Shown piece after piece: positions 1 through 64,000 of a DNA stretch of 64,000 bases. The first letter of the stretch is position 1, and each line of letters begins with the position of its first letter. Both the position numbers and the translations under genes were made by a program. Under the pieces are notes generated by a model. That model had not been told where the DNA came from and did no database searches. It saw only the letters and a program-made list of their open reading frames with translations. The DNA lies in NCBI GenBank assembly GCA_020429915.1, contig JAGQKV010000019.1, positions 17,282-81,281 of the forward strand, written 5' to 3'. The DNA comes from Candidatus Omnitrophota bacterium. Its GTDB lineage: Bacteria > Omnitrophota > Gorgyraeia > Zapsychrales > Zapsychraceae.

Positions 1-154
1 CAGATTGAAATAACCTTTATCCGTTTTGGGCGGGAACAACTCAAAAGAATAGGTGTGACGCTTCTCGGGAAATAAGTCTCTGATTCTTTGCATAGAAATC
101 CGCGGGGGTTTCTGTTAAGATAGGGCAACTTTCTATTAGGCATTATCATAAGAC

Positions 155-1735
155 ATGACCGGGAATATTCAAGTGAAAAACGAATCCTTTGATTCCCCGG
201 CGATCGACGCCGCGGACTTTTCCGTGCCCGGCGGCCAATCCTTTCTGGAACGGTTGACCGCGCCGCGCCGGCCCGCCGTGACGGCCGGCACCGTGGTGAT
301 GGCCATGAGCCCGGGGGAGGTGCACGATATCGGCAAGACCGTGATCCAGTCCCTGTTCCGGGTCAGCGGCTACCGCGTGATCGATCTGGGGACCATCCCC
401 ACGGCTCAGGATCTCGCCAGGGCCGCCGCGGAACACCGTGCCGACATCGTGGGGGTCAGCTGCATGCTGACCTCATCTCTGACGCAGCTCAAGGAGATTG
501 CCCGCGCCCTGGAGGAGCAGGACCTCGACGTCAATCTCCTGGTGGGCGGTCCCGGGTTGAACCCCGTGATGACGGCCTGTCACATTGCCCCGTTTTATAC
601 CCGCGGAGTGACGGTGTACGTGAAGGATCTTTATCACTGTCAGGACGTGATCCGGCAGCTGTCCGATCCGCAGCGCCGGGCCGGCCTCAAGAAGTCTCTT
701 GAACTGGAATACACGGAAGTCCGTTCGCAATATCTGGGCAACCAATTCTCCAAGGAAGTGCTCTCCCTGCATGAAGCCCGTCAACGGCGCACGCCTGTCA
801 CCTGGAGCATGTTTGAGGCCATTCGGCCGAGTTTTCTGGGAAACTGGGTGATTGAATCCCTTGACCTGAAGGAGCTGACCGATTACATCGACTGGAGCAC
901 GCTCTTTCTCGGCTTCGCCTTAAAGGGAAAGTATCCGCAGATCTTCCGGGACCCGGCGATCGGGGACCGGGCGCGGACCGTGTACGACGACGCATGCGCC
1001 TTGCTCGACAGGATCGTCAAAGAAAAACGGCTTTCGCCGCGGGCGGTGATCGGATTTTATCCGGCGAACAGCGCCGGCGATGATATTGAGATTTACTCCG
1101 ACCGCGACGGTAAGTCGATGATCGGCGTACTGCACACCCTGCGCCAGCAGGCCCGGCACGATGAGGGCAAACCGTATTACGCGCTCGCCGACTTTATCGC
1201 GCCGCGGGAATCGGGGCGTACCGATTTTATCGGCGCCTTTGTAGTCAGTTGCGGCTTCGGGATCGAACAGCTTCAGGATGAATTTAAGGCGGCCGGCGAC
1301 GAATACCGGCTGATTATGGTCAAGGTCCTGGCCGATTGCCTGGCCGAGGCCCTGGCGGAGAAGCTCCACATGCGGGTCCGCAAGGAGTATTGGGGATATG
1401 CCCCGGACGAAGACCTGTCCGTGCAGGACATGTACCGCTGCCAATTTCAGGGGATCCGCCCGGCGCCGGGGTATCCGGCTTGTCCCGAGCACAGTCAGAA
1501 GGAATTTTTGTTTGAGCTGCTTGATGCACGCGCGAATCTCGGGATAGAGTTGACCCCGTCCTACGCGATGGCGCCGGCGGCCTCGGTGTGCGGATTTTAC
1601 TTCGCGCATCCGCAGGCGAAATATTTTTGGCTGGGCACGGTCGGCCGCGACCAGGTCGAAGACTATGCCCGGCGGACCGACATGGATATCCGTCAGGTCG
1701 AGGACCTGTTGCGGATGAATTTGAATTATGTTTAA
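155..1735 (+). CDS. Stand-alone methionine-synthase-like protein: cobalamin-binding (Rossmann B12) domain plus MetH AdoMet activation domain
   Basis: 526-aa ORF. The N-terminal half has a B12-binding-domain-like pattern (hydrophobic GVS...LL.GG stretch). The C-terminal ~300 aa resemble the MetH reactivation (AdoMet-binding) domain. An AT-rich upstream region and an in-frame stop precede the ATG, so this is not a truncated metH. Confidence 0.7.
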   Translation: MTGNIQVKNESFDSPAIDAADFSVPGGQSFLERLTAPRRPAVTAGTVVMAMSPGEVHDIGKTVIQSLFRVSGYRVIDLGTIPTAQDLARAAAEHRADIVGVSCMLTSSLTQLKEIARALEEQDLDVNLLVGGPGLNPVMTACHIAPFYTRGVTVYVKDLYHCQDVIRQLSDPQRRAGLKKSLELEYTEVRSQYLGNQFSKEVLSLHEARQRRTPVTWSMFEAIRPSFLGNWVIESLDLKELTDYIDWSTLFLGFALKGKYPQIFRDPAIGDRARTVYDDACALLDRIVKEKRLSPRAVIGFYPANSAGDDIEIYSDRDGKSMIGVLHTLRQQARHDEGKPYYALADFIAPRESGRTDFIGAFVVSCGFGIEQLQDEFKAAGDEYRLIMVKVLADCLAEALAEKLHMRVRKEYWGYAPDEDLSVQDMYRCQFQGIRPAPGYPACPEHSQKEFLFELLDARANLGIELTPSYAMAPAASVCGFYFAHPQAKYFWLGTVGRDQVEDYARRTDMDIRQVEDLLRMNLNYV

Positions 1736-1922
1736 GAAGTGATGATTGGTGTATGCGTGTATGAGTATATGCGTGTATGCGGTGTGCCCCCGTTGTTCCA
1801 TCGATGATAAGAGGTGCCTGTCAGAGTGGCAGCCCTGAAACCAACGGGCCAACCCCGCATAAGCGCCTACACGCATCGACGCATACACGGGATACGTTAT
1901 AAACAAGCAAGGAGATACGCCC

Positions 1923-2996
1923 ATGAATATCGCAATAGTCACCGGTTCCGGAGGCCTGATCGGCTCGGAGGCGGTTGAATTTTTCGCCGGCAAGGGGTTC
2001 ACCGTCGTCGGCATCGACAACGATATGCGCAAATATTTCTTCGGTGCCGAGGCCTCCACGGCCTGGAACAAGGACCGGCTCGCCGGGAAGCTGAGCAACT
2101 ATGTCCATCGCGACATCGACATCCGTGACCTGCAGGCGCTGGAGAAGGTTTTTAAGGAATACACCACGGACATCAAGGTCATCATTCACACCGCCGCGCA
2201 GCCGTCGCATGACTGGGCGGCCAAGGAACCGTTCACCGACTTCAGCGTCAACGCCAACGGCACGCTTAATCTGTTGGAGCTGACCCGCCGCCACTGTCCG
2301 GACGCTGTCTTTGAGTTCTGCAGCACCAACAAGGTCTACGGCGACACGCCCAACTTTTTGCCGCTGCAGGAGCTCGATACCCGCTGGGAAATCGAGCAGA
2401 GCCACCCGTACTATCCGGGCATCGATGAGACCATGAGCATTGATCAGTGCAAACATTCCCTGTTCGGCGCGTCCAAGGCGGCCGCGGATATTCTGGTCCA
2501 GGAGTACGGCCGTTACTTCAACATCAAGTCGTGTATTTTCCGCGGCGGCTGTCTCACCGGCCCGAATCATTCCGGCGCCCAGCTGCACGGCTTTTTGGCG
2601 TACCTGATGAAGTGCTGCGTCACCGGCGACAAGTACACCGTCTTCGGTTACAAGGGCAAACAGGTCCGTGACAATATTCACAGCTACGACTTCATCAATG
2701 CCTTTTGGCATTTCTACGAGAATCCGCGCGTGGCCGAGGTGTACAACATGGGCGGGGGACGGGGCAACAGCTGCTCGGTCCTGGAGGCGATCGCGGACTG
2801 CGAAAAGATCTCGGGTAAGACCATGAACTACGACATCAGTGAAGAAAACCGCATCGGCGATCATATCTGGTACATCAGCCATCTCGGCAAGTTCCAGAAG
2901 CACTATCCACAGTGGAATCAGCAATTCTCGCTTAAGGATACCTTGCAACAGATCCACGATAACAACGTGGAGCGCTGGGCGAAAAGCAGCGTATAG
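1923..2996 (+). CDS. NAD-dependent sugar epimerase/dehydratase (SDR), CDP-paratose 2-epimerase-like
   Basis: N-terminal TGxxGxxG Rossmann motif ([12 protein letters not shown]), catalytic YxxxK region, length 357 aa. RBS AAGGAG 8 nt upstream. Confidence 0.8.
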
Positions 2997-3210
2997 CGGT
3001 GAGCGGATAGAGAACAGACAGTGGATAGCGGTTAGACGTTAGTGGGATCAGAGATTAGGGATGGAGTGGAAGCTCAGTGCTGTGCACTAATCCCGGGTAA
3101 GCGCTTCCTGGACACTGGCCGCTAAACGCTATTCGCCGAACGCTGCTCTTAAATCCGCTTGACAAATCGGGACATTCGTTTAAGCTGTCTCACAGAAGGA
3201 GATTCGTTCC

Positions 3211-3711
3211 ATGTTAGCATTTTTGCTGATCGCGCTGGGCATCCTGTCCCGGTTTTTGGTCCATTTCAACAACTTCACCCCGATCTTGGCGATCGCGCTG
3301 TTCGCCGGATTTTATCTGTCCAAACGCAACGCTCTCATCGTGCCGTTGGCGATGATGGTGATCTCCGACGCCTTTGTCGGGTTTCACGCCATGGTCGCCT
3401 TTACGTGGGGGAGTATCCTTTTGATCGCGTTGATCGGTAACAAGTTCAAAGACGACAAGTCGTTTAAGACCGTGGGATTGTCCGGCTTGGGCGGCGCGGT
3501 CCTGTTTTATCTGATCACCAATTTCGGTGTCTGGCTCTTCTACAATACCTATCCGAAGAGCCCGGCCGGTTTGGTGCAATGTTACATCGCGGCGATCCCC
3601 TATTTCCGGGGAACGCTGCTCAGTACGGTGATTTACACAGCGGTGCTTTTCGGCGGCTATGAATACCTGGCCGCGCGGCTGAAGCAGACCCGCTTTGCTC
3701 ATTTAGTTTAG
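3211..3711 (+). CDS. Small polytopic membrane protein (DUF6580 / ECF S-component-like), function unknown
   Basis: 166 aa with 5-6 predicted hydrophobic helices. RBS GAAGGAG upstream. Lies in the cobalamin-related neighbourhood just before the riboswitch and TonB receptor. Confidence 0.55.
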   Translation: MLAFLLIALGILSRFLVHFNNFTPILAIALFAGFYLSKRNALIVPLAMMVISDAFVGFHAMVAFTWGSILLIALIGNKFKDDKSFKTVGLSGLGGAVLFYLITNFGVWLFYNTYPKSPAGLVQCYIAAIPYFRGTLLSTVIYTAVLFGGYEYLAARLKQTRFAHLV

Positions 3712-3714
3712 TCA

Positions 3715-3870
3715 AACAACCTGTCGTGGGGGGAAACGCCGGTGAGAGACCGGGGCAGTCCCGCTACTGTTTTGGGATCGTCAAAACGACGATCCCTTTA
3801 GCCAGAAAGCCTTCATGACAGATAGTGACGGAGCTGCGAGAGACAGCTGCCGCGCGCATAGAGTGTGGAA
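3715..3870 (+). promoter_or_regulatory. Candidate cobalamin (AdoCbl) riboswitch in the 5' leader of the TonB-dependent receptor gene
   Basis: Read from the sequence: GGGGAAACGCCGGTGAGAGACCGGGGCAGTCCCGCTACTGT matches the conserved cobalamin-riboswitch core (GGGAA..GGTG.AA..CC...GC.G..CCCGC.ACTGT). This is followed by a perfect 9-bp hairpin GGGATCGTC-aaaac-GACGATCCC and a B12-box-like AGCCAGAAAGCC. It sits ~200 nt upstream of a BtuB-like receptor. Confidence 0.55.
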
Positions 3871-4063
3871 AAGTACGACGGGTGCATCCTCACTGGACAA
3901 ATTGTCCGGTGGGGATTTTTTTTACCCGCCTTCTCCCGACTGTTGTCAGGACTGACGGTCAGAAGAAGGCGGGTAGATAACCCTGCGAAGCTCCTCAAAA
4001 ATAATTCAGGAGCGAAGCAGGGTCAAGGCCATTCGTCCCCCAAAAACAACCCAAAAGGACCCC

Positions 4064-6079
4064 ATGAAAAGAATTCTAGTATTAACCCTCATCACACTCT
4101 GGGCCGTCCCGGCCCGTGCCGAATTAATCTTCGAACATGACACCGTGGTCGTGACCGCCGACCGCTATGACCGGGAGGCCGGCCGGCGGGGAAGTTATGT
4201 CACCGTCATCAATGAAGAACAGATCGACGCCTCCACGGCGCGGACCGTTCCCGAGATCCTGGAACAGGCCGAAGGTGTGTTTGTTTCCGACAACAGCACC
4301 GCGCGCACCAGCACCGTCGACATCCGCGGGTTCGGCGACACCGCCGGGCGCAACGTGCTGGTGCTGGTCGACGGTCGCCGGCTGAACGTCATCGACAGCG
4401 GTTCCGCCGATTTGGTGCAGATCCCGGTGAGCGGGATCGAACGTATCGAGGTCATCCGCGGCAGCGGTTCGATTTTGTACGGAGACAATGCCACCGGCGG
4501 GGTGGTCAACATCATCACCAAGAAGGGCGAGGAAGGACTGCACGGGGAGGCCTCCGCGTATTACGGCAGCTATGATTCCTTCGGTCAGGATTTCCAGGTC
4601 AACGGGGCGCAGAACGGTCTGTCGTTTTTCTTCAACGCGCATCATTTCGACAAGCGCGGTTACCGCCAGCAGTCCGATGAGTTCTACAAAAACTTCAACG
4701 GCCGGCTCGATTTCGAACCCAACGCGGCGGTGAAGGCCGGTATCCAGTACGGATTCTACGAAGATTCCTATGAACTGCCGGGCGGCCTGAATGAGGCCGA
4801 ACTGGAAACTTACGGCCGGCGCGGGGTTGCCTCCAGCGAGTATGGTAACATCGCCGACACCGAGGACCAGTATCTCAAGGCGTACCTGGAGATCGATCCG
4901 TTCGCCTTTGAGGAGGCTTACTTCGGACGTATCGTCATCGACGGGACATGGCGCGACCGCGAGCTGTTTGATACGTTCGATGCCTTCAACCTGGATACCG
5001 AACGCGAGGTGAAGACCGAGGCCTTCACGGTGAAATATATTTTCGACGGCGAACTCGCCGACCGCGAGGTCGATTTCCTGTTGGGGCTCGACAAGTCGCG
5101 CAGTTCCAGTTTCATCAACAGCACCAGTCCGTTCAGCGACGAGCGGTTGACTATCTCCAAGGATGAGTACGGCGTATTTGCCAACCTGGATCTGGAGGTG
5201 CTGGACCGCTGGTATGTCACCGCCGGCCACCGTCATCATGAGGCGGAGTATACCTTCGACCAACGCCTGCCCGGACCGAGTTTCACCCAGCAGGAACCGG
5301 ATGTTTCGGTCACCTCGGCCGGCCTGCGCTATGAGTACGCCGAGGACAGCAATGTCTTCTTCAAGTTCGAGCAGTCGTTTCGCTTCCTGACGCCCAACGA
5401 ATGGTACAACTCCTTCAGCCAGTCGTTGGACACCGATCTTGATCAACAAAAAGGCCATTTGTTCCAGGCCGGCCTCCGGCACAGTATCGACGACATGGCC
5501 CTGCTGACCGTGACCCCGTATTGGATGGAGACGGAGAAGGAGATCTTTTACGATCCGACCATCGGGAGTTTCGGAGCGAACAGCAACTACGACGAGATCC
5601 GCCGCGTCGGCGTCGAGCTGGGAGCGCGGTTCGACCTGCTGGGGCTCCTGAGCAGCCGGGATGTGCCGCAACAGCTCGACTGGTTGGAGTACTTCATGAA
5701 CTATACGTATCAAAACCCCGAGTTCACCGACGGGTCTTTTGACGGACATACCGTCCCGTGGGTGCCCGAACACCAAGCCAATATGGGACTGACCGCACGG
5801 TTGTTCCGGCACTACCGCGTATCATTGATCGGCCGATTTGTCGGCAGCCGGTATGTGATCAATGATCAGGCGAACACCTTACCCAAGGCGAAGAGCTATG
5901 CGGTGGCCGACCTCAAGTTGTCCTATGAACAGGATCACATCGAAGTGTTTGCCTCCGTGAACAACCTGTTTGACAAAAAGTACAACACGTACGAAGCGAC
6001 CAACACCTTGCAAACTGTCCGCGACGTCTTCCCGGCGGCGGAGAAGAACTTTATTGCGGGAATGGTGTTTAAGTTCTAG
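4064..6079 (+). CDS. TonB-dependent outer-membrane receptor (BtuB/vitamin B12-type)
   Basis: Signal peptide (MKRILVLTLITLWAVPARA), TonB box-like DTVVVTA, plug domain motifs (IRG..., VLVDGRRL), and a C-terminal beta-barrel ending in an aromatic residue (..MVFKF). 671 aa. Confidence 0.85.
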   Translation: MKRILVLTLITLWAVPARAELIFEHDTVVVTADRYDREAGRRGSYVTVINEEQIDASTARTVPEILEQAEGVFVSDNSTARTSTVDIRGFGDTAGRNVLVLVDGRRLNVIDSGSADLVQIPVSGIERIEVIRGSGSILYGDNATGGVVNIITKKGEEGLHGEASAYYGSYDSFGQDFQVNGAQNGLSFFFNAHHFDKRGYRQQSDEFYKNFNGRLDFEPNAAVKAGIQYGFYEDSYELPGGLNEAELETYGRRGVASSEYGNIADTEDQYLKAYLEIDPFAFEEAYFGRIVIDGTWRDRELFDTFDAFNLDTEREVKTEAFTVKYIFDGELADREVDFLLGLDKSRSSSFINSTSPFSDERLTISKDEYGVFANLDLEVLDRWYVTAGHRHHEAEYTFDQRLPGPSFTQQEPDVSVTSAGLRYEYAEDSNVFFKFEQSFRFLTPNEWYNSFSQSLDTDLDQQKGHLFQAGLRHSIDDMALLTVTPYWMETEKEIFYDPTIGSFGANSNYDEIRRVGVELGARFDLLGLLSSRDVPQQLDWLEYFMNYTYQNPEFTDGSFDGHTVPWVPEHQANMGLTARLFRHYRVSLIGRFVGSRYVINDQANTLPKAKSYAVADLKLSYEQDHIEVFASVNNLFDKKYNTYEATNTLQTVRDVFPAAEKNFIAGMVFKF

Positions 6080-6260
6080 CGGATTTCAGCGGACAGCGTT
6101 CAGCGGTGAGCGGCGAGGGTTCAAGCGGCGCCATTTGGGAATAGCAGGCAGAGATGAGAGTCCAAGCAAGGACATCCATTCCGCAACTGTTCGCTGACCC
6201 CTTATCCCTTTCTGGTCTCCAGCCGCTGACCGCTGACCGCTGGAAATACGCCGTTATCTT

Positions 6261-6431
6261 ATGGAAAACCTTCCGCTTATCCCAGGCCAGGACTATCTCA
6301 TCGACCCGCAGGGCCGGTTTGTGTTTACGCGGGAATACCTGCTGCGGCGCGGGTTTTGCTGCGAGAGCGGTTGCCGGAACTGTCCGTACGAGAGGGAGCA
6401 GCAGGATATGGGTGAATCAAAAATACCATAG
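6261..6431 (+). CDS. Small cysteine-rich protein (56 aa, CCxSGCxNCPY motif; DUF5522-like) missed by the ORF track because it is under 60 aa
   Basis: ATG at 6261, stop TAG at 6429-6431. Translation: MENLPLIPGQDYLIDPQGRFVFTREYLLRRGFCCESGCRNCPYEREQQDMGESKIP. High third-position GC, consistent with a real gene. The overlapping 112-aa track ORF in another frame has junk composition. Confidence 0.45.
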   Translation: MENLPLIPGQDYLIDPQGRFVFTREYLLRRGFCCESGCRNCPYEREQQDMGESKIP

Positions 6432-6448
6432 CAGAGTGTCAGGCAGAA

Positions 6449-6477
6449 TTGACAAACCAAATCAATTAAGCTGTAAT
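6449..6477 (+). promoter_or_regulatory. sigma70-like promoter (TTGACA-N17-TGTAAT) upstream of the PP-loop ATPase gene
   Basis: TTGACA at 6449-6454, 17-nt spacer, TGTAAT at 6472-6477, about 45 nt before the ATG at 6524. Confidence 0.4.
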
Positions 6478-6523
6478 ACAGTTATTGAATGAATGTCGAT
6501 AATCTTATACGGGTTGATAACGC

Positions 6524-7258
6524 ATGAATTCCAATGCCGTCTTTCACTGGAGCGGGGGCAAGGATTCGGCCCTGGCCTTGCGACATATCAGCCAGGCCCG
6601 CTCCCATTCCATTAAATACTTGCTGACCAGCGTCAATCCGGAGTATCAGCGCGTGTCGATGCACGGTGTCCGCGTGGAACTCCTGAAGCGTCAAGCCGCG
6701 GCGGTCGGTATCCCGCTGCGCATCCTGGAGGTCCCGCCGGCGCCGACGATGGAGGTCTACAATGCGGCGATGCGCGCGATGCTGGGGCGTTTCGTCCGGG
6801 AAGACGGGATCGGTTGTTCGATCTTCGGCGATATCTTTCTCGAAGACCTGCGCGATTACCGCCTGGGAGAACTGGCCAAGGTCCCGATGACCGGAGTTTT
6901 TCCGATTTGGCAGCGTCCGACGCAAGAGTTGATGGCCGAATTTATCGCCGCCGGATTCAAGGCGGTAACGGTGTGCGTGAATGACCGCGTGCTGGACGAG
7001 AGTTTTGTGGGGAGGGAGATCGACGCGGCCTTTGTGGCCGATTTGCCGGCCGGCGTTGACCCGTGCGGGGAGAACGGCGAGTTCCATACCTTTGTTTATG
7101 ACGGCCCCATCTTCCGCGAACCGGTTCCGGTACAAGTCGGAGAAAAAGTCCACCGACACTATCAGCCGGCGGCCGCGGACACGGATGGAGTTGACGGGTG
7201 CGACCGGACTGAGGTTGACAACGGATTTTGGTATTGTGATTTACTCCCAATGGAGTAG
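6524..7258 (+). CDS. PP-loop ATP pyrophosphatase, Dph6 / MJ0570-family (diphthine-ammonia ligase-like)
   Basis: N-terminal PP-loop SGGKDS (HWSGGKDSALAL); 244 aa, typical of the MJ0570/Dph6-related family. Confidence 0.65.
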   Translation: MNSNAVFHWSGGKDSALALRHISQARSHSIKYLLTSVNPEYQRVSMHGVRVELLKRQAAAVGIPLRILEVPPAPTMEVYNAAMRAMLGRFVREDGIGCSIFGDIFLEDLRDYRLGELAKVPMTGVFPIWQRPTQELMAEFIAAGFKAVTVCVNDRVLDESFVGREIDAAFVADLPAGVDPCGENGEFHTFVYDGPIFREPVPVQVGEKVHRHYQPAAADTDGVDGCDRTEVDNGFWYCDLLPME

Positions 7259-7270
7259 AATAGTCAGATT

Positions 7271-8188
7271 ATGAGAATCGTATCTTTAATCGCCAGCGCT
7301 ACGGAAATCATCTGCGCGCTGGGTTTTCAGGATAATTTGGTCGGCCGGTCGCATGAATGCGATTTTCCCGCCGGGATCGAAAGTCTGCCCGCGTTGAGCT
7401 CGCCGAAGATCGACGTCCATGGGACCAGCGCGGAGATCGACCGTCGGGTGAAGGACGTCGTTCGGGAGGGGTTGTCGGTATATGATATCGATGCGGACCT
7501 CCTGAAGGCGCTGAAACCCGACGTCATCGTCACCCAGGACCAGTGCGAGGTCTGCGCGGTCAGCCTCCATGACGTGGAGGAAGCGGTGGCCGAGTGGACG
7601 GGCAGCCGGCCGGTGATCGTCTCTCTGAAGCCTGAATCCATGCACGATGTCTGGCAGGACATCCGCCGCGTGTCAGACGCGCTGCGCTGCCGGGAGCGGG
7701 CCGAGGCCTTGATCCTGGAGATTCAGAAAGAGATGGAAGAGATCTCCGCCGAGTGCGAAGGGCTTGTCCCGCCTTTAAACGTCGCCTGTATCGAATGGGT
7801 CGATCCGCTGATGGCCGCCGGCAACTGGGTGCCGGAGATGGTTCACCTGTTACACGCACGTTGCGCCTTCGGCGCGCCGGGGGAACATTCGAAGTACATC
7901 ACCTGGGAAGATATTGTCAAGAAAGACCCCAACGTGATCATCACCATGCCCTGCGGATACGATATGGACCGCACCCGCCAGGATATTCCCCTCTTGACCG
8001 GCAAGCCGGGGTGGGCGGATCTGAAGGCCGTGCGCCACGGCCGGGTTTATGTCACTGACGGCGACCAATACTTCAACCGTCCGGGCCCCCGCCTGCGCGA
8101 ATCCCTCCAGATGATGGCCGAAATGTGCTACCCCGGCCGCTTTTCCTTCGGATTTGAGGGGAAGGGGTGGCAGAAGCTGGGAGGCTGA
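7271..8188 (+). CDS. BtuF/FecB-like ABC-transporter substrate-binding protein (cobalamin/siderophore class, TroA fold); no obvious signal peptide
   Basis: Pattern RIVSL..S.TEI.CALG....LVG.SHECDFP matches the N-terminus of mature BtuF-type binding proteins; 305 aa. Adjacent to a BtuB-like receptor and a B12 riboswitch. Confidence 0.65.
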   Translation: MRIVSLIASATEIICALGFQDNLVGRSHECDFPAGIESLPALSSPKIDVHGTSAEIDRRVKDVVREGLSVYDIDADLLKALKPDVIVTQDQCEVCAVSLHDVEEAVAEWTGSRPVIVSLKPESMHDVWQDIRRVSDALRCRERAEALILEIQKEMEEISAECEGLVPPLNVACIEWVDPLMAAGNWVPEMVHLLHARCAFGAPGEHSKYITWEDIVKKDPNVIITMPCGYDMDRTRQDIPLLTGKPGWADLKAVRHGRVYVTDGDQYFNRPGPRLRESLQMMAEMCYPGRFSFGFEGKGWQKLGG

Positions 8189-8328
8189 TCCTCCGTCCCC
8201 GGTACGCGTATCTTACCTTACTGTTCAAAAATTGTACATACCTTGTGCCTAATCTTTAGGCAAATTGTAAGCATACTAACTGCAACATATTACATCAATT
8301 TACCAATCCGTATTCGCTGCCTTTTATC

Positions 8329-8372
8329 TTGACAGAAAACCCCGCTTCTCTATAATTGTAGTTGTTCAACAA
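8329..8372 (+). promoter_or_regulatory. Consensus sigma70 promoter (TTGACA-N16-TATAAT) with a downstream palindrome TTGTTcAACAA at the predicted transcription start
   Basis: TTGACA at 8329-8334, TATAAT at 8351-8356, perfect palindrome TTGTT-C-AACAA at 8362-8372 containing GTTCAAC. Sits in a ~230-nt AT-rich gap at the start of the glycan island. Confidence 0.45.
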
Positions 8373-8421
8373 ATGAACGAAATCCCCCGGAAACTTCAAA
8401 ATTCTTCAATTCGAGGCCCTT

Positions 8422-8961
8422 TTGGACGAACGCGAATTTGAGCTGATCAACATCCTCGGCAAGCAGCTGGGGTCCAATCAGCGGGACCTGTCCCGGCAGA
8501 TGGACCTGTCTTTGGGCATGGTGAATATGCTCATTCGGCGGCTGATTTCCAAGGGCTATATCCGCATGGACCGGCTGAACAAGCGCAATGTGCGCTATAT
8601 CCTCACTCCCAAGGGGATCACCGAGAAACTCAGGAAATCCATCAAATACACCGTAAACACCATTAACTCATTCGGATTGATCAAAGGTAACGTGAAAGAC
8701 TTGATCATTCGTCTGTACAACGAGGGGCATCGTGTTTTCTATCTGTTTTGTGAACCGGACCTGCTCGTTTTGGTTGAGAGCGCCGTTAAGGATGCAGACT
8801 TGTCCGGAATTAAGGTGATTGTCCTGCACGACCTGTCTGTTCGAATGGAAGAAGGGATCTTGTTAACGGGATATGAAAATATAGACGTGAGCGGATTTGA
8901 TAAGAACCGGCATGTCGATCTGCTGTTCGAAATTGCAAAGACCGATGTAACCAAACTTTAG
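8422..8961 (+). CDS. Winged-helix (MarR/ArsR-like) transcriptional regulator, first gene of the glycan island
   Basis: N-terminal wHTH-like segment ([40 protein letters not shown]). TTG start in the track; 179 aa; lower GC than the upstream region. Confidence 0.55.
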
Positions 8962-8978
8962 TTAACAAAGGCGAATAT

Positions 8979-9539
8979 ATGACATCCATATCCGAAGAAA
9001 CCGAATCGATCTCCAGGCAAGCCAAGGCTGTCGTTTTTTGGTTCACGGGATTATCCGGTGCCGGAAAGTCCACTATCAGCGAGGCGGTCTCAGTAGAGAT
9101 GAGTAAATTGGGCATTCAGAACTATGTCCTGGACGGCGATAAAATTCGCAGGGGGTTGTGTTCGGATTTGGGTTTTTCTCACGACGACCGTACAGAGAAC
9201 ATCCGAAGGATCGGCGAGGTGGCGAAGTTGTTGTGTGATGCGGGGGTCGTTACGCTAGTCGCGTTCATATCACCGTACATGGCAGACAGAGACAATGTCC
9301 GCGGTATTTTGGATAAAGGAAAATTTGTCGAGATCTTTGTCGATTGTCCCCTGGAAGTATGTGAGCAAAGGGACGTCAAAGGACTATACCAAAAGGCCAG
9401 GAAAGGGGAGATTGCCAATTTTACGGGCATATCCGATCCCTACGAAGTGCCGGCCAATCCGGAGATTCATCTGCGGACGGATCAGTCCGATGTATCGGAT
9501 TGCGTGAAGAAAATTATTAAGTACTATTTGCATCAATGA
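8979..9539 (+). CDS. cysC: Adenylyl-sulfate (APS) kinase
   Basis: P-loop [13 protein letters not shown] motif, 'FISPY' region, 186 aa. Classical CysC architecture. Confidence 0.8.
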
Positions 9540-9548
9540 CGGAACGCG

Positions 9549-10511
9549 ATGATTAAGCGGCCCCTGACAACCTTGCTGGAAAGATATTTCGGATCCGGAC
9601 CGGACATTTCTGTACGGAATCACCATCTCAAAGATGTTGATCCCGGCAATGAAATCGCAGATGTCCAGATCCTAATGGGAACGCGCAGAGGCGTGTATTT
9701 ATGCCATGCCTCAAAATTACTGTTGTTGTTAGCCGGGCACACTTACGGCATGTCTGAGTTCAACGGAAGGTGGTTTGTTCATCAGCGGGGCAAGTATGCC
9801 GACCGGATTGTGTCTTTCCGTCTGAATGTCGATGTGGCGGAAGATTGCCGGCTGGAAATTGAAGGTCTGCCCATCGGCTGTCATCAAATAGATTTTATCG
9901 GGGACAGTTTGATCGTGGCGGACACTTACAACAATCGCCTGTTTGTCTATGTTTTCGACAACAACAGATTGAAGCGCGTTCGAGAAGTCTTTCCACGGGG
10001 AAGGTTAGCGCGGGGGCGTGCTTCCGACAACTATGCGCATCTCAATTCCGTTTGGAGCGACAGCAAGGCCGTTTATATCCTTCTGCATAATGAGACGCAA
10101 AAAACAGGCAGGAAAAGTGAGATTGTGATTCTGGACAAGAATCTCAAAGAGCTGGATTCGATCGTAACAAATTGCGCAAACGCGCATAATGTGGTCCGGC
10201 TTAACGGAAAGTTCTTCATCTGTAATTCCATGCAAGGAGCGCTGTCCGTCGATCAGAAAGATGTTTTTCAGACCGATATGCTTACCAAGGGGTTGGCTGT
10301 CACTGAGGAACATATATTTGTCGGCTGCTCGGAGTTCGCCAAGCGGGAAGATCGGGATCAGAAGGGTGGAGCTGTTTATGTGTTGACGCATAAGTTTGAG
10401 CAGGTTTTCCGTTTTACTGTGCCGGCGTCCGTTTCCGAGGTCAGAATAGCCAACCGGCCGGATTTTGCCCGTAGTAATCACACCCGGGACTTTGAAATTG
10501 TAGGTAATTAA
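9549..10511 (+). CDS. Hypothetical protein, no recognisable family
   Basis: 320-aa ORF with coding-like composition, tightly packed between cysC and an aminotransferase. Confidence 0.45.
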   Translation: MIKRPLTTLLERYFGSGPDISVRNHHLKDVDPGNEIADVQILMGTRRGVYLCHASKLLLLLAGHTYGMSEFNGRWFVHQRGKYADRIVSFRLNVDVAEDCRLEIEGLPIGCHQIDFIGDSLIVADTYNNRLFVYVFDNNRLKRVREVFPRGRLARGRASDNYAHLNSVWSDSKAVYILLHNETQKTGRKSEIVILDKNLKELDSIVTNCANAHNVVRLNGKFFICNSMQGALSVDQKDVFQTDMLTKGLAVTEEHIFVGCSEFAKREDRDQKGGAVYVLTHKFEQVFRFTVPASVSEVRIANRPDFARSNHTRDFEIVGN

Positions 10512-10539
10512 TTCTTTATTTTGAAAGGAGCCAAGAGTT

Positions 10540-11541
10540 ATGAGATTTACAATCGGATTCGACAAAGATGATATCCCCCAGTTGCACGCCTACTGGGACC
10601 AAATCTTCGCCTCCCAACGCTGGTCGGAGGGCGATTTTACACAATCATTTGAGGAAAAGTGGTCCAGGCACAACAACCTCGGTTCCGTCGCGTTTTCCAG
10701 TTGGGGCGGGGCCGCTCTGGCGGCAATGGAATACTTTAATCTCAAAGGGAAAACTGTCCTTTGTCCTTCCAATACCTTCATGGCCACCCCGTTGGCGGCA
10801 ATCAAGGCCGGAGCGCAAGTCGAATTTGTCGATTGCAACCGCAATGACCTGTGCATGTCTTTGGAGGATTTAAAGGCCAAGGTGGAGCAATATAAACCGG
10901 CCGCCATATTTGTCGTTCATATCGGCGGGCACATTGCTTTTGAAATCGAGGAGATCGCAAAATTCTGCCAGCAAAAAGGCATCATCCTGTTAGAGGATTG
11001 CGCACATGCGCATGGGGCCTCCTGGAACGGTAAAAAACCGGGCGCATGGGGAGACGCGGGTGTGTACTCATTTTACGCCACCAAAACGGTGTCGACCGGT
11101 GAAGGCGGTATTCTGGTGACCCGCCACGAGGAATTGGTGGAGTTCGCTAAAAAGTACCGTAATTACGGAAAATTCGAGTACGAAGTCGAGGGATTGAATT
11201 ACCGCATGAGCGAGTTCACGGCGGCTATCGGATGTGTTCAAACCGACCGTCTGGACGAGATTGTCGCTTGGAAAAATGCCTATGTTCGCGAACACCTCGA
11301 CCCGATACATCCCAACCGCGTCATTTTCCCGGACGGAATGATATCCGGCTACTACAAATACATTGTGTTCGATGAAGTCGAGAAATCGACCGGGAAGGTA
11401 TATGATGCCCCGTGCCACAAGATTATGAAGAAAGATTATGATCTTCCGAATACGGACTGGGTGGCACAAAATCATTGGTGCCCGCCTATTTATTACAAAG
11501 GCGAGGAAGTTCAACTGGAAACACTTTTGGCCAACAAATAA
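10540..11541 (+). CDS. DegT/DnrJ/EryC1/StrS-family PLP-dependent sugar aminotransferase
   Basis: Fold-type I aminotransferase motifs including the ...SFYATKTVSTGEGG... lysine region; 333 aa. Confidence 0.85.
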   Translation: MRFTIGFDKDDIPQLHAYWDQIFASQRWSEGDFTQSFEEKWSRHNNLGSVAFSSWGGAALAAMEYFNLKGKTVLCPSNTFMATPLAAIKAGAQVEFVDCNRNDLCMSLEDLKAKVEQYKPAAIFVVHIGGHIAFEIEEIAKFCQQKGIILLEDCAHAHGASWNGKKPGAWGDAGVYSFYATKTVSTGEGGILVTRHEELVEFAKKYRNYGKFEYEVEGLNYRMSEFTAAIGCVQTDRLDEIVAWKNAYVREHLDPIHPNRVIFPDGMISGYYKYIVFDEVEKSTGKVYDAPCHKIMKKDYDLPNTDWVAQNHWCPPIYYKGEEVQLETLLANK

Positions 11542-11560
11542 TCACTTATCGAAGGAGGAA

Positions 11561-12535
11561 ATGATGAAGGTAATGGTAACAGGCGGATCCGGTTTTATTG
11601 GATCCCATTTGGTGGAAAAATTAATCGACAAAGGTATTAAGGTCCGTATTTACGATTTGCAGTCTCCGGACTTTCTGGAAGAACTTCCCGAGGACAAGAA
11701 AAAGATGGTGGACTATTACCAGGGCAGTCTGTTGGAACAAGACCGACTGAGAATAGCCTCCAGCGGATCGGACTATATTTTTCACTTGGCGGCGGTAGCC
11801 AATGTCAACGACGTGGAGCGTGAACCGCGCTATGCGTTCGATATCAATATGACCGGCACCTTTAACGTCCTGGAAGCAGCTCGCAATAATCCCGGCATCA
11901 AACGAGTCATTTTTGCCAGCACGGTTTGGTCGTACCAGTGCACTCCGCAGATCGGGGACGAAGAGTTGCAGGAAGATGCTCCCCTGGCGCTTCCGTCTCA
12001 TTTTTACACGGCAACAAAGATAGCCGGAGAAGCCATGTGTAAATCCTACAGCGATTTATACGACGTTAACTATACTATCTTACGGTTTGGAGTTCCGTAT
12101 GGCGTGCGCGCCCGGGGTGCCATCGTGACGGCGATATTCGTTCACCGGGCACTGACGGGACAGGCCATTACCATCGCAGGTGACGGAAGCCAGTACCGGA
12201 AATTCGTCAATGTGGAAGACTTGGCTGAAGGGTGCGTCTTGTCATTGAGTGAGAAGGCGAGAAATAAAATCTATAACCTGGAAGGGGAAGAGATGGTGTC
12301 GATAAAGGATATTGCCGATGCCGTCGATGAACTGATCGGTAATGTTGAGATCATTTATACCGAAGGCCGCAAAGGCGATTTTAAAGGGAAAGACATTTCC
12401 AATAAGGCAGCCAAGGCCGATTTGGGTTGGGAACCCAAAATCAGCTTTAAGGAAGGCCTGGGAAGATATATTGACTGGTACAAAAAGGTCCTTTCCCAGG
12501 CGCAAGCCGACGAAAAGGCTGTCGCGCTGGTCTAA
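11561..12535 (+). CDS. NAD-dependent sugar epimerase/dehydratase (SDR family)
   Basis: VTGGSGFIGSHLVEKL Rossmann motif, YTATK catalytic motif. RBS GAAGGAGG precedes the ATG at 11561. The track ORF started further upstream at 11438 inside the previous gene. Confidence 0.85.
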   Translation: MMKVMVTGGSGFIGSHLVEKLIDKGIKVRIYDLQSPDFLEELPEDKKKMVDYYQGSLLEQDRLRIASSGSDYIFHLAAVANVNDVEREPRYAFDINMTGTFNVLEAARNNPGIKRVIFASTVWSYQCTPQIGDEELQEDAPLALPSHFYTATKIAGEAMCKSYSDLYDVNYTILRFGVPYGVRARGAIVTAIFVHRALTGQAITIAGDGSQYRKFVNVEDLAEGCVLSLSEKARNKIYNLEGEEMVSIKDIADAVDELIGNVEIIYTEGRKGDFKGKDISNKAAKADLGWEPKISFKEGLGRYIDWYKKVLSQAQADEKAVALV

Positions 12536-12550
12536 GGTGCTGTCTTAACC

Positions 12551-13264
12551 ATGAAGGTTACGATTCACCAACCGGAACATCTGCCATGGCTGGGATTTCT
12601 CGATAAATCCTCCATGGCGGATGTTGTGGTTTTTCTCGATACGGTGCAGTACCGGAAGAATTATTTTCTGAACCGGAACAAAGTCAGGACCGCCCAGGAA
12701 TTTGCCTGGATTACGGTCCCGGTGGCCAAGCATAAGCTGCAGACTCCGATAAACGAAATCGGTATCAACAATTTATTGACTTGGCAAAACAAATGCTGGC
12801 GCACCATCGAACAGAATTACTCCAAAGCCGACTACTTTGGCGACTTTAGCGAGAAATTCCGGGTCCTCTATACGACCCCGTATGACTTTCTGGTCGATTT
12901 GAATGTCGCCCTTTTGAAGTTTCTGTTTGAGTCATATGGCATCCGTACCCGTATTATTATGGCGTCGGAACTTGAGGGTGCCGAGGGACAAAGGGATGAG
13001 TTGCTCTTGAGCATCTGCCGTGAATTGGAAGCCGACTGCTACTTATCCGGGATTTCCGGGAAAGAATATTTGGATATGCGGATATTTGAGGAGGCCGGGA
13101 TAGGCGTTGAGTTTCAGGAGTTTTATCATCCCGTGTACAAGCAACTCTATGATCCGTTTATTCCGTGCATGTCGTCGATTGATTTGTTGTTTAATCACGG
13201 GCCGAATGCTTTTGATATCTTAAAAAGTCCGAAAACCGAAAGATTGGCCTACCAATTTGAATAG
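12551..13264 (+). CDS. WbqC-like family protein (O-antigen/polysaccharide locus accessory enzyme)
   Basis: 237 aa; N-terminus MKVTIHQPEHLPWLGFLDK and overall pattern typical of WbqC-like (PF08889) proteins. Confidence 0.6.
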   Translation: MKVTIHQPEHLPWLGFLDKSSMADVVVFLDTVQYRKNYFLNRNKVRTAQEFAWITVPVAKHKLQTPINEIGINNLLTWQNKCWRTIEQNYSKADYFGDFSEKFRVLYTTPYDFLVDLNVALLKFLFESYGIRTRIIMASELEGAEGQRDELLLSICRELEADCYLSGISGKEYLDMRIFEEAGIGVEFQEFYHPVYKQLYDPFIPCMSSIDLLFNHGPNAFDILKSPKTERLAYQFE

Positions 13265-13274
13265 AGGTTGAGAA

Positions 13275-13946
13275 ATGGCACAACAAATACTGGTCGTAGC
13301 ACCACATATGGATGATGAAGTATTGGGATGCGGTGCGACTATTTGCCGGCACGTGAAGAAGGGAGACCGGGTAACGGTCTTAATAGTGGCCAACCGCGCC
13401 TATGGTCATCGGTATGATGAGGAGCTCATTCAAAAGGAAAAGGAATGTACTCAGGCGGCCCAAAAGGTCCTGGGTTATCAGGATTTGATTTTCCTGGACC
13501 TCCCGGATGAATGTCTGGATCAGTCACAAATAGAGATCATTAAGGCCATGGAGGCGGTTTTGTCGGGGGCAGAGCCGGATGTGGTGTACCTACCCAACCG
13601 CGGCGATAACAACCAGGATCATCGCAGTGTATTCACCGCAGCCCGGATTGTCTTTCGTTCGCATTCGGCTGATAAGACCCCCGCTTTACGCGTATACGAA
13701 GTTCCTTCGTCGACGGATGTGGTGCCCTGTTTCAGCGAGTTTAATTTTCAGGCCAATTTGTACGTGGATGTGACGGAGTATCTATCGTTAAAGATTCGGG
13801 CCATGGCGTGTTACGAGAAGGAGTCCCGAGTGTTTCCCCATCCGCGGTCACCGGAAGGAATCGAAGTTTCAGCCAAGAAACGGGGCATAGAGGTCGGTCT
13901 GAGCGCGGCCGAGGCCTTTATGGTCATTCGGGACATTTGGAGGTGA
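13275..13946 (+). CDS. PIG-L/LmbE-family N-acetyl-sugar deacetylase
   Basis: N-terminal APHMDDEVLGCG zinc-binding motif (HxDD) diagnostic of the LmbE/PIG-L family; 223 aa. Confidence 0.75.
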   Translation: MAQQILVVAPHMDDEVLGCGATICRHVKKGDRVTVLIVANRAYGHRYDEELIQKEKECTQAAQKVLGYQDLIFLDLPDECLDQSQIEIIKAMEAVLSGAEPDVVYLPNRGDNNQDHRSVFTAARIVFRSHSADKTPALRVYEVPSSTDVVPCFSEFNFQANLYVDVTEYLSLKIRAMACYEKESRVFPHPRSPEGIEVSAKKRGIEVGLSAAEAFMVIRDIWR

Positions 13947-13953
13947 TATCTGT

Positions 13954-15717
13954 ATGAAAAGCCATACCTACATCATAAGTGAAATCGCCAGCACGCATGA
14001 GGGAGACTACGCTTATCTGCGTTCTTTAATAAAGGACGTCGCCAGTACCGGTGCGGATGCTATAAAGTTTCAAATTTTCCGTGCCGAGGAAGTTGTGGAT
14101 CCTGCGCATCCTGATTTTGGCGACTTGGAGCGATATCAATTTACCGCGGGACAGTGGAGTGAATTGATTATGCTGGCGCGGGAATATGCCTTGGATGTGT
14201 GGGTGGTCAGCTCTGGCGATTTCAGCCGAACGGTTATCCACGAAAACCGGGATCATATTCACGGAATTGAATTGCATGCATCGGATGTGGGAAATATAGT
14301 GATGCTGGAATTCGCCAATGAATGCGGCAAGCCGATGATCCTTAGTTGTGCCGGTGCGACGTTGAGCGAGATTATCGAGGCCCTGGACGTTTTAGACAAG
14401 GACCGCCAAATAATCTTAATGCATGGCTTTCAAGGGTACCCCACTCATTTGGACGATCTGAACATCGGCCGTATCCGCAGCCTAAAAAAGACGTTTCCGT
14501 TTCATATCGGATTCGCCGATCATATTTCGGGAGACCATCCGATGTCCGTGCTGTCTCCGTTGTTGGCGGTAGGGGCCGGCGCCGACGTGGTAGAGAAACA
14601 CATAACCCGCAATCGTGCCGAAAAACGTGATGACTATTTCAGTTCACTCGATCCGCAGGACTTCAAACGGATGGTAGAGTTGCTGCGCCAATCGGACGCA
14701 GCCCTGGGTACAGAGTTGTTCCGTTTCTCCGAAGCGGAAATCAAGTACCGCCGCGATATGAAAAAGAAAATCAAAGTCATGCAACCGATTGCGCCGGGGG
14801 AAGTCATCCGTCGTGGTCAGGTTGCATTTGTCCGTAACGCCGAGGGGACCGAACCGGTGTCCTTCGGCAGCATACAGCACAAACCCGTGAAGACCGCGTT
14901 GATCCCCGGGACCTTTCTCAGGGAAAGCCATTTACGCAATGAAGTGGGAGTTTTCGTAAACGCCCGTCTGCATTCGACCCGCTTGCCGCGCAAAGCCTTA
15001 AAGCCATTTTACGGGGGGATGACCACCATCGAATACCTGCTGAAGAGACTGACGTCGTATTCGGGGGATATTGGACGCATTGTGTTTGCGACCAGTACCG
15101 AAGAAGAAGACGCGCCGCTTGTCGATTGTGCGCGGAATATCGGTGTAGATTTTCTCCGGGGAGATCCGTTGGACATTATGCTGCGGATGTTGCAGGTGGT
15201 TGATCAATTTGGATTCACCACACTGGTACGGGTGACGGGTGACGATATTCTGGTATCGGGAGAGTACATCGAGAAGGCCCTTGAGTATCATTTTGAGCGA
15301 AATCTGGAATATACCCGGATCGCGGGACTGGCCTATGGAGCGGAATGTGAGATCATCGATACCAGTATGCTAAAACGCATTTATCCGCACGTGGTCCATA
15401 AGAAAGACACGGAATATCTGACGTGGTTCTTGGACGGATCCGGAGTATGCAAAACCGATATCATGCAAGCCCGGCAAGAAGATCAACGGCCGGACTACCG
15501 GCTGACCCTGGATTATCAAGAGGATTTTGATCTGATGCGGGACTTGGTTGAACAGTGTCACCCGAAAATCGAACAGTTTTACATCCCGCTGACAATGATC
15601 AATCAATATTTGGACGGAACACATTTGAATGTTCCGCATACGGATGCTTGGCAAAAAATCAGCCGGGAAGACATTGATGTTTCCTTGAACTATCAATTTG
15701 AGAGGGCAGCCCGATGA
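13954..15717 (+). CDS. Bifunctional fusion: NeuB-family nonulosonic-acid synthase (N-terminal ~320 aa, with SAF domain) plus acylneuraminate-type cytidylyltransferase domain (C-terminal ~260 aa)
   Basis: N-terminal NeuB TIM-barrel motifs (IISEIASTHEGD, DAIKFQ); SAF-like stretch (KVMQPIAPGEVI). The C-terminal half has a cytidylyltransferase signature NARLHSTRLPRKAL (the R..S.RLP.K motif of CMP-NeuAc/CMP-Kdo synthetases); 587 aa. Confidence 0.7.
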   Translation: MKSHTYIISEIASTHEGDYAYLRSLIKDVASTGADAIKFQIFRAEEVVDPAHPDFGDLERYQFTAGQWSELIMLAREYALDVWVVSSGDFSRTVIHENRDHIHGIELHASDVGNIVMLEFANECGKPMILSCAGATLSEIIEALDVLDKDRQIILMHGFQGYPTHLDDLNIGRIRSLKKTFPFHIGFADHISGDHPMSVLSPLLAVGAGADVVEKHITRNRAEKRDDYFSSLDPQDFKRMVELLRQSDAALGTELFRFSEAEIKYRRDMKKKIKVMQPIAPGEVIRRGQVAFVRNAEGTEPVSFGSIQHKPVKTALIPGTFLRESHLRNEVGVFVNARLHSTRLPRKALKPFYGGMTTIEYLLKRLTSYSGDIGRIVFATSTEEEDAPLVDCARNIGVDFLRGDPLDIMLRMLQVVDQFGFTTLVRVTGDDILVSGEYIEKALEYHFERNLEYTRIAGLAYGAECEIIDTSMLKRIYPHVVHKKDTEYLTWFLDGSGVCKTDIMQARQEDQRPDYRLTLDYQEDFDLMRDLVEQCHPKIEQFYIPLTMINQYLDGTHLNVPHTDAWQKISREDIDVSLNYQFERAAR

Positions 15718-16760
15718 AGGTCGGACAACACACCATCGGTGCGGGGCATCCCGTATTCATCATCGGGGAAATCGGCACCAACCACAACGGCCGAATAGAT
15801 ACGGCCAAGGAACTGATCGATATGGCCGCCGCTGCCGGAGTCAATGCCGTAAAGTTTCAGACTTTCAAGGCGACGGATATCATCAATCCCACATTGCCCG
15901 CAGATTATGATCCGCAGGAACCGGTCCCGTCCAAGTATACATACTTTCATGAGTATATCGCGGAGTATGAATTGCCGTATGAATGGCATGATGAATTGAT
16001 CACATATGCGTCGGCGCAGAGGATCGAGTTTATATCAACGCCGTGTTCACTGGAAGCCGTCGATTTTCTGGCCGACCGAATTCCCGCCTACAAGATTGCC
16101 TCCATGGACCTTAACAATGTGCGGCTGCTCAATGCCGTCGGGAGGAAACAGAAGCCGGTCATCATTTCCTCGGGGATTGGAAGTTTGGGTGACATAGAGA
16201 AGGCCTTGGATGTGCTGCGCGGCAGCGGCTGTCCTGAGATTTGTTTACTGCACTGCGTTTCCAATTATCCGGCCAAACCTGCGGAGCTGAATCTAAGAAA
16301 CATCAAGATGTTGGCCGCCGCGTTCGGAGTCCCGGTCGGCTTTTCAGATCACTCTCTGGGCTTTGTCAGTTCCGTCGTCGCGGTCGCGTTGGGCGCGTGT
16401 GTGATCGAAAAACATATTACCCTGGACCGGACCATGCCGGGGCCGGACCATTCCTTCGCGTTGGATAAGAACGGCCTCACTGATTTGGTAACGGCTGTCC
16501 GGGAGGCTGAAGCGTCATTGGGCCGTTCGACGCGGAGTATTAGCGCGGATGAACGGCCTAAGATCTCGACCTACCGGCGGAGTATCTGCTCGAATAAACC
16601 TCTCGCCAAGGGGCACCGGGTCACGGCCGGGGATATTGACATTATCCGCCCGGGAAACGGAATTGATCCCTACGATTTGGAAAAGGTTATCGGATTGAGT
16701 CTTCAACGGGAGATAGCGGCATTTACGCCGCTGTCGTGGGAATTATTTAAGGATGAATAG
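15714..16760 (+). CDS. NeuB/PseI/LegI-family N-acetylneuraminate (nonulosonate) synthase
   Basis: IIGEIGTNHNG, VKFQTFKA and a C-terminal SAF/antifreeze-like domain; 348 aa; ATGA overlap with the preceding gene. Confidence 0.85.
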   Translation: MKVGQHTIGAGHPVFIIGEIGTNHNGRIDTAKELIDMAAAAGVNAVKFQTFKATDIINPTLPADYDPQEPVPSKYTYFHEYIAEYELPYEWHDELITYASAQRIEFISTPCSLEAVDFLADRIPAYKIASMDLNNVRLLNAVGRKQKPVIISSGIGSLGDIEKALDVLRGSGCPEICLLHCVSNYPAKPAELNLRNIKMLAAAFGVPVGFSDHSLGFVSSVVAVALGACVIEKHITLDRTMPGPDHSFALDKNGLTDLVTAVREAEASLGRSTRSISADERPKISTYRRSICSNKPLAKGHRVTAGDIDIIRPGNGIDPYDLEKVIGLSLQREIAAFTPLSWELFKDE

Positions 16761-17781
16761 ACTGTATTTGCGTCTGGATGCGGCGAGTTTTCTGGGCTAC
16801 GGGCACATGTACCAATGTTTGGCGTTGGCCGAGGTTTGCCGCACCGACTTTTCAATTATTTTTTTGGTGAAAGACCATGAACCCGGCGTGGCAGAGCAGA
16901 TCCGCTTGGCGGGATATCCGGTGTTGAATGTTCCGCATGCCATGGATGAGGAGCAGGAGGTCGAGTTTATCCTGAGCAATGTCCCGCGGGAGGGAACGGC
17001 CGGGATACTCATCGACCACCACTATCTCAGTGAAGACTACTCCCGGCGCTTGAAACAGGGGGGCTATTGGCTTGCCCAAATAGATGACGAAGGTAAGCGG
17101 GGATTTTGTTGCGACCTGCTGATTAACTACAACATTTACGCGGATGAGATTCCCTACAGCACCGGTACGCATACCGTGAAACTCTTGGGTCCGCAATATG
17201 CAATCTTGCGGTGGGAGTTCGGCGGATTGCCGGATACGGCCAAGAATTCAGCGCGGTTGCTGGTCACCATGGGGGGCGGCTATGCCCGCGGAGAAGTCGT
17301 CAAGATCTTGGCGGCGCTGGAGCTCATTGCGCCAGATATTCTCGAACGGATCGACCCGGTGATCATTGTGGGATCCGGATATCCCGGCAGCGGTGAGCTC
17401 GTGAGGGCGTGCGCGGACAAACCCTTCACCGTTATTGTGAGTCCCTCCGGCATGGCCCGTCACATGATGGGGGCCGGATTTGCCGTCAGCGGTGCCGGCG
17501 GCACTCTGTATGAACTGGCCCGGTGCCGAGTGCCGGCGATAACCATAACATTGGACCACAACCAGGAACAGATCGCGGACGGTTTTGCCGCACGGGGACT
17601 GTCCGTCAGTCTCGGCTGGTATGAGTCGGTGACCCCCGAGGCGATCGCCGCGGCCATCACACGATGGGCCGATCAGGACGAAGTCCGGGAAGATTATCGC
17701 CGCCGAGTAACCGGTTTGATAGACGGCAAAGGCACGGAACGAATCGCGATGGAGATAAAAAGACAATGTCTGGTCGCTTAG
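16753..17781 (+). CDS. PseG-like UDP-sugar hydrolase (GT28 C-terminal-domain-like) of nonulosonic acid biosynthesis
   Basis: 342 aa; glycosyltransferase-28-like C-terminal fold motifs (GGTLYELARCRVPAI) typical of the pseudaminic-acid PseG family. Confidence 0.6.
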   Translation: MNRLYLRLDAASFLGYGHMYQCLALAEVCRTDFSIIFLVKDHEPGVAEQIRLAGYPVLNVPHAMDEEQEVEFILSNVPREGTAGILIDHHYLSEDYSRRLKQGGYWLAQIDDEGKRGFCCDLLINYNIYADEIPYSTGTHTVKLLGPQYAILRWEFGGLPDTAKNSARLLVTMGGGYARGEVVKILAALELIAPDILERIDPVIIVGSGYPGSGELVRACADKPFTVIVSPSGMARHMMGAGFAVSGAGGTLYELARCRVPAITITLDHNQEQIADGFAARGLSVSLGWYESVTPEAIAAAITRWADQDEVREDYRRRVTGLIDGKGTERIAMEIKRQCLVA

Positions 17782-18317
17782 CCACGGTCGAACTTCTCTC
17801 CGAGGGAACCTTGGAACATTTGGCTGAGAGCCTGGTCGAACTGGATCAGTTCGTCGTGGCGGAAATGGCGGAGCTGTTCTCGAGCGAGCCCTGGCTGACG
17901 CGCCATTTCGCCATGCCCTTGCCGGACAAGTGGAATTTAAGCTGCGTCGCGACGGAAGGTCGGGAAGTGACGGCCTTTGTGATTGGGTCCAGGATTGCGC
18001 CGGATACGGGATATATCCACCGTTTTGTAGTGGCCCCGGCAGCCCGGTCCAAGGGGGTCGGATCCAAATTATTGGATTTCTTTCATAGCAAAGCCGGCGC
18101 ATTAGGGTTGAACCGGATTTTTCTGGAAGTCAACCGCCACAATTCCGGGGCGGTCAAATTTTACCGCAAGAACCGATACCTTGCGTGTGATGATGAACAG
18201 ATTCGGAATTATTTGATCATGAGGGACAAATTGGAGGAGGCCAAACTCGGAGATTCCTTCTATGTAGAAGAGGGATTTCCCGATGAGAAGTGTGTGATGC
18301 AGAGGATGATACGGTGA
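17766..18317 (+). CDS. GNAT-family N-acetyltransferase (PseH-like)
   Basis: GNAT motif A (HRFVVAPAARSKGVGSKLL); start at the ATG at 17766, overlapping the preceding gene by 16 nt (the track ORF began upstream inside the PseG-like gene). Confidence 0.65.
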   Translation: MSGRLATVELLSEGTLEHLAESLVELDQFVVAEMAELFSSEPWLTRHFAMPLPDKWNLSCVATEGREVTAFVIGSRIAPDTGYIHRFVVAPAARSKGVGSKLLDFFHSKAGALGLNRIFLEVNRHNSGAVKFYRKNRYLACDDEQIRNYLIMRDKLEEAKLGDSFYVEEGFPDEKCVMQRMIR

Positions 18318-20098
18318 AGATCATACTAACCCGATTATTCGGTGAATCAGCCGGTGAGAAGTCGTTGTACTTGGGACCGTGGTGCGTCGACTACTCCGCA
18401 GGTCAGCCGGCGGACGTCCGCCGGATCTTGGCGAATCCTTGGGCGGACCGGGAAAAGGTCGATCAAGCCGCCGAAGAATGTTTTGCCTATTACCTGAGGC
18501 TGATTAAAGAATTGACCCCGATATTTAATCGTATTCATGGGGTTAATAAGGAGGATCGCTATTGGAAGATACTTGTTGGTCCTTGGCTGCTGAGATTTTT
18601 GCACACGGCCTATGACAGATACATTCATATTGCCGCCGCCCGGGAGGCCTATGGTGAATTTGAGAGCGCGTGTCTTCAACCGGAAGACTATCTGACGCCA
18701 CAGAACACGCTGGATTTTAATTATCGGGTGTTTGATGATTTCTACAATCACCAGTTGTTTACCCGGATCGTCCGTCATATGGACCTGCCGCATTCCTTGC
18801 GGTCCGCCGTCGCGGGGACGACGAATTCCGGAAACGAGACGGAGTATATCAAACGGAAGGAACGATTGCGCGGCTTGAAGAAGCTGTTGAAGTGGGCCAG
18901 TTTTCGGATGGCGGCCAACCGCCGGACGTATTTGTGCGATGTTTATCTTTCGCGGCGCGACATACGCGACATGATTGTTCAAAGTAAGGGCGCTCTTTGG
19001 CCGAGCCAATACACTTGGGAGAATTCCTATCCGCGTATTTATCATAAGGATGAACTGAAACGTTCCGAGCTGAGCCGCATACCGTGGCGCAATGATTTTG
19101 AAGAACTGTTCGTCTCGTTGTTGGCGGATGAGATCCCGGCGCTTTATCTGGAAGGATATGCGTCGGCTTGTCAGCGCATACACGGCGAAATCCGGCGGAT
19201 GCCCGACCGCATTTTCTCTTCCATAGGCTGGTTCTTTAATGAACATCTGAAGTTCTTGGCGGCAGAAAGTCTGCAAAACGGGGTTCACCTTATCGGCAGT
19301 CAGCACGGAGGGGGATATGGTTCGGGTCGGATTCCGGTAGAGCGGCAGGAACTGGATTTGGTGGACACATATTGCACATGGGGTTGGCACGCTCACGGGT
19401 ATGATACGAGGGTGCTTCCGTCTCCGCGATTGCAAGAACAGTTTCGCCGCGAGCATTTGGCGGAGGCAGGACGTCCGGACATCCTCTTTGTGGGTACCAA
19501 CCATCCCCGCTACACTTACTATTTGTACAGTGTCCCATTGAACAGTCAGTTCGATGATTACATTGGCCAGCGCGCAGACTTTTACCGGGCGCTCGAGGGC
19601 ACCGCGCAGGCCGCCGTCCGTTGGCGATTGTACATGCGTCACTACGGCCGATTTGACCGGCAGCGGCTGGCGGCCGATATTCCGGAGGCGCGGTTCGACG
19701 AGGCGCCTTCGATGGAGGCGGCACTAAAAACAGCGCGACTGGCGGTCGTCGACCATTTGATGACCAGTTATCATGAACTGTTGGCGATGAATTTTCCCAC
19801 GATAGTTATCGGTAACGATCGATTATGGGAGGTGCGCGAAGGGGTGCGTGAATTGTATGAGACCTTACAGGAGGCGGGGATTCTGTTCTCAGACCCCCGG
19901 AAGGCGGCCGAGCATATAAATAAGGTTTACCATGATCCCGCCGCCTGGTGGTTCGGTCCGGAGGCCCAGGCGGCGCGCGGTGCTTTCTGCCGGCAAATGG
20001 CGTGCGGTTCTCCGCACTGGTGTTCCCTGTGGCAGCAGATGATCGCTCAACCGCGCCGCGCGGCGAAAAGCGAAGGAGAATTGAGTCGTGTCTGTTAA
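18314..20098 (+). CDS. Large uncharacterised protein, putative transferase of the glycan locus (GT-B/capsule-transferase-like)
   Basis: ~595-aa ORF with a probable GTG start at 18314 (GTGA overlap with the upstream stop). No family recognisable by eye. Distant architectural similarity to the 714-aa ORF at 40127. Confidence 0.45.
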   Translation: MKIILTRLFGESAGEKSLYLGPWCVDYSAGQPADVRRILANPWADREKVDQAAEECFAYYLRLIKELTPIFNRIHGVNKEDRYWKILVGPWLLRFLHTAYDRYIHIAAAREAYGEFESACLQPEDYLTPQNTLDFNYRVFDDFYNHQLFTRIVRHMDLPHSLRSAVAGTTNSGNETEYIKRKERLRGLKKLLKWASFRMAANRRTYLCDVYLSRRDIRDMIVQSKGALWPSQYTWENSYPRIYHKDELKRSELSRIPWRNDFEELFVSLLADEIPALYLEGYASACQRIHGEIRRMPDRIFSSIGWFFNEHLKFLAAESLQNGVHLIGSQHGGGYGSGRIPVERQELDLVDTYCTWGWHAHGYDTRVLPSPRLQEQFRREHLAEAGRPDILFVGTNHPRYTYYLYSVPLNSQFDDYIGQRADFYRALEGTAQAAVRWRLYMRHYGRFDRQRLAADIPEARFDEAPSMEAALKTARLAVVDHLMTSYHELLAMNFPTIVIGNDRLWEVREGVRELYETLQEAGILFSDPRKAAEHINKVYHDPAAWWFGPEAQAARGAFCRQMACGSPHWCSLWQQMIAQPRRAAKSEGELSRVC

Positions 20099-21176
20099 AA
20101 GCGGCCAACACGTACAATTTCGGAATCACGCTTTTATCGTGGGGTCCCTTAAAGTCGGGACAACTTTGTTGCTCTCGCTTTTGGAGGGACACAGGGATGC
20201 CCTGGCCTTTCCGTTTGAGTTGAAGTATCACAAGCTTTTTCATACCGCGGCCGGCGGCGCGTTGGGGAAGGCCCGGGATTTGAATGCGTTCTTCTTGACC
20301 GAGTCGAAATTTACCCATTTTCGAAAGGATCTGCACGACGATCCCTATAACACAGGGATGTTGGATTTCAGCGGTGTGGACTACGGGCGATTGACGGGTT
20401 ACCTAGACGCCTTGCCGAAGGAAGATTACCAGCGGTCGGAGTATTTTGAGGAATTGGCCCGCTCATATATGTACGCGACGGGTGATAGTCGCGAAATGAT
20501 ATCATGCCTTATTGAAAAACCCGGTAACCACGCCCTGGATTATATCGACACGATATATCAGGACTTTCCCGGCGCCAAGATTATCCATCTCGTCCGGGAT
20601 CCGCGCACGACGTTGTCCTCGGCCAAGAACGCCGTTATGAAATATAACGGCGTGTGGGGGCAGTACGAACCGAATGAGATTCTGGAGAAGATTCTTCAGG
20701 GGTTCGAGGTCGCCCGGAAATACGGCGGTACGGAGAGTTATAAAGTGATACGTTACGAGGATCTGGTCGCCCGGCCGCGCGAAGTGGTCGAAGATCTGCT
20801 CAAATGGCTTGGTTTACCGTGGGACGAAAACTGTTTGCGGCCGACGTTCCTGGGGCGGACGTGGCAAGGGAACAGCAGTTCGGATACCAAGTTCCAGGCG
20901 CCGAGCGTCGATCGGGTGGAATCCCCCACCGGAGAATTGACGGCCGGTGAAGATAAGTGGGTCGAGATTCGATTGGCGCGGTATTTGCGCGAATATTCTT
21001 ACTCTCAACGGCATGCGGACATGCCGGTCTTGGAGCGCGCATGGATGATCGTGTGGTTTGGATGCCTGCGGCCTTTATTCAGAAAAGTCGGCTGGACCGC
21101 CTCAAAATTGGTCCGACTTGACCGCTATCCGGCGTACATCAAGAAATGGAAACAGAAACGTGCACGAAGGAGATAA
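20088..21176 (+). CDS. Sulfotransferase (PAPS-dependent) family protein
   Basis: 5'-PSB loop-like IVGSLKVGTTLL and 3'-PB motif HLVRDPRTTLSS (RDPR), the two PAPS-binding signatures of sulfotransferases; 362 aa; GTG start. Confidence 0.65.
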   Translation: MSVKSGQHVQFRNHAFIVGSLKVGTTLLLSLLEGHRDALAFPFELKYHKLFHTAAGGALGKARDLNAFFLTESKFTHFRKDLHDDPYNTGMLDFSGVDYGRLTGYLDALPKEDYQRSEYFEELARSYMYATGDSREMISCLIEKPGNHALDYIDTIYQDFPGAKIIHLVRDPRTTLSSAKNAVMKYNGVWGQYEPNEILEKILQGFEVARKYGGTESYKVIRYEDLVARPREVVEDLLKWLGLPWDENCLRPTFLGRTWQGNSSSDTKFQAPSVDRVESPTGELTAGEDKWVEIRLARYLREYSYSQRHADMPVLERAWMIVWFGCLRPLFRKVGWTASKLVRLDRYPAYIKKWKQKRARRR

Positions 21177-21180
21177 CGTT

Positions 21181-22218
21181 ATGTCCACCTACATAGAGAA
21201 TATTTTGGCCAAAGCTCCTTATGTGATTGCCGAAGCCGGCATCAACCACAATGGCGACCGTGCGCTGGCCCGTGATATGATCGACGCCGCCAAGGAAAAC
21301 GGCGCGGATTGCATCAAGTTTCAGAGTTTTTTGGCTGACAAGTATATCTCCAGGAAGGCGGGCCGTGCGGGTTACCAGAATCAATCTTCGGTCGGCGGTA
21401 AAAGTCAGCATCAGATCATTCAGGAAACGGAAATGAGCCAGGAGATGTATATCGAATTGTGCGCACATGCCGCCAAAAGAGAGATCGATATCTTATCCAC
21501 GCCTTTCGAAGTCTGGAGTTTCCGTTCACTGATGGAGTTGAAGGTCCCGGCCGTCAAGATCAGCTCCTGCAATCTTACGAATTATCCTTTTTTGCGGGAG
21601 ATCTCCGCGACGGGTGTGCCCGTCCTATTGTCCACAGGGATGGGGACCTTGGAGGAGGTGGATAAGGCGGTGACGATATTTAAGGAGAGCGAATCGCCGC
21701 TTATTTTATTTCAGTGTACGTCCAATTATCCGTCCAGGATTGAGAATGCGAATTTAAATGTCCTTAAGACTTACCAGCAGCGTTATGAAGTGCCGGTGGG
21801 TTTGTCGGACCACACACCGACGCATACCACCTGCATTGCGGCGGTGGCTTTGGGTGCGGTCGCCTTGGAGAAACATTTTACGTTGTCCCGGAAGCTTCCG
21901 GGTATCGATCAACAAGCCTCTATAGAGCCGCGGGAACTCAAAGAACTGGTGACCGCCGTGCGGGATTGCCGGAAGGCATTGGGCAGTGCCGAGAAAATGC
22001 GTTCGGATGAAGAGGAAGACACGTTTGTCGCGTTGCGGCGAAGTTTGGTGGCCGCCCGGGATTTGACCAGCGGGGAAGTATTGACCGAGGAGATGATCGC
22101 CATTAAGCGCCCGGGCAATGGATTGACGACGGAATATTTGCCGCGGCTGGTCGGAAAAAAGCTCTCGCGGGATATCGGGGAAGACGAGTTGCTGCGCCTG
22201 GAGGATTTTGGTGACTGA
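21181..22218 (+). CDS. NeuB-family nonulosonate synthase, third paralogue
   Basis: IAEAGINHNGD, IKFQSF and a C-terminal SAF domain. RBS AAGGAG before the ATG at 21181 (the track ORF started 123 nt upstream inside the previous gene). Confidence 0.85.
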   Translation: MSTYIENILAKAPYVIAEAGINHNGDRALARDMIDAAKENGADCIKFQSFLADKYISRKAGRAGYQNQSSVGGKSQHQIIQETEMSQEMYIELCAHAAKREIDILSTPFEVWSFRSLMELKVPAVKISSCNLTNYPFLREISATGVPVLLSTGMGTLEEVDKAVTIFKESESPLILFQCTSNYPSRIENANLNVLKTYQQRYEVPVGLSDHTPTHTTCIAAVALGAVALEKHFTLSRKLPGIDQQASIEPRELKELVTAVRDCRKALGSAEKMRSDEEEDTFVALRRSLVAARDLTSGEVLTEEMIAIKRPGNGLTTEYLPRLVGKKLSRDIGEDELLRLEDFGD

Positions 22219-23122
22219 CAAAAATTTAAGAACCGTGATCTTTGGCGTAAAAGGCATCGCCTTGCAGGCATTCACATGTCTTTTCAATGAAGGGGCTGAC
22301 ATCGTCGCGGTGGTCACCACCGAATCTCCGGAAAACGCGCGGTTGCACGATGCGGCCAGCCGCAAAGGTATCTCCGTTTTTCATGATGCGTGTGCGGATG
22401 CGCTGGCTCCGCTGCAACCCGAGCGGGGACTTGTATTTTCATACCCGCGCCGGATCGGTGATGATGTGCTCGAACTTTGTACCGGGGGTGTTTACAATTT
22501 TCATCCGGCCCGCCTTCCTGATTACCGGGGTTGTCTGCCGACGGTATGGCCTATCCTGAATGGGGATGAGCAGGCGGAGTGTACGGTTCATCGCGTGGTC
22601 CGGGACTTTGACGCAGGGGATGTCGTGTACACCAGGAGTGTTGCCATTGACAGGCGCGAAACCGGGTACTCCTTGTATGGCAAGCTGATGGACGCGGAAG
22701 TGACCTTGCTGGCCGATCATCCTCAACTTTGGCGGCAGTCCCGGCTGACCGGTGAGCCCCAGGACGAATCCCGGGCGCAGTATTTCCGAAACCGGCTGCC
22801 CGGCGGGGGACGGATTGACTGGACGCAGCCGGCGGTCACGGTAGAACGCTTTGTCCGCGCCGTTTACCATCCTGACTTCCGTTGTGCCTACACGGAATGT
22901 GAGGAGTTGACGGTGGAGATATTGGATGCGGAACTCAGCCGGGAACTTGCTCCGGCGGGGGCGGCAGGAAAAGTTTTCTGTGATACGGCGCGGCAGCGAT
23001 TGTTGATCGGTTGCGGCGATGAATTATTGTCAATCCGCCGTATTCGCCTGAAGGATCAGATATGGGACGAGGACTTGGTTTCAAAAATCACTCAACACGT
23101 ACCGCATTTGGTACACAGTTAG
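22208..23122 (+). CDS. Formyltransferase-family protein (Fmt/ArnA-N-like), probable sugar N-formyltransferase
   Basis: Formyl-transferase core HPARLPDYRGCLP (cf. the HPSLLPxxRG motif of Fmt/PurN); 304 aa; TTG/GTG start overlapping the upstream stop. Confidence 0.7.
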   Translation: MVTDKNLRTVIFGVKGIALQAFTCLFNEGADIVAVVTTESPENARLHDAASRKGISVFHDACADALAPLQPERGLVFSYPRRIGDDVLELCTGGVYNFHPARLPDYRGCLPTVWPILNGDEQAECTVHRVVRDFDAGDVVYTRSVAIDRRETGYSLYGKLMDAEVTLLADHPQLWRQSRLTGEPQDESRAQYFRNRLPGGGRIDWTQPAVTVERFVRAVYHPDFRCAYTECEELTVEILDAELSRELAPAGAAGKVFCDTARQRLLIGCGDELLSIRRIRLKDQIWDEDLVSKITQHVPHLVHS

Positions 23123-23136
23123 AAAGGACAAGCGAC

Positions 23137-24162
23137 ATGAAGTTTCTCATTATTGGAGGAGGGTCGATCGGGAAGCGCCACACGCGGAACCTGATTGCCC
23201 TGGGGACATCAAAGGATGACATTACTATCGTTGAAACGCGGGCGGACCGGCAGCAGGAAATCCGCGAAACGATCGGAGTAACCCGGATCTTCGACAATCT
23301 GGATAAAGCGCTCGCCGCAGAGACTTACTTTGCCGGTTTCATTTGCGCGCCCACCAATTTGCATATTCCCATGGGGATTAAATTGGCGGAAAAGGGGATC
23401 CATATTTTGATGGAGAAGCCTCTGGCGCACAACCTGGATGGTATCGAAGATCTAAAGGACAAGGTAGAGTCTAGTAAAGTAGTGGTTGCGTTGGCGTACA
23501 TCTTCCGATTTCATCCGGGCATTCAACGGCTCAAGGAGTTGTTGGTTTCCGGCGCCATCGGAAAGGTTTTGAATGTGCGCGCGGAATTCTCCGAATTTCT
23601 CCCGGATTGGCATCCATGGGAGGATTACCGGACCTTCTACATGGCCAAGAAGTCCAGCGGCGGAGGATCCATTCTGGATCAATGCCATATTATGGACTTG
23701 GTTCATTATTTGGTCGGCGGCTTTAAGTCTGTCTACGCGATCAACACCAAGGTGAGCGGCCTTGAGATTGATGCCGATGACATTGCGGAGATGATTGTCA
23801 CGCTGGACAACGGCGTGGTGGCATCCATCCACACGGATATATTCGGCCGGGATCACAAGAAGTACATCGAGATCAAGGGAGAGCACGGCAATCTTTACTG
23901 GGATTTCTATGCAAATGAAGTCCAGCATTATGTCGCCGATACCAAGATCAAGAATGTCCACCGTAAATTTCCGACGGACTTTAATCTTTGTTATTTGGAA
24001 GAGCTGCGCAACTTTATCGCGGCCTGCGAAGGCAAAGAGGAACCCCGGGCGGACTTGCAGGTCGGGATCGAGACGATGGAACTAATCCTGGCCGCGGAGA
24101 AATCCCAAAAGACGCAAAAGGTCGAGCAGGTTATCAGCACGGAAGCGGCGGGAGTGGCCTAA
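23137..24162 (+). CDS. Gfo/Idh/MocA-family NAD(P)-dependent oxidoreductase
   Basis: N-terminal Rossmann motif MKFLIIGGGSIGKRH and an EKP motif (LMEKPLA) typical of Gfo/Idh/MocA; start at the ATG at 23137. Confidence 0.8.
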   Translation: MKFLIIGGGSIGKRHTRNLIALGTSKDDITIVETRADRQQEIRETIGVTRIFDNLDKALAAETYFAGFICAPTNLHIPMGIKLAEKGIHILMEKPLAHNLDGIEDLKDKVESSKVVVALAYIFRFHPGIQRLKELLVSGAIGKVLNVRAEFSEFLPDWHPWEDYRTFYMAKKSSGGGSILDQCHIMDLVHYLVGGFKSVYAINTKVSGLEIDADDIAEMIVTLDNGVVASIHTDIFGRDHKKYIEIKGEHGNLYWDFYANEVQHYVADTKIKNVHRKFPTDFNLCYLEELRNFIAACEGKEEPRADLQVGIETMELILAAEKSQKTQKVEQVISTEAAGVA

Positions 24163-25083
24163 ATGTCACCGTGTTACCTGTCGTCCAGTTGTTTTTCAAT
24201 GATGCCGATGGAAGACGTGCTGTCGCAATGCCGTCAGAGAGGTATTATGCATCTGGAATGGTCGGCGCCGCATCCGTGGATGGGGGCGCCGGCCATCGCC
24301 GGCTTGCTGCGCGATTCCTTGCCGCACGGGTTTGCGTTTGTCCCGCACAATTATTTTCCGCCGCCCAAGCGGGACTTTGTCCTGAATATTGCGTCGGAAA
24401 ATGAAGCGGTCAAAGACGACTGTCGCCGGTTGATGACGGATGTGCTGGAGATATCGGCCGCGGTCAACGCGCCGCTGTACGGAGTTCACGCCGGATATTT
24501 GGCCGACCCGGTGGCCGGGGCTGACGGGATGTTCCGCTTTCCGGAGGAAACCATCCCCTACGGTCGGGCTATGAAGAACAGTATTGCCTTCGTTGAGGAG
24601 ATTTTGCCGTCTTTTCGGGCCGCCGGCGTCCGACTGCTGATCGAGAATTTGTTTCCCGTCCCGCAGGGAGAGTTCTCGTTGAATTGTTCATTCGAAGAGA
24701 TTAAGGATTTGATGGCGGGGCTTGGGAATGACGTAGGGCTCCTGCTGGATTTGGGTCACTTAAACGTGACGTGCGAGCTGCGTGGAATCAGGCGAAACAG
24801 GATGATCGACGCCTATCTTTCCGAGTTCGGTTCAAGAATTTTCGAAGTGCATTTATCCGAGAATAATGGGCGGGCGGACGAACATAAACCCGTCTTGCCG
24901 GGAAGCTGGCAATTGGAAATTATCAAGGAAATTCAAGGCATCCCGGTCGCCGAGAGCGGTGAGCGTATCTTTTGTCTGGAGGCCAGGCGCAGCCGGGATT
25001 TTGAAGAAATACAACTAAGTCTGGACTGTATCAATGACAGTTTGAGTCAAGCAACCGGCATTCCGGGGGGATTAGGACGATGA
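24163..25083 (+). CDS. Sugar-phosphate isomerase/epimerase (xylose-isomerase-like TIM barrel)
   Basis: 306 aa with a TIM-barrel AP-endonuclease/xylose-isomerase-like pattern (VHAGY..., LIENL..., LDLGH). Confidence 0.55.
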   Translation: MSPCYLSSSCFSMMPMEDVLSQCRQRGIMHLEWSAPHPWMGAPAIAGLLRDSLPHGFAFVPHNYFPPPKRDFVLNIASENEAVKDDCRRLMTDVLEISAAVNAPLYGVHAGYLADPVAGADGMFRFPEETIPYGRAMKNSIAFVEEILPSFRAAGVRLLIENLFPVPQGEFSLNCSFEEIKDLMAGLGNDVGLLLDLGHLNVTCELRGIRRNRMIDAYLSEFGSRIFEVHLSENNGRADEHKPVLPGSWQLEIIKEIQGIPVAESGERIFCLEARRSRDFEEIQLSLDCINDSLSQATGIPGGLGR

Positions 25084-26759
25084 GGGTAAAGAAAGATATT
25101 GAAAAATTCTGCATTACGCAAAACGCAACTATTATCGACGCCATGAAGGTGATCAATGACGCGGATGAACGGGCCTGTTTTATGGTGGATGAGGACCTGA
25201 AGCTGCTGCGTGTGTTTACGGACGGCGATATCCGACGCGCGTTGCTGAACGGAGCCCATCTGGACGATCCGATCCGCGATATTCATGACCGGAAACCGTT
25301 TATTATCAAGGAAGGGCAAAGTATAGATGAAGCGCGGCAATATCTCAGCAAGAGAATTACCGTCGTTCCCATAGTGAACGCTTCCAACCAGGTAACCGGC
25401 ATAGTCCGTGTGCATGAAGTGGAGCCTTTCTTAAATATCAAGTCCCGGGACGTTTTGATCCTCGGTATGGGTTATGTCGGCTTGACGCTCGCCATTATTC
25501 TGGCGGACGAAGGTTTTATGGTTTACGGTTACGACACCAATTCACAGCTGATAGACGATCTTAAAAACAAGAAGATGCCGTTTTATGAACGCGGGATGGA
25601 TAAGTATTTAAAAAAGCTGGTTGCGAATAATTTGAAGCTGGTCGATTCTCTTGAAAAACGCACCGCGGAAATTTATATCATAACAGTGGGTACACCCATC
25701 GATAAAGTGACGATGAAGCCGAAGGATTTCTATATTAAGGAAGCAGCCAAATCCATCGGACAGGTGCTTAAAAAGAATGATTTGGTCATTCTCCGTTCGA
25801 CGGTACCCGTCGGACTGACCCGAAACACGGTTTTACCGATCCTGGAGGAGACGTCCGGTATGAGAGCCGGGGAAGATTTCTACCTGGCTTATTGTCCGGA
25901 ACGTACCGCGGAGGGAAAGGCGCTTGAAGAATTGCGAAAAAATCCTCAGATCATCGGAGGATTTGACGCGCGGAGTACCGAGCTGGCCTCCCGGATGTTT
26001 AATGAAAATACGCATACCGTCATCGATGTGGGTTCCCTGGAGGCGGCGGAGTTGTGCAAACTCATTGATAACACTTACCGTGACACGATCTTTGCCTATT
26101 CCAATTTAATGGCGACATTATGTGAAAAACTCGGCCTCAATCTGACCGAGTTGATTGATAAAGTCAATATGCAGTATCACCGTAATTTGGTCCCTAAGCC
26201 GTCACCGGGGGTCGGCGGAGCTTGTCTCAGTAAAGATCCATACATTCTGATTAAGAATTTTGAGGAATACGGAATTAACGCGAACTTTATCAAGGAAGCC
26301 CGGGGCATCAATGAGGCCGCGCCTAAGAACATATACGCCCGGTCGCAGCAACATCTTGCTCAGGTCGGAAAGTCTCTGACGGAAGCTAAAGTTTTTATTG
26401 TCGGGTTCGCGTTCAAGGGGGAGCCTGAGACGTCGGACCTTCGGGAATCGACGACGCTCTGGTTTCTCGATGAGTTAAAATGGAACGGCGTAAAGAATAT
26501 TTACGGTTACGACCCCCGCATTCCGGCGGAAACGCTGAAGACCCTGGAGATCACGCCGGTAGGAATTGAAGAGGGATTCCGCGACGCGGACGCGGTCTTC
26601 TTTATGAACAACCACAAGTCCTACGTGAATCTTGAAATATTTGATTTGATTGAAATGATGAATAAGCCGGCGCTGTTTTTCGACGGATGGCAGAATTTTC
26701 CGCCGATGGATGTCCGCTGTATTCAGAATATCATTTATTCGGGTGTGGGAGTGGGATGA
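25080..26759 (+). CDS. Fusion protein: N-terminal CBS-domain pair plus UDP-glucose/GDP-mannose-family nucleotide-sugar dehydrogenase
   Basis: Residues 1-~120 are CBS-like (VFTDGDIRRAL). They are followed by an NAD Rossmann motif LGMGYVGL, the catalytic region GGACLSKD and a C-terminal UDP-binding domain; 559 aa. Confidence 0.8.
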   Translation: MRVKKDIEKFCITQNATIIDAMKVINDADERACFMVDEDLKLLRVFTDGDIRRALLNGAHLDDPIRDIHDRKPFIIKEGQSIDEARQYLSKRITVVPIVNASNQVTGIVRVHEVEPFLNIKSRDVLILGMGYVGLTLAIILADEGFMVYGYDTNSQLIDDLKNKKMPFYERGMDKYLKKLVANNLKLVDSLEKRTAEIYIITVGTPIDKVTMKPKDFYIKEAAKSIGQVLKKNDLVILRSTVPVGLTRNTVLPILEETSGMRAGEDFYLAYCPERTAEGKALEELRKNPQIIGGFDARSTELASRMFNENTHTVIDVGSLEAAELCKLIDNTYRDTIFAYSNLMATLCEKLGLNLTELIDKVNMQYHRNLVPKPSPGVGGACLSKDPYILIKNFEEYGINANFIKEARGINEAAPKNIYARSQQHLAQVGKSLTEAKVFIVGFAFKGEPETSDLRESTTLWFLDELKWNGVKNIYGYDPRIPAETLKTLEITPVGIEEGFRDADAVFFMNNHKSYVNLEIFDLIEMMNKPALFFDGWQNFPPMDVRCIQNIIYSGVGVG

Positions 26760-28594
26760 TGTCCAAACGGGGAACCGCCTACAAATTAGGACGTATCAAT
26801 GAGTTCTTGAGCCGTTTCGGTATCCGGAAACGTTCGTTGGTGTTTATTGTCGGTATTATGGGCGTCTCGGCTGCCTGTGAGGCGATGTCGGCAGGATTGA
26901 TCATACCGTTCCTGAATACGTTTCAGAATGCTCAGGCCGCAGATAGCGACAACAGGATCGTCCGGTTCTTGATGAGCCTCTATGACGGTTACGCCCGGGA
27001 GGAACGTTTCCTGTATCTCCTGTGCACGATGATCGGGATGATGACTATCGTACAGCTGCTGCTTATTTTTACCAATCGGTTGGTACTGAAGTTCTCGATG
27101 TTTACCATTCAAAACCGCATAGCCGAGATGTTGTTCGATGAAATCCTGAACGCGCGGCTGAAGTTCTTTTACAAACAACGGTCCGGCAATCTGATCAACC
27201 ATCTCAGAGAAGATGTTAACCGTTGTTACAACTGTATATACCACCTGCTGAAGGTGGTGGCTCCCTTGTTGATTATCACGGCCTTTCTCGCCGTCAGTTT
27301 TGTAATCGTGCCGGGATACACCGTCTGGTTTGTGGCTGGATTGGGCATCGTCGGCTGCTCGTTCAAGTTCCTGCTCCCCTATTTGTACTCTCTTGGCATT
27401 CGTAACCGCAACGCGTATCAGGATGCCAACAACGTTATTGTGGAAACCTTGCAGGGAATCCGCACGGTCATTTTGTCTTCGGCTCAGGACAAATATCAGC
27501 GGAAGTTCAATGATATCCTCCGCCGGTATTACAGTACGATATTCAATTCATCTTTCATCACGATCTCGCTTCCCACCTTTGTGAAACTGATCGCCTTATT
27601 GACCATCGGCACCGCGCTGTTGTTTAACCGGGACGCGATCGTTGCCGCCGAACCTGAAATGTTGTCCAAGATATTCTTTTTTGTCTACGTGGCAGGTATG
27701 ATATTCACCAATCTTGGAAAGATCAATTCATCGCATTCGAGTTTCGCGTTCGGATTTGAAGGATTGGAAGCGTTGCTGAAACTGGACGATCAACTGCGGG
27801 AATCCAAGAAAAGCAAGCCGATCGGGCGGACACCGTTTCCGCAGTTCCAGCGGCAAGTGGACGTCAAGAATTTGTGCTTCGAGTACATTAAAGGCTGTCA
27901 GATCATCCATGATCTGTCGTTTACGATCACAAAGGATCAGAAGGTGGCGTTTGTGGGCAGTTCCGGAAGCGGCAAATCCACACTCATCGATATCCTCAGC
28001 GGTTTTCACGATGACTATACAGGATCCATATTAATCGACGGAACCGAATTGCGTGATATTGACAAGGGAGATTGGAGGTCCTTGTTTGGGTACGTCAGCC
28101 AGGAAACATTCATCTTCAACGATACGGTGTACAACAATTTGATCTTCGGGTTGGACCGTCAGGTGGATATGCAGGAGGTCATCGAAGCGACCCAAAAGGC
28201 GCAGATTTATGACACGATCATGGCCTTCAACCAACAGTTTGAGACCGAACTCGGTGAGCGCGGCATCCGGCTTTCCGGCGGAGAGAAGCAACGCATCGCT
28301 ATTGCCAAGCTTTTTCTGAAGAACCCCACGGTCGTCATACTGGATGAAGCGACCAGTTCTCTGGACTCGGAGGCGGAACGAAAGGTCAAAGAGGCGCTCG
28401 ATTTGCTCGGCGAAGGCCGGACCGTGCTGGCGGTCGCGCACCGGCTGTCCACCATTGCGGACTACGACCGGATATATGTGTTGGAACAGGGGCGCATCGC
28501 GGAGAGCGGTAATCATTATGAGTTAATCCAACTGAAAGGCCATTATCACCGGTATTTCAGTCTTCAATCCATGGAAGGAAGTTATGTCGTCTAA
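26756..28594 (+). CDS. ABC transporter, fused permease/ATPase (MsbA-like lipid/polysaccharide exporter)
   Basis: Six N-terminal TM helices; Walker A GSSGSGKST, signature LSGGEKQR, Walker B ILDEAT; ATGA overlap start at 26756. Confidence 0.85.
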   Translation: MMSKRGTAYKLGRINEFLSRFGIRKRSLVFIVGIMGVSAACEAMSAGLIIPFLNTFQNAQAADSDNRIVRFLMSLYDGYAREERFLYLLCTMIGMMTIVQLLLIFTNRLVLKFSMFTIQNRIAEMLFDEILNARLKFFYKQRSGNLINHLREDVNRCYNCIYHLLKVVAPLLIITAFLAVSFVIVPGYTVWFVAGLGIVGCSFKFLLPYLYSLGIRNRNAYQDANNVIVETLQGIRTVILSSAQDKYQRKFNDILRRYYSTIFNSSFITISLPTFVKLIALLTIGTALLFNRDAIVAAEPEMLSKIFFFVYVAGMIFTNLGKINSSHSSFAFGFEGLEALLKLDDQLRESKKSKPIGRTPFPQFQRQVDVKNLCFEYIKGCQIIHDLSFTITKDQKVAFVGSSGSGKSTLIDILSGFHDDYTGSILIDGTELRDIDKGDWRSLFGYVSQETFIFNDTVYNNLIFGLDRQVDMQEVIEATQKAQIYDTIMAFNQQFETELGERGIRLSGGEKQRIAIAKLFLKNPTVVILDEATSSLDSEAERKVKEALDLLGEGRTVLAVAHRLSTIADYDRIYVLEQGRIAESGNHYELIQLKGHYHRYFSLQSMEGSYVV

Positions 28595-29573
28595 GAAAAT
28601 ACTTGTCACCGGCGGATCAGGTTTTATCGGATCGGCCCTCGTTCGGCGGTTGGTCGCGCGTGGTTACTCGACCACGGTGTTCGACAACAATTTCCGCGGT
28701 ACGGCTGAGCGTTTGGCGGATGTCGCCGACCGTATTGATATCATTGAGGGCGATATCCGATCCCGCGAAGAAGTCGTTAAGGCTACGACCGGTATGGACA
28801 CTGTTTTTCATCTGGCTTTTATTAACGGGACCAAATACTTTTATCAGCGGCCGGATCTGGTCCTGGATGTCGGTGTTAAGGGCGCTGTCAACACGGTGGA
28901 GGCGGCCCTCGAGTGCGGTATTGCCCAATACATTCTGGCCTCGTCATCGGAAGTGTACCAGCAGCCGACGCACATCCCCACGACGGAAGAAGAACGCATC
29001 CTGATTCCGGACGTGCGAAACCCCCGCTACAGTTACGGCGGAGGAAAGATTATCAGTGAGCTGCTGACCATCAATATGTTCCGGGAGACGGCGGTGAGTC
29101 ATCAAATCTTCCGGCCGCATAACATCTTCGGTCCGCAAATGGGATTTGAACACGTGATCCCCGAGTTGGTCCGCAAGATTACGGAGGGGACGAACGGTTT
29201 TAAGGATCAGCAGTGCCGTATCGAAATACAAGGGACGGGTGAAGAGACCCGCGCCTTTTGTTACGTCGAGGACGCGGTCGATCAATTAATATTTATTTTA
29301 GAGAAAGGAAAGTCGGGAGAAATATATCATATCGGGATGGAGGAAGAAATCACCATACGGCAACTGATTGAAGACATCGGCCAGGCGTTGGGGGTGCGGA
29401 TCGAAGTCAGCGCCGGGGAGCTGCGCAGCGGGGGGACATCCCGGCGGTGTCCCAGCATCCGGAAGGTGTGTTCGCTCGGATACAAACCCGAAAATCATTA
29501 TCGGACCGGCCTGAAGAAAACCGTCGATTGGTACCGAGAATATTTTATGAAGGAGATGCCCATTGGAACCTAA
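28584..29573 (+). CDS. NAD-dependent sugar epimerase/dehydratase (SDR family)
   Basis: VTGGSGFIGSALVRRL, YSYGGGK catalytic motif; 329 aa. Confidence 0.85.
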   Translation: MSSKKILVTGGSGFIGSALVRRLVARGYSTTVFDNNFRGTAERLADVADRIDIIEGDIRSREEVVKATTGMDTVFHLAFINGTKYFYQRPDLVLDVGVKGAVNTVEAALECGIAQYILASSSEVYQQPTHIPTTEEERILIPDVRNPRYSYGGGKIISELLTINMFRETAVSHQIFRPHNIFGPQMGFEHVIPELVRKITEGTNGFKDQQCRIEIQGTGEETRAFCYVEDAVDQLIFILEKGKSGEIYHIGMEEEITIRQLIEDIGQALGVRIEVSAGELRSGGTSRRCPSIRKVCSLGYKPENHYRTGLKKTVDWYREYFMKEMPIGT

Positions 29574-29586
29574 GACCCAAAACAAA

Positions 29587-30690
29587 ATGGATTTCATTCC
29601 GATAGCCAATACATATATCGGTGAAGAGGAGGCCCAAGCGGTCTACGACGTCGTCCGTTCCGGCTGGATCAGCATGGGCAAGAAGGTTCAGGAGTTTGAG
29701 GCCAACGTGGCCGGTTACGTGGGCGCCCGCCATGCGCTGGCGATGAACAACGGGACCTCAACTTTGCACGCCATCCTGACGGCCCTGGGCATCGGTCCGG
29801 GGGATGAGGTGATCTTGCCGACGTTGACCTACATCTCGACATCCAACGTAGTTCTCTATCTCGGAGCCAAACCGGTCCTGTGCGAATGCGATCCATTGAC
29901 ATTTAACGTGGAACCCGAACACATCCGTCCGCATATCACGGAGAAAACCAAGGCCTTTATGACCGTCGACATGAAGGGGCAACCGGTGGACTTTGACGCC
30001 TTCAACACCCTGAGCCGGGAAACCGGTATTCCCTACGTTTCCGACAGCGCGGAGTCGCTTGGCGCTATTTACAAGGGCGAAAAGGCGGGCTCGCAGGCAT
30101 TGGTGCACTCGTTCAGTTTCTTCGCCAATAAGAACATTACGACGGGCGAAGGCGGAATGGTTACGACCAATGACACGGACCTATATGAGAAACTGGTTAT
30201 CATCCGCAATCAGGGACAGGAAGGCCGTTACAATCACACGTGGCTGGGCAACAACTACCGCATGCCCGACATCCTGGCGGCCTTCGGCATCGAACAGTTT
30301 CGCCGGGTCGACTGGCTGATGGAAGAGAAATCGAAGCTCGCGGCGTACTATAACCGGGCCTTTGCCGATTATCCGCAAATAAAGACGCCGTTGGTCCGCG
30401 ACTACGTGGGAAGGCCCAGCTGGTATATGTATTCCATCCTCGTTGATCCCGCCAGGCGCGACGGGCTGCTGGAATACCTGAAGGACAATAATATTGACAC
30501 GCGGCTTTCATTTCCGCCGGTCCACATCCAGCCTTACTACGTACAGCAGTTCGGTTACCGGCCTGGGGATTATCCTGTGTCCTGGGAGACCTTCCGATCA
30601 TTTGTGGATATTCCGATCTGGGTGGGGATGGGACAGGAACGGCAGGACTACATCATTGAACGGATCACGGAGTATTTGGAGAAGGCCTAA
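29587..30690 (+). CDS. DegT/DnrJ/EryC1/StrS-family sugar aminotransferase (PseC-like)
   Basis: PLP-aminotransferase motifs (FSFFANKNITTGEGG); start at the ATG at 29587 (the track ORF began at a TTG overlapping the upstream gene). Confidence 0.85.
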   Translation: MDFIPIANTYIGEEEAQAVYDVVRSGWISMGKKVQEFEANVAGYVGARHALAMNNGTSTLHAILTALGIGPGDEVILPTLTYISTSNVVLYLGAKPVLCECDPLTFNVEPEHIRPHITEKTKAFMTVDMKGQPVDFDAFNTLSRETGIPYVSDSAESLGAIYKGEKAGSQALVHSFSFFANKNITTGEGGMVTTNDTDLYEKLVIIRNQGQEGRYNHTWLGNNYRMPDILAAFGIEQFRRVDWLMEEKSKLAAYYNRAFADYPQIKTPLVRDYVGRPSWYMYSILVDPARRDGLLEYLKDNNIDTRLSFPPVHIQPYYVQQFGYRPGDYPVSWETFRSFVDIPIWVGMGQERQDYIIERITEYLEKA

Positions 30691-31194
30691 ATGGGACGTG
30701 TCTATTGGATAACCGGCCTGTCCGGCGCCGGAAAAACGACCATTGCCGAAGCCTTGTTGAAGGCTATCCGGGAGGCGGGGCAGTCCGCGGTATTTCTCGA
30801 CGGAGATCAATTGCGGGAGGTGTTCGGCCGGCGCGAGGCCTATCAGCGGGAGGACCGCCTGGATTTGGCCCTGCAGTATGCGCGGTTGTGCAAGATGCTG
30901 AGTGAACAGGGATTGACCGTGATCTGCGCGACGATATCGTTATTTAAGGAAGTGCATGCCTGGAACCGGGAGCACATTCCCGGTTATACAGAAATCTTCC
31001 TGAAAGTCCCATTGGACGTCTTGCGGGCGCGTGATTCCAAGGCTATCTACAGCCAGGCGGCGGAAGGAAAATTGCAGCAGGTCATGGGGGTGGACATCCC
31101 GCATGATGAGCCGCCGAGCCCGGATCTGGAAATCGTCAATGACGGAAGCCGGTCACCGGCGGAGATCGCCAGGATTATTTATGAGCTTCATTGA
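30691..31194 (+). CDS. CysC/APS-kinase-homologous small kinase (Cj1415-like, candidate cytidine diphosphoramidate kinase)
   Basis: P-loop GLSGAGKTT and LDGD motif; 167 aa. First gene of a five-gene block that matches the MeOPN pathway. Confidence 0.75.
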   Translation: MGRVYWITGLSGAGKTTIAEALLKAIREAGQSAVFLDGDQLREVFGRREAYQREDRLDLALQYARLCKMLSEQGLTVICATISLFKEVHAWNREHIPGYTEIFLKVPLDVLRARDSKAIYSQAAEGKLQQVMGVDIPHDEPPSPDLEIVNDGSRSPAEIARIIYELH

Positions 31195-33532
31195 AACCAC
31201 ATTCAAATTCGGGACCAAAGCGGAAACACTGGAACGGATCGGACCGTTACTGGAAACGATCCGCTGTCCCCAGTTGTTTTATTTTACCGTCACCGATTGG
31301 CGGACCGACGCGCAGGGTTGTCTGAGCAAGGCCCGCGCAATGTATGCTGATGCGGTCCGGATGGTGGTCCGCAGCAGCGCCCAAGGGGAGGACCGCCAAG
31401 AATCATCTATGGCCGGCGCGTATTGCAGCGTCCTGAATGTGACTCATGACAAGCTGACCGAAAGCATCGAGACGGTCATAAAATCGTATGGTGGTCACGG
31501 CGGTGATCAGGTCCTTATTCAGCCGATGATATCGGATATTGCCGTCAGCGGAGTTATTATGACGCGCAATCTGGAAGACGGCGCCCCGTACTATGTGATC
31601 AACTACGATGATCTGTCCGGCAAGACCGATTCGATTACCGGAGGCGTCGGCGTCCATAAGACGGTTTTGGTAAGCCGTGACTGCGACGAGGCCAACTTCG
31701 ATTCGCGCCGGTTAAAGGCCATGGTGCGGCTGGCCAAGGACGTGGAAAAGATTACTCGCGACACACCCGTCGATATCGAATTCGCGCTGGGCGAGGACCT
31801 TGTTCCCTATTTATTTCAGGTGCGGCCCATCAGCGTGTGTCAGAACTGGGACGGCCGTATGGCGGATCAGGTCCGGGAATCCATTCCGCACGTCGAACGG
31901 CTCGTTCGCGAGCAGTCGGCGCGGCAACCCGGCATTTACGGTGACCGGACGATCCTGGCCAATATGTCCGACTGGAATCCCGCCGAGATGATCGGGGTGC
32001 ATCCGGACCCGTTGGCGGCGAGCCTCTACCGTGAATTAATCACCAAGTATGTGTGGCAGCGCGCGCGGGCCGAAATGGGATACTATGGGGTCGACGCGGA
32101 ACTGATGACTTTTCTGTACGGTCAGCCGTATATTGACGTTCGCCTCAGTTTTAATTCTTTTTTACCGGAAGACTTATCGACGGACGTGTCCGAGAAACTG
32201 GTGAACGCGTGGCTGGACCGCTTGGACCGTCATCCGGAACTGCATGACAAGGTGGAGTTCGACGTCGCCCAGACGTGTCTGGATTTTTCTTTTGACCGCG
32301 ATTTGGACGAACGCTATCCCGGATTGCTCAATAAGGCGGAGCGCGAGGAATTCCGTACGGCGTTGAGGACTTTGACGCAGCGGGCGTTGACGCTGGATTC
32401 CGGAAATACGCTGTCGCAGGCGATGGAGCGGATCCGCGGGCTCGCGGAGAGGCAGCGGCAGGAGCGGCATCCTACGTTAAAGGACCTGGTGGAGGAGTGC
32501 AAGCTGGAGGGAACGCTGCCGTTTTCGATGATCGCCCGGCACGCGTTTATTGCGGAGAAGATTCTCCGATCGGCGGTGGAATCCGGGGCCTTAACCGAAG
32601 AACGGCTGCAGCAGTTCAAGACGTCCGTGCACACGGTGACGAGCGCGATGGCCGGCGATTTGAAGAAGGTCGCCGAGCAGACCATGCCGCAGGAAGAATT
32701 TCTTAAGGAGTACGGTCACCTGAGACCCGGAACGTATGATATCCAGTCCCTGTCCTACCGGGACAGGTCCGCGCTGTTCGCGGGAGGCATCCGGTTGCCG
32801 GAACGGCGGCACACCGAAGATTTTGAACTAAACCCGGAAGAGGCACGGCGTTTGAATGCCCTGTTGGCCGGGGCCGGATTGACGGTGGCGGCGACGGATC
32901 TTCTGGTACATGCCCGTCTGGCGATCGAAGGCCGGGAATATGCCAAGTTCGTCTTTACCCGCAATATATCCGAGATCCTGGAAATGCTTGTCGGATGGGG
33001 CGAAAGGCACGGGTACTCCCGGGAAGATTTGGCGTGTTTGACCATCCACGATTTTCTGTCGGTTGAGGACCCTCAGCACCTGGCTGGCCGAATAGCAGAG
33101 GTCAGCGATGCCGTCCGCCGGGAACAGGCGCTCAGCCGGCATTTAAAACTCAGCTATCTGATTCGCGGCGTGCGCGACATATATATCGTTCCCCTGCATC
33201 GCAGCGCCCCCAATTTTATCGGGCAGGTCCGGATTACCGGAGAGACCGTGATCCTCGACGCGCATTCCGGGGCGGAAGTGGATATTGAAGGTAAGATCGT
33301 TTGTATCGAAAATGCGGACCCCGGTTTCGATTGGATATTCACCAAGGGTTTAAAGGCGCTGATCACAAAGTTCGGCGGGGCGAATTCCCATATGGCGATC
33401 CGCTGCGCCGAATTCGGATTGCCGGCCGCGATCGGTTGCGGGGAGGAAGTCTTTCAGCGTGTCGTGGACGCCGGACATGTCGAGCTGAACGGTTCGGATA
33501 AGACGTTGCGGCCGATCGGAATGGAGTCGTGA
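31181..33532 (+). CDS. PPDK/PEP-synthase N-terminal (ATP-grasp) domain plus C-terminal PEP-utilising swivel phosphohistidine domain, with no PEP-binding TIM barrel; rifampin-phosphotransferase / Cj1418 (L-glutamine kinase)-like
   Basis: 783 aa. The mobile-domain signature GGANSHMAIRCAEFGLPAAIGCG lies at the extreme C-terminus (the PEP synthase arrangement would put it in the middle). Start at the ATG at 31181, overlapping the upstream stop by 14 nt. Confidence 0.7.
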   Translation: MSFIETTFKFGTKAETLERIGPLLETIRCPQLFYFTVTDWRTDAQGCLSKARAMYADAVRMVVRSSAQGEDRQESSMAGAYCSVLNVTHDKLTESIETVIKSYGGHGGDQVLIQPMISDIAVSGVIMTRNLEDGAPYYVINYDDLSGKTDSITGGVGVHKTVLVSRDCDEANFDSRRLKAMVRLAKDVEKITRDTPVDIEFALGEDLVPYLFQVRPISVCQNWDGRMADQVRESIPHVERLVREQSARQPGIYGDRTILANMSDWNPAEMIGVHPDPLAASLYRELITKYVWQRARAEMGYYGVDAELMTFLYGQPYIDVRLSFNSFLPEDLSTDVSEKLVNAWLDRLDRHPELHDKVEFDVAQTCLDFSFDRDLDERYPGLLNKAEREEFRTALRTLTQRALTLDSGNTLSQAMERIRGLAERQRQERHPTLKDLVEECKLEGTLPFSMIARHAFIAEKILRSAVESGALTEERLQQFKTSVHTVTSAMAGDLKKVAEQTMPQEEFLKEYGHLRPGTYDIQSLSYRDRSALFAGGIRLPERRHTEDFELNPEEARRLNALLAGAGLTVAATDLLVHARLAIEGREYAKFVFTRNISEILEMLVGWGERHGYSREDLACLTIHDFLSVEDPQHLAGRIAEVSDAVRREQALSRHLKLSYLIRGVRDIYIVPLHRSAPNFIGQVRITGETVILDAHSGAEVDIEGKIVCIENADPGFDWIFTKGLKALITKFGGANSHMAIRCAEFGLPAAIGCGEEVFQRVVDAGHVELNGSDKTLRPIGMES

Positions 33533-33534
33533 AC

Positions 33535-34152
33535 ATGATAAAGATCGGTATCACCATGCGCGTAGTGGAGGCTCAAGGATACCGGGAACCCCGGGACGCC
33601 CTCGCCCAGGATTGGACGGATTTTATGGCGGTGGCCTTTCCCGAATGTCTGTGGATGCCCGTTCCCAATGTGGGTAACCGTGTGGTTGAGTATGTGCGGG
33701 CCTGGGATCTCGACGCCTTTATTTTCTCCGGGGGAAATGATTTGGGGTCGTCGCCGCGGCGCGATCAGACGGAGCAGGCCCTGCTGAAGTATGCCGTGGA
33801 GAACCGGCTGCCTGTCTTCGGCGTCTGCCGCGGGCTGCAACTGCTCCATCAGTATTACGGAGGGGCCTTGGAGCCGTGTGATGCCGGCGTGCACGTGGCC
33901 GCGCAGCATGATGTGGATTTGAACGGAGAAACGTATCGGGTGAATTCCTATCATAATTTCGGTATCCGCGAGACCGCCGTCAGTCCCGCCCTCACGGTTA
34001 TCGCACGAACCGGCGACGGTTGGGTGGAGGGGGTGGATCTGACCGACGCGCCGGGCCGGGCGGTGATGTGGCATCCCGAACGCGACCGACCCTACCGGAA
34101 ACGGGATATTCAATTGATGCGCGAATGTTTATTGGAAGGAGTACCCTCATGA
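33535..34152 (+). CDS. Class I glutamine-amidotransferase-like (peptidase C26 / gamma-glutamyl hydrolase) protein, Cj1417-like
   Basis: GATase1 nucleophile elbow GVCRGLQLL and a C-terminal His region (WHPE); 205 aa. Confidence 0.7.
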   Translation: MIKIGITMRVVEAQGYREPRDALAQDWTDFMAVAFPECLWMPVPNVGNRVVEYVRAWDLDAFIFSGGNDLGSSPRRDQTEQALLKYAVENRLPVFGVCRGLQLLHQYYGGALEPCDAGVHVAAQHDVDLNGETYRVNSYHNFGIRETAVSPALTVIARTGDGWVEGVDLTDAPGRAVMWHPERDRPYRKRDIQLMRECLLEGVPS

Positions 34153-34901
34153 AGGCTGTGATTCTGGCCGCCGGGCGCGGTTCCCGCATGAAAGGATTAA
34201 CCGACGAGAAACCGAAATGTCTGAACGAGCTGCTGGGGCGGCCGCTGTTTGACTGGCAGCAGGAATCCCTGCGTGAGGCCGGCATCACGGATATCGTCGT
34301 GGGCCGCGGCTACCGGAAGGAATTGCTGACCGGAGATTTTCAAACCGCCGACAATGACCGCTGGGACCAGACGAATATGGTGTATACGCTGCTGTGTGCC
34401 GCACCGTATTTGCGCGCGGACACGTGCGTGGTGTCCTACGCCGACATCGTGTATCATCCGGACCACGTCCGGGCCTTGATGGCGGCCGCCGGCGACGTGG
34501 TAATCACCTATGACACGCTGTGGCGGCCGTTATGGGAATTGCGGTTTCCGGATCCGCTGGCCGATGCCGAGACATTGCGTATCGACGAACGCGGTATCAT
34601 TCAGGAAATCGGCCAAAAGGCGGCGTCTCTCGAGGAGATTCAAGGGCAGTATATGGGATTGCTGAAATTCACGCCGCAGGGTTGGGGGCAAGTCGAAGAA
34701 CTGCTCAACCAAATGCCCCCCGCCGATTTGGACCGGCTGGATATGACGTCGTTGTTGCAAAAGGTTATCCGTCGCGGAATTCCGATCAATACGGTCGGAG
34801 TGAAGGGGCGATGGTGTGAAATCGATAGCGAAACGGATCTTGACGTTTGCACGAAACACGCAAACACCGATCAATGGGAACATGACTGGAGATGGGAGTA
34901 G
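34149..34901 (+). CDS. Sugar/phospho-substrate nucleotidyltransferase (NTP_transferase fold; LicC/Cj1416-like cytidylyltransferase)
   Basis: N-terminal AVILAAGRGSRM motif; 250 aa; ATGA overlap start at 34149 (track ORF started upstream at 34020). Confidence 0.8.
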   Translation: MKAVILAAGRGSRMKGLTDEKPKCLNELLGRPLFDWQQESLREAGITDIVVGRGYRKELLTGDFQTADNDRWDQTNMVYTLLCAAPYLRADTCVVSYADIVYHPDHVRALMAAAGDVVITYDTLWRPLWELRFPDPLADAETLRIDERGIIQEIGQKAASLEEIQGQYMGLLKFTPQGWGQVEELLNQMPPADLDRLDMTSLLQKVIRRGIPINTVGVKGRWCEIDSETDLDVCTKHANTDQWEHDWRWE

Positions 34902-34904
34902 AGG

Positions 34905-35684
34905 ATGAGTACATCAATCAAACATGGTGATTTTAGTCTTTTGGCCGAGAATTATTCTAAATATCGGCCGGGCTATAGTGAAGATATTCTGGAATTGGTT
35001 TTGACCAAGGTGGGCAAGCCGATATCCGAACTCGATTTCGTCGATGTGGGCGCCGGAACGGGCATCTGGACGCGGATGGTGGCGGAGGCCGGTTGCCGCA
35101 CCACGGCGGTTGAGCCGAACAATGAAATGAGAAAGTATGGCGAGAGTACGGATCCGCATTTGAAAATTAATTGGGTGAAAGGGGCCGCTGAGTCGACGAC
35201 GCTGCCGGACAGCAGCTGCGATCTGGTCAGTATGGCTTCCTCGTTTCATTGGCCTGATTTTGACAGCGCGGTTCATGAATTTCATCGGATCTTGCGGCCG
35301 CAGGGATATTTCGTGGCCCTGTGGAATCCGCGCTTGATCGAAGTCAATCCGATGTTGGTTACGATAGAGAACAAATTGAAAGAATTGGTGCCGCATATGA
35401 AGCGCAAGTCATCCGGCCGTTCAGAATTCTGTGATAATTTGACTGACCGGCTGTTGCAAAGCGGTTGCTTCCAGAATGTGATTTACATGGAAGGCCGTCA
35501 CGTCGAGAGAATGTCCCCGGAGAGGTATATAGGGATATGGAATTCGGTTAATGATATCCGCAGTCAGGCCGGGGAGGAAAAGTTCCAGGAATTTATGGAT
35601 TTTGTCGAACGAACGATAGCGGGACTTGATGCCATTGAAGCAACGTACCTTACACGGGCGTGGTTGGCTCAAGTAAAGAAATAG
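34905..35684 (+). CDS. Class I SAM-dependent methyltransferase (Cj1419/Cj1420-like)
   Basis: SAM-binding motif I VDVGAGTG; 259 aa. Confidence 0.8.
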   Translation: MSTSIKHGDFSLLAENYSKYRPGYSEDILELVLTKVGKPISELDFVDVGAGTGIWTRMVAEAGCRTTAVEPNNEMRKYGESTDPHLKINWVKGAAESTTLPDSSCDLVSMASSFHWPDFDSAVHEFHRILRPQGYFVALWNPRLIEVNPMLVTIENKLKELVPHMKRKSSGRSEFCDNLTDRLLQSGCFQNVIYMEGRHVERMSPERYIGIWNSVNDIRSQAGEEKFQEFMDFVERTIAGLDAIEATYLTRAWLAQVKK

Positions 35685-35728
35685 TTTTCAAGATTATACC
35701 GGTGCTCCATAAAAAAGAGGAGGTTTAA

Positions 35729-36231
35729 ATGTCAAATTTGAAGAGAGTTTTGGTTCTGACCTTGGTCTTGATGCTCTCAGTCGGGGGGGGGACGCATTTG
35801 CTAAATCCGGAAGCGCGGTAACCCCTTACGTTAAATCCAGGTATACGTCGAGTTCATCGTATGCCCATTTTCATGTATACGTTTCGAATATTACCTCGAG
35901 CAGCATCAATGTATCGGTTACATTTTACGACGAAAGTGGAACCATCGTCACGGATGGTGATGATAGTCCCAGCACGGGATCGATACGAAATGATACCGGC
36001 ACGGTAACAAATTGGGATGATGCACCCACGTCATCAAGTGTGTCGTTTACCTTGGGAGGCAATGAAACGACAGCGATCCATTTTCGGCCGTCTTCTTTGA
36101 CTTCAGGGTACGCTATTATCGAATGGAGCCAGGATGGCGACAATGTGGTGGGGTTGGTCGCCAGCATTCTGAGAGAGCACTATGGCGATGGATTCAGCGT
36201 TGAGCCCATAAACAACGGGCTGCCGTTCTAA
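35729..36231 (+). pseudogene. Frameshifted (candidate phase-variable) gene for a secreted Ser/Thr-rich ~167-aa protein; the frame is broken at a G9 homopolymer
   Basis: RBS AAGAGGAGG then ATG at 35729 encoding signal peptide MSNLKRVLVLTLVLMLSVGGG. A G9 run (35783-35791) is followed by a stop at 35819. A +1 G (G10) or -2 G (G7) would fuse to the downstream frame (open to 36231) giving ...DAFAKSGSAVTPYVKS...EPINNGLPF. The tail of that frame is the track ORF 36040..36231. Confidence 0.5.
35783..35791 (+). repeat. Homopolymeric G9 tract, candidate slipped-strand phase-variation site
   Basis: Nine consecutive G read directly from the sequence, located at the frame break of the 35729 ORF. Confidence 0.8.
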
Positions 36232-36306
36232 ATAGTTTTAAAATAATATAGTGGGGTGCCGGTATCACTCTAGGCTGTATTCAGGTAACTCTAAACAGGA
36301 TAATGT

Positions 36307-37440
36307 ATGCACGAGGGTCCTAAGATAATTTTTCTGGTCTGCGCCGGGCGCACCGGTTCCAGTTTTCTGCATACGTTGCTGGATTCGCATCCGGAGGTGT
36401 TAATGCTGCCGATGGAATTGTCTTTTTACCGGATGTGGGACCGGCTGGGCTGTGATCAGGTTAAGGACGCTGAGGAAATGGTCCGCCGCTGGACCGAGCA
36501 ATCGAAGCTGGCCAAATTGGCGGACAACGTCAATTACGGTATCGACGGCTCCACCAACGCGTATACGAGTTGTGATTTCCCGATCTTCCGGGACAGGTTT
36601 TTGTGTCTTCTGCGGGAGACTTCGCTCAGCCGCCGGGATGTCTTTTACGCGATCCACCGGGCGTATGCCGATGCCACCGGGGGGGATCTGTCCCGGTATC
36701 AGGTGATCATCGAGTTTTCCGCCATTTACATCGATATCGGCCGTGCCGTGGAGGACTTTCGGGAACCGCGGTTTATCCAGGTGGTGCGCGACCATCGGGC
36801 GACGTATGCCTCGATCAAACAGCATTTTTTGAACACGCGCCGCGGATTGTTCAACCTGCGGGGCAAGACACTGGAGCAAAAGTTGTCATTAATCCGGATC
36901 TTTAACAATTTTATCCGGACGATCAACAAACTGCGCGCGGGATTCGCCGCGCTCCCCGCTGATCATGTGCTGTACGTGAAACAGGAGGACTTGCATCTGA
37001 ATCTTGAGCCGACCATGCGGGAGGTCGCCGGGTGGTTGCAGATCGCATATGAGCCGTGCCTGCTGCACAGCACCCTGGCCGGTCATCCCTGGCAGGGCAA
37101 CAGCGCTTTCGGTAAGGCCGTCGCCGGAGCGACCCCGGAGGTGACCCGCCGCTGGATGACGACACTCAGTCCGCAGGAAATCCGGGTCATCGAGTATGTA
37201 TTCGGTGATGACATGGAGCGATTCGGTTACGCGTATTCCGCCGCTCGGCGGCCTTCGCGGTGGCAGGTTACGTGTGGAGGATTAATTCCTTTCCGCGGAG
37301 AGCTGGCCATCCTCGGCCGAAGCGCCAGACATATTGCCTTGGATATTATGAAGTGGCCGCTGCGCCTGGGGGCCTATCTGATGAGCCGGTTCTATCTGCT
37401 ACGGATCATCGCCGACGGAAAGAGGTTCGTGAATGGCTAA
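36307..37440 (+). CDS. Sulfotransferase-family protein (second copy)
   Basis: N-terminal P-loop-like FLVCAGRTGSSFL (5'-PSB) and VVRDHRATYAS (3'-PB RD.R) motifs; 377 aa. Confidence 0.6.
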   Translation: MHEGPKIIFLVCAGRTGSSFLHTLLDSHPEVLMLPMELSFYRMWDRLGCDQVKDAEEMVRRWTEQSKLAKLADNVNYGIDGSTNAYTSCDFPIFRDRFLCLLRETSLSRRDVFYAIHRAYADATGGDLSRYQVIIEFSAIYIDIGRAVEDFREPRFIQVVRDHRATYASIKQHFLNTRRGLFNLRGKTLEQKLSLIRIFNNFIRTINKLRAGFAALPADHVLYVKQEDLHLNLEPTMREVAGWLQIAYEPCLLHSTLAGHPWQGNSAFGKAVAGATPEVTRRWMTTLSPQEIRVIEYVFGDDMERFGYAYSAARRPSRWQVTCGGLIPFRGELAILGRSARHIALDIMKWPLRLGAYLMSRFYLLRIIADGKRFVNG

Positions 37441-38443
37441 GGTCCGCGTGGGTATTATCGGCTGCGGGAACATCGCGGGCCTGAATGAGAGTGACCCGTA
37501 CCGGCAGAAGCCCTGCACCCATGCTGGGGCATACAGCCGGCGGCAGGATGTTGAGATCGTCGGATGTTGTGACAGCGACGCCGGACGCGGCCGTGATTTC
37601 GCGCAGCGTTTCAGCATTCCCTGCGCGGTGACGAAGATCGGGCAGCTGCTGGACTTGCGGCCGGATGTCGTCAGTATCTGTGTTCCGTACCGCGCGCACC
37701 GCCGGATAGTGCAGCAGGTCGCGGGTCACCAAAACAGGCCCGCAAAGATCCTGCTGGAAAAGCCGATCGCGCACAGCGGCAAGGACGCTCAGGCGGTGGC
37801 GGATATCTGCCGGGAGAACGGCGTCCGGCTGTATGTCAACAACAGGAGGCTCTCGCCGTTTTACCGGAAGCTGCGCCGCATGGTCCGGGAAGATTTTCAT
37901 GACGAGGTGATCGCCGCCACCGCGTGGTGCTCGTCGGGCATGCACACGATCGGGATTCACATGGTGGACCTGCTGTGCAGTATCTGCGGGGAACCGTTGT
38001 GGGTAAGCGCCCAGAAGGAAGCGGCGCAAATCGAACGGCTGCCCTACAGCCACAACTTTACTCCGGACGATGACCGGTACCGGGCGGTCCTCGGTTACGC
38101 CAGAGACTTCGAGGCGGTCATCATTAATACGGCCCGCACCCGCTTCACGTATTTTGAGGTGGAGTTCTTGTTTCCCAACGGCCGGATCCGTGCCGTGGAT
38201 AATGGCCGGACGCTGATCGTACAGAAAATGGGAAGGCCGGGAAAATCAACCTTGTCGTACCGGCTGGCCGCGGAAAAACAGGTTGCCGTACAGGATAAAC
38301 CTTTATTTCAATTGGTCATCGACGAGGTCCTGACGGGGGATTACGACACATCCGCGGTAAGAGGAGAAGAAGCCCTGAAGAGTTACCGGGTGATCGAGGC
38401 CATGCGCCGGTCGGCGCGCACACAACGAAAGGTAAGTTTGTGA
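37433..38443 (+). CDS. Gfo/Idh/MocA-family oxidoreductase (second copy)
   Basis: VGIIGCGNIAG Rossmann motif, LLEKPIA motif; 336 aa. Confidence 0.8.
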   Translation: MAKVRVGIIGCGNIAGLNESDPYRQKPCTHAGAYSRRQDVEIVGCCDSDAGRGRDFAQRFSIPCAVTKIGQLLDLRPDVVSICVPYRAHRRIVQQVAGHQNRPAKILLEKPIAHSGKDAQAVADICRENGVRLYVNNRRLSPFYRKLRRMVREDFHDEVIAATAWCSSGMHTIGIHMVDLLCSICGEPLWVSAQKEAAQIERLPYSHNFTPDDDRYRAVLGYARDFEAVIINTARTRFTYFEVEFLFPNGRIRAVDNGRTLIVQKMGRPGKSTLSYRLAAEKQVAVQDKPLFQLVIDEVLTGDYDTSAVRGEEALKSYRVIEAMRRSARTQRKVSL

Positions 38444-39177
38444 ACGAAAAACCACTGCGCATCATAGCGGTGATCACCGCCCGGGGCGGATCCAAGGGAT
38501 TGCCCGGGAAAAACATCATAGATCTCGCCGGGAAACCGCTGCTGGCATATACCGTTGAGGCGGCCCTGCAGTCGCGTTACGTTGAGACGACGGTCGTCTC
38601 GACGGATGACGAAAAGATTCGCGAGGTCGCCCTGGCCGCCGGCGCCGAGGCACCTTTTTTGCGACCGGCCGAACTCGCCTCGGATACCGCGCATTCTCCG
38701 GATGTGGTGAGCCACGCGGTGGAATATTATGAGAAGCGGGACGGGAAAGACTACGACCTGACCGTCATGCTGCAACCGACGTCTCCGTTCCGGACCGGAC
38801 GGCATATCGACGAGGCGATCGAGAAGTTCCTGGAGGACCGCACGCTGGATTCTCTCATCTCTATTAAGAAACAGGATTATCCGCCCTGGTGGATGTTCAC
38901 CACGGAGGGAGCGCGGCTGCGGCCCGCGTTTCACTTTAAGGACGGGGTCAACGTGTTTAATCTGGAGCGCCAGGAATTCCCCACGGTTTACCGCCCGAAC
39001 GGCGCCATTTACGTTACCTGGAGAGAGTATTTAAAGAAGACCGGTTCGATTGTGAATCCGGAGAACAACGGTTATTACGTCATGAGCGAAGCGGATTCCA
39101 TCGACATCGATCTGAAAGCGGATCTGTACGCCGCCGAGTATGAAATGCAACTGCGCCTCGGGAACACGGTGACATGA
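38440..39177 (+). CDS. Acylneuraminate cytidylyltransferase (CMP-nonulosonate synthetase; NeuA/PseF/LegF-like)
   Basis: IAVITARGGSKGLPGKN signature; 245 aa; GTG start in a GTGA overlap. Confidence 0.85.
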   Translation: MNEKPLRIIAVITARGGSKGLPGKNIIDLAGKPLLAYTVEAALQSRYVETTVVSTDDEKIREVALAAGAEAPFLRPAELASDTAHSPDVVSHAVEYYEKRDGKDYDLTVMLQPTSPFRTGRHIDEAIEKFLEDRTLDSLISIKKQDYPPWWMFTTEGARLRPAFHFKDGVNVFNLERQEFPTVYRPNGAIYVTWREYLKKTGSIVNPENNGYYVMSEADSIDIDLKADLYAAEYEMQLRLGNTVT

Positions 39178-40130
39178 CATCAGGCTTAACCTTTGGGGAA
39201 GTCAGCAGCGCCGATCTTTGGAATGATTTGAACCGGCATGCACCGGCGGGAAATGTCTTCTTACGCTGGGATCTCCTGCAGGCGCTTCCGGTACGCGCCG
39301 TGTGTCACGGATGTTTCGAGGAAGGCCGGTTGATCGCCGGGTGTCCTTTTTTTTACAACCGGGACGACGGAAGTCCAGAGGGCATCAATCCGTTTATGAT
39401 GTATCAGGGATTGATCATCCGTGATGCTGAGTCCGGTACGCATCATCACGCGATCACGCGGAATTTCGAGATCCTGACGGAATTTCTGCCGTACCTCGCG
39501 GGATTTCGGCCAGTCGCGGGTATGCAGTCCTGGCGGCACAGAGATATGCGCCCATTTCTCTGGCACAATTACCATGCGCCTGAGAAGGGGATGTTTGTGG
39601 TCAAACCGAAATACACCGCGGTGATAGATTTGACGGAGTATGCGTCTTTCGGGGACTATGTGGCATCGACGCGGAGCATACGCCAACGGGAGCTGAAAAA
39701 GGCGCGCGCGATCCGGATCAAGAACAGCGCCGATGTTCAGGCGCTGGTAACGCTGCACGACTTGACTTACGGCCGGCAGGGGAAGGACGTTGCCGATCCC
39801 TTGGACTTCCGGCGCGCCGTCGTCACCGATGCGCTGGAGAAGGGGTACGGCGCGTTGTGGGAGGCGAATACGGAAGCGGGAGAGCGGGTGTCCATGATTT
39901 TCACGTTAGCGGATGAACAAAGCGCTTATTACTTGTTTGGGGCCAACCATCCCGATTACCGGTCGACCGGGGGATCGACCAAACTGATGTTCGCCTGTAT
40001 CGAACAGGCCATGGAACAGGGTTTGGCGGCCTTTGATTTCTGCGGCGTTAATTCGCCCAACCGGGGAGACTATAAAATCAGTTTTAATGCGCAACTCAAA
40101 GAATATTGCACGTTCCGATTGGATGGATGA
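39174..40130 (+). CDS. GNAT-fold acyltransferase, FemAB/CelD-like
   Basis: 318 aa; the C-terminal acyl-CoA N-acyltransferase-like region resembles FemAB/BioF2-like families. Confidence 0.5.
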   Translation: MTSGLTFGEVSSADLWNDLNRHAPAGNVFLRWDLLQALPVRAVCHGCFEEGRLIAGCPFFYNRDDGSPEGINPFMMYQGLIIRDAESGTHHHAITRNFEILTEFLPYLAGFRPVAGMQSWRHRDMRPFLWHNYHAPEKGMFVVKPKYTAVIDLTEYASFGDYVASTRSIRQRELKKARAIRIKNSADVQALVTLHDLTYGRQGKDVADPLDFRRAVVTDALEKGYGALWEANTEAGERVSMIFTLADEQSAYYLFGANHPDYRSTGGSTKLMFACIEQAMEQGLAAFDFCGVNSPNRGDYKISFNAQLKEYCTFRLDG

Positions 40131-42250
40131 GCATGCTGTCGCTAAATATAGTTAGAGACAAATCCGGAATCCGGCCGGTCTCGACGGTGATCGTGGACCG
40201 TGTGGGCTGGCGGATGTGGGCGTATTTGATGTCGGGCCGGCGTTTGTCCGGGACACGGCGGCTGCTGGTGATGCCGTGTGCCTCGGCCTGGACATCCTGG
40301 CGCGGCCCGTCGACCGGGGGGGCAACCGGCCGGTCCTGGACGGAAAGGGCCGCGCTGGCCATGCTTCGCCGCCGTTATCCGGATGTGACGGTAGAGCGGC
40401 TGGGGGCCCGGGATTATCGCAGCGTGCTGACCGAAGCCGGTGTGTTGGCCGCTTCTTTGGCGGACACGCTGGTGGATCAATGTGACCATACGGGAACCCG
40501 CTATATGGCCATGTACAAGGGCCTCTTAGGCGGCAGCGACGATGTTCTGATCGCGATCAAGAAATTGATCTGCGCGGATCTGGAGGATTTGATTTGTTCG
40601 CTGCTGTTGGCGGCGAAGTTCGATCCGCGGGACAGCGTAGTGCTCATCGATTCCGCCAGAAATGCCAGTTTGATCGAGACACTGATCGATCAGGGGGGCA
40701 TCCGCAAACAAGCCGATGGTCAGGATTGCCGGTTCCAGGGCTCTCCGGCAAACCGGCAGGCGCAGGCGGCCGGCGCGGCCGCGGTGAATACCTTGTTGTT
40801 GTGGGGCATGATACTCAGGACACTGGTCACGCGGTGCCGATTCACCGCCCCCGCAAATATTATTCGTGCCAAAGTGGCTTGCCGGAATCTGTATAAAACC
40901 GAACGCCGCCGTCCCGGGGATACCCATTGCCTCAACTGGGGTGATATGGCCTTTCTGTTGGACGAGACTCATTTTACGGTGGACGACTTTGTGGTGTTGG
41001 CCAGCAACCGGCCGCCGGATACAAAAATCCGTCACGCGGACTCCTATCGGCAGTCCGATCTGCGGGTCTACGACATTCGCAAGGCTCGTCTGCCGTTGAA
41101 TCGGGCCGCCAAACGATTGGCCTCCCAAGGGATCACGGGAATGCGGCTGATATGCTCCGACCATCCCGGGGCCGTGGCCCGGATCGCCTGCGGCTATCTG
41201 CCGTTTTTCCTGGCGGAATACAATAAATGGCTGGCCATTTGCGCGAATGTCCGCTTCACGGCGTATTTGGACATCAACGAACATTCGTATGCGCATATCA
41301 TTCAAAAGATGGCCTTGTCCGAATGCGGCGCACACATTGTTTATTTGCCGCACGGGTATATGGAGCGGATCGGGCCGCAAAAATCTTTTATGTCCTACGC
41401 CTTGATGCTGTCTCCCGGGGAACATCTGGTGCGGGCGTTCGGCCAGTATTGGCCCGGCGACATGGCGGTTGAGATCGTGGGCAACATGAAGAATGAAGCG
41501 GTGGGAGCCGGGGAAGGCGAGCTGGCCGACCAGGGACTTCAAAAGCTGTTCACCGAGGCCCGTCGCGACGGGGGACGCGTGATTACGGCCGTTTTCGGAT
41601 CTTGTCTGGAAGATGAACTGCTCATGGACCGTTATGAACGTATGCTGGACTTTTTGGCTGAAGTCATGGAGGAAAATCCCGGTGTACAGGCCTTTGTCAA
41701 GTTCAAGACACCGCGCCAGACGGAGAAGTTCCGGAGAAAGCGGATGTTTGATCTGCTGGAAGGGCTGTTAAAAGGCGGCCGGGTGCATCTGGTGGACGGA
41801 GACCGTTACCAGGCAACGGTTCAGGCCATGGCCGTGCAATCGGATGCCGTCATCAGCGTCTCCGGCTACAATCAATCGGTCAGCACGGCGTGGGTGGAAT
41901 CCATGTTGCTGGGAAAACCGTCTTTGGCCTTTAACCCGGAGGCAAGCTGCGGTGAGACGCCTCTGTTGGATGATTATTACGATCAGTATATCTTTCGCTC
42001 GGAGGCGAAACTGAAGGCGGCTTTGGACCGCGTTCTCAACGGACACGCGGGAGACGGGAGTGTCAGCCCTATGGCGAAGCGGGATTTTGATCCCTTCTGT
42101 GACGGCGGCACCATGAACCGGATTCGACGGGCCTTATACGCTTTCGCGGAGAACCCGGGGCAATACAGTTGTGGGATTCCTTCGGTCGGCGCAATACGTG
42201 CGGCGGCCGGGGATAAATATTGCCGCCAGGAAGGAATATGTGCCTCATGA
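40127..42250 (+). CDS. Large putative glycan-modifying transferase (uncharacterised) whose 5' region shows a reading-frame discontinuity at a G7 tract
   Basis: ~707-aa ORF. Between ~40214 and 40322 the annotated frame has an out-of-frame composition (R/S/W/T-rich; codon position-1 GC ~50%, position-2 ~75%). The +2 frame has a coding-like signature (position-1 GC 89%, position-2 53%; ..VGVFDVGPAFVRDTAAAGDAVCLGLDILARPVDRGG). That frame rejoins the main frame exactly at G7 (40316-40322). The C-terminal 550 aa are coding-like. Confidence 0.5.
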   Translation: MSMLSLNIVRDKSGIRPVSTVIVDRVGWRMWAYLMSGRRLSGTRRLLVMPCASAWTSWRGPSTGGATGRSWTERAALAMLRRRYPDVTVERLGARDYRSVLTEAGVLAASLADTLVDQCDHTGTRYMAMYKGLLGGSDDVLIAIKKLICADLEDLICSLLLAAKFDPRDSVVLIDSARNASLIETLIDQGGIRKQADGQDCRFQGSPANRQAQAAGAAAVNTLLLWGMILRTLVTRCRFTAPANIIRAKVACRNLYKTERRRPGDTHCLNWGDMAFLLDETHFTVDDFVVLASNRPPDTKIRHADSYRQSDLRVYDIRKARLPLNRAAKRLASQGITGMRLICSDHPGAVARIACGYLPFFLAEYNKWLAICANVRFTAYLDINEHSYAHIIQKMALSECGAHIVYLPHGYMERIGPQKSFMSYALMLSPGEHLVRAFGQYWPGDMAVEIVGNMKNEAVGAGEGELADQGLQKLFTEARRDGGRVITAVFGSCLEDELLMDRYERMLDFLAEVMEENPGVQAFVKFKTPRQTEKFRRKRMFDLLEGLLKGGRVHLVDGDRYQATVQAMAVQSDAVISVSGYNQSVSTAWVESMLLGKPSLAFNPEASCGETPLLDDYYDQYIFRSEAKLKAALDRVLNGHAGDGSVSPMAKRDFDPFCDGGTMNRIRRALYAFAENPGQYSCGIPSVGAIRAAAGDKYCRQEGICAS
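40316..40322 (+). repeat. Homopolymeric G7 tract at a frame-switch point, candidate phase-variation site
   Basis: Seven consecutive G; G6 or G9 would place the upstream coding-like frame in register with the downstream ORF. Confidence 0.7.
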
Positions 42251-42274
42251 AGCCCAAAGTAAGTGTGTTATGTA

Positions 42275-42324
42275 TTGACCGCGCGGGCGCAGGCATTATA
42301 ATCAAAAATGTTCAATTGTTGAAC
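42275..42324 (+). promoter_or_regulatory. Consensus sigma70 promoter (TTGACC-N16-TATAAT) followed by the inverted repeat GTTCAA-ttg-TTGAAC (candidate operator)
   Basis: TTGACC at 42275-42280, TATAAT at 42297-42302, palindrome at 42310-42324. ~240 nt upstream of the radical SAM gene, in a local low-GC gap. Confidence 0.45.
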
Positions 42325-42561
42325 GCAGAAGTGTCTCGAGGAGGGTCAGCTTATGCTGATCCTTGCGATTTTAATCCGGAGCAGCAGCCGCTTCGCCGCA
42401 GTTTGCGGCGTTCCGGTTTCAGTAGAATCATTAAATTATTCGGATCTCGTTTTGGGAAAGTGGACACGGGTGAGTTAGATCCTGATGCCAAGGTAAAATT
42501 CGGAGATGGGAATAGACGCATGCTCATCGCAACGTAATCGAATGCCAACAAAGGAGAAATC

Positions 42562-43683
42562 ATGGGAACACTGCCTTTGCAGAAATCAAAAATAGATCTG
42601 GGCGGCAACGACAAATTTCGCGAGTACGGCCGGCAGCGGCAGATAAAACACTTCGAGACCGAAGAGTTTTTGGAGTACCGGCGCCAGTGGTTTGAGTGCC
42701 CGGAAAAGATGATTGTGCCGGAATATCCGCTTAACCTCGACATACATGTCACCAACCGTTGCAATCTGCGTTGTCCGTTCTGTCCGCGGACATGGAAGGA
42801 TTTAGGCGGCCATTATGATGAATACGGGCTTATGAGCATGGAGCTCTACAAGCGGATCATCGATGAAGGCGTCCCTCACGGGATTAAGGCGATTCAGCTC
42901 ACCGCCGACGGCGAGCCGCTTTTGCACCCCAAGCTTGAGGAAATGATCGCCTATGCCCGTGAAGCGGGAGTCATTGATATCATTGTCCATACCAGTGCCG
43001 CTTCTCTGACCGAAAAACGTTCCCGAAAGCTTTTGGACGCGGGATTTCACCGGTTGGCGATTTCCTTCGATTCACCGGATAAAGAGACCTACGAAAAGCT
43101 GAGGGTGGGCGCCAAGTTCGAAAAGACATTGGAGAACATCAAGACGTTCGTGCGGCTGCGCGATGAGGGGGGGTATGAACTGCCGACGGTCCGTGTTCAA
43201 ATGGTCGATCAGAAGATTAATATGCATCAACGGGACGATTTCGATAAATTGTTCATGGATATCGCCGATACCGTCGGCCACATCTATTACATCGATTACT
43301 TCGGCGGCCCGCAGACGTATTTGGATACCAGTAAGCTCGGTGTGAATGATTTTAAGGTAGGCAAGAGCAAACTGAAGCAGGACTTTAAATGTTCCTATTT
43401 GTGGCAGCGCCTGATCATCCAGTGGGACGGGGAGGTGTTTCCGTGTTTTTACGGCGACACGTTGCTGGATAAGGGAAAAGGCAAGGACCTGTTGCTGGGT
43501 AACGCCAATGACATCAGCATTCACGACATTTGGCACGGGCAGGCCATGAAGCAACTGCGCCAGCTGCATTCCGCGGGCAAGTTTACCTGCAATAAGACCT
43601 GCAAGGACTGCGGCCGTCAATACGACACCTACGAGGATGAACTTCCCAAAGACGACTGGAACGGCATCGGCGGCGTGGGTTAA
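42562..43683 (+). CDS. Radical SAM enzyme with C-terminal SPASM/twitch-type Cys-rich domain
   Basis: CxxxCxxC cluster motif NRCNLRCPFCP. The C-terminal cysteines (CSYLW...CFYG...CNKTCKDC) are typical of SPASM auxiliary-cluster domains. RBS AAAGGAG. Confidence 0.8.
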   Translation: MGTLPLQKSKIDLGGNDKFREYGRQRQIKHFETEEFLEYRRQWFECPEKMIVPEYPLNLDIHVTNRCNLRCPFCPRTWKDLGGHYDEYGLMSMELYKRIIDEGVPHGIKAIQLTADGEPLLHPKLEEMIAYAREAGVIDIIVHTSAASLTEKRSRKLLDAGFHRLAISFDSPDKETYEKLRVGAKFEKTLENIKTFVRLRDEGGYELPTVRVQMVDQKINMHQRDDFDKLFMDIADTVGHIYYIDYFGGPQTYLDTSKLGVNDFKVGKSKLKQDFKCSYLWQRLIIQWDGEVFPCFYGDTLLDKGKGKDLLLGNANDISIHDIWHGQAMKQLRQLHSAGKFTCNKTCKDCGRQYDTYEDELPKDDWNGIGGVG

Positions 43684-43697
43684 GAACAGGACAGGAT

Positions 43698-45584
43698 ATG
43701 TGCGGGATAGCGGGGATTCTCAATCAAGACGGACGGGGCGTAGATGGCGACGGGCTGAGGTCCATGGTTGCGTCCCTCAGTCACCGCGGTCCGGATGACG
43801 AAGGGCTGTACACCGACGGAAGTCTCGGGCTCGTTCACCGGCGTCTGTCGATCTTTGACTTGAGTCCCATGGGCGCCCAACCTATGGAAAGCCGGGACGG
43901 ACGTTATGTGATTGTGCACAACGGGGAAGTGTACAACTGGAAGGAGGTACGGCTCGGCCTCCGGTTCGACCGGTGGAAATCGCAAACGGATACCGAGACC
44001 ATCCTGTACGCCTTTATTGAACACGGAGAGAAATGCCTTCAGCTGTTCAACGGCATGTTTGCCTTCGGGATATGGGACAGGACCGAACGCAGGCTCTTTT
44101 TGGCCAGGGACCGGGTCGGCATCAAGCCGTTGTTCTACGGCATCCAGGACGGGCGCTTTTATTTCGCTTCCGAGATTAAGGCTTTGTTCGCGGGGGGATT
44201 CGCTCGCGAAGTCAATCCGGCCGCGATTTATGATTTCCTCCGCTGGGGCGCCATTGATCATCACCCCCAAACATTCTTTAAGAATATCCGTTCAGTCGAA
44301 CCCGGACACTGTTTAACCGTCGGTACGGATCTTGCGATCAGAGAACGCTGCTACTGGTCGCTGCCGGAGGCCGTTCAGGATGCCGGACAGCGCGACGAGC
44401 CGGACATTATCGAAGAATATATCGGATTGCTGCAGGATTCCATTCGCCTGCGTCTGCGGTCCGATGTCGAAGTCGGTTTGTTTTTGAGCGGAGGCGTGGA
44501 CAGTTCCATATTGGCTGCCCGTATGGCGGCGGAGAATCCCGCGAGCCTTCCCCGGTCGTTCACCTATGAATTCGCCTCTTCCGGCGAAGGAGAGGGAGCG
44601 TACGCGGAAGAAGTGGCGCGGCATTTGGGCCTGAACAATACCGTCGTGGCATTGTCCGAGCGTGAGATCCCGGATTATTTTACCAAGGCGATTTATCATC
44701 AGGAGCAACCTGTTACCTCCATCCGCTGCCTGGCGTCGCAAAAGTTATACGAGCAGGTGCGCGTCTCTTCACTCAAAGTGATTCTGGAAGGCCACGGCGG
44801 AGATCAGCTCGGAGGAGGATTCGAATACTATTTTCTGCCCGCGGTGCTGGATACGGCGGCCCAGCAGGGACCCGCGGCTGCCATTGAATTATTGGACCGG
44901 TTCATGCAACTGTACGGTGTCTCCGAGGATGCGCGTTACCGTAAACTGTCCAACGCCCTGCTCGCCGCAAAGTATCCGGGCATCGCCACGCAGGACGGCA
45001 TTTCATTTGTGAAACCGGAGCTGCTTCACCCGGACTTTATTGAGTCTTTCGATCGTAAGCGCGTGGCGTATGGCAGGCCGTTTGTCGAGGAGCTCCTCAA
45101 CGCCCAGTATATTGACTTTCGTCATCACAATCTGCCCCGCGTCCTGCGCTACACCGACAGGGAGTCCATGGCTTCGGGTGTGGAGGCGCGGGTGCCGCTT
45201 CTCGACCACCGTATCGTTGAGCTATGCTTCTCATCAACGCTGAAGGCGCGGGTTAAAGACGGCCAACAACGTTATTTTATGCGCCGGGCGGCGGAACGCC
45301 TGCTGCCGGAAGAAATGTTGAACCGGCCGAAACGCAGTATCGTTGATCCGCAGCGGCAATGGTTACAGAGAGACTTGCGGCCGTGGATCGAAGATCTTTT
45401 TCGATCGGCCAGCTTTGCCGGGCGGGGCATTTTCGATGTGCCTAAAGTGATCGCGGAATACGAACGTTATTGCGCCGATCCCCAACCGGTCACCGGGTTT
45501 CATATTTTTCAGTACGTTAATATCGAGATGTGGTTCCGCACGATGGTCGACAATCTCTCTGAGAAAGTGGTGTGTACCCAATGA
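43698..45584 (+). CDS. Asparagine synthase (glutamine-hydrolysing)-family amidotransferase, PseA-like
   Basis: N-terminal MCGIAGIL with the Cys2 nucleophile of Ntn amidotransferases; AsnB-type synthetase domain (SGGVDSS PP-loop); 628 aa. Confidence 0.85.
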   Translation: MCGIAGILNQDGRGVDGDGLRSMVASLSHRGPDDEGLYTDGSLGLVHRRLSIFDLSPMGAQPMESRDGRYVIVHNGEVYNWKEVRLGLRFDRWKSQTDTETILYAFIEHGEKCLQLFNGMFAFGIWDRTERRLFLARDRVGIKPLFYGIQDGRFYFASEIKALFAGGFAREVNPAAIYDFLRWGAIDHHPQTFFKNIRSVEPGHCLTVGTDLAIRERCYWSLPEAVQDAGQRDEPDIIEEYIGLLQDSIRLRLRSDVEVGLFLSGGVDSSILAARMAAENPASLPRSFTYEFASSGEGEGAYAEEVARHLGLNNTVVALSEREIPDYFTKAIYHQEQPVTSIRCLASQKLYEQVRVSSLKVILEGHGGDQLGGGFEYYFLPAVLDTAAQQGPAAAIELLDRFMQLYGVSEDARYRKLSNALLAAKYPGIATQDGISFVKPELLHPDFIESFDRKRVAYGRPFVEELLNAQYIDFRHHNLPRVLRYTDRESMASGVEARVPLLDHRIVELCFSSTLKARVKDGQQRYFMRRAAERLLPEEMLNRPKRSIVDPQRQWLQRDLRPWIEDLFRSASFAGRGIFDVPKVIAEYERYCADPQPVTGFHIFQYVNIEMWFRTMVDNLSEKVVCTQ

Positions 45585-46930
45585 AGACAAAAGATTCTAA
45601 AGACGCCGCCTCATTGCGCGGTGCCCAACAGGGACCGGTCCGTACCGAACCTTTCCACTCATCCTGCTATGTAAGTGGTCAGGAGGAGGCCCTCCTTCTG
45701 GAATGCCTGCGCAGCCATCAGTGGTCGAGTTTTAAGGGGGGGACCGAAGGGCTGGATATAGACAAAGTGCTGGTGATGCCGTCACGGGAAGCGGCGGAGT
45801 ACGGGCCCTTGGACAACCGATTCCTCGGCGGGAAGTATGTCCGTGCGTTCGAGCGGGATTTTGCCGCCTGTATGGACGTCGATTTCGCCGTCAGCGCCAA
45901 TTCGGCCACGTCCGCGTTAATCATGGCCTTGGGGGCATTCAATCTGGAGCCGGGCGATGAAGTCATCGTTCCCTGCATGAGCTTCAATGCCACGGCCACA
46001 GCCGTCCTCGCCTACAATTGCATTCCGGTTTTTGCCGAGGTTAAAGCCAATACCTACTGTTTGGATCCTGCCGATTTAGAAAAGAAGATCTCCGGCCGGA
46101 CCAAGGCGGTCCTGGTGGTCCATCTGGGCGGGGCGTGCGCGGACATGACATCGATTGTTGAGGTGGCCCGCCGGCATGGACTTAAAATCCTGGAGGACTG
46201 CGCCCAGGCTCCCGGCGTAAAGTTCCAAGGACAGCCGGTGGGGACGTTCGGCGACGCGGGCGTTTTTTCTCTGACGGAGACCAAGAACATCACCTGCGGC
46301 GAAGGCGGTGTCCTGGTGACGCGTTGCCCGGACATAGCCGCCAAGGCGCGGCTTATCCGCAATCACGGCGAGGGTGTCACGCGCGATCAATGGAGTGACG
46401 GGCAACTGGCCAACGTCATCGGCATGAATTTTCGTCTAACGGAACTCCAGGCGGCCGTGGCGATTCCGCAGTTGCAGAGCCTGGAGGAACGCAACGAGGT
46501 GCGCCGCCGGAACACTTCATATTTGATTGACCGGCTGCGCAAGCACCCGTGTTTGATCCCCCCCGAGACCGAACCGGGGGGAGACTACGTCTGTTTTATG
46601 CTCAAGTGGCGGTATGTTCAAGGGGATCTTCCTCTTACCCGTGACGAGGTCGTCGCCGGACTGCAGGCGCAGGGGATTCCCATTATCAAGGGATATGGTC
46701 GTATGATGCATGAGAATCTGATTTTTACGCGGAAGATTGCGTATGGCCGCCAGGGATTTCCGTTTATTGCGCCATGGTTTGACGAGAAACGCGTCCGCTA
46801 CGGATCAGGCACGCAGCCCGTCAGTGAAGATCTCAACAAGCAGTTTATTTGGTTTAAGTACGTTAATCATCCGAACACCCAAGACGATATGGACGACGTC
46901 GTCCGGGCGTTTGATAAGGTGCTGGTATGA
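45581..46930 (+). CDS. DegT/DnrJ/EryC1/StrS-family PLP enzyme (third copy) with an ~80-aa N-terminal extension
   Basis: Aminotransferase core with a conserved Lys (FSLTETKNITCGEGG); ATGA overlap start at 45581. Confidence 0.75.
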   Translation: MKTKDSKDAASLRGAQQGPVRTEPFHSSCYVSGQEEALLLECLRSHQWSSFKGGTEGLDIDKVLVMPSREAAEYGPLDNRFLGGKYVRAFERDFAACMDVDFAVSANSATSALIMALGAFNLEPGDEVIVPCMSFNATATAVLAYNCIPVFAEVKANTYCLDPADLEKKISGRTKAVLVVHLGGACADMTSIVEVARRHGLKILEDCAQAPGVKFQGQPVGTFGDAGVFSLTETKNITCGEGGVLVTRCPDIAAKARLIRNHGEGVTRDQWSDGQLANVIGMNFRLTELQAAVAIPQLQSLEERNEVRRRNTSYLIDRLRKHPCLIPPETEPGGDYVCFMLKWRYVQGDLPLTRDEVVAGLQAQGIPIIKGYGRMMHENLIFTRKIAYGRQGFPFIAPWFDEKRVRYGSGTQPVSEDLNKQFIWFKYVNHPNTQDDMDDVVRAFDKVLV

Positions 46931-47985
46931 ATACGCAGACATCATTAACCGATATGATCGCGGATTCTCTGGAGTTGCGGGACGGAATCTGGTACGGCGA
47001 GAAGGGCCTGTACTGGTCTAATCTGTCCCGCGAGGACAATCAATCGTATATCCGCGAGCTGCCGCAGCTCGGGGCCAAGGCGACGCTGCGCAAGTATTTC
47101 CCGCAACACGAGGAAGTCATCTTTTCGCCGAAAAGGATGGGCGGCGTGGCGACGCTTGATTTACGGCCGGAGGACCGGATACTGGATGCCGGCTGCATGT
47201 GGGGGGCGCTCACCGTTCCTTTGGCTTATACCGGGGCGCAGGTCGTCGGTATTGATCAGACCGAGGAAAGTCTTAAGTTTCTGGCTCAACGTAAGGCTGA
47301 AGAAGGTTTGGAAAACCTGACTTTGATCAACGCGGATCTTAAGAAGATTGCCCTGCGGGCAGGTTCCTTCGATAAGATCGTGCTCAATGGTGTGCTGGAA
47401 TGGATTCCCGAGGTGGAGAACGTGGAGGTGAACCAATTTACGACGCGGCGGCCCGGTTTGTGGGAGAGTTTACGGCGTCTGCGCCAGCGTCCGCCCGGAC
47501 ATCAATCGCCCAGGGAGGAGCAGGTCAGGTTCTTAAAGAAAATCGCCGGGGCATTGAAGGATGACGGCGTGTTGTACCTGGCGATCGAGAATCGCTACGA
47601 CATCTACTATTTCCTTGGACAAAAAGAACCGCATTGCGGGATCCGTTTCTTTTCCTTTCTCCCGCACGGTTTGCAAAATCTTGTGTCCCTTTTGCTGCGC
47701 GGGCGAGAGTTTCGGAATTGGACATACTCCGAGGGGGGCTTAAGAAGTTTACTGCGGGACGCCGGATTTACGAACGTGGACGTTTTGTACGGTTTTCCCG
47801 GTTACCATTTTCCCGAGCTGGTTCTACAAAAAGAAGGGATGCGGTTTTTTCGCAGTGCGGCCATGGCGCAAAGTCCGTCCAGAATCAAGAAGGCCGTAAA
47901 GAAAATCGTAAGCCACACCGTCTTCGGGATATTTAAGGCGCGGGCCCTGGCTCCGGCATTTATTGTGCATGCTAGAAAGATTTAA
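46927..47985 (+). CDS. Class I SAM-dependent methyltransferase
   Basis: Motif I ILDAGCMWGALT; 352 aa. Confidence 0.7.
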   Translation: MNTQTSLTDMIADSLELRDGIWYGEKGLYWSNLSREDNQSYIRELPQLGAKATLRKYFPQHEEVIFSPKRMGGVATLDLRPEDRILDAGCMWGALTVPLAYTGAQVVGIDQTEESLKFLAQRKAEEGLENLTLINADLKKIALRAGSFDKIVLNGVLEWIPEVENVEVNQFTTRRPGLWESLRRLRQRPPGHQSPREEQVRFLKKIAGALKDDGVLYLAIENRYDIYYFLGQKEPHCGIRFFSFLPHGLQNLVSLLLRGREFRNWTYSEGGLRSLLRDAGFTNVDVLYGFPGYHFPELVLQKEGMRFFRSAAMAQSPSRIKKAVKKIVSHTVFGIFKARALAPAFIVHARKI

Positions 47986-47995
47986 TTAATACATT

Positions 47996-48730
47996 ATGAT
48001 CAATATCATCCGCAACTATCTTCACAAGAGCCAATGTCAGACCGGAATTGCCTTAACGGAAGAGGGCCGGCCGCGTACGGTTGTGCGGACCACATTCTCA
48101 CGGGAGGGGGCGGATATTCTGCGTGCCGAGATGGAATACCTGCGCTGGTACGCCCGCCAGGTTGCCGACGAGACCTTTCTCAATGACATGCAGGTGCATG
48201 TGCGAGACTGTTACGGCAAATGTCAATTTCCGTACCATGAGGGAGAAACCGGAGACTACTATCGGCCGCTCCATCTGAATGCCGGTAAAATAGCCGCTGT
48301 CGTGCGGCATTACGGTAAAATTTTTGCGGATGATGAGGCGCCGGTTCACGGGGATTTTTCGCTGGGTAACATTATTTTTAAGGGGGACGACGTTTCCTGG
48401 ATCATTGACTGGGAGAACGCGAACCGGTGCATGCCCCGGTGTTATGACTTGATTTACCTTATCACGGAGAACTGTCTGTTCTGCCGGTTGACGGGCACAA
48501 GGATTGCGGACGAAGACACCGCGGCGTATCGCCGGCTGTATCGGGAGATAAGCGATAAATATGAAATTCCGGCCCAAGTTGCGGACGGCCCGGGGCAGTG
48601 GTGTTCGGACGTTGTTCGGCGGTACATGGAGAAGACAGGAATAGATCACAGCAAATGCCCCTTTATTGCGGTCGAGGGTAAAATCATTCGGGAAGTGGAC
48701 GAAATCTTGAAACGAAACGGGTTGCCATGA
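47996..48730 (+). CDS. Small-molecule kinase of the aminoglycoside-phosphotransferase/choline-kinase (APH/ChoK) fold
   Basis: Brenner/catalytic motifs HGDFSLGNIIF and IIDWENA (HGD...N and D motifs of APH/ChoK kinases); 244 aa. Confidence 0.55.
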   Translation: MINIIRNYLHKSQCQTGIALTEEGRPRTVVRTTFSREGADILRAEMEYLRWYARQVADETFLNDMQVHVRDCYGKCQFPYHEGETGDYYRPLHLNAGKIAAVVRHYGKIFADDEAPVHGDFSLGNIIFKGDDVSWIIDWENANRCMPRCYDLIYLITENCLFCRLTGTRIADEDTAAYRRLYREISDKYEIPAQVADGPGQWCSDVVRRYMEKTGIDHSKCPFIAVEGKIIREVDEILKRNGLP

Positions 48731-49500
48731 AGACAGTCATATTGTGCGGCGGGCTGGGTACGCGCCTGCGCGAAGAAACGGAAATACGACCCAAACCGAT
48801 GGTGGAGATCGGAGGATATCCGATTTTGTGGCACATCATGAAGACTTACGCACACTACGGATACACGGAATTCGTTTTGTGCCTGGGATATAAAGGAAAT
48901 ATGATTAAGGAGTATTTCTACAACTATGAAATGCTTGAGAACGATTTTACCGTGGAATTGGGCACTAAGAATGTCGAAATTCACCGCACACACGATGAGC
49001 GGGGTTGGAAAGTAACATTGGTCGATACCGGAGAAAACGCGATGACCGGGGCGCGCGTAAAACGTATCCAGCAGCACATCGACGCTGAGCATTTTATGCT
49101 GACTTACGGGGATGGGGTGATTGACTTGGATATTAACAAGTTGGTCGAGTTTCACAAGTCCCATGGAAAAGTGGCCACCGTCACGGGTGTTTCGCCGGAG
49201 TCCCGGTACGGAGAGTTGCTGATTGAAGGCGATCATGTCCTTTCATTTGAGGAGAAACCGGCCGATCATGGGAACTCGATCAGCGGCGGATATTTCGTAT
49301 TTGACCGGCGTGTATTTGATTATCTTCAAAATGATGATGCTTGCATTCTCGAGAAGGATGCTCTCCGGAAGCTGGCGGCGGATGGCGAATTGAAAGTTTA
49401 TGTTCATAACGGCTTTTGGCAATGCATGGATACGTACAGAGATTATCAGTATCTGCAGCGCATATGGAGCGAAGGTAAGGCGCTGTGGCAAAGGTGGTAA
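48727..49500 (+). CDS. rfbF: Glucose-1-phosphate cytidylyltransferase
   Basis: MKTVILCGGLGTRLREET N-terminus, near identical in pattern to RfbF/DdhA enzymes; 257 aa. Confidence 0.85.
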   Translation: MKTVILCGGLGTRLREETEIRPKPMVEIGGYPILWHIMKTYAHYGYTEFVLCLGYKGNMIKEYFYNYEMLENDFTVELGTKNVEIHRTHDERGWKVTLVDTGENAMTGARVKRIQQHIDAEHFMLTYGDGVIDLDINKLVEFHKSHGKVATVTGVSPESRYGELLIEGDHVLSFEEKPADHGNSISGGYFVFDRRVFDYLQNDDACILEKDALRKLAADGELKVYVHNGFWQCMDTYRDYQYLQRIWSEGKALWQRW

Positions 49501-50141
49501 AGGCCGTCATTCTTGATTTCGACGGAGTGGTGTTGGAGACCATTTCAGTTAAGCGGGATGCCTTCCGGGAATTGTTCAGGGATTATCCTCAACACGTCGA
49601 CCGGATCGTCGATTATCACATGGAGCAAGGCGGATTGAGCCGGTTCAAGAAATTTGAGCATATCTACGCCAACATTCTGCATGAACCCTTATCTGCCGAA
49701 TTCTCGGCCCGGTTGGGAGAACGCTTTGCGGAACTGTTAGGGGAAAGCGTGATCCGGGCTCCCTATGTAAAGGGGGCCAGAGAATTTATCGAGCAATACC
49801 ATTGCGCTTACGACTTATTTATCGCAACCGGGACGCCGCAGGAGGAAATTGATTGGGTGATCGGAAAACTGGATTTGGCGAAATACTTCCGGGGCGTATT
49901 CGGATCACCAAGTTCCAAGTCACAAATTGTAGCCAGGATACTTCATGATCATGGTCTTCACGCTGAGGATGCGATATTTGTCGGAGACGCGATAAACGAC
50001 TTGGTTGGGGCCAGGGACAACCACATTGCCTTTGCCGGCCGGGTGCACCGGTCGTTCATCAATCCGTTCGTCGGAAAAACGGTGGACTGGCTGATAGATG
50101 ACTTAACCCAGCTGGCGGGCCTGATACGGCCGCCCGATTAA
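49485..50141 (+). CDS. HAD-superfamily hydrolase/phosphatase
   Basis: Motif I ILDFDGVV (DxDG), motif IV GDAIND; GTG start overlapping the upstream gene. Confidence 0.7.
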   Translation: MAKVVKAVILDFDGVVLETISVKRDAFRELFRDYPQHVDRIVDYHMEQGGLSRFKKFEHIYANILHEPLSAEFSARLGERFAELLGESVIRAPYVKGAREFIEQYHCAYDLFIATGTPQEEIDWVIGKLDLAKYFRGVFGSPSSKSQIVARILHDHGLHAEDAIFVGDAINDLVGARDNHIAFAGRVHRSFINPFVGKTVDWLIDDLTQLAGLIRPPD

Positions 50142-50210
50142 CCCGGGGAAGCCACACATCGGGCGTTGAACCGCCTGAAAGGTGCTTCACATAACGTTAT
50201 CCCACCACGT

Positions 50211-51698
50211 ATGCGTATGGATAAGGAAAAGTTAAGTCCTTTTGATTGGTTGAATCTCTTGGGGTTGAGCGGCATCGCCGTCATATGTTACTGCTATGTG
50301 TGGGGCTATTCCACCTTCGCCGAGAAACACGTACAGTTGCCATTCTTAAACTTTCCGATTTTTGTGGGCGAGATGCTGCTGATGTTTTGCGTAGGGGTGT
50401 ATTGCCTCCGTTGGCGGCCGCGTACAGAGGGAGTACGGCTGGGTCACCTGTTGATTATGTCATACGCAGCTTTTATTCTGGCCAAAGCCTTTTGGGGGTA
50501 CGCCAAGTGGGGGCCGCTGGCTCTGCGGCATGCGGCCCTTTTGTATTATCCTGTGTTCATCTTTTTCGCTCAGACGTTTTTCCGGAAAGAGTTCTTCAGC
50601 AAACCGGTGCGCTATCTTTTGACCATGATTGTGCTGGGCACTCTCGTGACCCAGTCGTTCTCACGATATTTTGTGCTGACGCTGTTTCTTTTGGCGGTGA
50701 TATTAATCCGATCCCTGCCTGAAAAAGGCGGCCGGCTGATATTTGCCGGGATTTTATTATTGGGTACCCCTTATCATTATTTCTTCGAAACCGCCCGGAT
50801 GATGATTCTGGGAAATATCGTGAGCGGATTTTATTTGTTCTTGGTGGCTTGCAGTGTCTTGAAGTGGCGGTGGCAATATAAAACCGGACTGCTGGTCGTG
50901 GGAATGGTGGTGCTGATTTCACTGGCCGTTCGGATAGCCGGGTATGACCGCGTCAGGTCGATTGTAGATTTCCGGCGTATGCATAAAGTTTTTCAGAAGT
51001 ACGACCAAAAAGTCCAGGCGCGCATCGACGGTTTTGAATTGATGCCCCGTGAATCCGTTCAGTTCTACAATCCCAACTCCTCAATCAAAGAGGGGCCGAT
51101 AGACGGTGAGGGTATGGATCCATTAGCGGCCTCTTTGAACGGGAGTGCGGCAGGCGCAGGTCAGGAGGCGGTAACGGAAACCCCATCACCACCTGTGCGG
51201 GAATCTTCGGTGACCGATACGAATAACGCGGTGTTTCGATTGATGATTTGGAGGGATATGTGGCAGGAGTATATGAGAGAATTCTCCTGGTTCGGATTTG
51301 ATTTTGGCAAACCTTTGCGGTCCGTCAGTCTTGAAATATTGAAGTGGGGCCGGGGAGAGTGGGCCCGGGACGGCTGGGTGTCTCCGCACAATTCATTCTT
51401 TCATATTATTTATCGAACAGGTCTTATGGGGCTGTTCTTTATCGGAACGGTTATGTGGACATTGGCAGGAATGATTCGTATTTGCTTGGACCGCAAATCC
51501 GTGACAGGTATTCTGCTGTGCGGAATAATCATCAACTGGTTTGTGGCTTCCAATTTTCTCGTCGTTCTCGAGCTGCCTTACACAGCCATTCCGATCTGGA
51601 GCCTATATGGACTGACGATGGCATACTGTTCCGGATTAAAACGGCAAAGTCGGAAAGATATCGACACGACTGAAGCGCCTCAACTTATGAGTGTATAG
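50211..51698 (+). CDS. Polytopic membrane protein with an O-antigen ligase/polymerase (Wzy_C)-like domain
   Basis: 10+ hydrophobic segments with a periplasmic loop; Wzy_C-like HNSFFHIIYRTGLMGLFF motif. Confidence 0.6.
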   Translation: MRMDKEKLSPFDWLNLLGLSGIAVICYCYVWGYSTFAEKHVQLPFLNFPIFVGEMLLMFCVGVYCLRWRPRTEGVRLGHLLIMSYAAFILAKAFWGYAKWGPLALRHAALLYYPVFIFFAQTFFRKEFFSKPVRYLLTMIVLGTLVTQSFSRYFVLTLFLLAVILIRSLPEKGGRLIFAGILLLGTPYHYFFETARMMILGNIVSGFYLFLVACSVLKWRWQYKTGLLVVGMVVLISLAVRIAGYDRVRSIVDFRRMHKVFQKYDQKVQARIDGFELMPRESVQFYNPNSSIKEGPIDGEGMDPLAASLNGSAAGAGQEAVTETPSPPVRESSVTDTNNAVFRLMIWRDMWQEYMREFSWFGFDFGKPLRSVSLEILKWGRGEWARDGWVSPHNSFFHIIYRTGLMGLFFIGTVMWTLAGMIRICLDRKSVTGILLCGIIINWFVASNFLVVLELPYTAIPIWSLYGLTMAYCSGLKRQSRKDIDTTEAPQLMSV

Positions 51699-51773
51699 TT
51701 ATCCCGCGTAAACCGGGATACACACAAGCGGAAGTAAGAATTCAGGCCGCAAAGCATATAAGGAAAATCGCGT

Positions 51774-52940
51774 ATGACAACCACCTCACAGTTTAGCAAA
51801 TTATTTTTAAAAACGTATCAAGGGAAGCGAGTCTTAGTGACCGGTCACACCGGCTTTAAAGGTTCGTGGCTGAGCATGTGGCTGCTGGAACTGGAAGCGA
51901 AGGTGGCCGGCTTTTCCAAGTACGTTCCCACGAAACCGTCGGCGTTCGAAGCGATGGACCTGACCAATCGTTTGCAGGATTTTCGCGGTGACGTCCGTAA
52001 TATGGAGGAACTGAAGGCGATTTTCAAGGAGTTCCGACCGCAGATCGTCTTTCACCTGGCCGCCCAGCCGCTGGTGCGCGACAGTTACCAGGAGCCGAGG
52101 CTGACCTTTGAGACCAACGTGATGGGGACGATCAATGTCCTGGAGTGTGTGCGTGATTCTTCGATCGTTGAGGCGGCGGTCATCATCACCAGCGACAAGT
52201 GTTATGAAAACGTCAATTGGGAGTGGGGCTATCGGGAGATCGACCGGCTCGGCGGAGAGGATCCGTACAGCGCCTCCAAGGCGTGCGCGGAGCTGGCCTT
52301 CCGTACTTATGCCCATTCTTACTTTCACCGCGAAAAGGATGCCTGGCTGGCCACCACGCGCGCCGGCAACGTGATCGGCGGCGGCGACTGGGCCAAGGAC
52401 CGTATCGTCCCCGATTGCGTGAAGGCCTGGTACAGCCGCGAGGTCCCGGTGATCCGCAAACCCGAGGCCACCCGGCCGTGGCAGCATGTCCTCGAACCGT
52501 TGAGCGGTTATCTATGGCTGGGCGCGCTGCTCAATCACCGGCTTCCGGACATCAACGGTGAGTCCTTCAATTTCGGACCGGACCCGGACGTGGTCAAGTC
52601 GGTGGAGGAGCTCGTTGAGGCCCTCATTGCGCATTCCGGAAAGGGGCGCTGGGAATACCGGCCACCCGAAGATAATAAAAAAGAAGCCAACCTCCTGAAG
52701 CTCAATTGCGACAAGGCGCTCAACAGGCTGGAGTGGAGCCCGGTCCTGAATTTTGAAGAAACGGTCGCCATGACCGCGGAGTGGTACAAGAAATATTACG
52801 CCGGTGGGGCCGACATGTACGACTTCGGTCACCGGCAGATTCAGGAGTACGTTCAAAAGGCCGCGGCGAAGAAGTTGGCGTGGGCCATGGGGAAGGAACA
52901 TGATCGACGGAGTAAGAGTCGAGCCTCTCAAGAAGTTTGA
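51774..52940 (+). CDS. rfbG: CDP-glucose 4,6-dehydratase
   Basis: GKRVLVTGHTGFKGSWL N-terminal signature and SDR catalytic YSASK; 388 aa. Confidence 0.85.
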   Translation: MTTTSQFSKLFLKTYQGKRVLVTGHTGFKGSWLSMWLLELEAKVAGFSKYVPTKPSAFEAMDLTNRLQDFRGDVRNMEELKAIFKEFRPQIVFHLAAQPLVRDSYQEPRLTFETNVMGTINVLECVRDSSIVEAAVIITSDKCYENVNWEWGYREIDRLGGEDPYSASKACAELAFRTYAHSYFHREKDAWLATTRAGNVIGGGDWAKDRIVPDCVKAWYSREVPVIRKPEATRPWQHVLEPLSGYLWLGALLNHRLPDINGESFNFGPDPDVVKSVEELVEALIAHSGKGRWEYRPPEDNKKEANLLKLNCDKALNRLEWSPVLNFEETVAMTAEWYKKYYAGGADMYDFGHRQIQEYVQKAAAKKLAWAMGKEHDRRSKSRASQEV

Positions 52941-53337
52941 GGACGAGCGCGGCATGGTCCTGCACATGCTGCGCGCGGAGAATCCGCTTTTTGAACGGTT
53001 CGGCGAGATCTATTTTTCGTATGTGAATCCCGGATTTGTGAAGGGATGGAAGCAGCATCTGGAAATGACCCAGCATTTTTGCGTTCCCGTCGGGAACCTG
53101 CGTCTGGTCCTGTTTGACGACCGGCCGGATTCGCCGACGCGAGGAGAAGTGCAGACGATCGAGATGGGTCTCGATCATTACTGCTTGGTGAAGATCCCCC
53201 CACAGGTGCTGTATTCCTTTTCTGCTGTCGGGGAACAACCGGCTATGATCGCCAACTGCGCGGACATGCCGCACCGGCCGGATGAGTCGGTCACCCGGCC
53301 GCTGGATGACAAGGAGATCCCCTATCAATGGACGTAA
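52900..53337 (+). CDS. NDP-4-keto-6-deoxyhexose 3,5-epimerase (RmlC-like cupin)
   Basis: MIDGVRVEPLKKFEDERG N-terminus and cupin core typical of RmlC-family epimerases. Start at the internal ATG at 52900 (the track ORF was extended upstream into rfbG). Confidence 0.65.
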   Translation: MIDGVRVEPLKKFEDERGMVLHMLRAENPLFERFGEIYFSYVNPGFVKGWKQHLEMTQHFCVPVGNLRLVLFDDRPDSPTRGEVQTIEMGLDHYCLVKIPPQVLYSFSAVGEQPAMIANCADMPHRPDESVTRPLDDKEIPYQWT

Positions 53338-54302
53338 ACAAAGAAAGCAAGATCCTGATTGTAGGCGGACTGGGTTACGTCGGCGGTCGCCTGGCGCATT
53401 ATTTGGCTTCACAAGGCTACGCGGATGTGGCGCTCACCACCACCCGTGAACAGTATCCGGAGTGGGCTCAAAGTTATGAAATCGGCCACCTCGATCTGCG
53501 TTCGGAGTCTTCCATTCGCGGCTGCCTGGAAGAGATTCAACCGGAGATCCTGATACACCTCGGCGGTATGCAGCAGGCGCAGTGCCAAACCGAACCGGAG
53601 GGTGCCGCCAAGGTCAACGCGGCCGGTATGGATTCGCTTTTGTATGTCGCGCTGGATTTAGGCGTCCGCCGCTGCGTGTACTTGTCCAGCTTTCAAGTGT
53701 ACGGCGATTTTACCGGGACCATCACCGAAGAAACACCTCCCAAGCCGCGGACCGTATATGCCGAAACCAAATTACGCGGGGAAGACGTCGCCCGCCGTTA
53801 CCGAGAAAAGGGATTGTCGGTCGCCGTATTACGTTTATCCAATGCCTACGGTTATCCGATGGACAACAGTGTCGCCGAATCGGTGTGGTCCCTGGCGGTC
53901 AACGCGTTTTGCCGGAGGGTGGTCCAGGAAGGACGCTTGACGATCAAATCGAACCAGTACCGCGACTTTATTCCGATGTTCGACGCGGTCCGCGGGATCG
54001 AGCATGCGATGAATATGGAAGAAGACAGGCTGACCGATGGGTTGTTTAACTTGGGCGGCGACAACTGCGTGCAAATTAAGGAGATCGCCCAAAGGGTCGT
54101 GCGCATATATGCGGATTTAGATCCGGAAGCCGAACCGGTACTCGAGGGGCCCACGGAAGACCTGGACAAGGTCTTCCAGCCGTTCGACTACCGGATCGAT
54201 AAAATTAAGGATACCGGATTCGAACTGCAGGGCGATATGGACCAGACCATCCGCACTACCTTGCAGTTTTGCCGTGAACACATGAGTTCTTCGTTGCCAT
54301 GA
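53328..54302 (+). CDS. NAD(P)-dependent epimerase/reductase (SDR family)
   Basis: ILIVGGLGYVGGRL Rossmann motif, YAETK catalytic motif; 324 aa. Confidence 0.75.
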   Translation: MDVNKESKILIVGGLGYVGGRLAHYLASQGYADVALTTTREQYPEWAQSYEIGHLDLRSESSIRGCLEEIQPEILIHLGGMQQAQCQTEPEGAAKVNAAGMDSLLYVALDLGVRRCVYLSSFQVYGDFTGTITEETPPKPRTVYAETKLRGEDVARRYREKGLSVAVLRLSNAYGYPMDNSVAESVWSLAVNAFCRRVVQEGRLTIKSNQYRDFIPMFDAVRGIEHAMNMEEDRLTDGLFNLGGDNCVQIKEIAQRVVRIYADLDPEAEPVLEGPTEDLDKVFQPFDYRIDKIKDTGFELQGDMDQTIRTTLQFCREHMSSSLP

Positions 54303-55264
54303 ACGAACCGCTGGTGTCGGTGGTGATGCCCACCTACAATCACGCCCATTTTATCAAAGAGGCGATAGACTCTGTCCTCGGACAAACTTACAATAATCTT
54401 GAGCTGATCATTGTCGATAATTATTCCGAGGATGAGACGCGGGAGGTCATTGAGGGATACACCGACGACCGGATCCGTTACATGCAATTTCGCAACAACG
54501 GCATTATCGCCGCATCGCGTAACAGGGGCATCGAGCAGGCCCAAGGTGACTACGTGGCCTTTATCGATTCGGATGATGCTTGGCTGCCGGAGAAGATCCG
54601 GTTACAGGTAGATGTCATGCAGAGCGATACGCGCCGCGGTATCTCCTTCGGTAAATTCAAGGTCATCAGCCCCGATGCTGTCGAGACCGGGAAAATAATG
54701 GGCCCCAAGGACCCGCATATGCCGGCCGGTGTTTATGCCCGGCTTATCAAGGCCAACTTCATCGTTTCTTCCTCAACTCTGGTTCGGAAAAAGGCGCTGA
54801 ATGATGTCGGGCATTTCGACGAAAGTCCGGAGCTGCGCTGCAGCGAGGATTTTGATTTGTGGTTGCGGATTTTACGTAAGTACCGGCCGGCTTTTGTTGA
54901 TGAGATTGTCGGTGTGTACCGGATGCACGCCACCAATCAAAGTGGCGACGAATTGCGGTTAAAGCGGGCACTGGCCGTTATCGACAAGCATTTTAAGAAC
55001 GGTTGGATAGACCAGTACGTGGCCGACGCGGCTCGCGCCAGTTTTTATTTTCAGGTCGGATGGACGTTAGTGGGAAAGGAGCCCCGCCGGGCGCGGGAGT
55101 ATTGCCGTCAGGCAATAAAACACCACCCAACGAATCCACGGATCCTGGCGGTCAGCAGTTTGGCCATCGGTTTAAGCGCGGTACCCGGAGTATACCAGTA
55201 TCTTCGAAAACACAAGATGGATAAAAGATTGTCCGAAAGGACAATTAATCATCAAAACTTATGA
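54299..55264 (+). CDS. Family 2 glycosyltransferase
   Basis: VSVVMPTYN, DxD motif IDSDD; 321 aa. Confidence 0.85.
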   Translation: MNEPLVSVVMPTYNHAHFIKEAIDSVLGQTYNNLELIIVDNYSEDETREVIEGYTDDRIRYMQFRNNGIIAASRNRGIEQAQGDYVAFIDSDDAWLPEKIRLQVDVMQSDTRRGISFGKFKVISPDAVETGKIMGPKDPHMPAGVYARLIKANFIVSSSTLVRKKALNDVGHFDESPELRCSEDFDLWLRILRKYRPAFVDEIVGVYRMHATNQSGDELRLKRALAVIDKHFKNGWIDQYVADAARASFYFQVGWTLVGKEPRRAREYCRQAIKHHPTNPRILAVSSLAIGLSAVPGVYQYLRKHKMDKRLSERTINHQNL

Positions 55265-56253
55265 CTTGGAAGAATAAGAAAATCCTGGTCACCGGCGCCG
55301 ACGGTTTCATCGGCAGTCACCTGGTCGAACGGCTCGTGAAGGAGGGGGTGAGGGTCCGCGCCTTCGCGTACTACAATTCCTTCAACAGCTGGGGCTGGAT
55401 GGATTCGTTTCCGAAAAAGACACTCGATCAAATCGATGTCTTCACCGGCGATGTGCGAGATCCCAACGGTATCCTGACGGCGGTGCAAGGGTGCGAGGTG
55501 ATCTTCCATCTCGCGGCATTGATCGGCATTCCGTTCAGTTATCACTCTCCGGACAGTTACGTCGATACCAATGTGAAGGGGACCCTCAACGTTCTGCAGG
55601 CGGCCAAACAGCTCGGCGTGAAGAAGGTTGTCCACACTTCGACCAGCGAAGTCTATGGCACCGCGCAGCAAGTTCCCATCACGGAAGACCACCCGATCAA
55701 TCCGCAGTCTCCGTACGCGGCGACCAAGTCGGCAGCCGACAGCCTCGCGTTGTCGTTCTACCGCTCCTTCGATCTGCCGGTCACGGTGCTGCGGCCGTTC
55801 AACACCTTCGGCCCGCGCCAGTCGGCGCGCGCGGTGATCCCCACGGTCCTGGCCCAGGTCCACGCCGGCCGCAAAACGATCAAGATGGGTAACCTCGACG
55901 TGACCCGTGATTTCAATTACGTGGATAATACCGTCGAGTCCTTTCTGTCCGTCGCGCAGTCTGCCAAGACAAACGGGGAAGTGATCAACTCCGGCAGCGG
56001 GGTGGAGACGTCGCTGGAAGAAATGGTGGAGGCGGTCCGCGAGATCACCGGAATGAAATTCCGTGTACAGACGGAGAAAGAGCGTTTGCGGCCGGGCAAG
56101 AGCGAAGTGGAGCGGCTGGTCTGCAGCGCCGACAAGCTCAAAGCCCTGACCGGCTGGTCGCCGAAGATTGATTTCAGGAACGGTCTGCGCAAGACCTCGG
56201 AATGGATCGCCAAGAATATGAACAGCTACAAACCGGATATCTATAATGTCTAG
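55261..56253 (+). CDS. NAD-dependent sugar epimerase/dehydratase (SDR family)
   Basis: ILVTGADGFIGSHLVERL, YAATK; 330 aa. Confidence 0.85.
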   Translation: MTWKNKKILVTGADGFIGSHLVERLVKEGVRVRAFAYYNSFNSWGWMDSFPKKTLDQIDVFTGDVRDPNGILTAVQGCEVIFHLAALIGIPFSYHSPDSYVDTNVKGTLNVLQAAKQLGVKKVVHTSTSEVYGTAQQVPITEDHPINPQSPYAATKSAADSLALSFYRSFDLPVTVLRPFNTFGPRQSARAVIPTVLAQVHAGRKTIKMGNLDVTRDFNYVDNTVESFLSVAQSAKTNGEVINSGSGVETSLEEMVEAVREITGMKFRVQTEKERLRPGKSEVERLVCSADKLKALTGWSPKIDFRNGLRKTSEWIAKNMNSYKPDIYNV

Positions 56254-56983
56254 CAAGGTCCAGGCCATCATCCTCGCCGGCGGGCAGGGCACGCGCCTGC
56301 GGCCGTACACGGCCGTGATCCCCAAGCCGCTGATGCCTGTCGGGGAACATCCGATTTGCGAGATCATCATCCGCCAGCTCAAGGACGCGGAGCTGACCAA
56401 CATCGTCATCTCCACCGGCCATCTCGCGGGATTGATCGAGGCCTATTTCGGCAACGGCAGGAAGTGGGGCGTCAATATCACCTATGTGACCGAAGACAAA
56501 CCGCTGGGCACGGCCGGCGCACTCAAGCTGGTGAGGAACATGGACGAGGATTGCCTGATCATCAACGGTGACGTCCTCACCGATCTTGATTTCAAGGCGG
56601 CGCTGACCTATCATCGCCGGCGCAAGGCCTTGGCTACGATCACGGTCAAGGAACGGATCGTGAAGACCGACTTCGGCGTCATTGCCATGAACGCCGACGG
56701 TGAGTTGGTCGATTACATCGAAAAACCGGAACATAAATCCTTCGTCAGCATCGGCGTCTATCTGCTCAGCCGGCAATGCCGTTCCTACATTGAAACCGAT
56801 GAAAACATCGGCATGCCCGAACTGGTCCTCCGGCTGAAGGACAAGGGCAAGAAGGTCTGTTGCTTTCCCACCAAGGCGCTGTGGCTCGACCTGGGCCGCA
56901 TCGACGACTTTATGGCCTCGCAGGATTTCTTCGAGAAACACAAAAACAAATTTCTTAAGATTCCGAAACGGTCCCGCTCATGA
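56246..56983 (+). CDS. Sugar-1-phosphate nucleotidyltransferase (NTP_transferase family)
   Basis: AIILAGGQGTRLRPYT N-terminal motif; 245 aa. Confidence 0.8.
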   Translation: MSSKVQAIILAGGQGTRLRPYTAVIPKPLMPVGEHPICEIIIRQLKDAELTNIVISTGHLAGLIEAYFGNGRKWGVNITYVTEDKPLGTAGALKLVRNMDEDCLIINGDVLTDLDFKAALTYHRRRKALATITVKERIVKTDFGVIAMNADGELVDYIEKPEHKSFVSIGVYLLSRQCRSYIETDENIGMPELVLRLKDKGKKVCCFPTKALWLDLGRIDDFMASQDFFEKHKNKFLKIPKRSRS

Positions 56984-57903
56984 AAGCCACTGTCCTGATA
57001 ACCGGCGTCAACGGATTCCTCGGGGGAGGAATGTGGGAATACTTGTCTGGTAAAAGCCGCAGCCTCAAACTGGCGGGGGCGGATATCATCCCGGGCCTGG
57101 AAGACGAGCGGATTTGGCACATCGATCTGACCTGCGAGCGGTCGCTGGAGAAGATGCTTACCCAGGTGCAGCCGGACATTATCATCCATTGCGCCGGCGG
57201 GCGTATGTCCGACGAGGAGGCCGCGCGTCTGGCCAACCTGGGAACGACCGAATCGCTGTGCGCGGCGCTGCATGAACTCGGCATGACCGGCACTCGCGTG
57301 GTGATTCCCGGATCCGCGGCCGAATACGGAATACCCGCCAAGAATGTGCGTAAGATCCGCGAAGACGTAAAGCCGCGGCCGCAGTCTGAATACGGACAAA
57401 TAAAATGGGAGCAAACACGCGCCGCGCTGGGCTGGGCCAAAAAAGGTCTGCATATCTGCGTCGGCCGCATCTTCAACATCACCGGCGCCGGCACGCCCGA
57501 GTCTCTGGCCGCCGGACGTTTTGCCCAGCAGATCGCCCTGATGGAACTGCGCGGAAAATCCGGCATCCTGCAGACGTACGATCTCTCCGGTAAACGTGAT
57601 TTCATCGACATCCAGGACGTCTGCGCGGCCTTGTGGATGCTTGCCCGTCACGGCGAGTCCGGTGAGGTGTACAATATCTGTTCGGGCCGGCCGACCGGCG
57701 TCGCCGAACTGCTCGAACGTTTGATCATGTGTTCGAAGATGACCGACGTGACCATCGACGAGCAGGGAACGTCGAGCCCGAGTTTTAACGTGATCGGTTC
57801 GGCAGCCAAGATCAAACGCGCCGTCGGCTGGGAGGCGCAGGTCGCGCTGGATAAAAGTTTACGGCAGACCCTGCACAGCTGGCGCCGAAAGGTCCGCGGC
57901 TGA
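56980..57903 (+). CDS. NAD-dependent epimerase/dehydratase/reductase (SDR family)
   Basis: LITGVNGFLGG Rossmann motif, YGQIK catalytic motif; 307 aa. Confidence 0.7.
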   Translation: MKATVLITGVNGFLGGGMWEYLSGKSRSLKLAGADIIPGLEDERIWHIDLTCERSLEKMLTQVQPDIIIHCAGGRMSDEEAARLANLGTTESLCAALHELGMTGTRVVIPGSAAEYGIPAKNVRKIREDVKPRPQSEYGQIKWEQTRAALGWAKKGLHICVGRIFNITGAGTPESLAAGRFAQQIALMELRGKSGILQTYDLSGKRDFIDIQDVCAALWMLARHGESGEVYNICSGRPTGVAELLERLIMCSKMTDVTIDEQGTSSPSFNVIGSAAKIKRAVGWEAQVALDKSLRQTLHSWRRKVRG

Positions 57904-59075
57904 TGCGTGTCCTGGTCGGCCACAATGCCTACCAAAACTTCGGCGGCGAGGACGCGGTGGCCGCTTCCGAAACCCGGCTGCTGCGCGAACGGGGCCATGA
58001 CGTCCACGAGTACAACCGCTCAAACGCCGAACTCAACCGGTTGAGCCTGAAGGACAAGACCCGTTACCTGTGGTATCTCGGCTGGAATGAAGAGAGTTAT
58101 CAGCAGGTCCGCACCCTGATCCGCAATGTCCGCCCCGAAGTCGCCCACTTCCACAATATCTATTTCATGATGAGCCCGGCGGTCTATCATGCCTGCCGCG
58201 CCGAAGGCGTTCCCGTTGTGCAGAGCCTGCACAATTTCCGGCCGCTGTGCGCCAACGGATTGCTCTTCCGGAATAATCATGTGTGTGAAGATTGCCTGAG
58301 CGGTTCGCTGATGCCGGCGGTCCTGCACCGCTGTTCGCAGAATTCGCCGATCATCAGCGCCATGGTGGTCCGCATGCTGCGCAGTCACCGGAAGATGAAG
58401 ACCTGGCATGAAAAAGTCAACGTCTACATCACCGCCACCGAGTTTACCCGGCAAAAATACGCCGGGTCCGGTTTTGACGCGGACAGGATCTTCGTGAAGC
58501 CAAACTTTGTCGAAGACCCCGGTGATGTCCCGGCGCAGGACCGGGGATATGCGCTCTATGTCGGCCGGCTCAGCGACGAAAAAGGGGTCGATGTGATGAT
58601 CCGGGCGTGGAAAGACCTGACGGACATCCCGTTGAAGATCGCCGGCGACGGGCCCGGCCGCCTGTACCTGTCGGGATATATTCAACGTCACGCCATCAAA
58701 CACGTCACGTTGCTCGGTCATGTCGATGATGAAAAATACCGCGAGCTGATGGGCGGCGCCCGTTATTTGGTGCTGCCGTCGATCTGCTATGAGAATTTCC
58801 CGCGGATTGCCGTGGAGGCCCTGGCCTACGGTCTGCCGGTCCTGGCCAGCCGGCTCGGAAGCCTGGAAGAAGTGATTCATCACGACGAGAACGGCATGCT
58901 GTTCGAACCGGGCAAGGAGGAGGCGCTGGCCGCCGCGGCGAAGACGCTGTATCAGTCTTCCGATCTGCCCCGGATGCGCACGGCGGCGCGGCAAAAGTAT
59001 GCGGATGAATACTCACCTGACAGGAATTACGAGCAATTGCTGGCGATCTACGAGCGCGCACTGCATACAGCATGA
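57903..59075 (+). CDS. Family 4 (GT-B) glycosyltransferase
   Basis: C-terminal EX7E motif region ENFPRIAVEALAYGLPV; 390 aa. Confidence 0.85.
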   Translation: MRVLVGHNAYQNFGGEDAVAASETRLLRERGHDVHEYNRSNAELNRLSLKDKTRYLWYLGWNEESYQQVRTLIRNVRPEVAHFHNIYFMMSPAVYHACRAEGVPVVQSLHNFRPLCANGLLFRNNHVCEDCLSGSLMPAVLHRCSQNSPIISAMVVRMLRSHRKMKTWHEKVNVYITATEFTRQKYAGSGFDADRIFVKPNFVEDPGDVPAQDRGYALYVGRLSDEKGVDVMIRAWKDLTDIPLKIAGDGPGRLYLSGYIQRHAIKHVTLLGHVDDEKYRELMGGARYLVLPSICYENFPRIAVEALAYGLPVLASRLGSLEEVIHHDENGMLFEPGKEEALAAAAKTLYQSSDLPRMRTAARQKYADEYSPDRNYEQLLAIYERALHTA

Positions 59076-60586
59076 AATACATTTCGTTCGCCATTTTTAT
59101 CGCCGCCTTTTTCTTACTCCGGCCTTACCAGCTGCAAAAATTCGGCCTCATGTATAAAGGCGACGATCACTCCTATTTTGCGCATGCCACCGCCATCGCG
59201 TACGGCCAGTTTCCCTCATACGAGAAAGAGTACTATAAACATGGCGAAGGCCGTCCGCTGCACAGCATCGGCAGCGGGATCATGGCCGCGCCGTTAGTGT
59301 TTGTATTCTCGATATTTGACCGCATCGAGGGCAACAGTATCATTCAGGAACGCACGGTGGATAATATTCGTCAAAGCTGGTCGTTGTTTGGATTTGTCGT
59401 GGCCAGCTGTACCTATTTTTGGCTGGGTTGCTGGCTGCTGTATCTGTCGGGAGTCCGGTTCTTTCCAGCGCGTTATGTGGTTGTCGCGGTCATCCTGCTG
59501 GTGATTGTGCAGGGCATCCCGTTGTATGCGTTCCGCCGGCCGGTCTTGGCACACATTTACGAATTTTTTCTGCAGAGTGTGATGGTCTTTTTGCTATACA
59601 AACCGTATGAATACCGTTCGCCGGGGCTGAAGTACTGGACAGCGGCGGGATTCACGCTGGCACTGATGCCGCTGGTGCGCTACAACAACGCGGCGGCCAC
59701 GCTGGTGTGGTGGGTGATTTTGCTTGTGAAACATCGTGTCTTGCATAACTGGCGGCAAAATAAAACCGTGTTGACGGGACTGGGCACGTTTGTCTTGTTG
59801 GTGGGGATTTTTTTCATCGTGCCGGTCGTTATGCACGCTGATTCCGGATATCTGACCAAATTCCGTTATTTTCTTACGCCGTGGTGGTTGCCCGAGTATC
59901 CGCGGCGGGTTTTCAACGTCCTGTTTGGTATCAGCTGGGGACTGATTTGGTCGGCGCCGTTCATATTGGCAGGGACATGGGCGGCGTTGACAGTCCGTTT
60001 TGAGCAAAGGAGGTACCTGTGGGCGGCCATGGCCGCGATGCTGGTCAATTTTCATATTATCGTGGTGTCGGCCGCGCAAGGCGGTTACTACGGATATCGG
60101 TATTTTATTTTCTCGATGGTCCCGTTATTGGTTGTTCCGTTAGCCGGCTGGTTGCAAGCTTTGGAGGCGCGGCAGGCTCGGCTGATTCTTGCCTCGTTGG
60201 CCGCCATAGCCTTGGTCCCCATGTTTTCCATGCTGTGCTTTGAGGGCAATGACACGACGCTCACATTACATATGGTTGACTTGACGAACGGACGCGGCTA
60301 TTCCAGTCCGACATATCAATGGGAAGTGTGGAAACTGCTGTTTACTCAACCCACAGAATGGGCGATTGCCATCCTCAAGGGCGGTTCTCTGTACGGGATC
60401 TATGGGGCAAGCAAACTAACCGGGTTGGAGCAACTCCTTCCCGCCATAGTCTTTCAGAAGTATCCGGAGTTCCGCATGGACATATTGATAAAAGTACTAA
60501 TAATATACTCACTTCCATTTTCGTTGCTGTATATTAGTAATAAGCTGACAAAGGCCGTGGATGGCTGCGTGCGGAGGCCCCGCTAG
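59072..60586 (+). CDS. Polytopic membrane protein, possibly a GT-C-type glycosyltransferase or polymerase
   Basis: 504 aa with >10 hydrophobic helices and an N-terminal loop (YKGDDHSYFAHA) reminiscent of GT-C (ArnT/PMT-like) enzymes. Confidence 0.5.
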   Translation: MKYISFAIFIAAFFLLRPYQLQKFGLMYKGDDHSYFAHATAIAYGQFPSYEKEYYKHGEGRPLHSIGSGIMAAPLVFVFSIFDRIEGNSIIQERTVDNIRQSWSLFGFVVASCTYFWLGCWLLYLSGVRFFPARYVVVAVILLVIVQGIPLYAFRRPVLAHIYEFFLQSVMVFLLYKPYEYRSPGLKYWTAAGFTLALMPLVRYNNAAATLVWWVILLVKHRVLHNWRQNKTVLTGLGTFVLLVGIFFIVPVVMHADSGYLTKFRYFLTPWWLPEYPRRVFNVLFGISWGLIWSAPFILAGTWAALTVRFEQRRYLWAAMAAMLVNFHIIVVSAAQGGYYGYRYFIFSMVPLLVVPLAGWLQALEARQARLILASLAAIALVPMFSMLCFEGNDTTLTLHMVDLTNGRGYSSPTYQWEVWKLLFTQPTEWAIAILKGGSLYGIYGASKLTGLEQLLPAIVFQKYPEFRMDILIKVLIIYSLPFSLLYISNKLTKAVDGCVRRPR

Positions 60587-60687
60587 AAATGTCTTTGTAA
60601 TCACCGTCCGTTGTGCTATCCTACACCATCCTAGCGCTAATTCCCAAATCGAAACTATCAATATAAGTGCATCAAACAAAACAGTTT

Positions 60688-61440
60688 ATGTTTGAGACGG
60701 TCAATATTTTGGGCGTCGATATCGCGGTAACGACTTTGGAACGGACCGCGGACCGGGTCCGGCAATGGATTGCCGACCGGAAAAAGGTCTATTTGTGTTT
60801 TGCCCCTGTATCGACATTGGTGGACTGCCGGGATAATGAGAATTACCGTCAGATTGTGAACGGTGCGGCCCTGGTTAATCCCGACGGTGTCCCGGTGGTG
60901 TGGGTGGCGCGTGCCAAGGGAAAGAAGGATATGCAACGCACCGGAGGCCCGGATTTTATGGCTCTGACGCTAAAAGAAAGCACGTCTGAAGGGCCCCGAC
61001 ATTTCTTTTACGGCGGAAACGAGACCACCAAGGACCGGCTATTAAAAATGGTACAGCAGCGTTGGCCGCAGGCGGTCGTCGCCGGCGCGATTGCACCGCC
61101 GTTTAGGCAGAGCGGGGAGATGGAAGATCCGTCCGTCATTGACGAGATCAACGCGGCCTCTCCGGATATTCTGTGGGTCGGTCTGGGCTCCCCGAAGCAA
61201 GATGTTTGGATGGCGAATCACCGGAATCAGCTCACCTGTCCGGTTATTTGTGGGGTAGGGGCCGCATTTGATTTCATCGCCGGCACCAAACCGATGGCTC
61301 CGAACTGGATGCGGTCCAACGGTCTGGAGTGGCTTTTTCGTTTGGGTTGTGAGCCGCGACGGCTGTGGCGGCGCTACTTGATCGGTAATTGTAAATTCAT
61401 TTACTATCTCCTTACCACAGAAATGCAGTCGCATGGCTAA
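60688..61440 (+). CDS. WecB/TagA/CpsF-family (GT26) glycosyltransferase
   Basis: FETVNILGVDI N-terminus and NPDGVPVVW, GLGSPKQD motifs typical of GT26. The alternative start at 60667 adds 7 aa. Confidence 0.8.
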   Translation: MFETVNILGVDIAVTTLERTADRVRQWIADRKKVYLCFAPVSTLVDCRDNENYRQIVNGAALVNPDGVPVVWVARAKGKKDMQRTGGPDFMALTLKESTSEGPRHFFYGGNETTKDRLLKMVQQRWPQAVVAGAIAPPFRQSGEMEDPSVIDEINAASPDILWVGLGSPKQDVWMANHRNQLTCPVICGVGAAFDFIAGTKPMAPNWMRSNGLEWLFRLGCEPRRLWRRYLIGNCKFIYYLLTTEMQSHG

Positions 61441-62860
61441 AGTTTTCTCAGAAAGGCACATCATCCGTTTGGTCTACATCCTGGTGGATCTTATTTTGAT
61501 CGCCACGGGATTTTTTAGTGCCTGCACCATATTTCCCCGCAAGTTCAGTTTTGAGATTTCACTCTACAATATCTTTCTGGGTGAGAGCAATGCCTACTCC
61601 GGAGTGTTCTGTTTCTGGGCATTGGTCTTAATCATACTGAACTATGTCATCGGTCTTTATCATACGCGCAGGGAACTGTCGGAAGTACTCGAGGTATGGG
61701 ACGTTATTAAGGCCAATATCTTGGCGGCCTTAATAGTGATGGTCGCCATATATGTCGTCAAAATTGAGGGCTTTCCCAGAACGATCTTTGCCACATCGTT
61801 TACTTTTCTTTTTGGATATTTGACTATTTGGCGGATATTGAAACGGAGTCTGGTCGAATATTTAGTGCGTCATGGTTACAATAATTTTAATGTCGTGATC
61901 GTGGGTGCGGGGAAGGTCGGCCGGTCTTTGGCCGAAGAGATCCGCAAACGTCCGGGTTTCGGGCTGAGCATTGTCGGTTTCCTGGATGACTTTAAGCCGG
62001 TGACCGAATGTGTCGACGATATTCCGGTACTCGGTAAGATCAACGATTTCGTTAAGATTGCCCGCAAAGAATTCGTTCAGAAAGTCTTTATCACAATACA
62101 TTTGGAGGAAAGGGTTTTTTCACGCATTTTGGAGGAGGCGAAAAGAATCGGGGTCAATGTGCGGCTCATTCCGCACGGATATCACTTGCTTGGCGGGCGT
62201 CTGACGCAATCAAACATTGGGACGATTCCGATCCTGGAATATTCCAACATGTCCACGATGAAAAGGCAGGCCGGCAAACGGATTTTTGATGTCATTTGCA
62301 CGCTGATCTTTGTGATAATATTGGGGCCGTTTCTGGTTATGGTGTCGATCTTAATCAAGTTGGATAGCCCCGGCCCCATTTTTTACAGCTCGATGCGTTA
62401 TGGCCGCAAGGGGCGACAGTTTCCCATGCTCAAGTTTAGAAGCATGGTGCAAGATGCGGATTCCAGGATTCATGAACTCCGCAGCAGCAACGAGGTGGAC
62501 GGCCCTATTTTTAAGATCCGTAAAGACCCCAGGATCACAAACATAGGCAGTATTTTGAGAAAGTACAGTATAGACGAACTCCCTCAGCTTTTTAACGTCT
62601 TGAGGGGAGATATGAGCCTCGTAGGTCCCCGACCCCTTTTGATCACTGAGGTGCAAAAAGAGGATTTACGCCAACTGAGACGCTTGGAGGTGATGCCGGG
62701 AATGACCGGTCTGTGGCAGATTCGCGGCCGGAGTGATGTGTCGTTTACACGCTTGTTGCGTTGGGATATGTGGTATGTCAACAATTGGTCGATGTGGTTG
62801 GACATCAATATTCTGTTTCAAACGATTCCTGTTGTGGTGCGGGGAAAGGGTGCGTACTAA
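61433..62860 (+). CDS. Polyprenyl-phosphate sugar-phosphotransferase (WbaP/WcaJ-like initiating enzyme)
   Basis: N-terminal TM helices plus the C-terminal bacterial sugar-transferase domain (KRIFDVICTLIFVII..., PGMTGLWQ); 475 aa. Confidence 0.85.
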   Translation: MAKVFSERHIIRLVYILVDLILIATGFFSACTIFPRKFSFEISLYNIFLGESNAYSGVFCFWALVLIILNYVIGLYHTRRELSEVLEVWDVIKANILAALIVMVAIYVVKIEGFPRTIFATSFTFLFGYLTIWRILKRSLVEYLVRHGYNNFNVVIVGAGKVGRSLAEEIRKRPGFGLSIVGFLDDFKPVTECVDDIPVLGKINDFVKIARKEFVQKVFITIHLEERVFSRILEEAKRIGVNVRLIPHGYHLLGGRLTQSNIGTIPILEYSNMSTMKRQAGKRIFDVICTLIFVIILGPFLVMVSILIKLDSPGPIFYSSMRYGRKGRQFPMLKFRSMVQDADSRIHELRSSNEVDGPIFKIRKDPRITNIGSILRKYSIDELPQLFNVLRGDMSLVGPRPLLITEVQKEDLRQLRRLEVMPGMTGLWQIRGRSDVSFTRLLRWDMWYVNNWSMWLDINILFQTIPVVVRGKGAY

Positions 62861-64000
62861 TGTCGGACGGGTTGAGTCAAGGTCATACGAGCGAAGAGCG
62901 TTTTGATCAGATCATGCGGATTTTCTTGTATGTGTTGACGCTCATGTTGCCTTACAGCACGGCCGTTATTGAGTGGGGTTTTGGGCTGGCATTGGTTACA
63001 TTTATAGCCAAGCGCATATACTTATTTAAATGTGGAGACCGGACCAGATTATGGGAGATTTTTCGACCAAAGGAAAATCCGCTGAACAGGCCGATCGCCG
63101 TGTACTTGTTCGTTTGCCTAATATCCGTTTTTAGGAGCGACCAATTCGCTGATTCCTTCGAAAGTTTGTTTACCAAAACGGCGGAACCGATCATTCTGTA
63201 TTTTCTGTTTCTCGAGGCTTTTCGAAACGAAAAACAGCTTCGTGTGTTGCTAATGGTTTTGCTGTCCACTGCCGTAGTTACGTGTATAGACGCGGTAGTT
63301 CAGTTTCATATTACAGGACAAGACTTCTTTCTTGGAAGACCACTCTCCAAAGGGCCCCGGGCGACTGCCGGATTTAATGCGCCAAATGGCCTGGGTGCCT
63401 ATCTCATCATGTCGTTGCCGGTGTTGACCGGATTTCTATACACCGGGCCATGGAAAGGCATGAGGCGAAGATTTACAATTCCTTTGCTTTGGGGGATTCT
63501 CGGTTACACATTGATTTTGACATTTTCCAGGGGAGCTTGGCTGAGTCTTGTTCTGGGCTGTATAGTCACCGGAGCCATCATTATGCTCAAACAAAAGTGC
63601 GGCAGTCGGCAAATACTGGCGTTTCTATTGGGAAGTGTCTTGCTGCTAGCACTGATAAGCTCATATTACGTGTCTCACAAAGACAGATTCTCCAGTCTCA
63701 ACCGAAGTGTACTTAATTGGCGTTTGGAAATCTGGAGCGATACCGTGGGGATGGTTCGCGAGCGGCCCTGGTTTGGGTATGGTCTGAACACTTACATGCG
63801 TAAATTTCAGTCTTACCGTTATGATCGTCGGCTAATTCCCAAATACAAACGTAAGAATGCCACATACGCGCATAATTGCTATCTTCAGATAGCCATGGAG
63901 TCGGGGTTGGTCGGTTTTGCGGCCTTTATGTGGATAGTAATATCGTACTATCAGTTTGTAATACGGAAGCTGGGGGATATCGTGTGGCGAAGCGGTGCGT
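62860..64000 (+). CDS. O-antigen ligase (Wzy_C)-family membrane protein, 3'-truncated by the window end
   Basis: ATG at 62860 in a TAATG overlap; multiple TM helices and the FSRGAWLSL / periplasmic-loop pattern of O-antigen ligases; open to the window end. Not in the ORF track because no stop is present. Confidence 0.65.
   Translation, partial: MSDGLSQGHTSEERFDQIMRIFLYVLTLMLPYSTAVIEWGFGLALVTFIAKRIYLFKCGDRTRLWEIFRPKENPLNRPIAVYLFVCLISVFRSDQFADSFESLFTKTAEPIILYFLFLEAFRNEKQLRVLLMVLLSTAVVTCIDAVVQFHITGQDFFLGRPLSKGPRATAGFNAPNGLGAYLIMSLPVLTGFLYTGPWKGMRRRFTIPLLWGILGYTLILTFSRGAWLSLVLGCIVTGAIIMLKQKCGSRQILAFLLGSVLLLALISSYYVSHKDRFSSLNRSVLNWRLEIWSDTVGMVRERPWFGYGLNTYMRKFQSYRYDRRLIPKYKRKNATYAHNCYLQIAMESGLVGFAAFMWIVISYYQFVIRKLGDIVWRSGA

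Follow-up and report, generated by a model that had tools for sequence, protein, structure and literature searches.

Switching of gene expression by frameshifts within homopolymers is textbook biology. In the poly-G/C contingency genes of Campylobacter jejuni, Helicobacter, Neisseria and Haemophilus, a run of about nine G lies in the 5' part of the coding sequence, the product is exported and the gene sits inside a surface-glycan cluster. The length of the run sets expression ON or OFF by frameshift, and both lengths are found in otherwise identical DNA. These features have counterparts at the locus described here, a small gene split by a G9 homopolymer within the window, the whole 64,000-nt stretch of DNA that was analysed; the second tract length there comes from a single contig. 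Nine is also the modal length of the poly-G/C tracts of C. jejuni, which PMC3401435 attributes to their mutational pattern. Unlike the described contingency genes, however, this one belongs to an uncultivated Omnitrophota bacterium, its tract is the sole long one in 64 kb and does not belong to a set of genes with such tracts, orthologues do not conserve it, and a single OFF length dominates every assembly.

A second comparison concerns the neighbourhood of the gene. In C. jejuni, cj1415-cj1418 are MeOPN biosynthesis genes and cj1421 and cj1422 encode phase-variable transferases (PMC3907429). As with Cj1421/Cj1422, the poly-G gene in the window directly follows a cassette with the Cj1415-Cj1418 domain types, here joined by a methyltransferase. 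In contrast to those transferases, its predicted product is a 140-aa secreted beta-sandwich protein with no transferase domain, the gene is an insertion missing from the syntenic Omnitrophota cluster, and the conserved gene at that position encodes a Sulfotransfer_3 protein, so that the resemblance is one of position only.

Two further systems bear on the locus. The predicted beta-sandwich fold is shared with TM1070 (PDB 1nc7) and the Anabaena sensory rhodopsin transducer (2ii7), with no relationship at the sequence level; compared with these proteins, the family in the window is larger and secreted and has hallmark motifs of its own. To our knowledge, TM1070 itself has no established function. 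The locus also resembles cases of transcriptional-slippage rescue (endosymbiont poly-A tracts, IS elements, dnaX), in that a long homopolymer splits an otherwise intact gene and one OFF genotype is fixed. Known examples, however, involve A/T runs conserved across divergent lineages, whereas here the run is of G and an in-frame allele exists.

Reading frames at the G9 run

The locus comprises the following features.

35717-35723, + strand: Shine-Dalgarno-like GAGGAGG, 5 nt 5' of the ATG at 35729-35731 (read from the sequence)
35729-35821, + strand: 5' ORF carrying the G9 run, 30 aa, ending in TAA at 35819-35821
35783-35791, + strand: G9 homopolymer, exactly nine G, codons 19-21 of the ORF
35791-36231, + strand: downstream frame with the end of the predicted signal peptide (DAFA/K) and the whole mature, predicted beta-sandwich domain, ending INNGLPF with TAA at 36229-36231

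The 5' ORF begins MSNLKRVLVLTLVLMLSV, the predicted n- and h-regions of a signal peptide, and the tract encodes glycine residues of its c-region while its length fixes the reading frame. With nine G, the product is a 30-aa peptide made up of MSNLKRVLVLTLVLMLSV, Gly-Gly-Gly from the tract and an out-of-frame tail, THLLNPEAR, followed by the stop. The predicted signal peptide and its AFA/K cleavage motif were identified by eye. The downstream frame is offset by +2/-1 from that of the ATG and stays open from 5' of the tract to the TAA at 36229-36231; the chance of such a 146-codon open frame is about 0.0016. It contains no in-frame ATG, GTG or TTG 5' of 36040, and it therefore cannot be expressed alone with a signal peptide.

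When the tract was rebuilt in silico, a continuous ORF was obtained at two lengths only, G7 with 166 aa and G10 with 167 aa, while G8, G9 and G11 all left the frames apart and gave truncated products. The sequence-only reading had proposed this arrangement of ribosome-binding site, ATG, signal peptide, G9, stop and second open frame, with fusion at G10 or G7; all of its coordinates were confirmed, as was its fused ORF of about 167 aa. Its description of the downstream sequence as the '+1 frame' is right in the sense that one added DNA base restores the frame, but not for a ribosome, which would need a -1 slip.

The G9 is the only G/C run of at least 8 in the 64-kb window. Under a first-order Markov model, 1.07 G/C runs of at least 9 are expected in 64 kb, with a probability of 0.67 of at least one, and runs of at least 7 are under-represented in the window (6 observed, 12.6 expected). 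The run by itself is thus unremarkable. Its position is not chance, since it coincides exactly with the point where the frame of a conserved gene breaks, and the downstream frame of that gene matches the family HMM. The five other runs in the window are all 7 nt long (G7 at 36679, 40316, 43167 and 45736; C7 at 46558), and all lie in frame within long ORFs, namely those of the sulfotransferase, a 714-aa protein without assigned function, a radical-SAM gene and a DegT aminotransferase.

Protein family and inserted segment

A search with the fused protein returned eight homologues, 8/8 of them 145-195 aa long, encoded by a single ORF and equipped with a signal peptide, which share a mature N-terminus of the form A-K-S-G-S-A-I/V-x-P and the C-terminus I-N-N-G-L-P-F. 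A profile search of 1.84 billion representatives extended the family to 580 members at E <= 1e-3 (384 at <= 1e-10), and nearly all of the best 150 of these 580 are single ORFs of 140-190 aa that cover the whole profile. When the window was translated in all six frames, the family HMM matched the downstream frame only (positions 20-168, E = 8e-51), missing exactly the signal peptide, which lies in the ATG frame. The fused ORF covers profile positions 1-169, as does P0001, the in-frame protein described below. Every invariant or near-invariant family residue is retained in the downstream frame, and the window holds a single copy of the family. The two ORFs are therefore a single gene for a secreted Ser/Thr-rich protein of a widespread but uncharacterised family, as the sequence-only reading had supposed: orthologues are single ORFs, and the HMM recognises the downstream frame. 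Serine and threonine together make up 29% of the mature protein, against a family mean of 21%.

The window protein has no significant match in Pfam, NCBIfam or PHROGs; the sole Pfam match, DUF5382, is sub-threshold (E = 0.0037; 18.2 bits, the cut-off being 25). A sequence profile search of the PDB with the family likewise gave nothing significant. An AlphaFold2 model built from a 137-sequence alignment (mean pLDDT 95, pTM 0.84) shows an N-terminal signal helix followed by a beta-sandwich. From this model we confidently predict that the mature protein of about 140 aa is a beta-sandwich with a fold closest to that of TM1070. The family hallmarks are A-x-S-G-x-A-x-I-P at the mature N-terminus, S-N-I-T, I-E-W and the C-terminal I-N-N-G-x-P-F. 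The annotation gap between the neighbouring genes thus conceals a real gene.

Several smaller observations concern the family as a whole. In 93% of 137 members, its single invariant Asn (N53 of the window protein, about 35885-35893) is part of an N-x-S/T motif, and in 90/137 of N-I-T. The motif resembles an N-glycosylation sequon but may have a purely structural role; four N-x-S/T motifs are present in the window protein. Elsewhere the family occurs as tandem paralogue arrays, with three copies at 206-2265 of the contig L008, which is short and carries only the paralogues, and four copies plus an unrelated gene at 299-4637 of L009. Scanning genome contigs with the family gave two distant homologues only, and a family-pattern scan of JGI metagenome contigs gave 478 pattern matches, of which 0 were confirmed.

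The genes around the split gene are listed here.

30691-31194: adenylyl-sulfate kinase (APS-kinase-like, PRK05541; domain match)
up to 33532: PPDK_N + PEP-utilizers gene (domain match)
33529-34152: Peptidase_C26/GATase gene (domain match)
34149-34901: NTP_transf_3 gene (domain match)
34905-35684, + strand: class I SAM methyltransferase (Pfam Methyltransf_11), last gene of the MeOPN-like cassette
35685-36306, + strand: inserted segment, consisting of the small gene and two AT-rich spacers, missing from the related cluster L010
36307-37440, + strand: Sulfotransfer_3-family gene, the downstream neighbour

At the level of domains, the four genes at 30691-34901 are the set of C. jejuni Cj1415-Cj1418, to which the methyltransferase is added. 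The closest relative of that methyltransferase that we found (66% identical) comes from the Omnitrophota MAG GCA_018062515.1 (L010), where the order is DegT, APS kinase, PPDK-like, GATase, NTP transferase, methyltransferase and Sulfotransfer_3, then GFO/IDH/MocA and CTP_transf_3, with an extra acetyltransferase gene between Sulfotransfer_3 and GFO/IDH/MocA. The methyltransferase and Sulfotransfer_3 genes of L010 overlap, with nothing between them. In the window, the GC content of the small gene is 0.49 and that of its two spacers 0.34-0.36, compared with 0.57-0.60 for most neighbours. Judged by this gene order, the small gene is a lineage-specific insertion of about 620 nt and does not belong to the MeOPN-like cassette.

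The positional parallel that had been drawn with the poly-G MeOPN transferase genes of C. jejuni does not hold up, given a product predicted to be a beta-sandwich rather than a transferase and a gene that is missing from the L010 cluster. Both the size of the product (166 aa) and its predicted fold argue against a transferase of the Cj1421/Cj1422 type, a distinction drawn from these two properties. Cj1421 and Cj1422 are much larger proteins. As the insertion is absent from L010 and the family occurs in unrelated contexts, the likeness in position appears coincidental. A link between the family and nonulosonic-acid clusters, hinted at by the window and by the homologue-bearing contig L002, was also considered and was rejected: the homologues in L003 and L009 lie in unrelated, non-glycan contexts, and the gene is missing from L010.

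The segment absent from L010 has at both its borders, at 35679-35691 and 36230-36242, a copy of an imperfect 13-nt direct repeat, AAATAGTTTT[C/A]AA. The two copies span the stop codons of the methyltransferase and the small gene, and they may be an insertion scar or, being short and AT-rich, a product of chance. The MeOPN-like (phosphoramidate) cassette itself is complete and in the same order in two Omnitrophota MAGs (window, 30691-37440; L010, 1663-7952). One might speculate that the conserved Sulfotransfer_3-family gene encodes a candidate transferase for a PAPS-like activated donor.

Tract length across contigs and relatives

The proteins encoded on either side of the small gene are identical to MCA9394935.1 and MCA9394936.1 of a Candidatus Omnitrophota/Omnitrophica MAG; as these accessions are consecutive, no protein is annotated between the flanking genes. 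The exact 30-aa G9 product was found on 53 public contigs (78 index blocks), and exact look-up placed the flanking methyltransferase on 49 contigs and the sulfotransferase on 52. Since the 30-aa product arises only from exactly nine G, the contigs that carry it count the G9 state. One ENA MEGAHIT contig is 100% identical to the window across the 3-7 kb fetched, G9 included, and a second also has G9, with 1 SNP in 6215 nt. The 53 G9 contigs, from Logan and ENA, sample a clonal population and are not independent, and the two ENA contigs have nearby ERZ accessions. G9 is nevertheless the true consensus of a near-clonal, often-sampled population and not an error of this assembly.

A different length was found once. 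P0001, an in-frame protein of 166 aa, is encoded on a 1287-nt Logan contig (L001, from SRR23924732) that matches window positions 35106-36394 without mismatch, the sole difference being G7 in place of G9. The tally is thus one G7 contig against 53 with G9, and the G7 allele comes from a single contig, probably of low coverage, in which a homopolymer under-call is possible. As L001 differs only at the tract, no other site in this near-clonal background is as variable. The tract thus appears to vary in length, and it is this length that determines whether the full protein can be encoded. The sequence-only reading had suggested looking for an ON-length tract in related genomes, and this G7 in otherwise identical DNA is the one positive. 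Its description of a 'classic' contingency gene fits the frame-setting G9 and the variant allele but is overstated for a single variant among 54 contigs.

Other lengths were sought in several ways. Exact look-ups of the G4, G6, G10, G12 and G13 products in a collection of 15 billion proteins found none of them, in a search that is blind to G8 and G11, whose products of 24-25 aa are too short for gene calling. A DNA pattern allowing G4 to G16 between exact flanks gave 0 matches in JGI metagenome contigs. A literature search on the run accession SRR23924732 found no paper.

No orthologue examined keeps the tract of the window. It is absent from the homologue P0002 (L002) and from that of Fluctibacter (L004), and among 137 family members GGG runs are rare and scattered. 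The nearest relative reached through the upstream methyltransferase is the one of only 66% identity, and strains of intermediate divergence were not found. The homologue in L003, from another Omnitrophota MAG, has an in-frame G7 (GTG GGG GGG, 10087-10093) just after its signal peptide. In a 92%-identical orthologue, L013, the corresponding sequence (about 707-713) reads GTT GGA GGG, the G7 being broken by synonymous changes, and we therefore attribute the L003 run to chance codon usage. A G9 in L008 (2275-2283) lies outside any gene, 10 nt past the stop codon of the third paralogue, where it makes up the 5' arm of a hairpin resembling a terminator (GGGGGGGGG...CCCTCCC, then a T-rich stretch). 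The idea of recurrent G tracts at the 5' ends of family genes was accordingly rejected: the L003 run is broken in L013, GGG is scattered and the L008 G9 is non-coding.

A candidate switch in a surface-glycan island

At about even odds (a probability of roughly 0.5), we favour a slipped-strand ON/OFF switch whose consensus state is OFF. In this lineage, a large surface-glycan cluster acquired the small gene between its methyltransferase and sulfotransferase genes, and a pure G run encodes Gly-Gly(-Gly) of the signal-peptide c-region. At G9, the start codon and signal peptide are out of frame with the mature domain, only the 30-aa peptide would be made and the gene would be OFF; at G7 or G10, the full pre-protein would be made and the gene would be ON. 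Changes in length would come about by slipped-strand mispairing at replication. As a run of nine G is intrinsically unstable, a minority of the cells in large populations should be ON, and the locus would act as a switch that is OFF most of the time. Nine being the modal tract length in C. jejuni (PMC3401435), a tract can be mutable and still keep a constant G9 consensus. In favour of a switch are the ON and OFF lengths in identical backgrounds and a gene that is otherwise pristine; counted against it are the single variant among 54 contigs, the absence of G10 among the lengths seen and the lack of the tract in orthologues.

A serious rival, and the main one, is that the gene is a recently fixed frameshift pseudogene; this we regard as possible, at clearly less than even odds. 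A horizontally acquired accessory gene would have slipped from G7 to G9 and the change would have swept the clonal population, with no meaningful switching, so that the G7 contig would either preserve the ancestral allele or be a rare revertant, if not an artefact. Such a history would suit the near-uniformity of G9 (53 contigs to 1), the dispensability of an insertion absent from the syntenic L010 cluster, a GC content below that of the neighbours, orthologues without the tract (the L003 G7 not being conserved) and the lack of an annotated protein between MCA9394935.1 and MCA9394936.1. Against this, the 146 codons are intact with all conserved residues, as are the ribosome-binding site and start codon, and hence any inactivation must be very recent; moreover, a G9 run keeps mutating back and forth whatever its history. 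At a divergence of about 1 SNP per 6 kb, secondary decay would not yet be visible, and a switch and a pseudogene are therefore not separable here.

Two other explanations leave the G9 functional or deny it altogether. Programmed recoding would account for the uniform G9 of the 53 contigs: either RNA polymerase would slip and make G10 out of G9 in the mRNA, or ribosomes would shift by -1 on G GGG GGG. Long homopolymers are known sites of transcriptional slippage. The sequence GTC GGG GGG GGG ACG also gives a zero-frame X XXY YYZ heptamer, a formal match only, and -1 is the direction needed. However, the established bacterial cases of transcriptional slippage involve A/T runs, and all-G slippery sites are not known to be good -1 shifters. 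Folding of 126 nt revealed no convincing stimulatory structure (z = -0.72 against shuffles), and we found neither a Shine-Dalgarno-like stimulator 5' of the tract nor an Rfam match. The frameshift is not conserved, all homologues being unshifted single ORFs, and an in-frame G7 allele exists; recoding is on balance very unlikely. The sequence-only reading had also allowed for a homopolymer sequencing error, in which case the true tract would be G10 or G7 and the gene intact. Homopolymers are indeed the commonest sites of indel errors, and PGAP-style annotation put no protein there. Yet the same G9 recurs in 53 contigs from Logan and ENA, among them Illumina-style contigs (MEGAHIT k141) that match the window exactly over 3-7 kb, which excludes an error in the window, and the G10 product is absent from the 15-billion-protein collection. 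This explanation is effectively refuted.

The type of switch is itself known; what is new here is the uncultivated Omnitrophota host and the unannotated protein family, and none of the papers searched pairs 'Omnitrophota' with 'phase variation'. If the tract does switch, homopolymer phase variation would reach beyond host-adapted pathogens into a candidate phylum that is environmental and known only from metagenomes, and a widespread unannotated secreted family would be marked as a target of fluctuating selection (for example by phage, predators or host contact). Should the gene be merely a recent pseudogene, the finding would be an ordinary one. The locus also shows that tract-length alleles can be counted across public assemblies by exact look-up of frame-specific products.

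A slipped-strand switch might also reach beyond the small protein. In the G9 state, 485 nt (35822-36306) lie untranslated between the premature stop and the sulfotransferase start; this stretch is not C-rich (C 0.21, G 0.25). When the gene is OFF, untranslated RNA in the middle of an apparent long same-strand operon could have a polar effect and reduce the expression of the sulfotransferase and nonulosonic-acid genes that follow. A single homopolymer would in that case govern phase variation of the secreted beta-sandwich protein and of the surface-glycan decoration alike. We consider such a wider contingency switch in this uncultivated Omnitrophota nanobacterium an unlikely, if conceivable, extension.

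The window contains no Rfam family and no tRNA, and almost all of it, from 8400 to 63000, is one same-strand surface-glycan island of more than 50 kb. The island includes two APS kinases (8979-9539 and 30691-31194), two NeuB genes, one of them fused to CTP_transf_3 (13954-15717), WbqC, several DegT aminotransferases, a UDP-glucose dehydrogenase with a CBS domain, an ABC exporter, a radical-SAM gene and an asparagine-synthase-like amidotransferase. Large ORFs without a Pfam match lie at 18290-20098, 40106-42250, 50166-51698 and 59072-60586, and a Bac_transf initiating transferase is encoded at 61433-62860.

Follow-up and report, generated by a model that had tools for sequence, protein, structure and literature searches.

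Within a large locus (>50 kb) for a sialic-acid-like sugar in an uncultured Omnitrophota bacterium, the gene of a radical SAM (rSAM) enzyme is preceded by a long intergenic gap. The locus raises the question of whether this gap encodes a small peptide or controls the genes after it, and whether the enzyme modifies peptides or sugars. The window analysed is the whole 64-kb stretch of DNA; the genes, reading frames, promoters and homopolymer tracts described below lie on its plus strand, while the gap and the operator-like sites are given without a strand. The joint reading favoured here, at a probability of roughly 0.6, is that the gap is non-coding and carries a promoter and the operator of a winged helix-turn-helix (wHTH) regulator, and that the enzyme is a BtrN-like sugar oxidase.

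The gap and its control element

The gap (42251-42561) separates the gene of a 714-aa protein (40106-42250) from the rSAM gene (42562-43683). A sequence-only reading had described a low-GC gap of about 310 nt, and 311 nt with a GC content of 0.47, versus 0.54 for the whole window, were found. The same reading called the operon otherwise gapless, which does not hold, as the same gene array also has gaps of 622 nt (35685-36306) and 387 nt (52941-53327). The TTGACC-N16-TATAAT promoter reported in the gap and the palindrome downstream of its -10 element are both present. The promoter, P2 (42275-42302), consists of TTGACC at 42275-42280 and TATAAT at 42297-42302 and agrees with the consensus at 11 of 12 positions. 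No promoter-like site between 36 and 52 kb ranks higher, and the whole window has just two sites that score at least 11/12. The number of promoter-like matches in the region shows no excess over shuffles (9 versus 10.8). The palindrome, also written GTTCAAttgTTGAAC, is the candidate operator O2 (GTTCAATTGTTGAAC; GTTCA-N5-TGAAC, 15 bp, 42310-42324), which starts 7 nt 3' of the -10 hexamer and lies over the predicted +1. No Rfam family matches the gap and no terminator-like site was found on its plus strand. The promoter had been considered the rSAM gene's own; the promoter stands, but the rSAM gene merely opens a long series of closely spaced genes, and P2 is more aptly called a promoter internal to the operon.

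The layout of P2 and O2 has a counterpart at the head of the locus. The window contains exactly two mismatch-free copies of the composite motif TTGAC-N17-TATAAT-N7-GTTCA-N5-TGAAC and 100 shuffles contain none, which excludes a chance palindrome. Both copies are intergenic, with a 16-nt spacer and 7 nt from the -10 element to the palindrome, and the DNA between their motifs is unrelated, so that only the functional positions are common to both. Likewise, the exact GTTCA-N5-TGAAC motif is found only twice in the window, and GTTCAA-N3-TTGAAC at up to one mismatch has three matches versus 0.06 expected. The head copy, P1 with the candidate operator O1 (8329-8378), combines TTGACA, a 16-nt spacer and TATAAT (12/12 consensus positions) with GTTCAACAAATGAAC 7 nt further on. 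A distal operator-like site, GTTCAAAAATTGTAC (8223-8237), lies ∼100 nt upstream of P1. In one near-identical strain the -35 element of P2 reads TTGACT, as it does in P1 of relatives.

The gene behind P1 and O1, with which the glycan operon begins, encodes a winged-helix regulator of 179 aa (8422-8961), the candidate binder of both operators. Its match to Pfam HTH_24 (33.8 bits) is above the cut-off, while that to MarR (21.6 bits) is below the cut-off of 24.6. The predicted structure (pLDDT 84) shows an N-terminal wHTH resembling MarR/RosR, a 38-residue helix and an alpha/beta C-terminal domain, for which no match was found. Every one of the 584 homologues that has a source name comes from Omnitrophota. 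A layout like that of P1 and O1 precedes the orthologous regulator gene in loci L021-L029. In six further Omnitrophota lineages, in which the regulator is 50-65% identical, its gene is preceded by TTGACT-16-TATAAT and then one or two GTTCA-N5-TGAAC palindromes, within flanking DNA that has diverged. The palindrome begins 6 nt after the -10 element in these lineages, except for L025, where it begins after 2 nt and tandem palindromes are present; no further copy occurs elsewhere in their loci at up to one mismatch. The distal site is also kept upstream of the -35 element of P1 in L021/L022, L023 and L027, at an unchanged distance in L021, L023 and L027.

The palindrome could instead act as an RNA hairpin that stabilises the 5' end of the transcript, or have arisen by chance, with no protein operator involved. 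In the minimum-free-energy fold the predicted 5' end does form a hairpin of 6 bp. The fold of the 5' UTR behind P2 is not significant (z = -1.3). Covariation decides neither way, because the half-sites never vary. The sequence itself is strictly conserved, beyond pairing, and the tandem palindromes of L025 also speak against a hairpin. The conserved distal site, which would not be transcribed, argues for a DNA site over an RNA hairpin, and this explanation is considered unlikely. The promoter-plus-operator reading is thus borne out by the same layout before the locus's wHTH gene and its retention in other Omnitrophota, and the control element in the gap appears to be a real second copy of the one at the locus head. 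From the conserved position of the palindrome we infer that it is the operator of the 179-aa regulator. The arrangement resembles that of autoregulated MarR-type repressors, with a winged helix-turn-helix protein, a 15-bp inverted repeat predicted to cover the +1 of its own promoter and a second candidate operator at a further promoter within the locus. It differs from them in having the wHTH at the extreme N-terminus, followed by the long helix and the matchless alpha/beta domain, and in its sub-threshold MarR score.

Short reading frames in the gap

The gap contains a short open reading frame (ORF) that had been given as 39 codons (42353-42472); it has 41, at 42353-42478 with its stop, in keeping with the 41-residue peptide of the same sequence-only reading. 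The GAGGAGG Shine-Dalgarno sequence ascribed to it is present at 42338-42345, 8 nt before the ATG, and is the strongest in the window. Since SPASM enzymes usually act on peptides, the ORF and the rSAM gene had been proposed as a possible unit for a ribosomally synthesised and post-translationally modified peptide (RiPP), in which the ORF would encode a precursor peptide matured by an rSAM/SPASM enzyme. One gene caller annotates the ORF, which further favours this idea. Against it, the ORF has no relative but itself among 5.8 billion clusters and all related loci, and conservation fails upstream of every homologous rSAM gene, where the gaps measure 0-140 nt. Its codon-usage score of -0.04 is non-coding-like (0.31 for coding sequence, -0.4 off-frame). 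A 99-codon ORF (42238-42537), called by one gene caller in L020, overlaps it and would span P2 and O2. It has no relatives among 1.84 billion representatives, no Pfam match at E≤1 and a codon-usage score of -0.01. Both ORFs are probably chance frames in the 5' UTR and no genes, although the 41-codon ORF could still be translated, given its strong Shine-Dalgarno sequence. The gap is probably regulatory rather than coding, as judged from its motifs and codon usage, and would act as the internal promoter region for the rSAM gene and the genes after it.

The gap may also be viewed as the scar of a lost gene with an incidental promoter. The syntenic relative L001, which is 72% identical, has a gene for a 339-aa methyltransferase at exactly this position, and the lower GC content and orphan ORFs of the gap would fit such an origin. 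However, no residual methyltransferase similarity was detected in the gap alone (best tblastn E = 0.09), and a scar would not account for an exact repeat of the P1/O1 layout here. This origin is very unlikely.

The radical SAM enzyme

The rSAM gene has its own Shine-Dalgarno sequence, AAGGAG (42551-42556), and encodes a BtrN-like enzyme of 373 aa with a twitch-type C-terminal domain, as indicated by Pfam matches, cysteine pattern and profile. Pfam PF04055 (80 bits) and PF13186 (55 bits) both exceed their cut-offs, and the AlphaFold2 model has a pLDDT of 88. The core motif CX3CX2C comprises C67, C71 and C74. In the C-terminal domain only C277, C295, C347 and C350 are conserved, a four-cysteine twitch pattern that retains four of the seven SPASM cysteines. 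Comparison of the family profile with the PDB returned BtrN as the best match (116 bits, 1.4e-32), with an alignment that spans both core and twitch domain and pairs all four auxiliary cysteines; this ranking covers solved structures, among which the twitch-type sugar enzymes NeoN, HygY and AprD4 are not found. The profile search for sugar-modifying versus RiPP enzymes, which had been suggested as a check, thus gives 116 bits for BtrN and at most 64 for RiPP maturases (CteB 64, PqqE 56, SkfB 55, anSME 46, SuiB 44); other sugar or radical enzymes score similarly low (AbmM 54, BlsE 50, DesII 48). Foldseek did not separate BtrN from SuiB, DesII or MoaA.

The enzyme shares with RiPP maturases such as PqqE, SuiB, AlbA, CteB and SkfB a radical SAM core, a Pfam SPASM match and a similar fold (TM ∼0.55). 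Unlike these, it lacks the CX2CX5CX3C second-cluster motif, an RRE domain (its N-terminal extension is only ∼55 aa) and a conserved precursor peptide, and all maturase models score far under their cut-offs (PqqE 56 vs 381; AlbA 39 vs 850), while the profile favours BtrN by more than 50 bits. Together with the properties of the short ORF, this largely refutes the RiPP-like unit, the least probable of the explanations considered.

BtrN (PDB 4M7T), a radical SAM enzyme with a twitch domain, is the 2-deoxy-scyllo-inosamine dehydrogenase of butirosin biosynthesis and has BtrS/BtrR as its partner aminotransferase; its reaction and four-cysteine auxiliary cluster have been described (PMC9012708). The two enzymes have in common the CX3CX2C cluster, the one-to-one alignment of the auxiliary cysteines and a profile match better than any other by a wide margin. 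Their identity is only ∼18%, and the rSAM enzyme is ∼120 aa longer than the 250 aa of BtrN, owing to the N-terminal extension and to added sequence between core and twitch domain. It is also found in nonulosonic-acid or polysaccharide loci and not in aminoglycoside clusters, and the likeness of the reactions is drawn by analogy.

Genomic context and proposed pathway

The amidotransferase and aminotransferase genes reported after the rSAM gene were confirmed. The former (43698-45584) encodes an AsnB-type glutamine-hydrolysing enzyme with an N-terminal MCGI (TIGR01536, 405 bits; cut-off 267), and the latter (45572-46930) a DegT-family aminotransferase, DegT_c. The nearest solved relatives of DegT_c are glutamine:2-deoxy-scyllo-inosose aminotransferases (5w70, 1.4e-54; BtrR, 2.7e-51), and it also matches the solved Kdo8N transaminase 5k8b (5e-45). 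On the 5' side of the gap, domain matches and synteny identify a GFO/IDH/MocA oxidoreductase (37433-38443), a CTP_transf_3 cytidylyltransferase (38440-39177) and a FemAB-like Acetyltransf_6 protein (39174-40130) as companions of the rSAM gene in L001, L002, L004, L006, L007, L013, L016 and L030. The 714-aa protein that follows them has no match in Pfam, NCBIfam or PDB and shares 28% identity with a 702-aa protein encoded at the corresponding site of L001. Homologues of the rSAM gene, down to 33% identity, adjoin NeuB, CTP_transf_3, Acetyltransf_6, GFO and DegT genes. This context is kept in more than 12 independent loci, which are always nonulosonic-acid clusters and usually place the gene near a BtrS-like aminotransferase; DegT_c accompanies it in L002, L003, L004, L008, L009 and L030 and is missing near it in L012 and L014. 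The sugar-modifying role put forward in the sequence-only reading is supported by this context, the BtrN-best profile and the four-cysteine pattern, and the enzyme is most likely sugar-tailoring and not peptide-modifying.

Its sugar reaction may nevertheless differ from that of BtrN under the same regulation. Epimerisation of an unactivated stereocentre (NeoN/HygY-like), dehydration of a 1,2-diol (AprD4-like) or decarboxylation (BlsE-like) are conceivable, since the twitch architecture is common to such epimerases, dehydratases and decarboxylases, and many natural nonulosonic acids differ in stereochemistry only. BlsE, DesII and AbmM are also among the PDB matches, and the module already has the GFO oxidoreductase for an oxidation with NAD; were it to carry out the oxidation of this module, the rSAM enzyme could be left with a different job. 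In contrast, the profile is much closer to BtrN than to these three enzymes and the BtrS-like aminotransferase is recurrent in the neighbourhood. Another radical reaction is a tentative alternative, less probable than oxidation. Quite unlikely, and slightly more so than the RNA hairpin, is an aminocyclitol module analogous to the synthesis of 2-deoxystreptamine or streptamine, in which an inositol-dehydrogenase-like GFO enzyme, a DegT enzyme like glutamine:inosose aminotransferases and a BtrN-like dehydrogenase would work together, with the product put on a glycan. The top solved relatives of the rSAM enzyme and DegT_c are both aminocyclitol enzymes, and the locus encodes an APH-fold kinase and xylose-isomerase-like TIM barrel proteins. 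However, the window showed no gene for an inosose or 2-deoxy-scyllo-inosose synthase, and the rSAM gene tracks NeuB and CMP-sugar synthetase genes over distant loci.

Homopolymer tracts within the module give a hint of phase variation. The rSAM gene contains a G7 tract at codon 202 (43167-43173) whose length differs between assemblies: three independent assemblies have G6, which splits the protein into 260 and 113 aa, and the intact form is found on 53 contigs versus three for the frameshifted form. Two more tracts lie in the DegT_c gene, G7 at 45736-45742 and C7 at 46558-46564. Since the length variants were read from metagenome assemblies, they may reflect errors in sequencing or assembly. 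Glycan and flagellin-glycosylation loci of Campylobacter and Helicobacter contain poly-G contingency (phase-variable) genes. As in those genes, the G/C tracts lie within glycan-tailoring ORFs, here of one module, with 1-nt length differences; unlike in those genes, they are only 7 nt long (9 nt in an intergenic one).

In the proposed BtrN-like pathway, we infer substrate and reaction from profile similarity and gene context. The rSAM enzyme, with one auxiliary [4Fe-4S] cluster, would act on a small sugar in a nonulosonic-acid (sialic-acid-like) pathway and abstract a hydrogen atom, most likely to oxidise a hydroxyl to a carbonyl in a two-electron step that needs no oxygen. The carbonyl would be converted to an amine by the BtrS-like DegT aminotransferase and the amine acylated by the FemAB-like acyltransferase. 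Such an oxidation followed by transamination would parallel the BtrN/BtrS steps of the butirosin pathway and those of KdnB/KdnA in Shewanella, which lead to 8-amino-Kdo (Kdo8N) and in which an ulosonic-acid hydroxyl is likewise oxidised and then transaminated. KdnB is given as a Kdo 8-oxidase in PMC5125639. Its type is that of iron alcohol dehydrogenases/oxidases and not of radical SAM enzymes, and its sugar has eight carbons.

The rSAM family is uncharacterised, and its expression here would be tied to the head of the locus. P2 would serve as an internal sigma-70-type promoter whose start-site region is covered by the 15-bp operator GTTCA-N5-TGAAC, and the 179-aa regulator may repress both P1, the promoter of its own gene, and P2. 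Those genes that lie distal, encoding the rSAM enzyme, amidotransferase, aminotransferase, methyltransferase, kinase, cytidylyltransferase, phosphatase and polymerase, would thereby share their regulation with the beginning of the locus.

The radical SAM enzyme and its genomic neighbourhood

The glycan locus extends from ~8.4 kb to ~62.9 kb of the window, with all genes on the + strand. It harbors three paralogous NeuB-type nonulosonate synthases (13954-15717, 15714-16760 and 21058-22218), the first of which is a 587-aa fusion that includes a CTP_transf_3 cytidylyltransferase domain; another CMP-sugar synthetase is encoded as well. The presence of three NeuB genes and at least two CTP_transf_3 genes in the window identifies a nonulosonic-acid cluster, and the three paralogues suggest that the locus makes more than one nonulosonic acid. 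The remaining gene content includes several DegT aminotransferases, many SDR epimerases/dehydratases, an ABC exporter, a Wzy-like polymerase, glycosyltransferases and an initiating sugar transferase. Two APS kinases (8979-9539 and 30691-31194) and two Sulfotransfer_3 proteins (20088-21176 and 36307-37440) suggest that the surface glycan carries sulfate. The middle of the operon (31031-33532) encodes an 833-aa protein that contains PPDK_N and PEP-utilizer mobile domains.

The radical SAM gene (42562-43683; 373 aa; MCA9394942.1) belongs to the radical SAM superfamily by its PF04055 score (80.4 bits vs 29.5) and its CX3CX2C motif, of which C67, C71 and C74 are invariant in a 29-member family alignment, as are G117 and E118 of the GGE-type motif. 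The SPASM domain, which binds two auxiliary clusters, is defined by a seven-cysteine pattern, CX9-15GX4C ... CX2CX5CX3C ... C. The C-terminal region of the enzyme scores 55 bits with the corresponding profile, PF13186, and keeps only C277, C295, C347 and C350 (C277-X12-G290-X4-C295 and C347-X2-C350); among the 29 members, no cysteine is conserved at +5 or +3 after C347-X2-C350. The twitch domain is a shortened SPASM domain that binds a single auxiliary cluster, and the auxiliary cluster of BtrN, the twitch-domain 2-deoxy-scyllo-inosamine dehydrogenase of butirosin biosynthesis, is held by four cysteine ligands (PMC9012708). Four conserved cysteines suffice for one auxiliary cluster, and the region is therefore assigned as a twitch domain. 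The four align with the four C-terminal cysteines of BtrN (66 bits for this domain alone), which we take to be its auxiliary-cluster ligands C169, C188, C232 and C235. The enzyme thus shares the four-cysteine twitch alignment with BtrN, whose secondary-alcohol dehydrogenase activity is, for the present protein, a prediction from sequence.

The sequence-only reading had proposed a profile search of sugar-modifying enzymes against maturases of ribosomally synthesized peptides (RiPPs), and the outcome favors the former. Compared with solved structures, a set that left NeoN, HygY and AprD4 outside, the family profile matches BtrN over both core and twitch domain (1.4e-32, 116 bits), whereas the best RiPP maturases score 44-64 bits. 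This separation comes from the sequence profile; a Foldseek search of the predicted model against the PDB did not distinguish sugar enzymes from peptide enzymes. All 25 NCBIfam equivalogs listed, including MoaA, PqqE, AlbA, NirJ and AhbD, fall far below their cut-offs, the best being TIGR04317 with 116.6 bits against a cut-off of 380. The family is uncharacterised and rare, with ~90 clusters among 5.8 billion, and a scan of 185,579 representative species genomes with a narrower alignment returned a single match, a SAR11 genome.

Homologues ranging from 72% down to 33% identity share recurring neighbours in more than 12 independent loci, including those of SAR11, an alphaproteobacterial MAG and others. 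CTP_transf_3 is found in nearly all of these loci and a FemAB-like Acetyltransf_6 protein often lies directly adjacent to the radical SAM gene; a GFO/IDH/MocA oxidoreductase and NeuB also recur. NeuB and CTP_transf_3 occur together around the homologue in L002, L008, L009 and L030, while L012 and L014 show NeuB and L031 shows CTP_transf_3. A long DegT aminotransferase is a further recurring member, directly adjacent to the radical SAM gene in L003 and L004. Its closest solved relatives are the Gln:2-deoxy-scyllo-inosose aminotransferases BtrS/BtrR, the partners of BtrN, and a Kdo8N transaminase is also among its matches. In the alphaproteobacterial MAG (L002, 11077-12660), a B12-binding radical SAM protein is encoded immediately after the homologue and is itself followed by NeuB, giving this nonulosonate cluster two radical enzymes.

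The closest relative, at 72% identity, is L001, where synteny extends over sulfotransferase, GFO, CTP_transf_3, Acetyltransf_6 and an unknown protein of 702 aa. Directly upstream of the gap that precedes the radical SAM gene, the window encodes a 714-aa protein (40106-42250) with no recognisable domain and no match among Pfam, NCBIfam and PDB sequences; it is 28% identical to the ~700-aa protein at L001 6883-8991, and both lie directly upstream of the radical SAM region. L001 carries a 339-aa SAM-dependent methyltransferase (8982-10001) at exactly the position of the window's regulatory gap, and its sulfotransferase and GFO genes are separated by another extra methyltransferase. The module is mosaic. 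A search of the gap for a remnant of the L001 methyltransferase gave nothing convincing and found no trace of the gene.

Short ORFs in the upstream gap

The gap directly upstream of the radical SAM gene (42251-42561) is 311 nt long. The operon around it had been described as otherwise gapless, a description that does not hold, as the array also has gaps at 35685-36306 (622 nt) and 52941-53327 (387 nt). The larger of these, between methyltransferase and sulfotransferase genes, has a GC content of 0.46, a G9 tract and short orphan ORFs only; it has no counterpart in L001 and yielded no strong promoter or operator.

The features of the gap on which the sequence-only reading was built are all present, namely the gap itself, a TTGACC-16-TATAAT promoter, a palindrome, a short ORF with its Shine-Dalgarno sequence and the radical SAM gene. 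The ORF (42353-42478, preceded by GAGGAGG at 42338-42345) comprises 41 codons, not the 39 first counted, and had been put forward as part of a possible RiPP-like unit. It has no relative among 5.8 billion clusters beyond its own self-match. An overlapping 99-aa ORF, preferred by another gene caller, likewise matches only itself among 1.84 billion representatives. Conservation in related loci, the proposed check on the short ORF, is absent for both ORFs and for the gap DNA except in contigs that are 99.7-100% identical. Their codon-usage scores, -0.04 for the 41-aa and -0.01 for the 99-aa ORF, fall between the averages of true in-frame (0.31) and off-frame (about -0.4) stretches of the same length, and the gaps upstream of homologous radical SAM genes, at 0-140 nt, leave no room for a 41-aa ORF. 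By these sequence comparisons, neither ORF is likely to be a gene.

RiPP maturases are recognised by a conserved precursor peptide gene beside the enzyme and by a RiPP recognition element, a PqqD-like domain. The 41-aa ORF is an orphan, and the enzyme has no Pfam match to such a domain; in the AF2 model (pLDDT 88), its short N-terminal extension of ~55 aa consists of one strand and two helices, with no recognition element. As far as comparative data go, the orphan ORF, the missing recognition element and the BtrN-preferring profile refute the RiPP-like unit, and it is close to certain that the enzyme is not a RiPP enzyme. The gap was also searched for RNA elements: Rfam gave only two matches, both at chance level (E = 1.6 and 8.7), and there was no attenuator, terminator or structured 5' UTR, the predicted 5' UTR fold having a non-significant z of -1.3.

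A repeated, probable promoter-operator unit and its candidate regulator

The gap promoter conforms to the sigma-70 type (-35 and -10 elements with a 16-18-nt spacer) at 11/12 consensus positions, with TTGACC at 42275-42280, a 16-nt spacer and TATAAT at 42297-42302. The palindrome GTTCAATTGTTGAAC follows at 42310-42324. Only two promoter-like sites of at least 11/12 positions exist in the window, the gap site and a 12/12 TTGACA-16-TATAAT at 8329-8356, and only two exact copies of GTTCA-N5-TGAAC, at 8364-8378 and 42310-42324. Both palindromes begin 7 nt past the -10 hexamer; the composite pattern of promoter and palindrome matches at exactly these two places when no mismatch is allowed, and 100 shuffles gave no match. 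The glycan operon opens with a gene for a 179-aa winged-helix protein (8422-8961), and the first copy is located in the 233-nt gap ahead of it; a weaker third operator-like site (8223-8237) lies ~100 nt further upstream. The two copies have unrelated spacers and flanks, and only functional positions are common to both, which speaks against a recent duplication of the control element. A minus-strand promoter-like site (42322-42295) was discounted; it is taken to mirror the palindromic ATTATAAT and operator sequence, and it has no minus-strand gene downstream. A site at 25365, within a gene and with one mismatch to the palindrome, was treated as chance (1.8 expected). In the near-identical strain represented by L018, the -35 element of the gap promoter reads TTGACT rather than TTGACC, by a change at 42280; TTGACT is the -35 form at the head of the locus in all related lineages examined.

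The winged-helix regulator has 584 homologues, and all of those with a named source are from Omnitrophota. Six further lineages with regulators 50-65% identical were compared (L021/22, L023, L025/26, L027, L028 and L029), and in each the regulator gene opens a sugar-nucleotide/glycan operon. Upstream of it, all six carry TTGACT-16-TATAAT followed by GTTCA-N5-TGAAC, usually 6 nt past the -10 element, in flanking DNA that has diverged; in L025 the palindrome is doubled in tandem, with the first copy 2 nt past the -10 element. The inverted repeat thus lies over the regulator's own promoter and is conserved in orthologues, as in an autoregulated winged-helix operator, and the half-sites GTTCA and TGAAC are invariant across the seven lineages. 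A distal GTTCAAnnnTTGTAC site is kept at the same distance in three lineages. No other copy of the palindrome with up to one mismatch was found in the six lineages' loci, and the exact palindrome is absent from 16 non-Omnitrophota loci with radical SAM homologues.

Given the invariant half-sites and a conserved site located upstream of the -35 element, we read the palindrome as a putative protein-binding operator, and, from its position, the adjacent winged-helix protein is its most likely binder. An operator placed over the predicted +1, expected 6-8 nt past the -10 element, would imply repression. The regulator passes HTH_24 (33.8 vs 21.9 bits) and falls short of the MarR family PF01047 (21.6 bits against a gathering threshold of 24.6). 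Its predicted model (pLDDT 84) shows an N-terminal MarR/RosR-like winged helix, then a long helix and, at the C-terminus, an alpha/beta domain with no match, the fold matches being limited to the winged-helix part. With the second copy before the regulator gene and the layout kept in related lineages, the earlier promoter and operator reading gains support and precision, and the unit is very probably real. The gap promoter would act as an internal promoter that re-initiates transcription of the tightly packed genes from 42562 onward, under the same repressor as the promoter at the locus head; no terminator is predicted before it. GTTCA-N5-TGAAC is a candidate for a regulon motif shared by glycan loci across this uncultured phylum, and consensus sigma-70-type signals are directly readable in its genomes.

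Homopolymer tracts and the proposed sugar chemistry

The window contains six G/C runs of at least 7 nt (35783-35791, 36679-36685, 40316-40322, 43167-43173, 45736-45742 and 46558-46564), five of them inside ORFs. All six fall within ~11 kb (35783-46564), the module syntenic with L001 (P ~7e-4 for the clustering); the rest of the window has zero, compared with ~12.6 expected for the whole window. The G7 tract of the radical SAM gene (43167-43173) is G6 in three independent Logan assemblies, splitting the gene into 260 + 113 aa; the gene is intact on 53 contigs and frameshifted on 3. The G7 tract at 45736 in the DegT aminotransferase gene (45572-46930) is G6 in one assembly, shifting the frame, and a contig of this assembly, L017, begins and ends inside two other tracts. 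These differences may reflect slipped-strand phase variation, or they may be assembly or sequencing artefacts.

By type, the gene product would be a tailoring enzyme expressed from an internal promoter under repressor control. We put the probability of a sugar-tailoring role at roughly 85%; the sugar-modifying alternative raised from sequence has been strengthened and sharpened by the BtrN profile match and the conserved nonulosonate context. As for BtrN, its most likely reaction would be an oxygen-independent oxidation that turns a sugar hydroxyl into a carbonyl. The DegT aminotransferase would then aminate the carbonyl and the FemAB-like Acetyltransf_6 protein (39174-40130) acylate the amine. 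For the AsnB-type amidotransferase next to them, amidation of a carboxylate or construction of an amidino group are possible roles. This specific pairing of dehydrogenase and transaminase is tentative, at somewhat less than even odds. The chief alternative is that the enzyme carries out another radical reaction on this sugar, for example epimerisation or dehydration.

The most complete version of the oxidation proposal is unlikely to be right in every part. It holds that the BtrN-like, BtrS-like and FemAB-like proteins add an extra N-acylamino group to a nonulosonic acid by oxygen-independent radical oxidation and that, in this Omnitrophota lineage, the module is under two levels of control, a phylum-wide winged-helix repressor at two identical promoter-operator units and slipped-strand switching at clustered G7 tracts. 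If true, the product would be a sialic-acid-like sugar not yet described, and its pathway would be the first in nonulosonate biosynthesis to use a radical SAM enzyme; full-text literature searches turned up no publication that connects radical SAM chemistry with nonulosonic, legionaminic or pseudaminic acid. These findings change no long-standing question. Nonulosonic acids, a group made up of the sialic, legionaminic and pseudaminic acids with their relatives, shape the recognition of bacterial surfaces, and the tight association of this radical SAM family with nonulosonate pathways, from SAR11 to Omnitrophota, makes it a defined candidate for new anoxic sugar chemistry.
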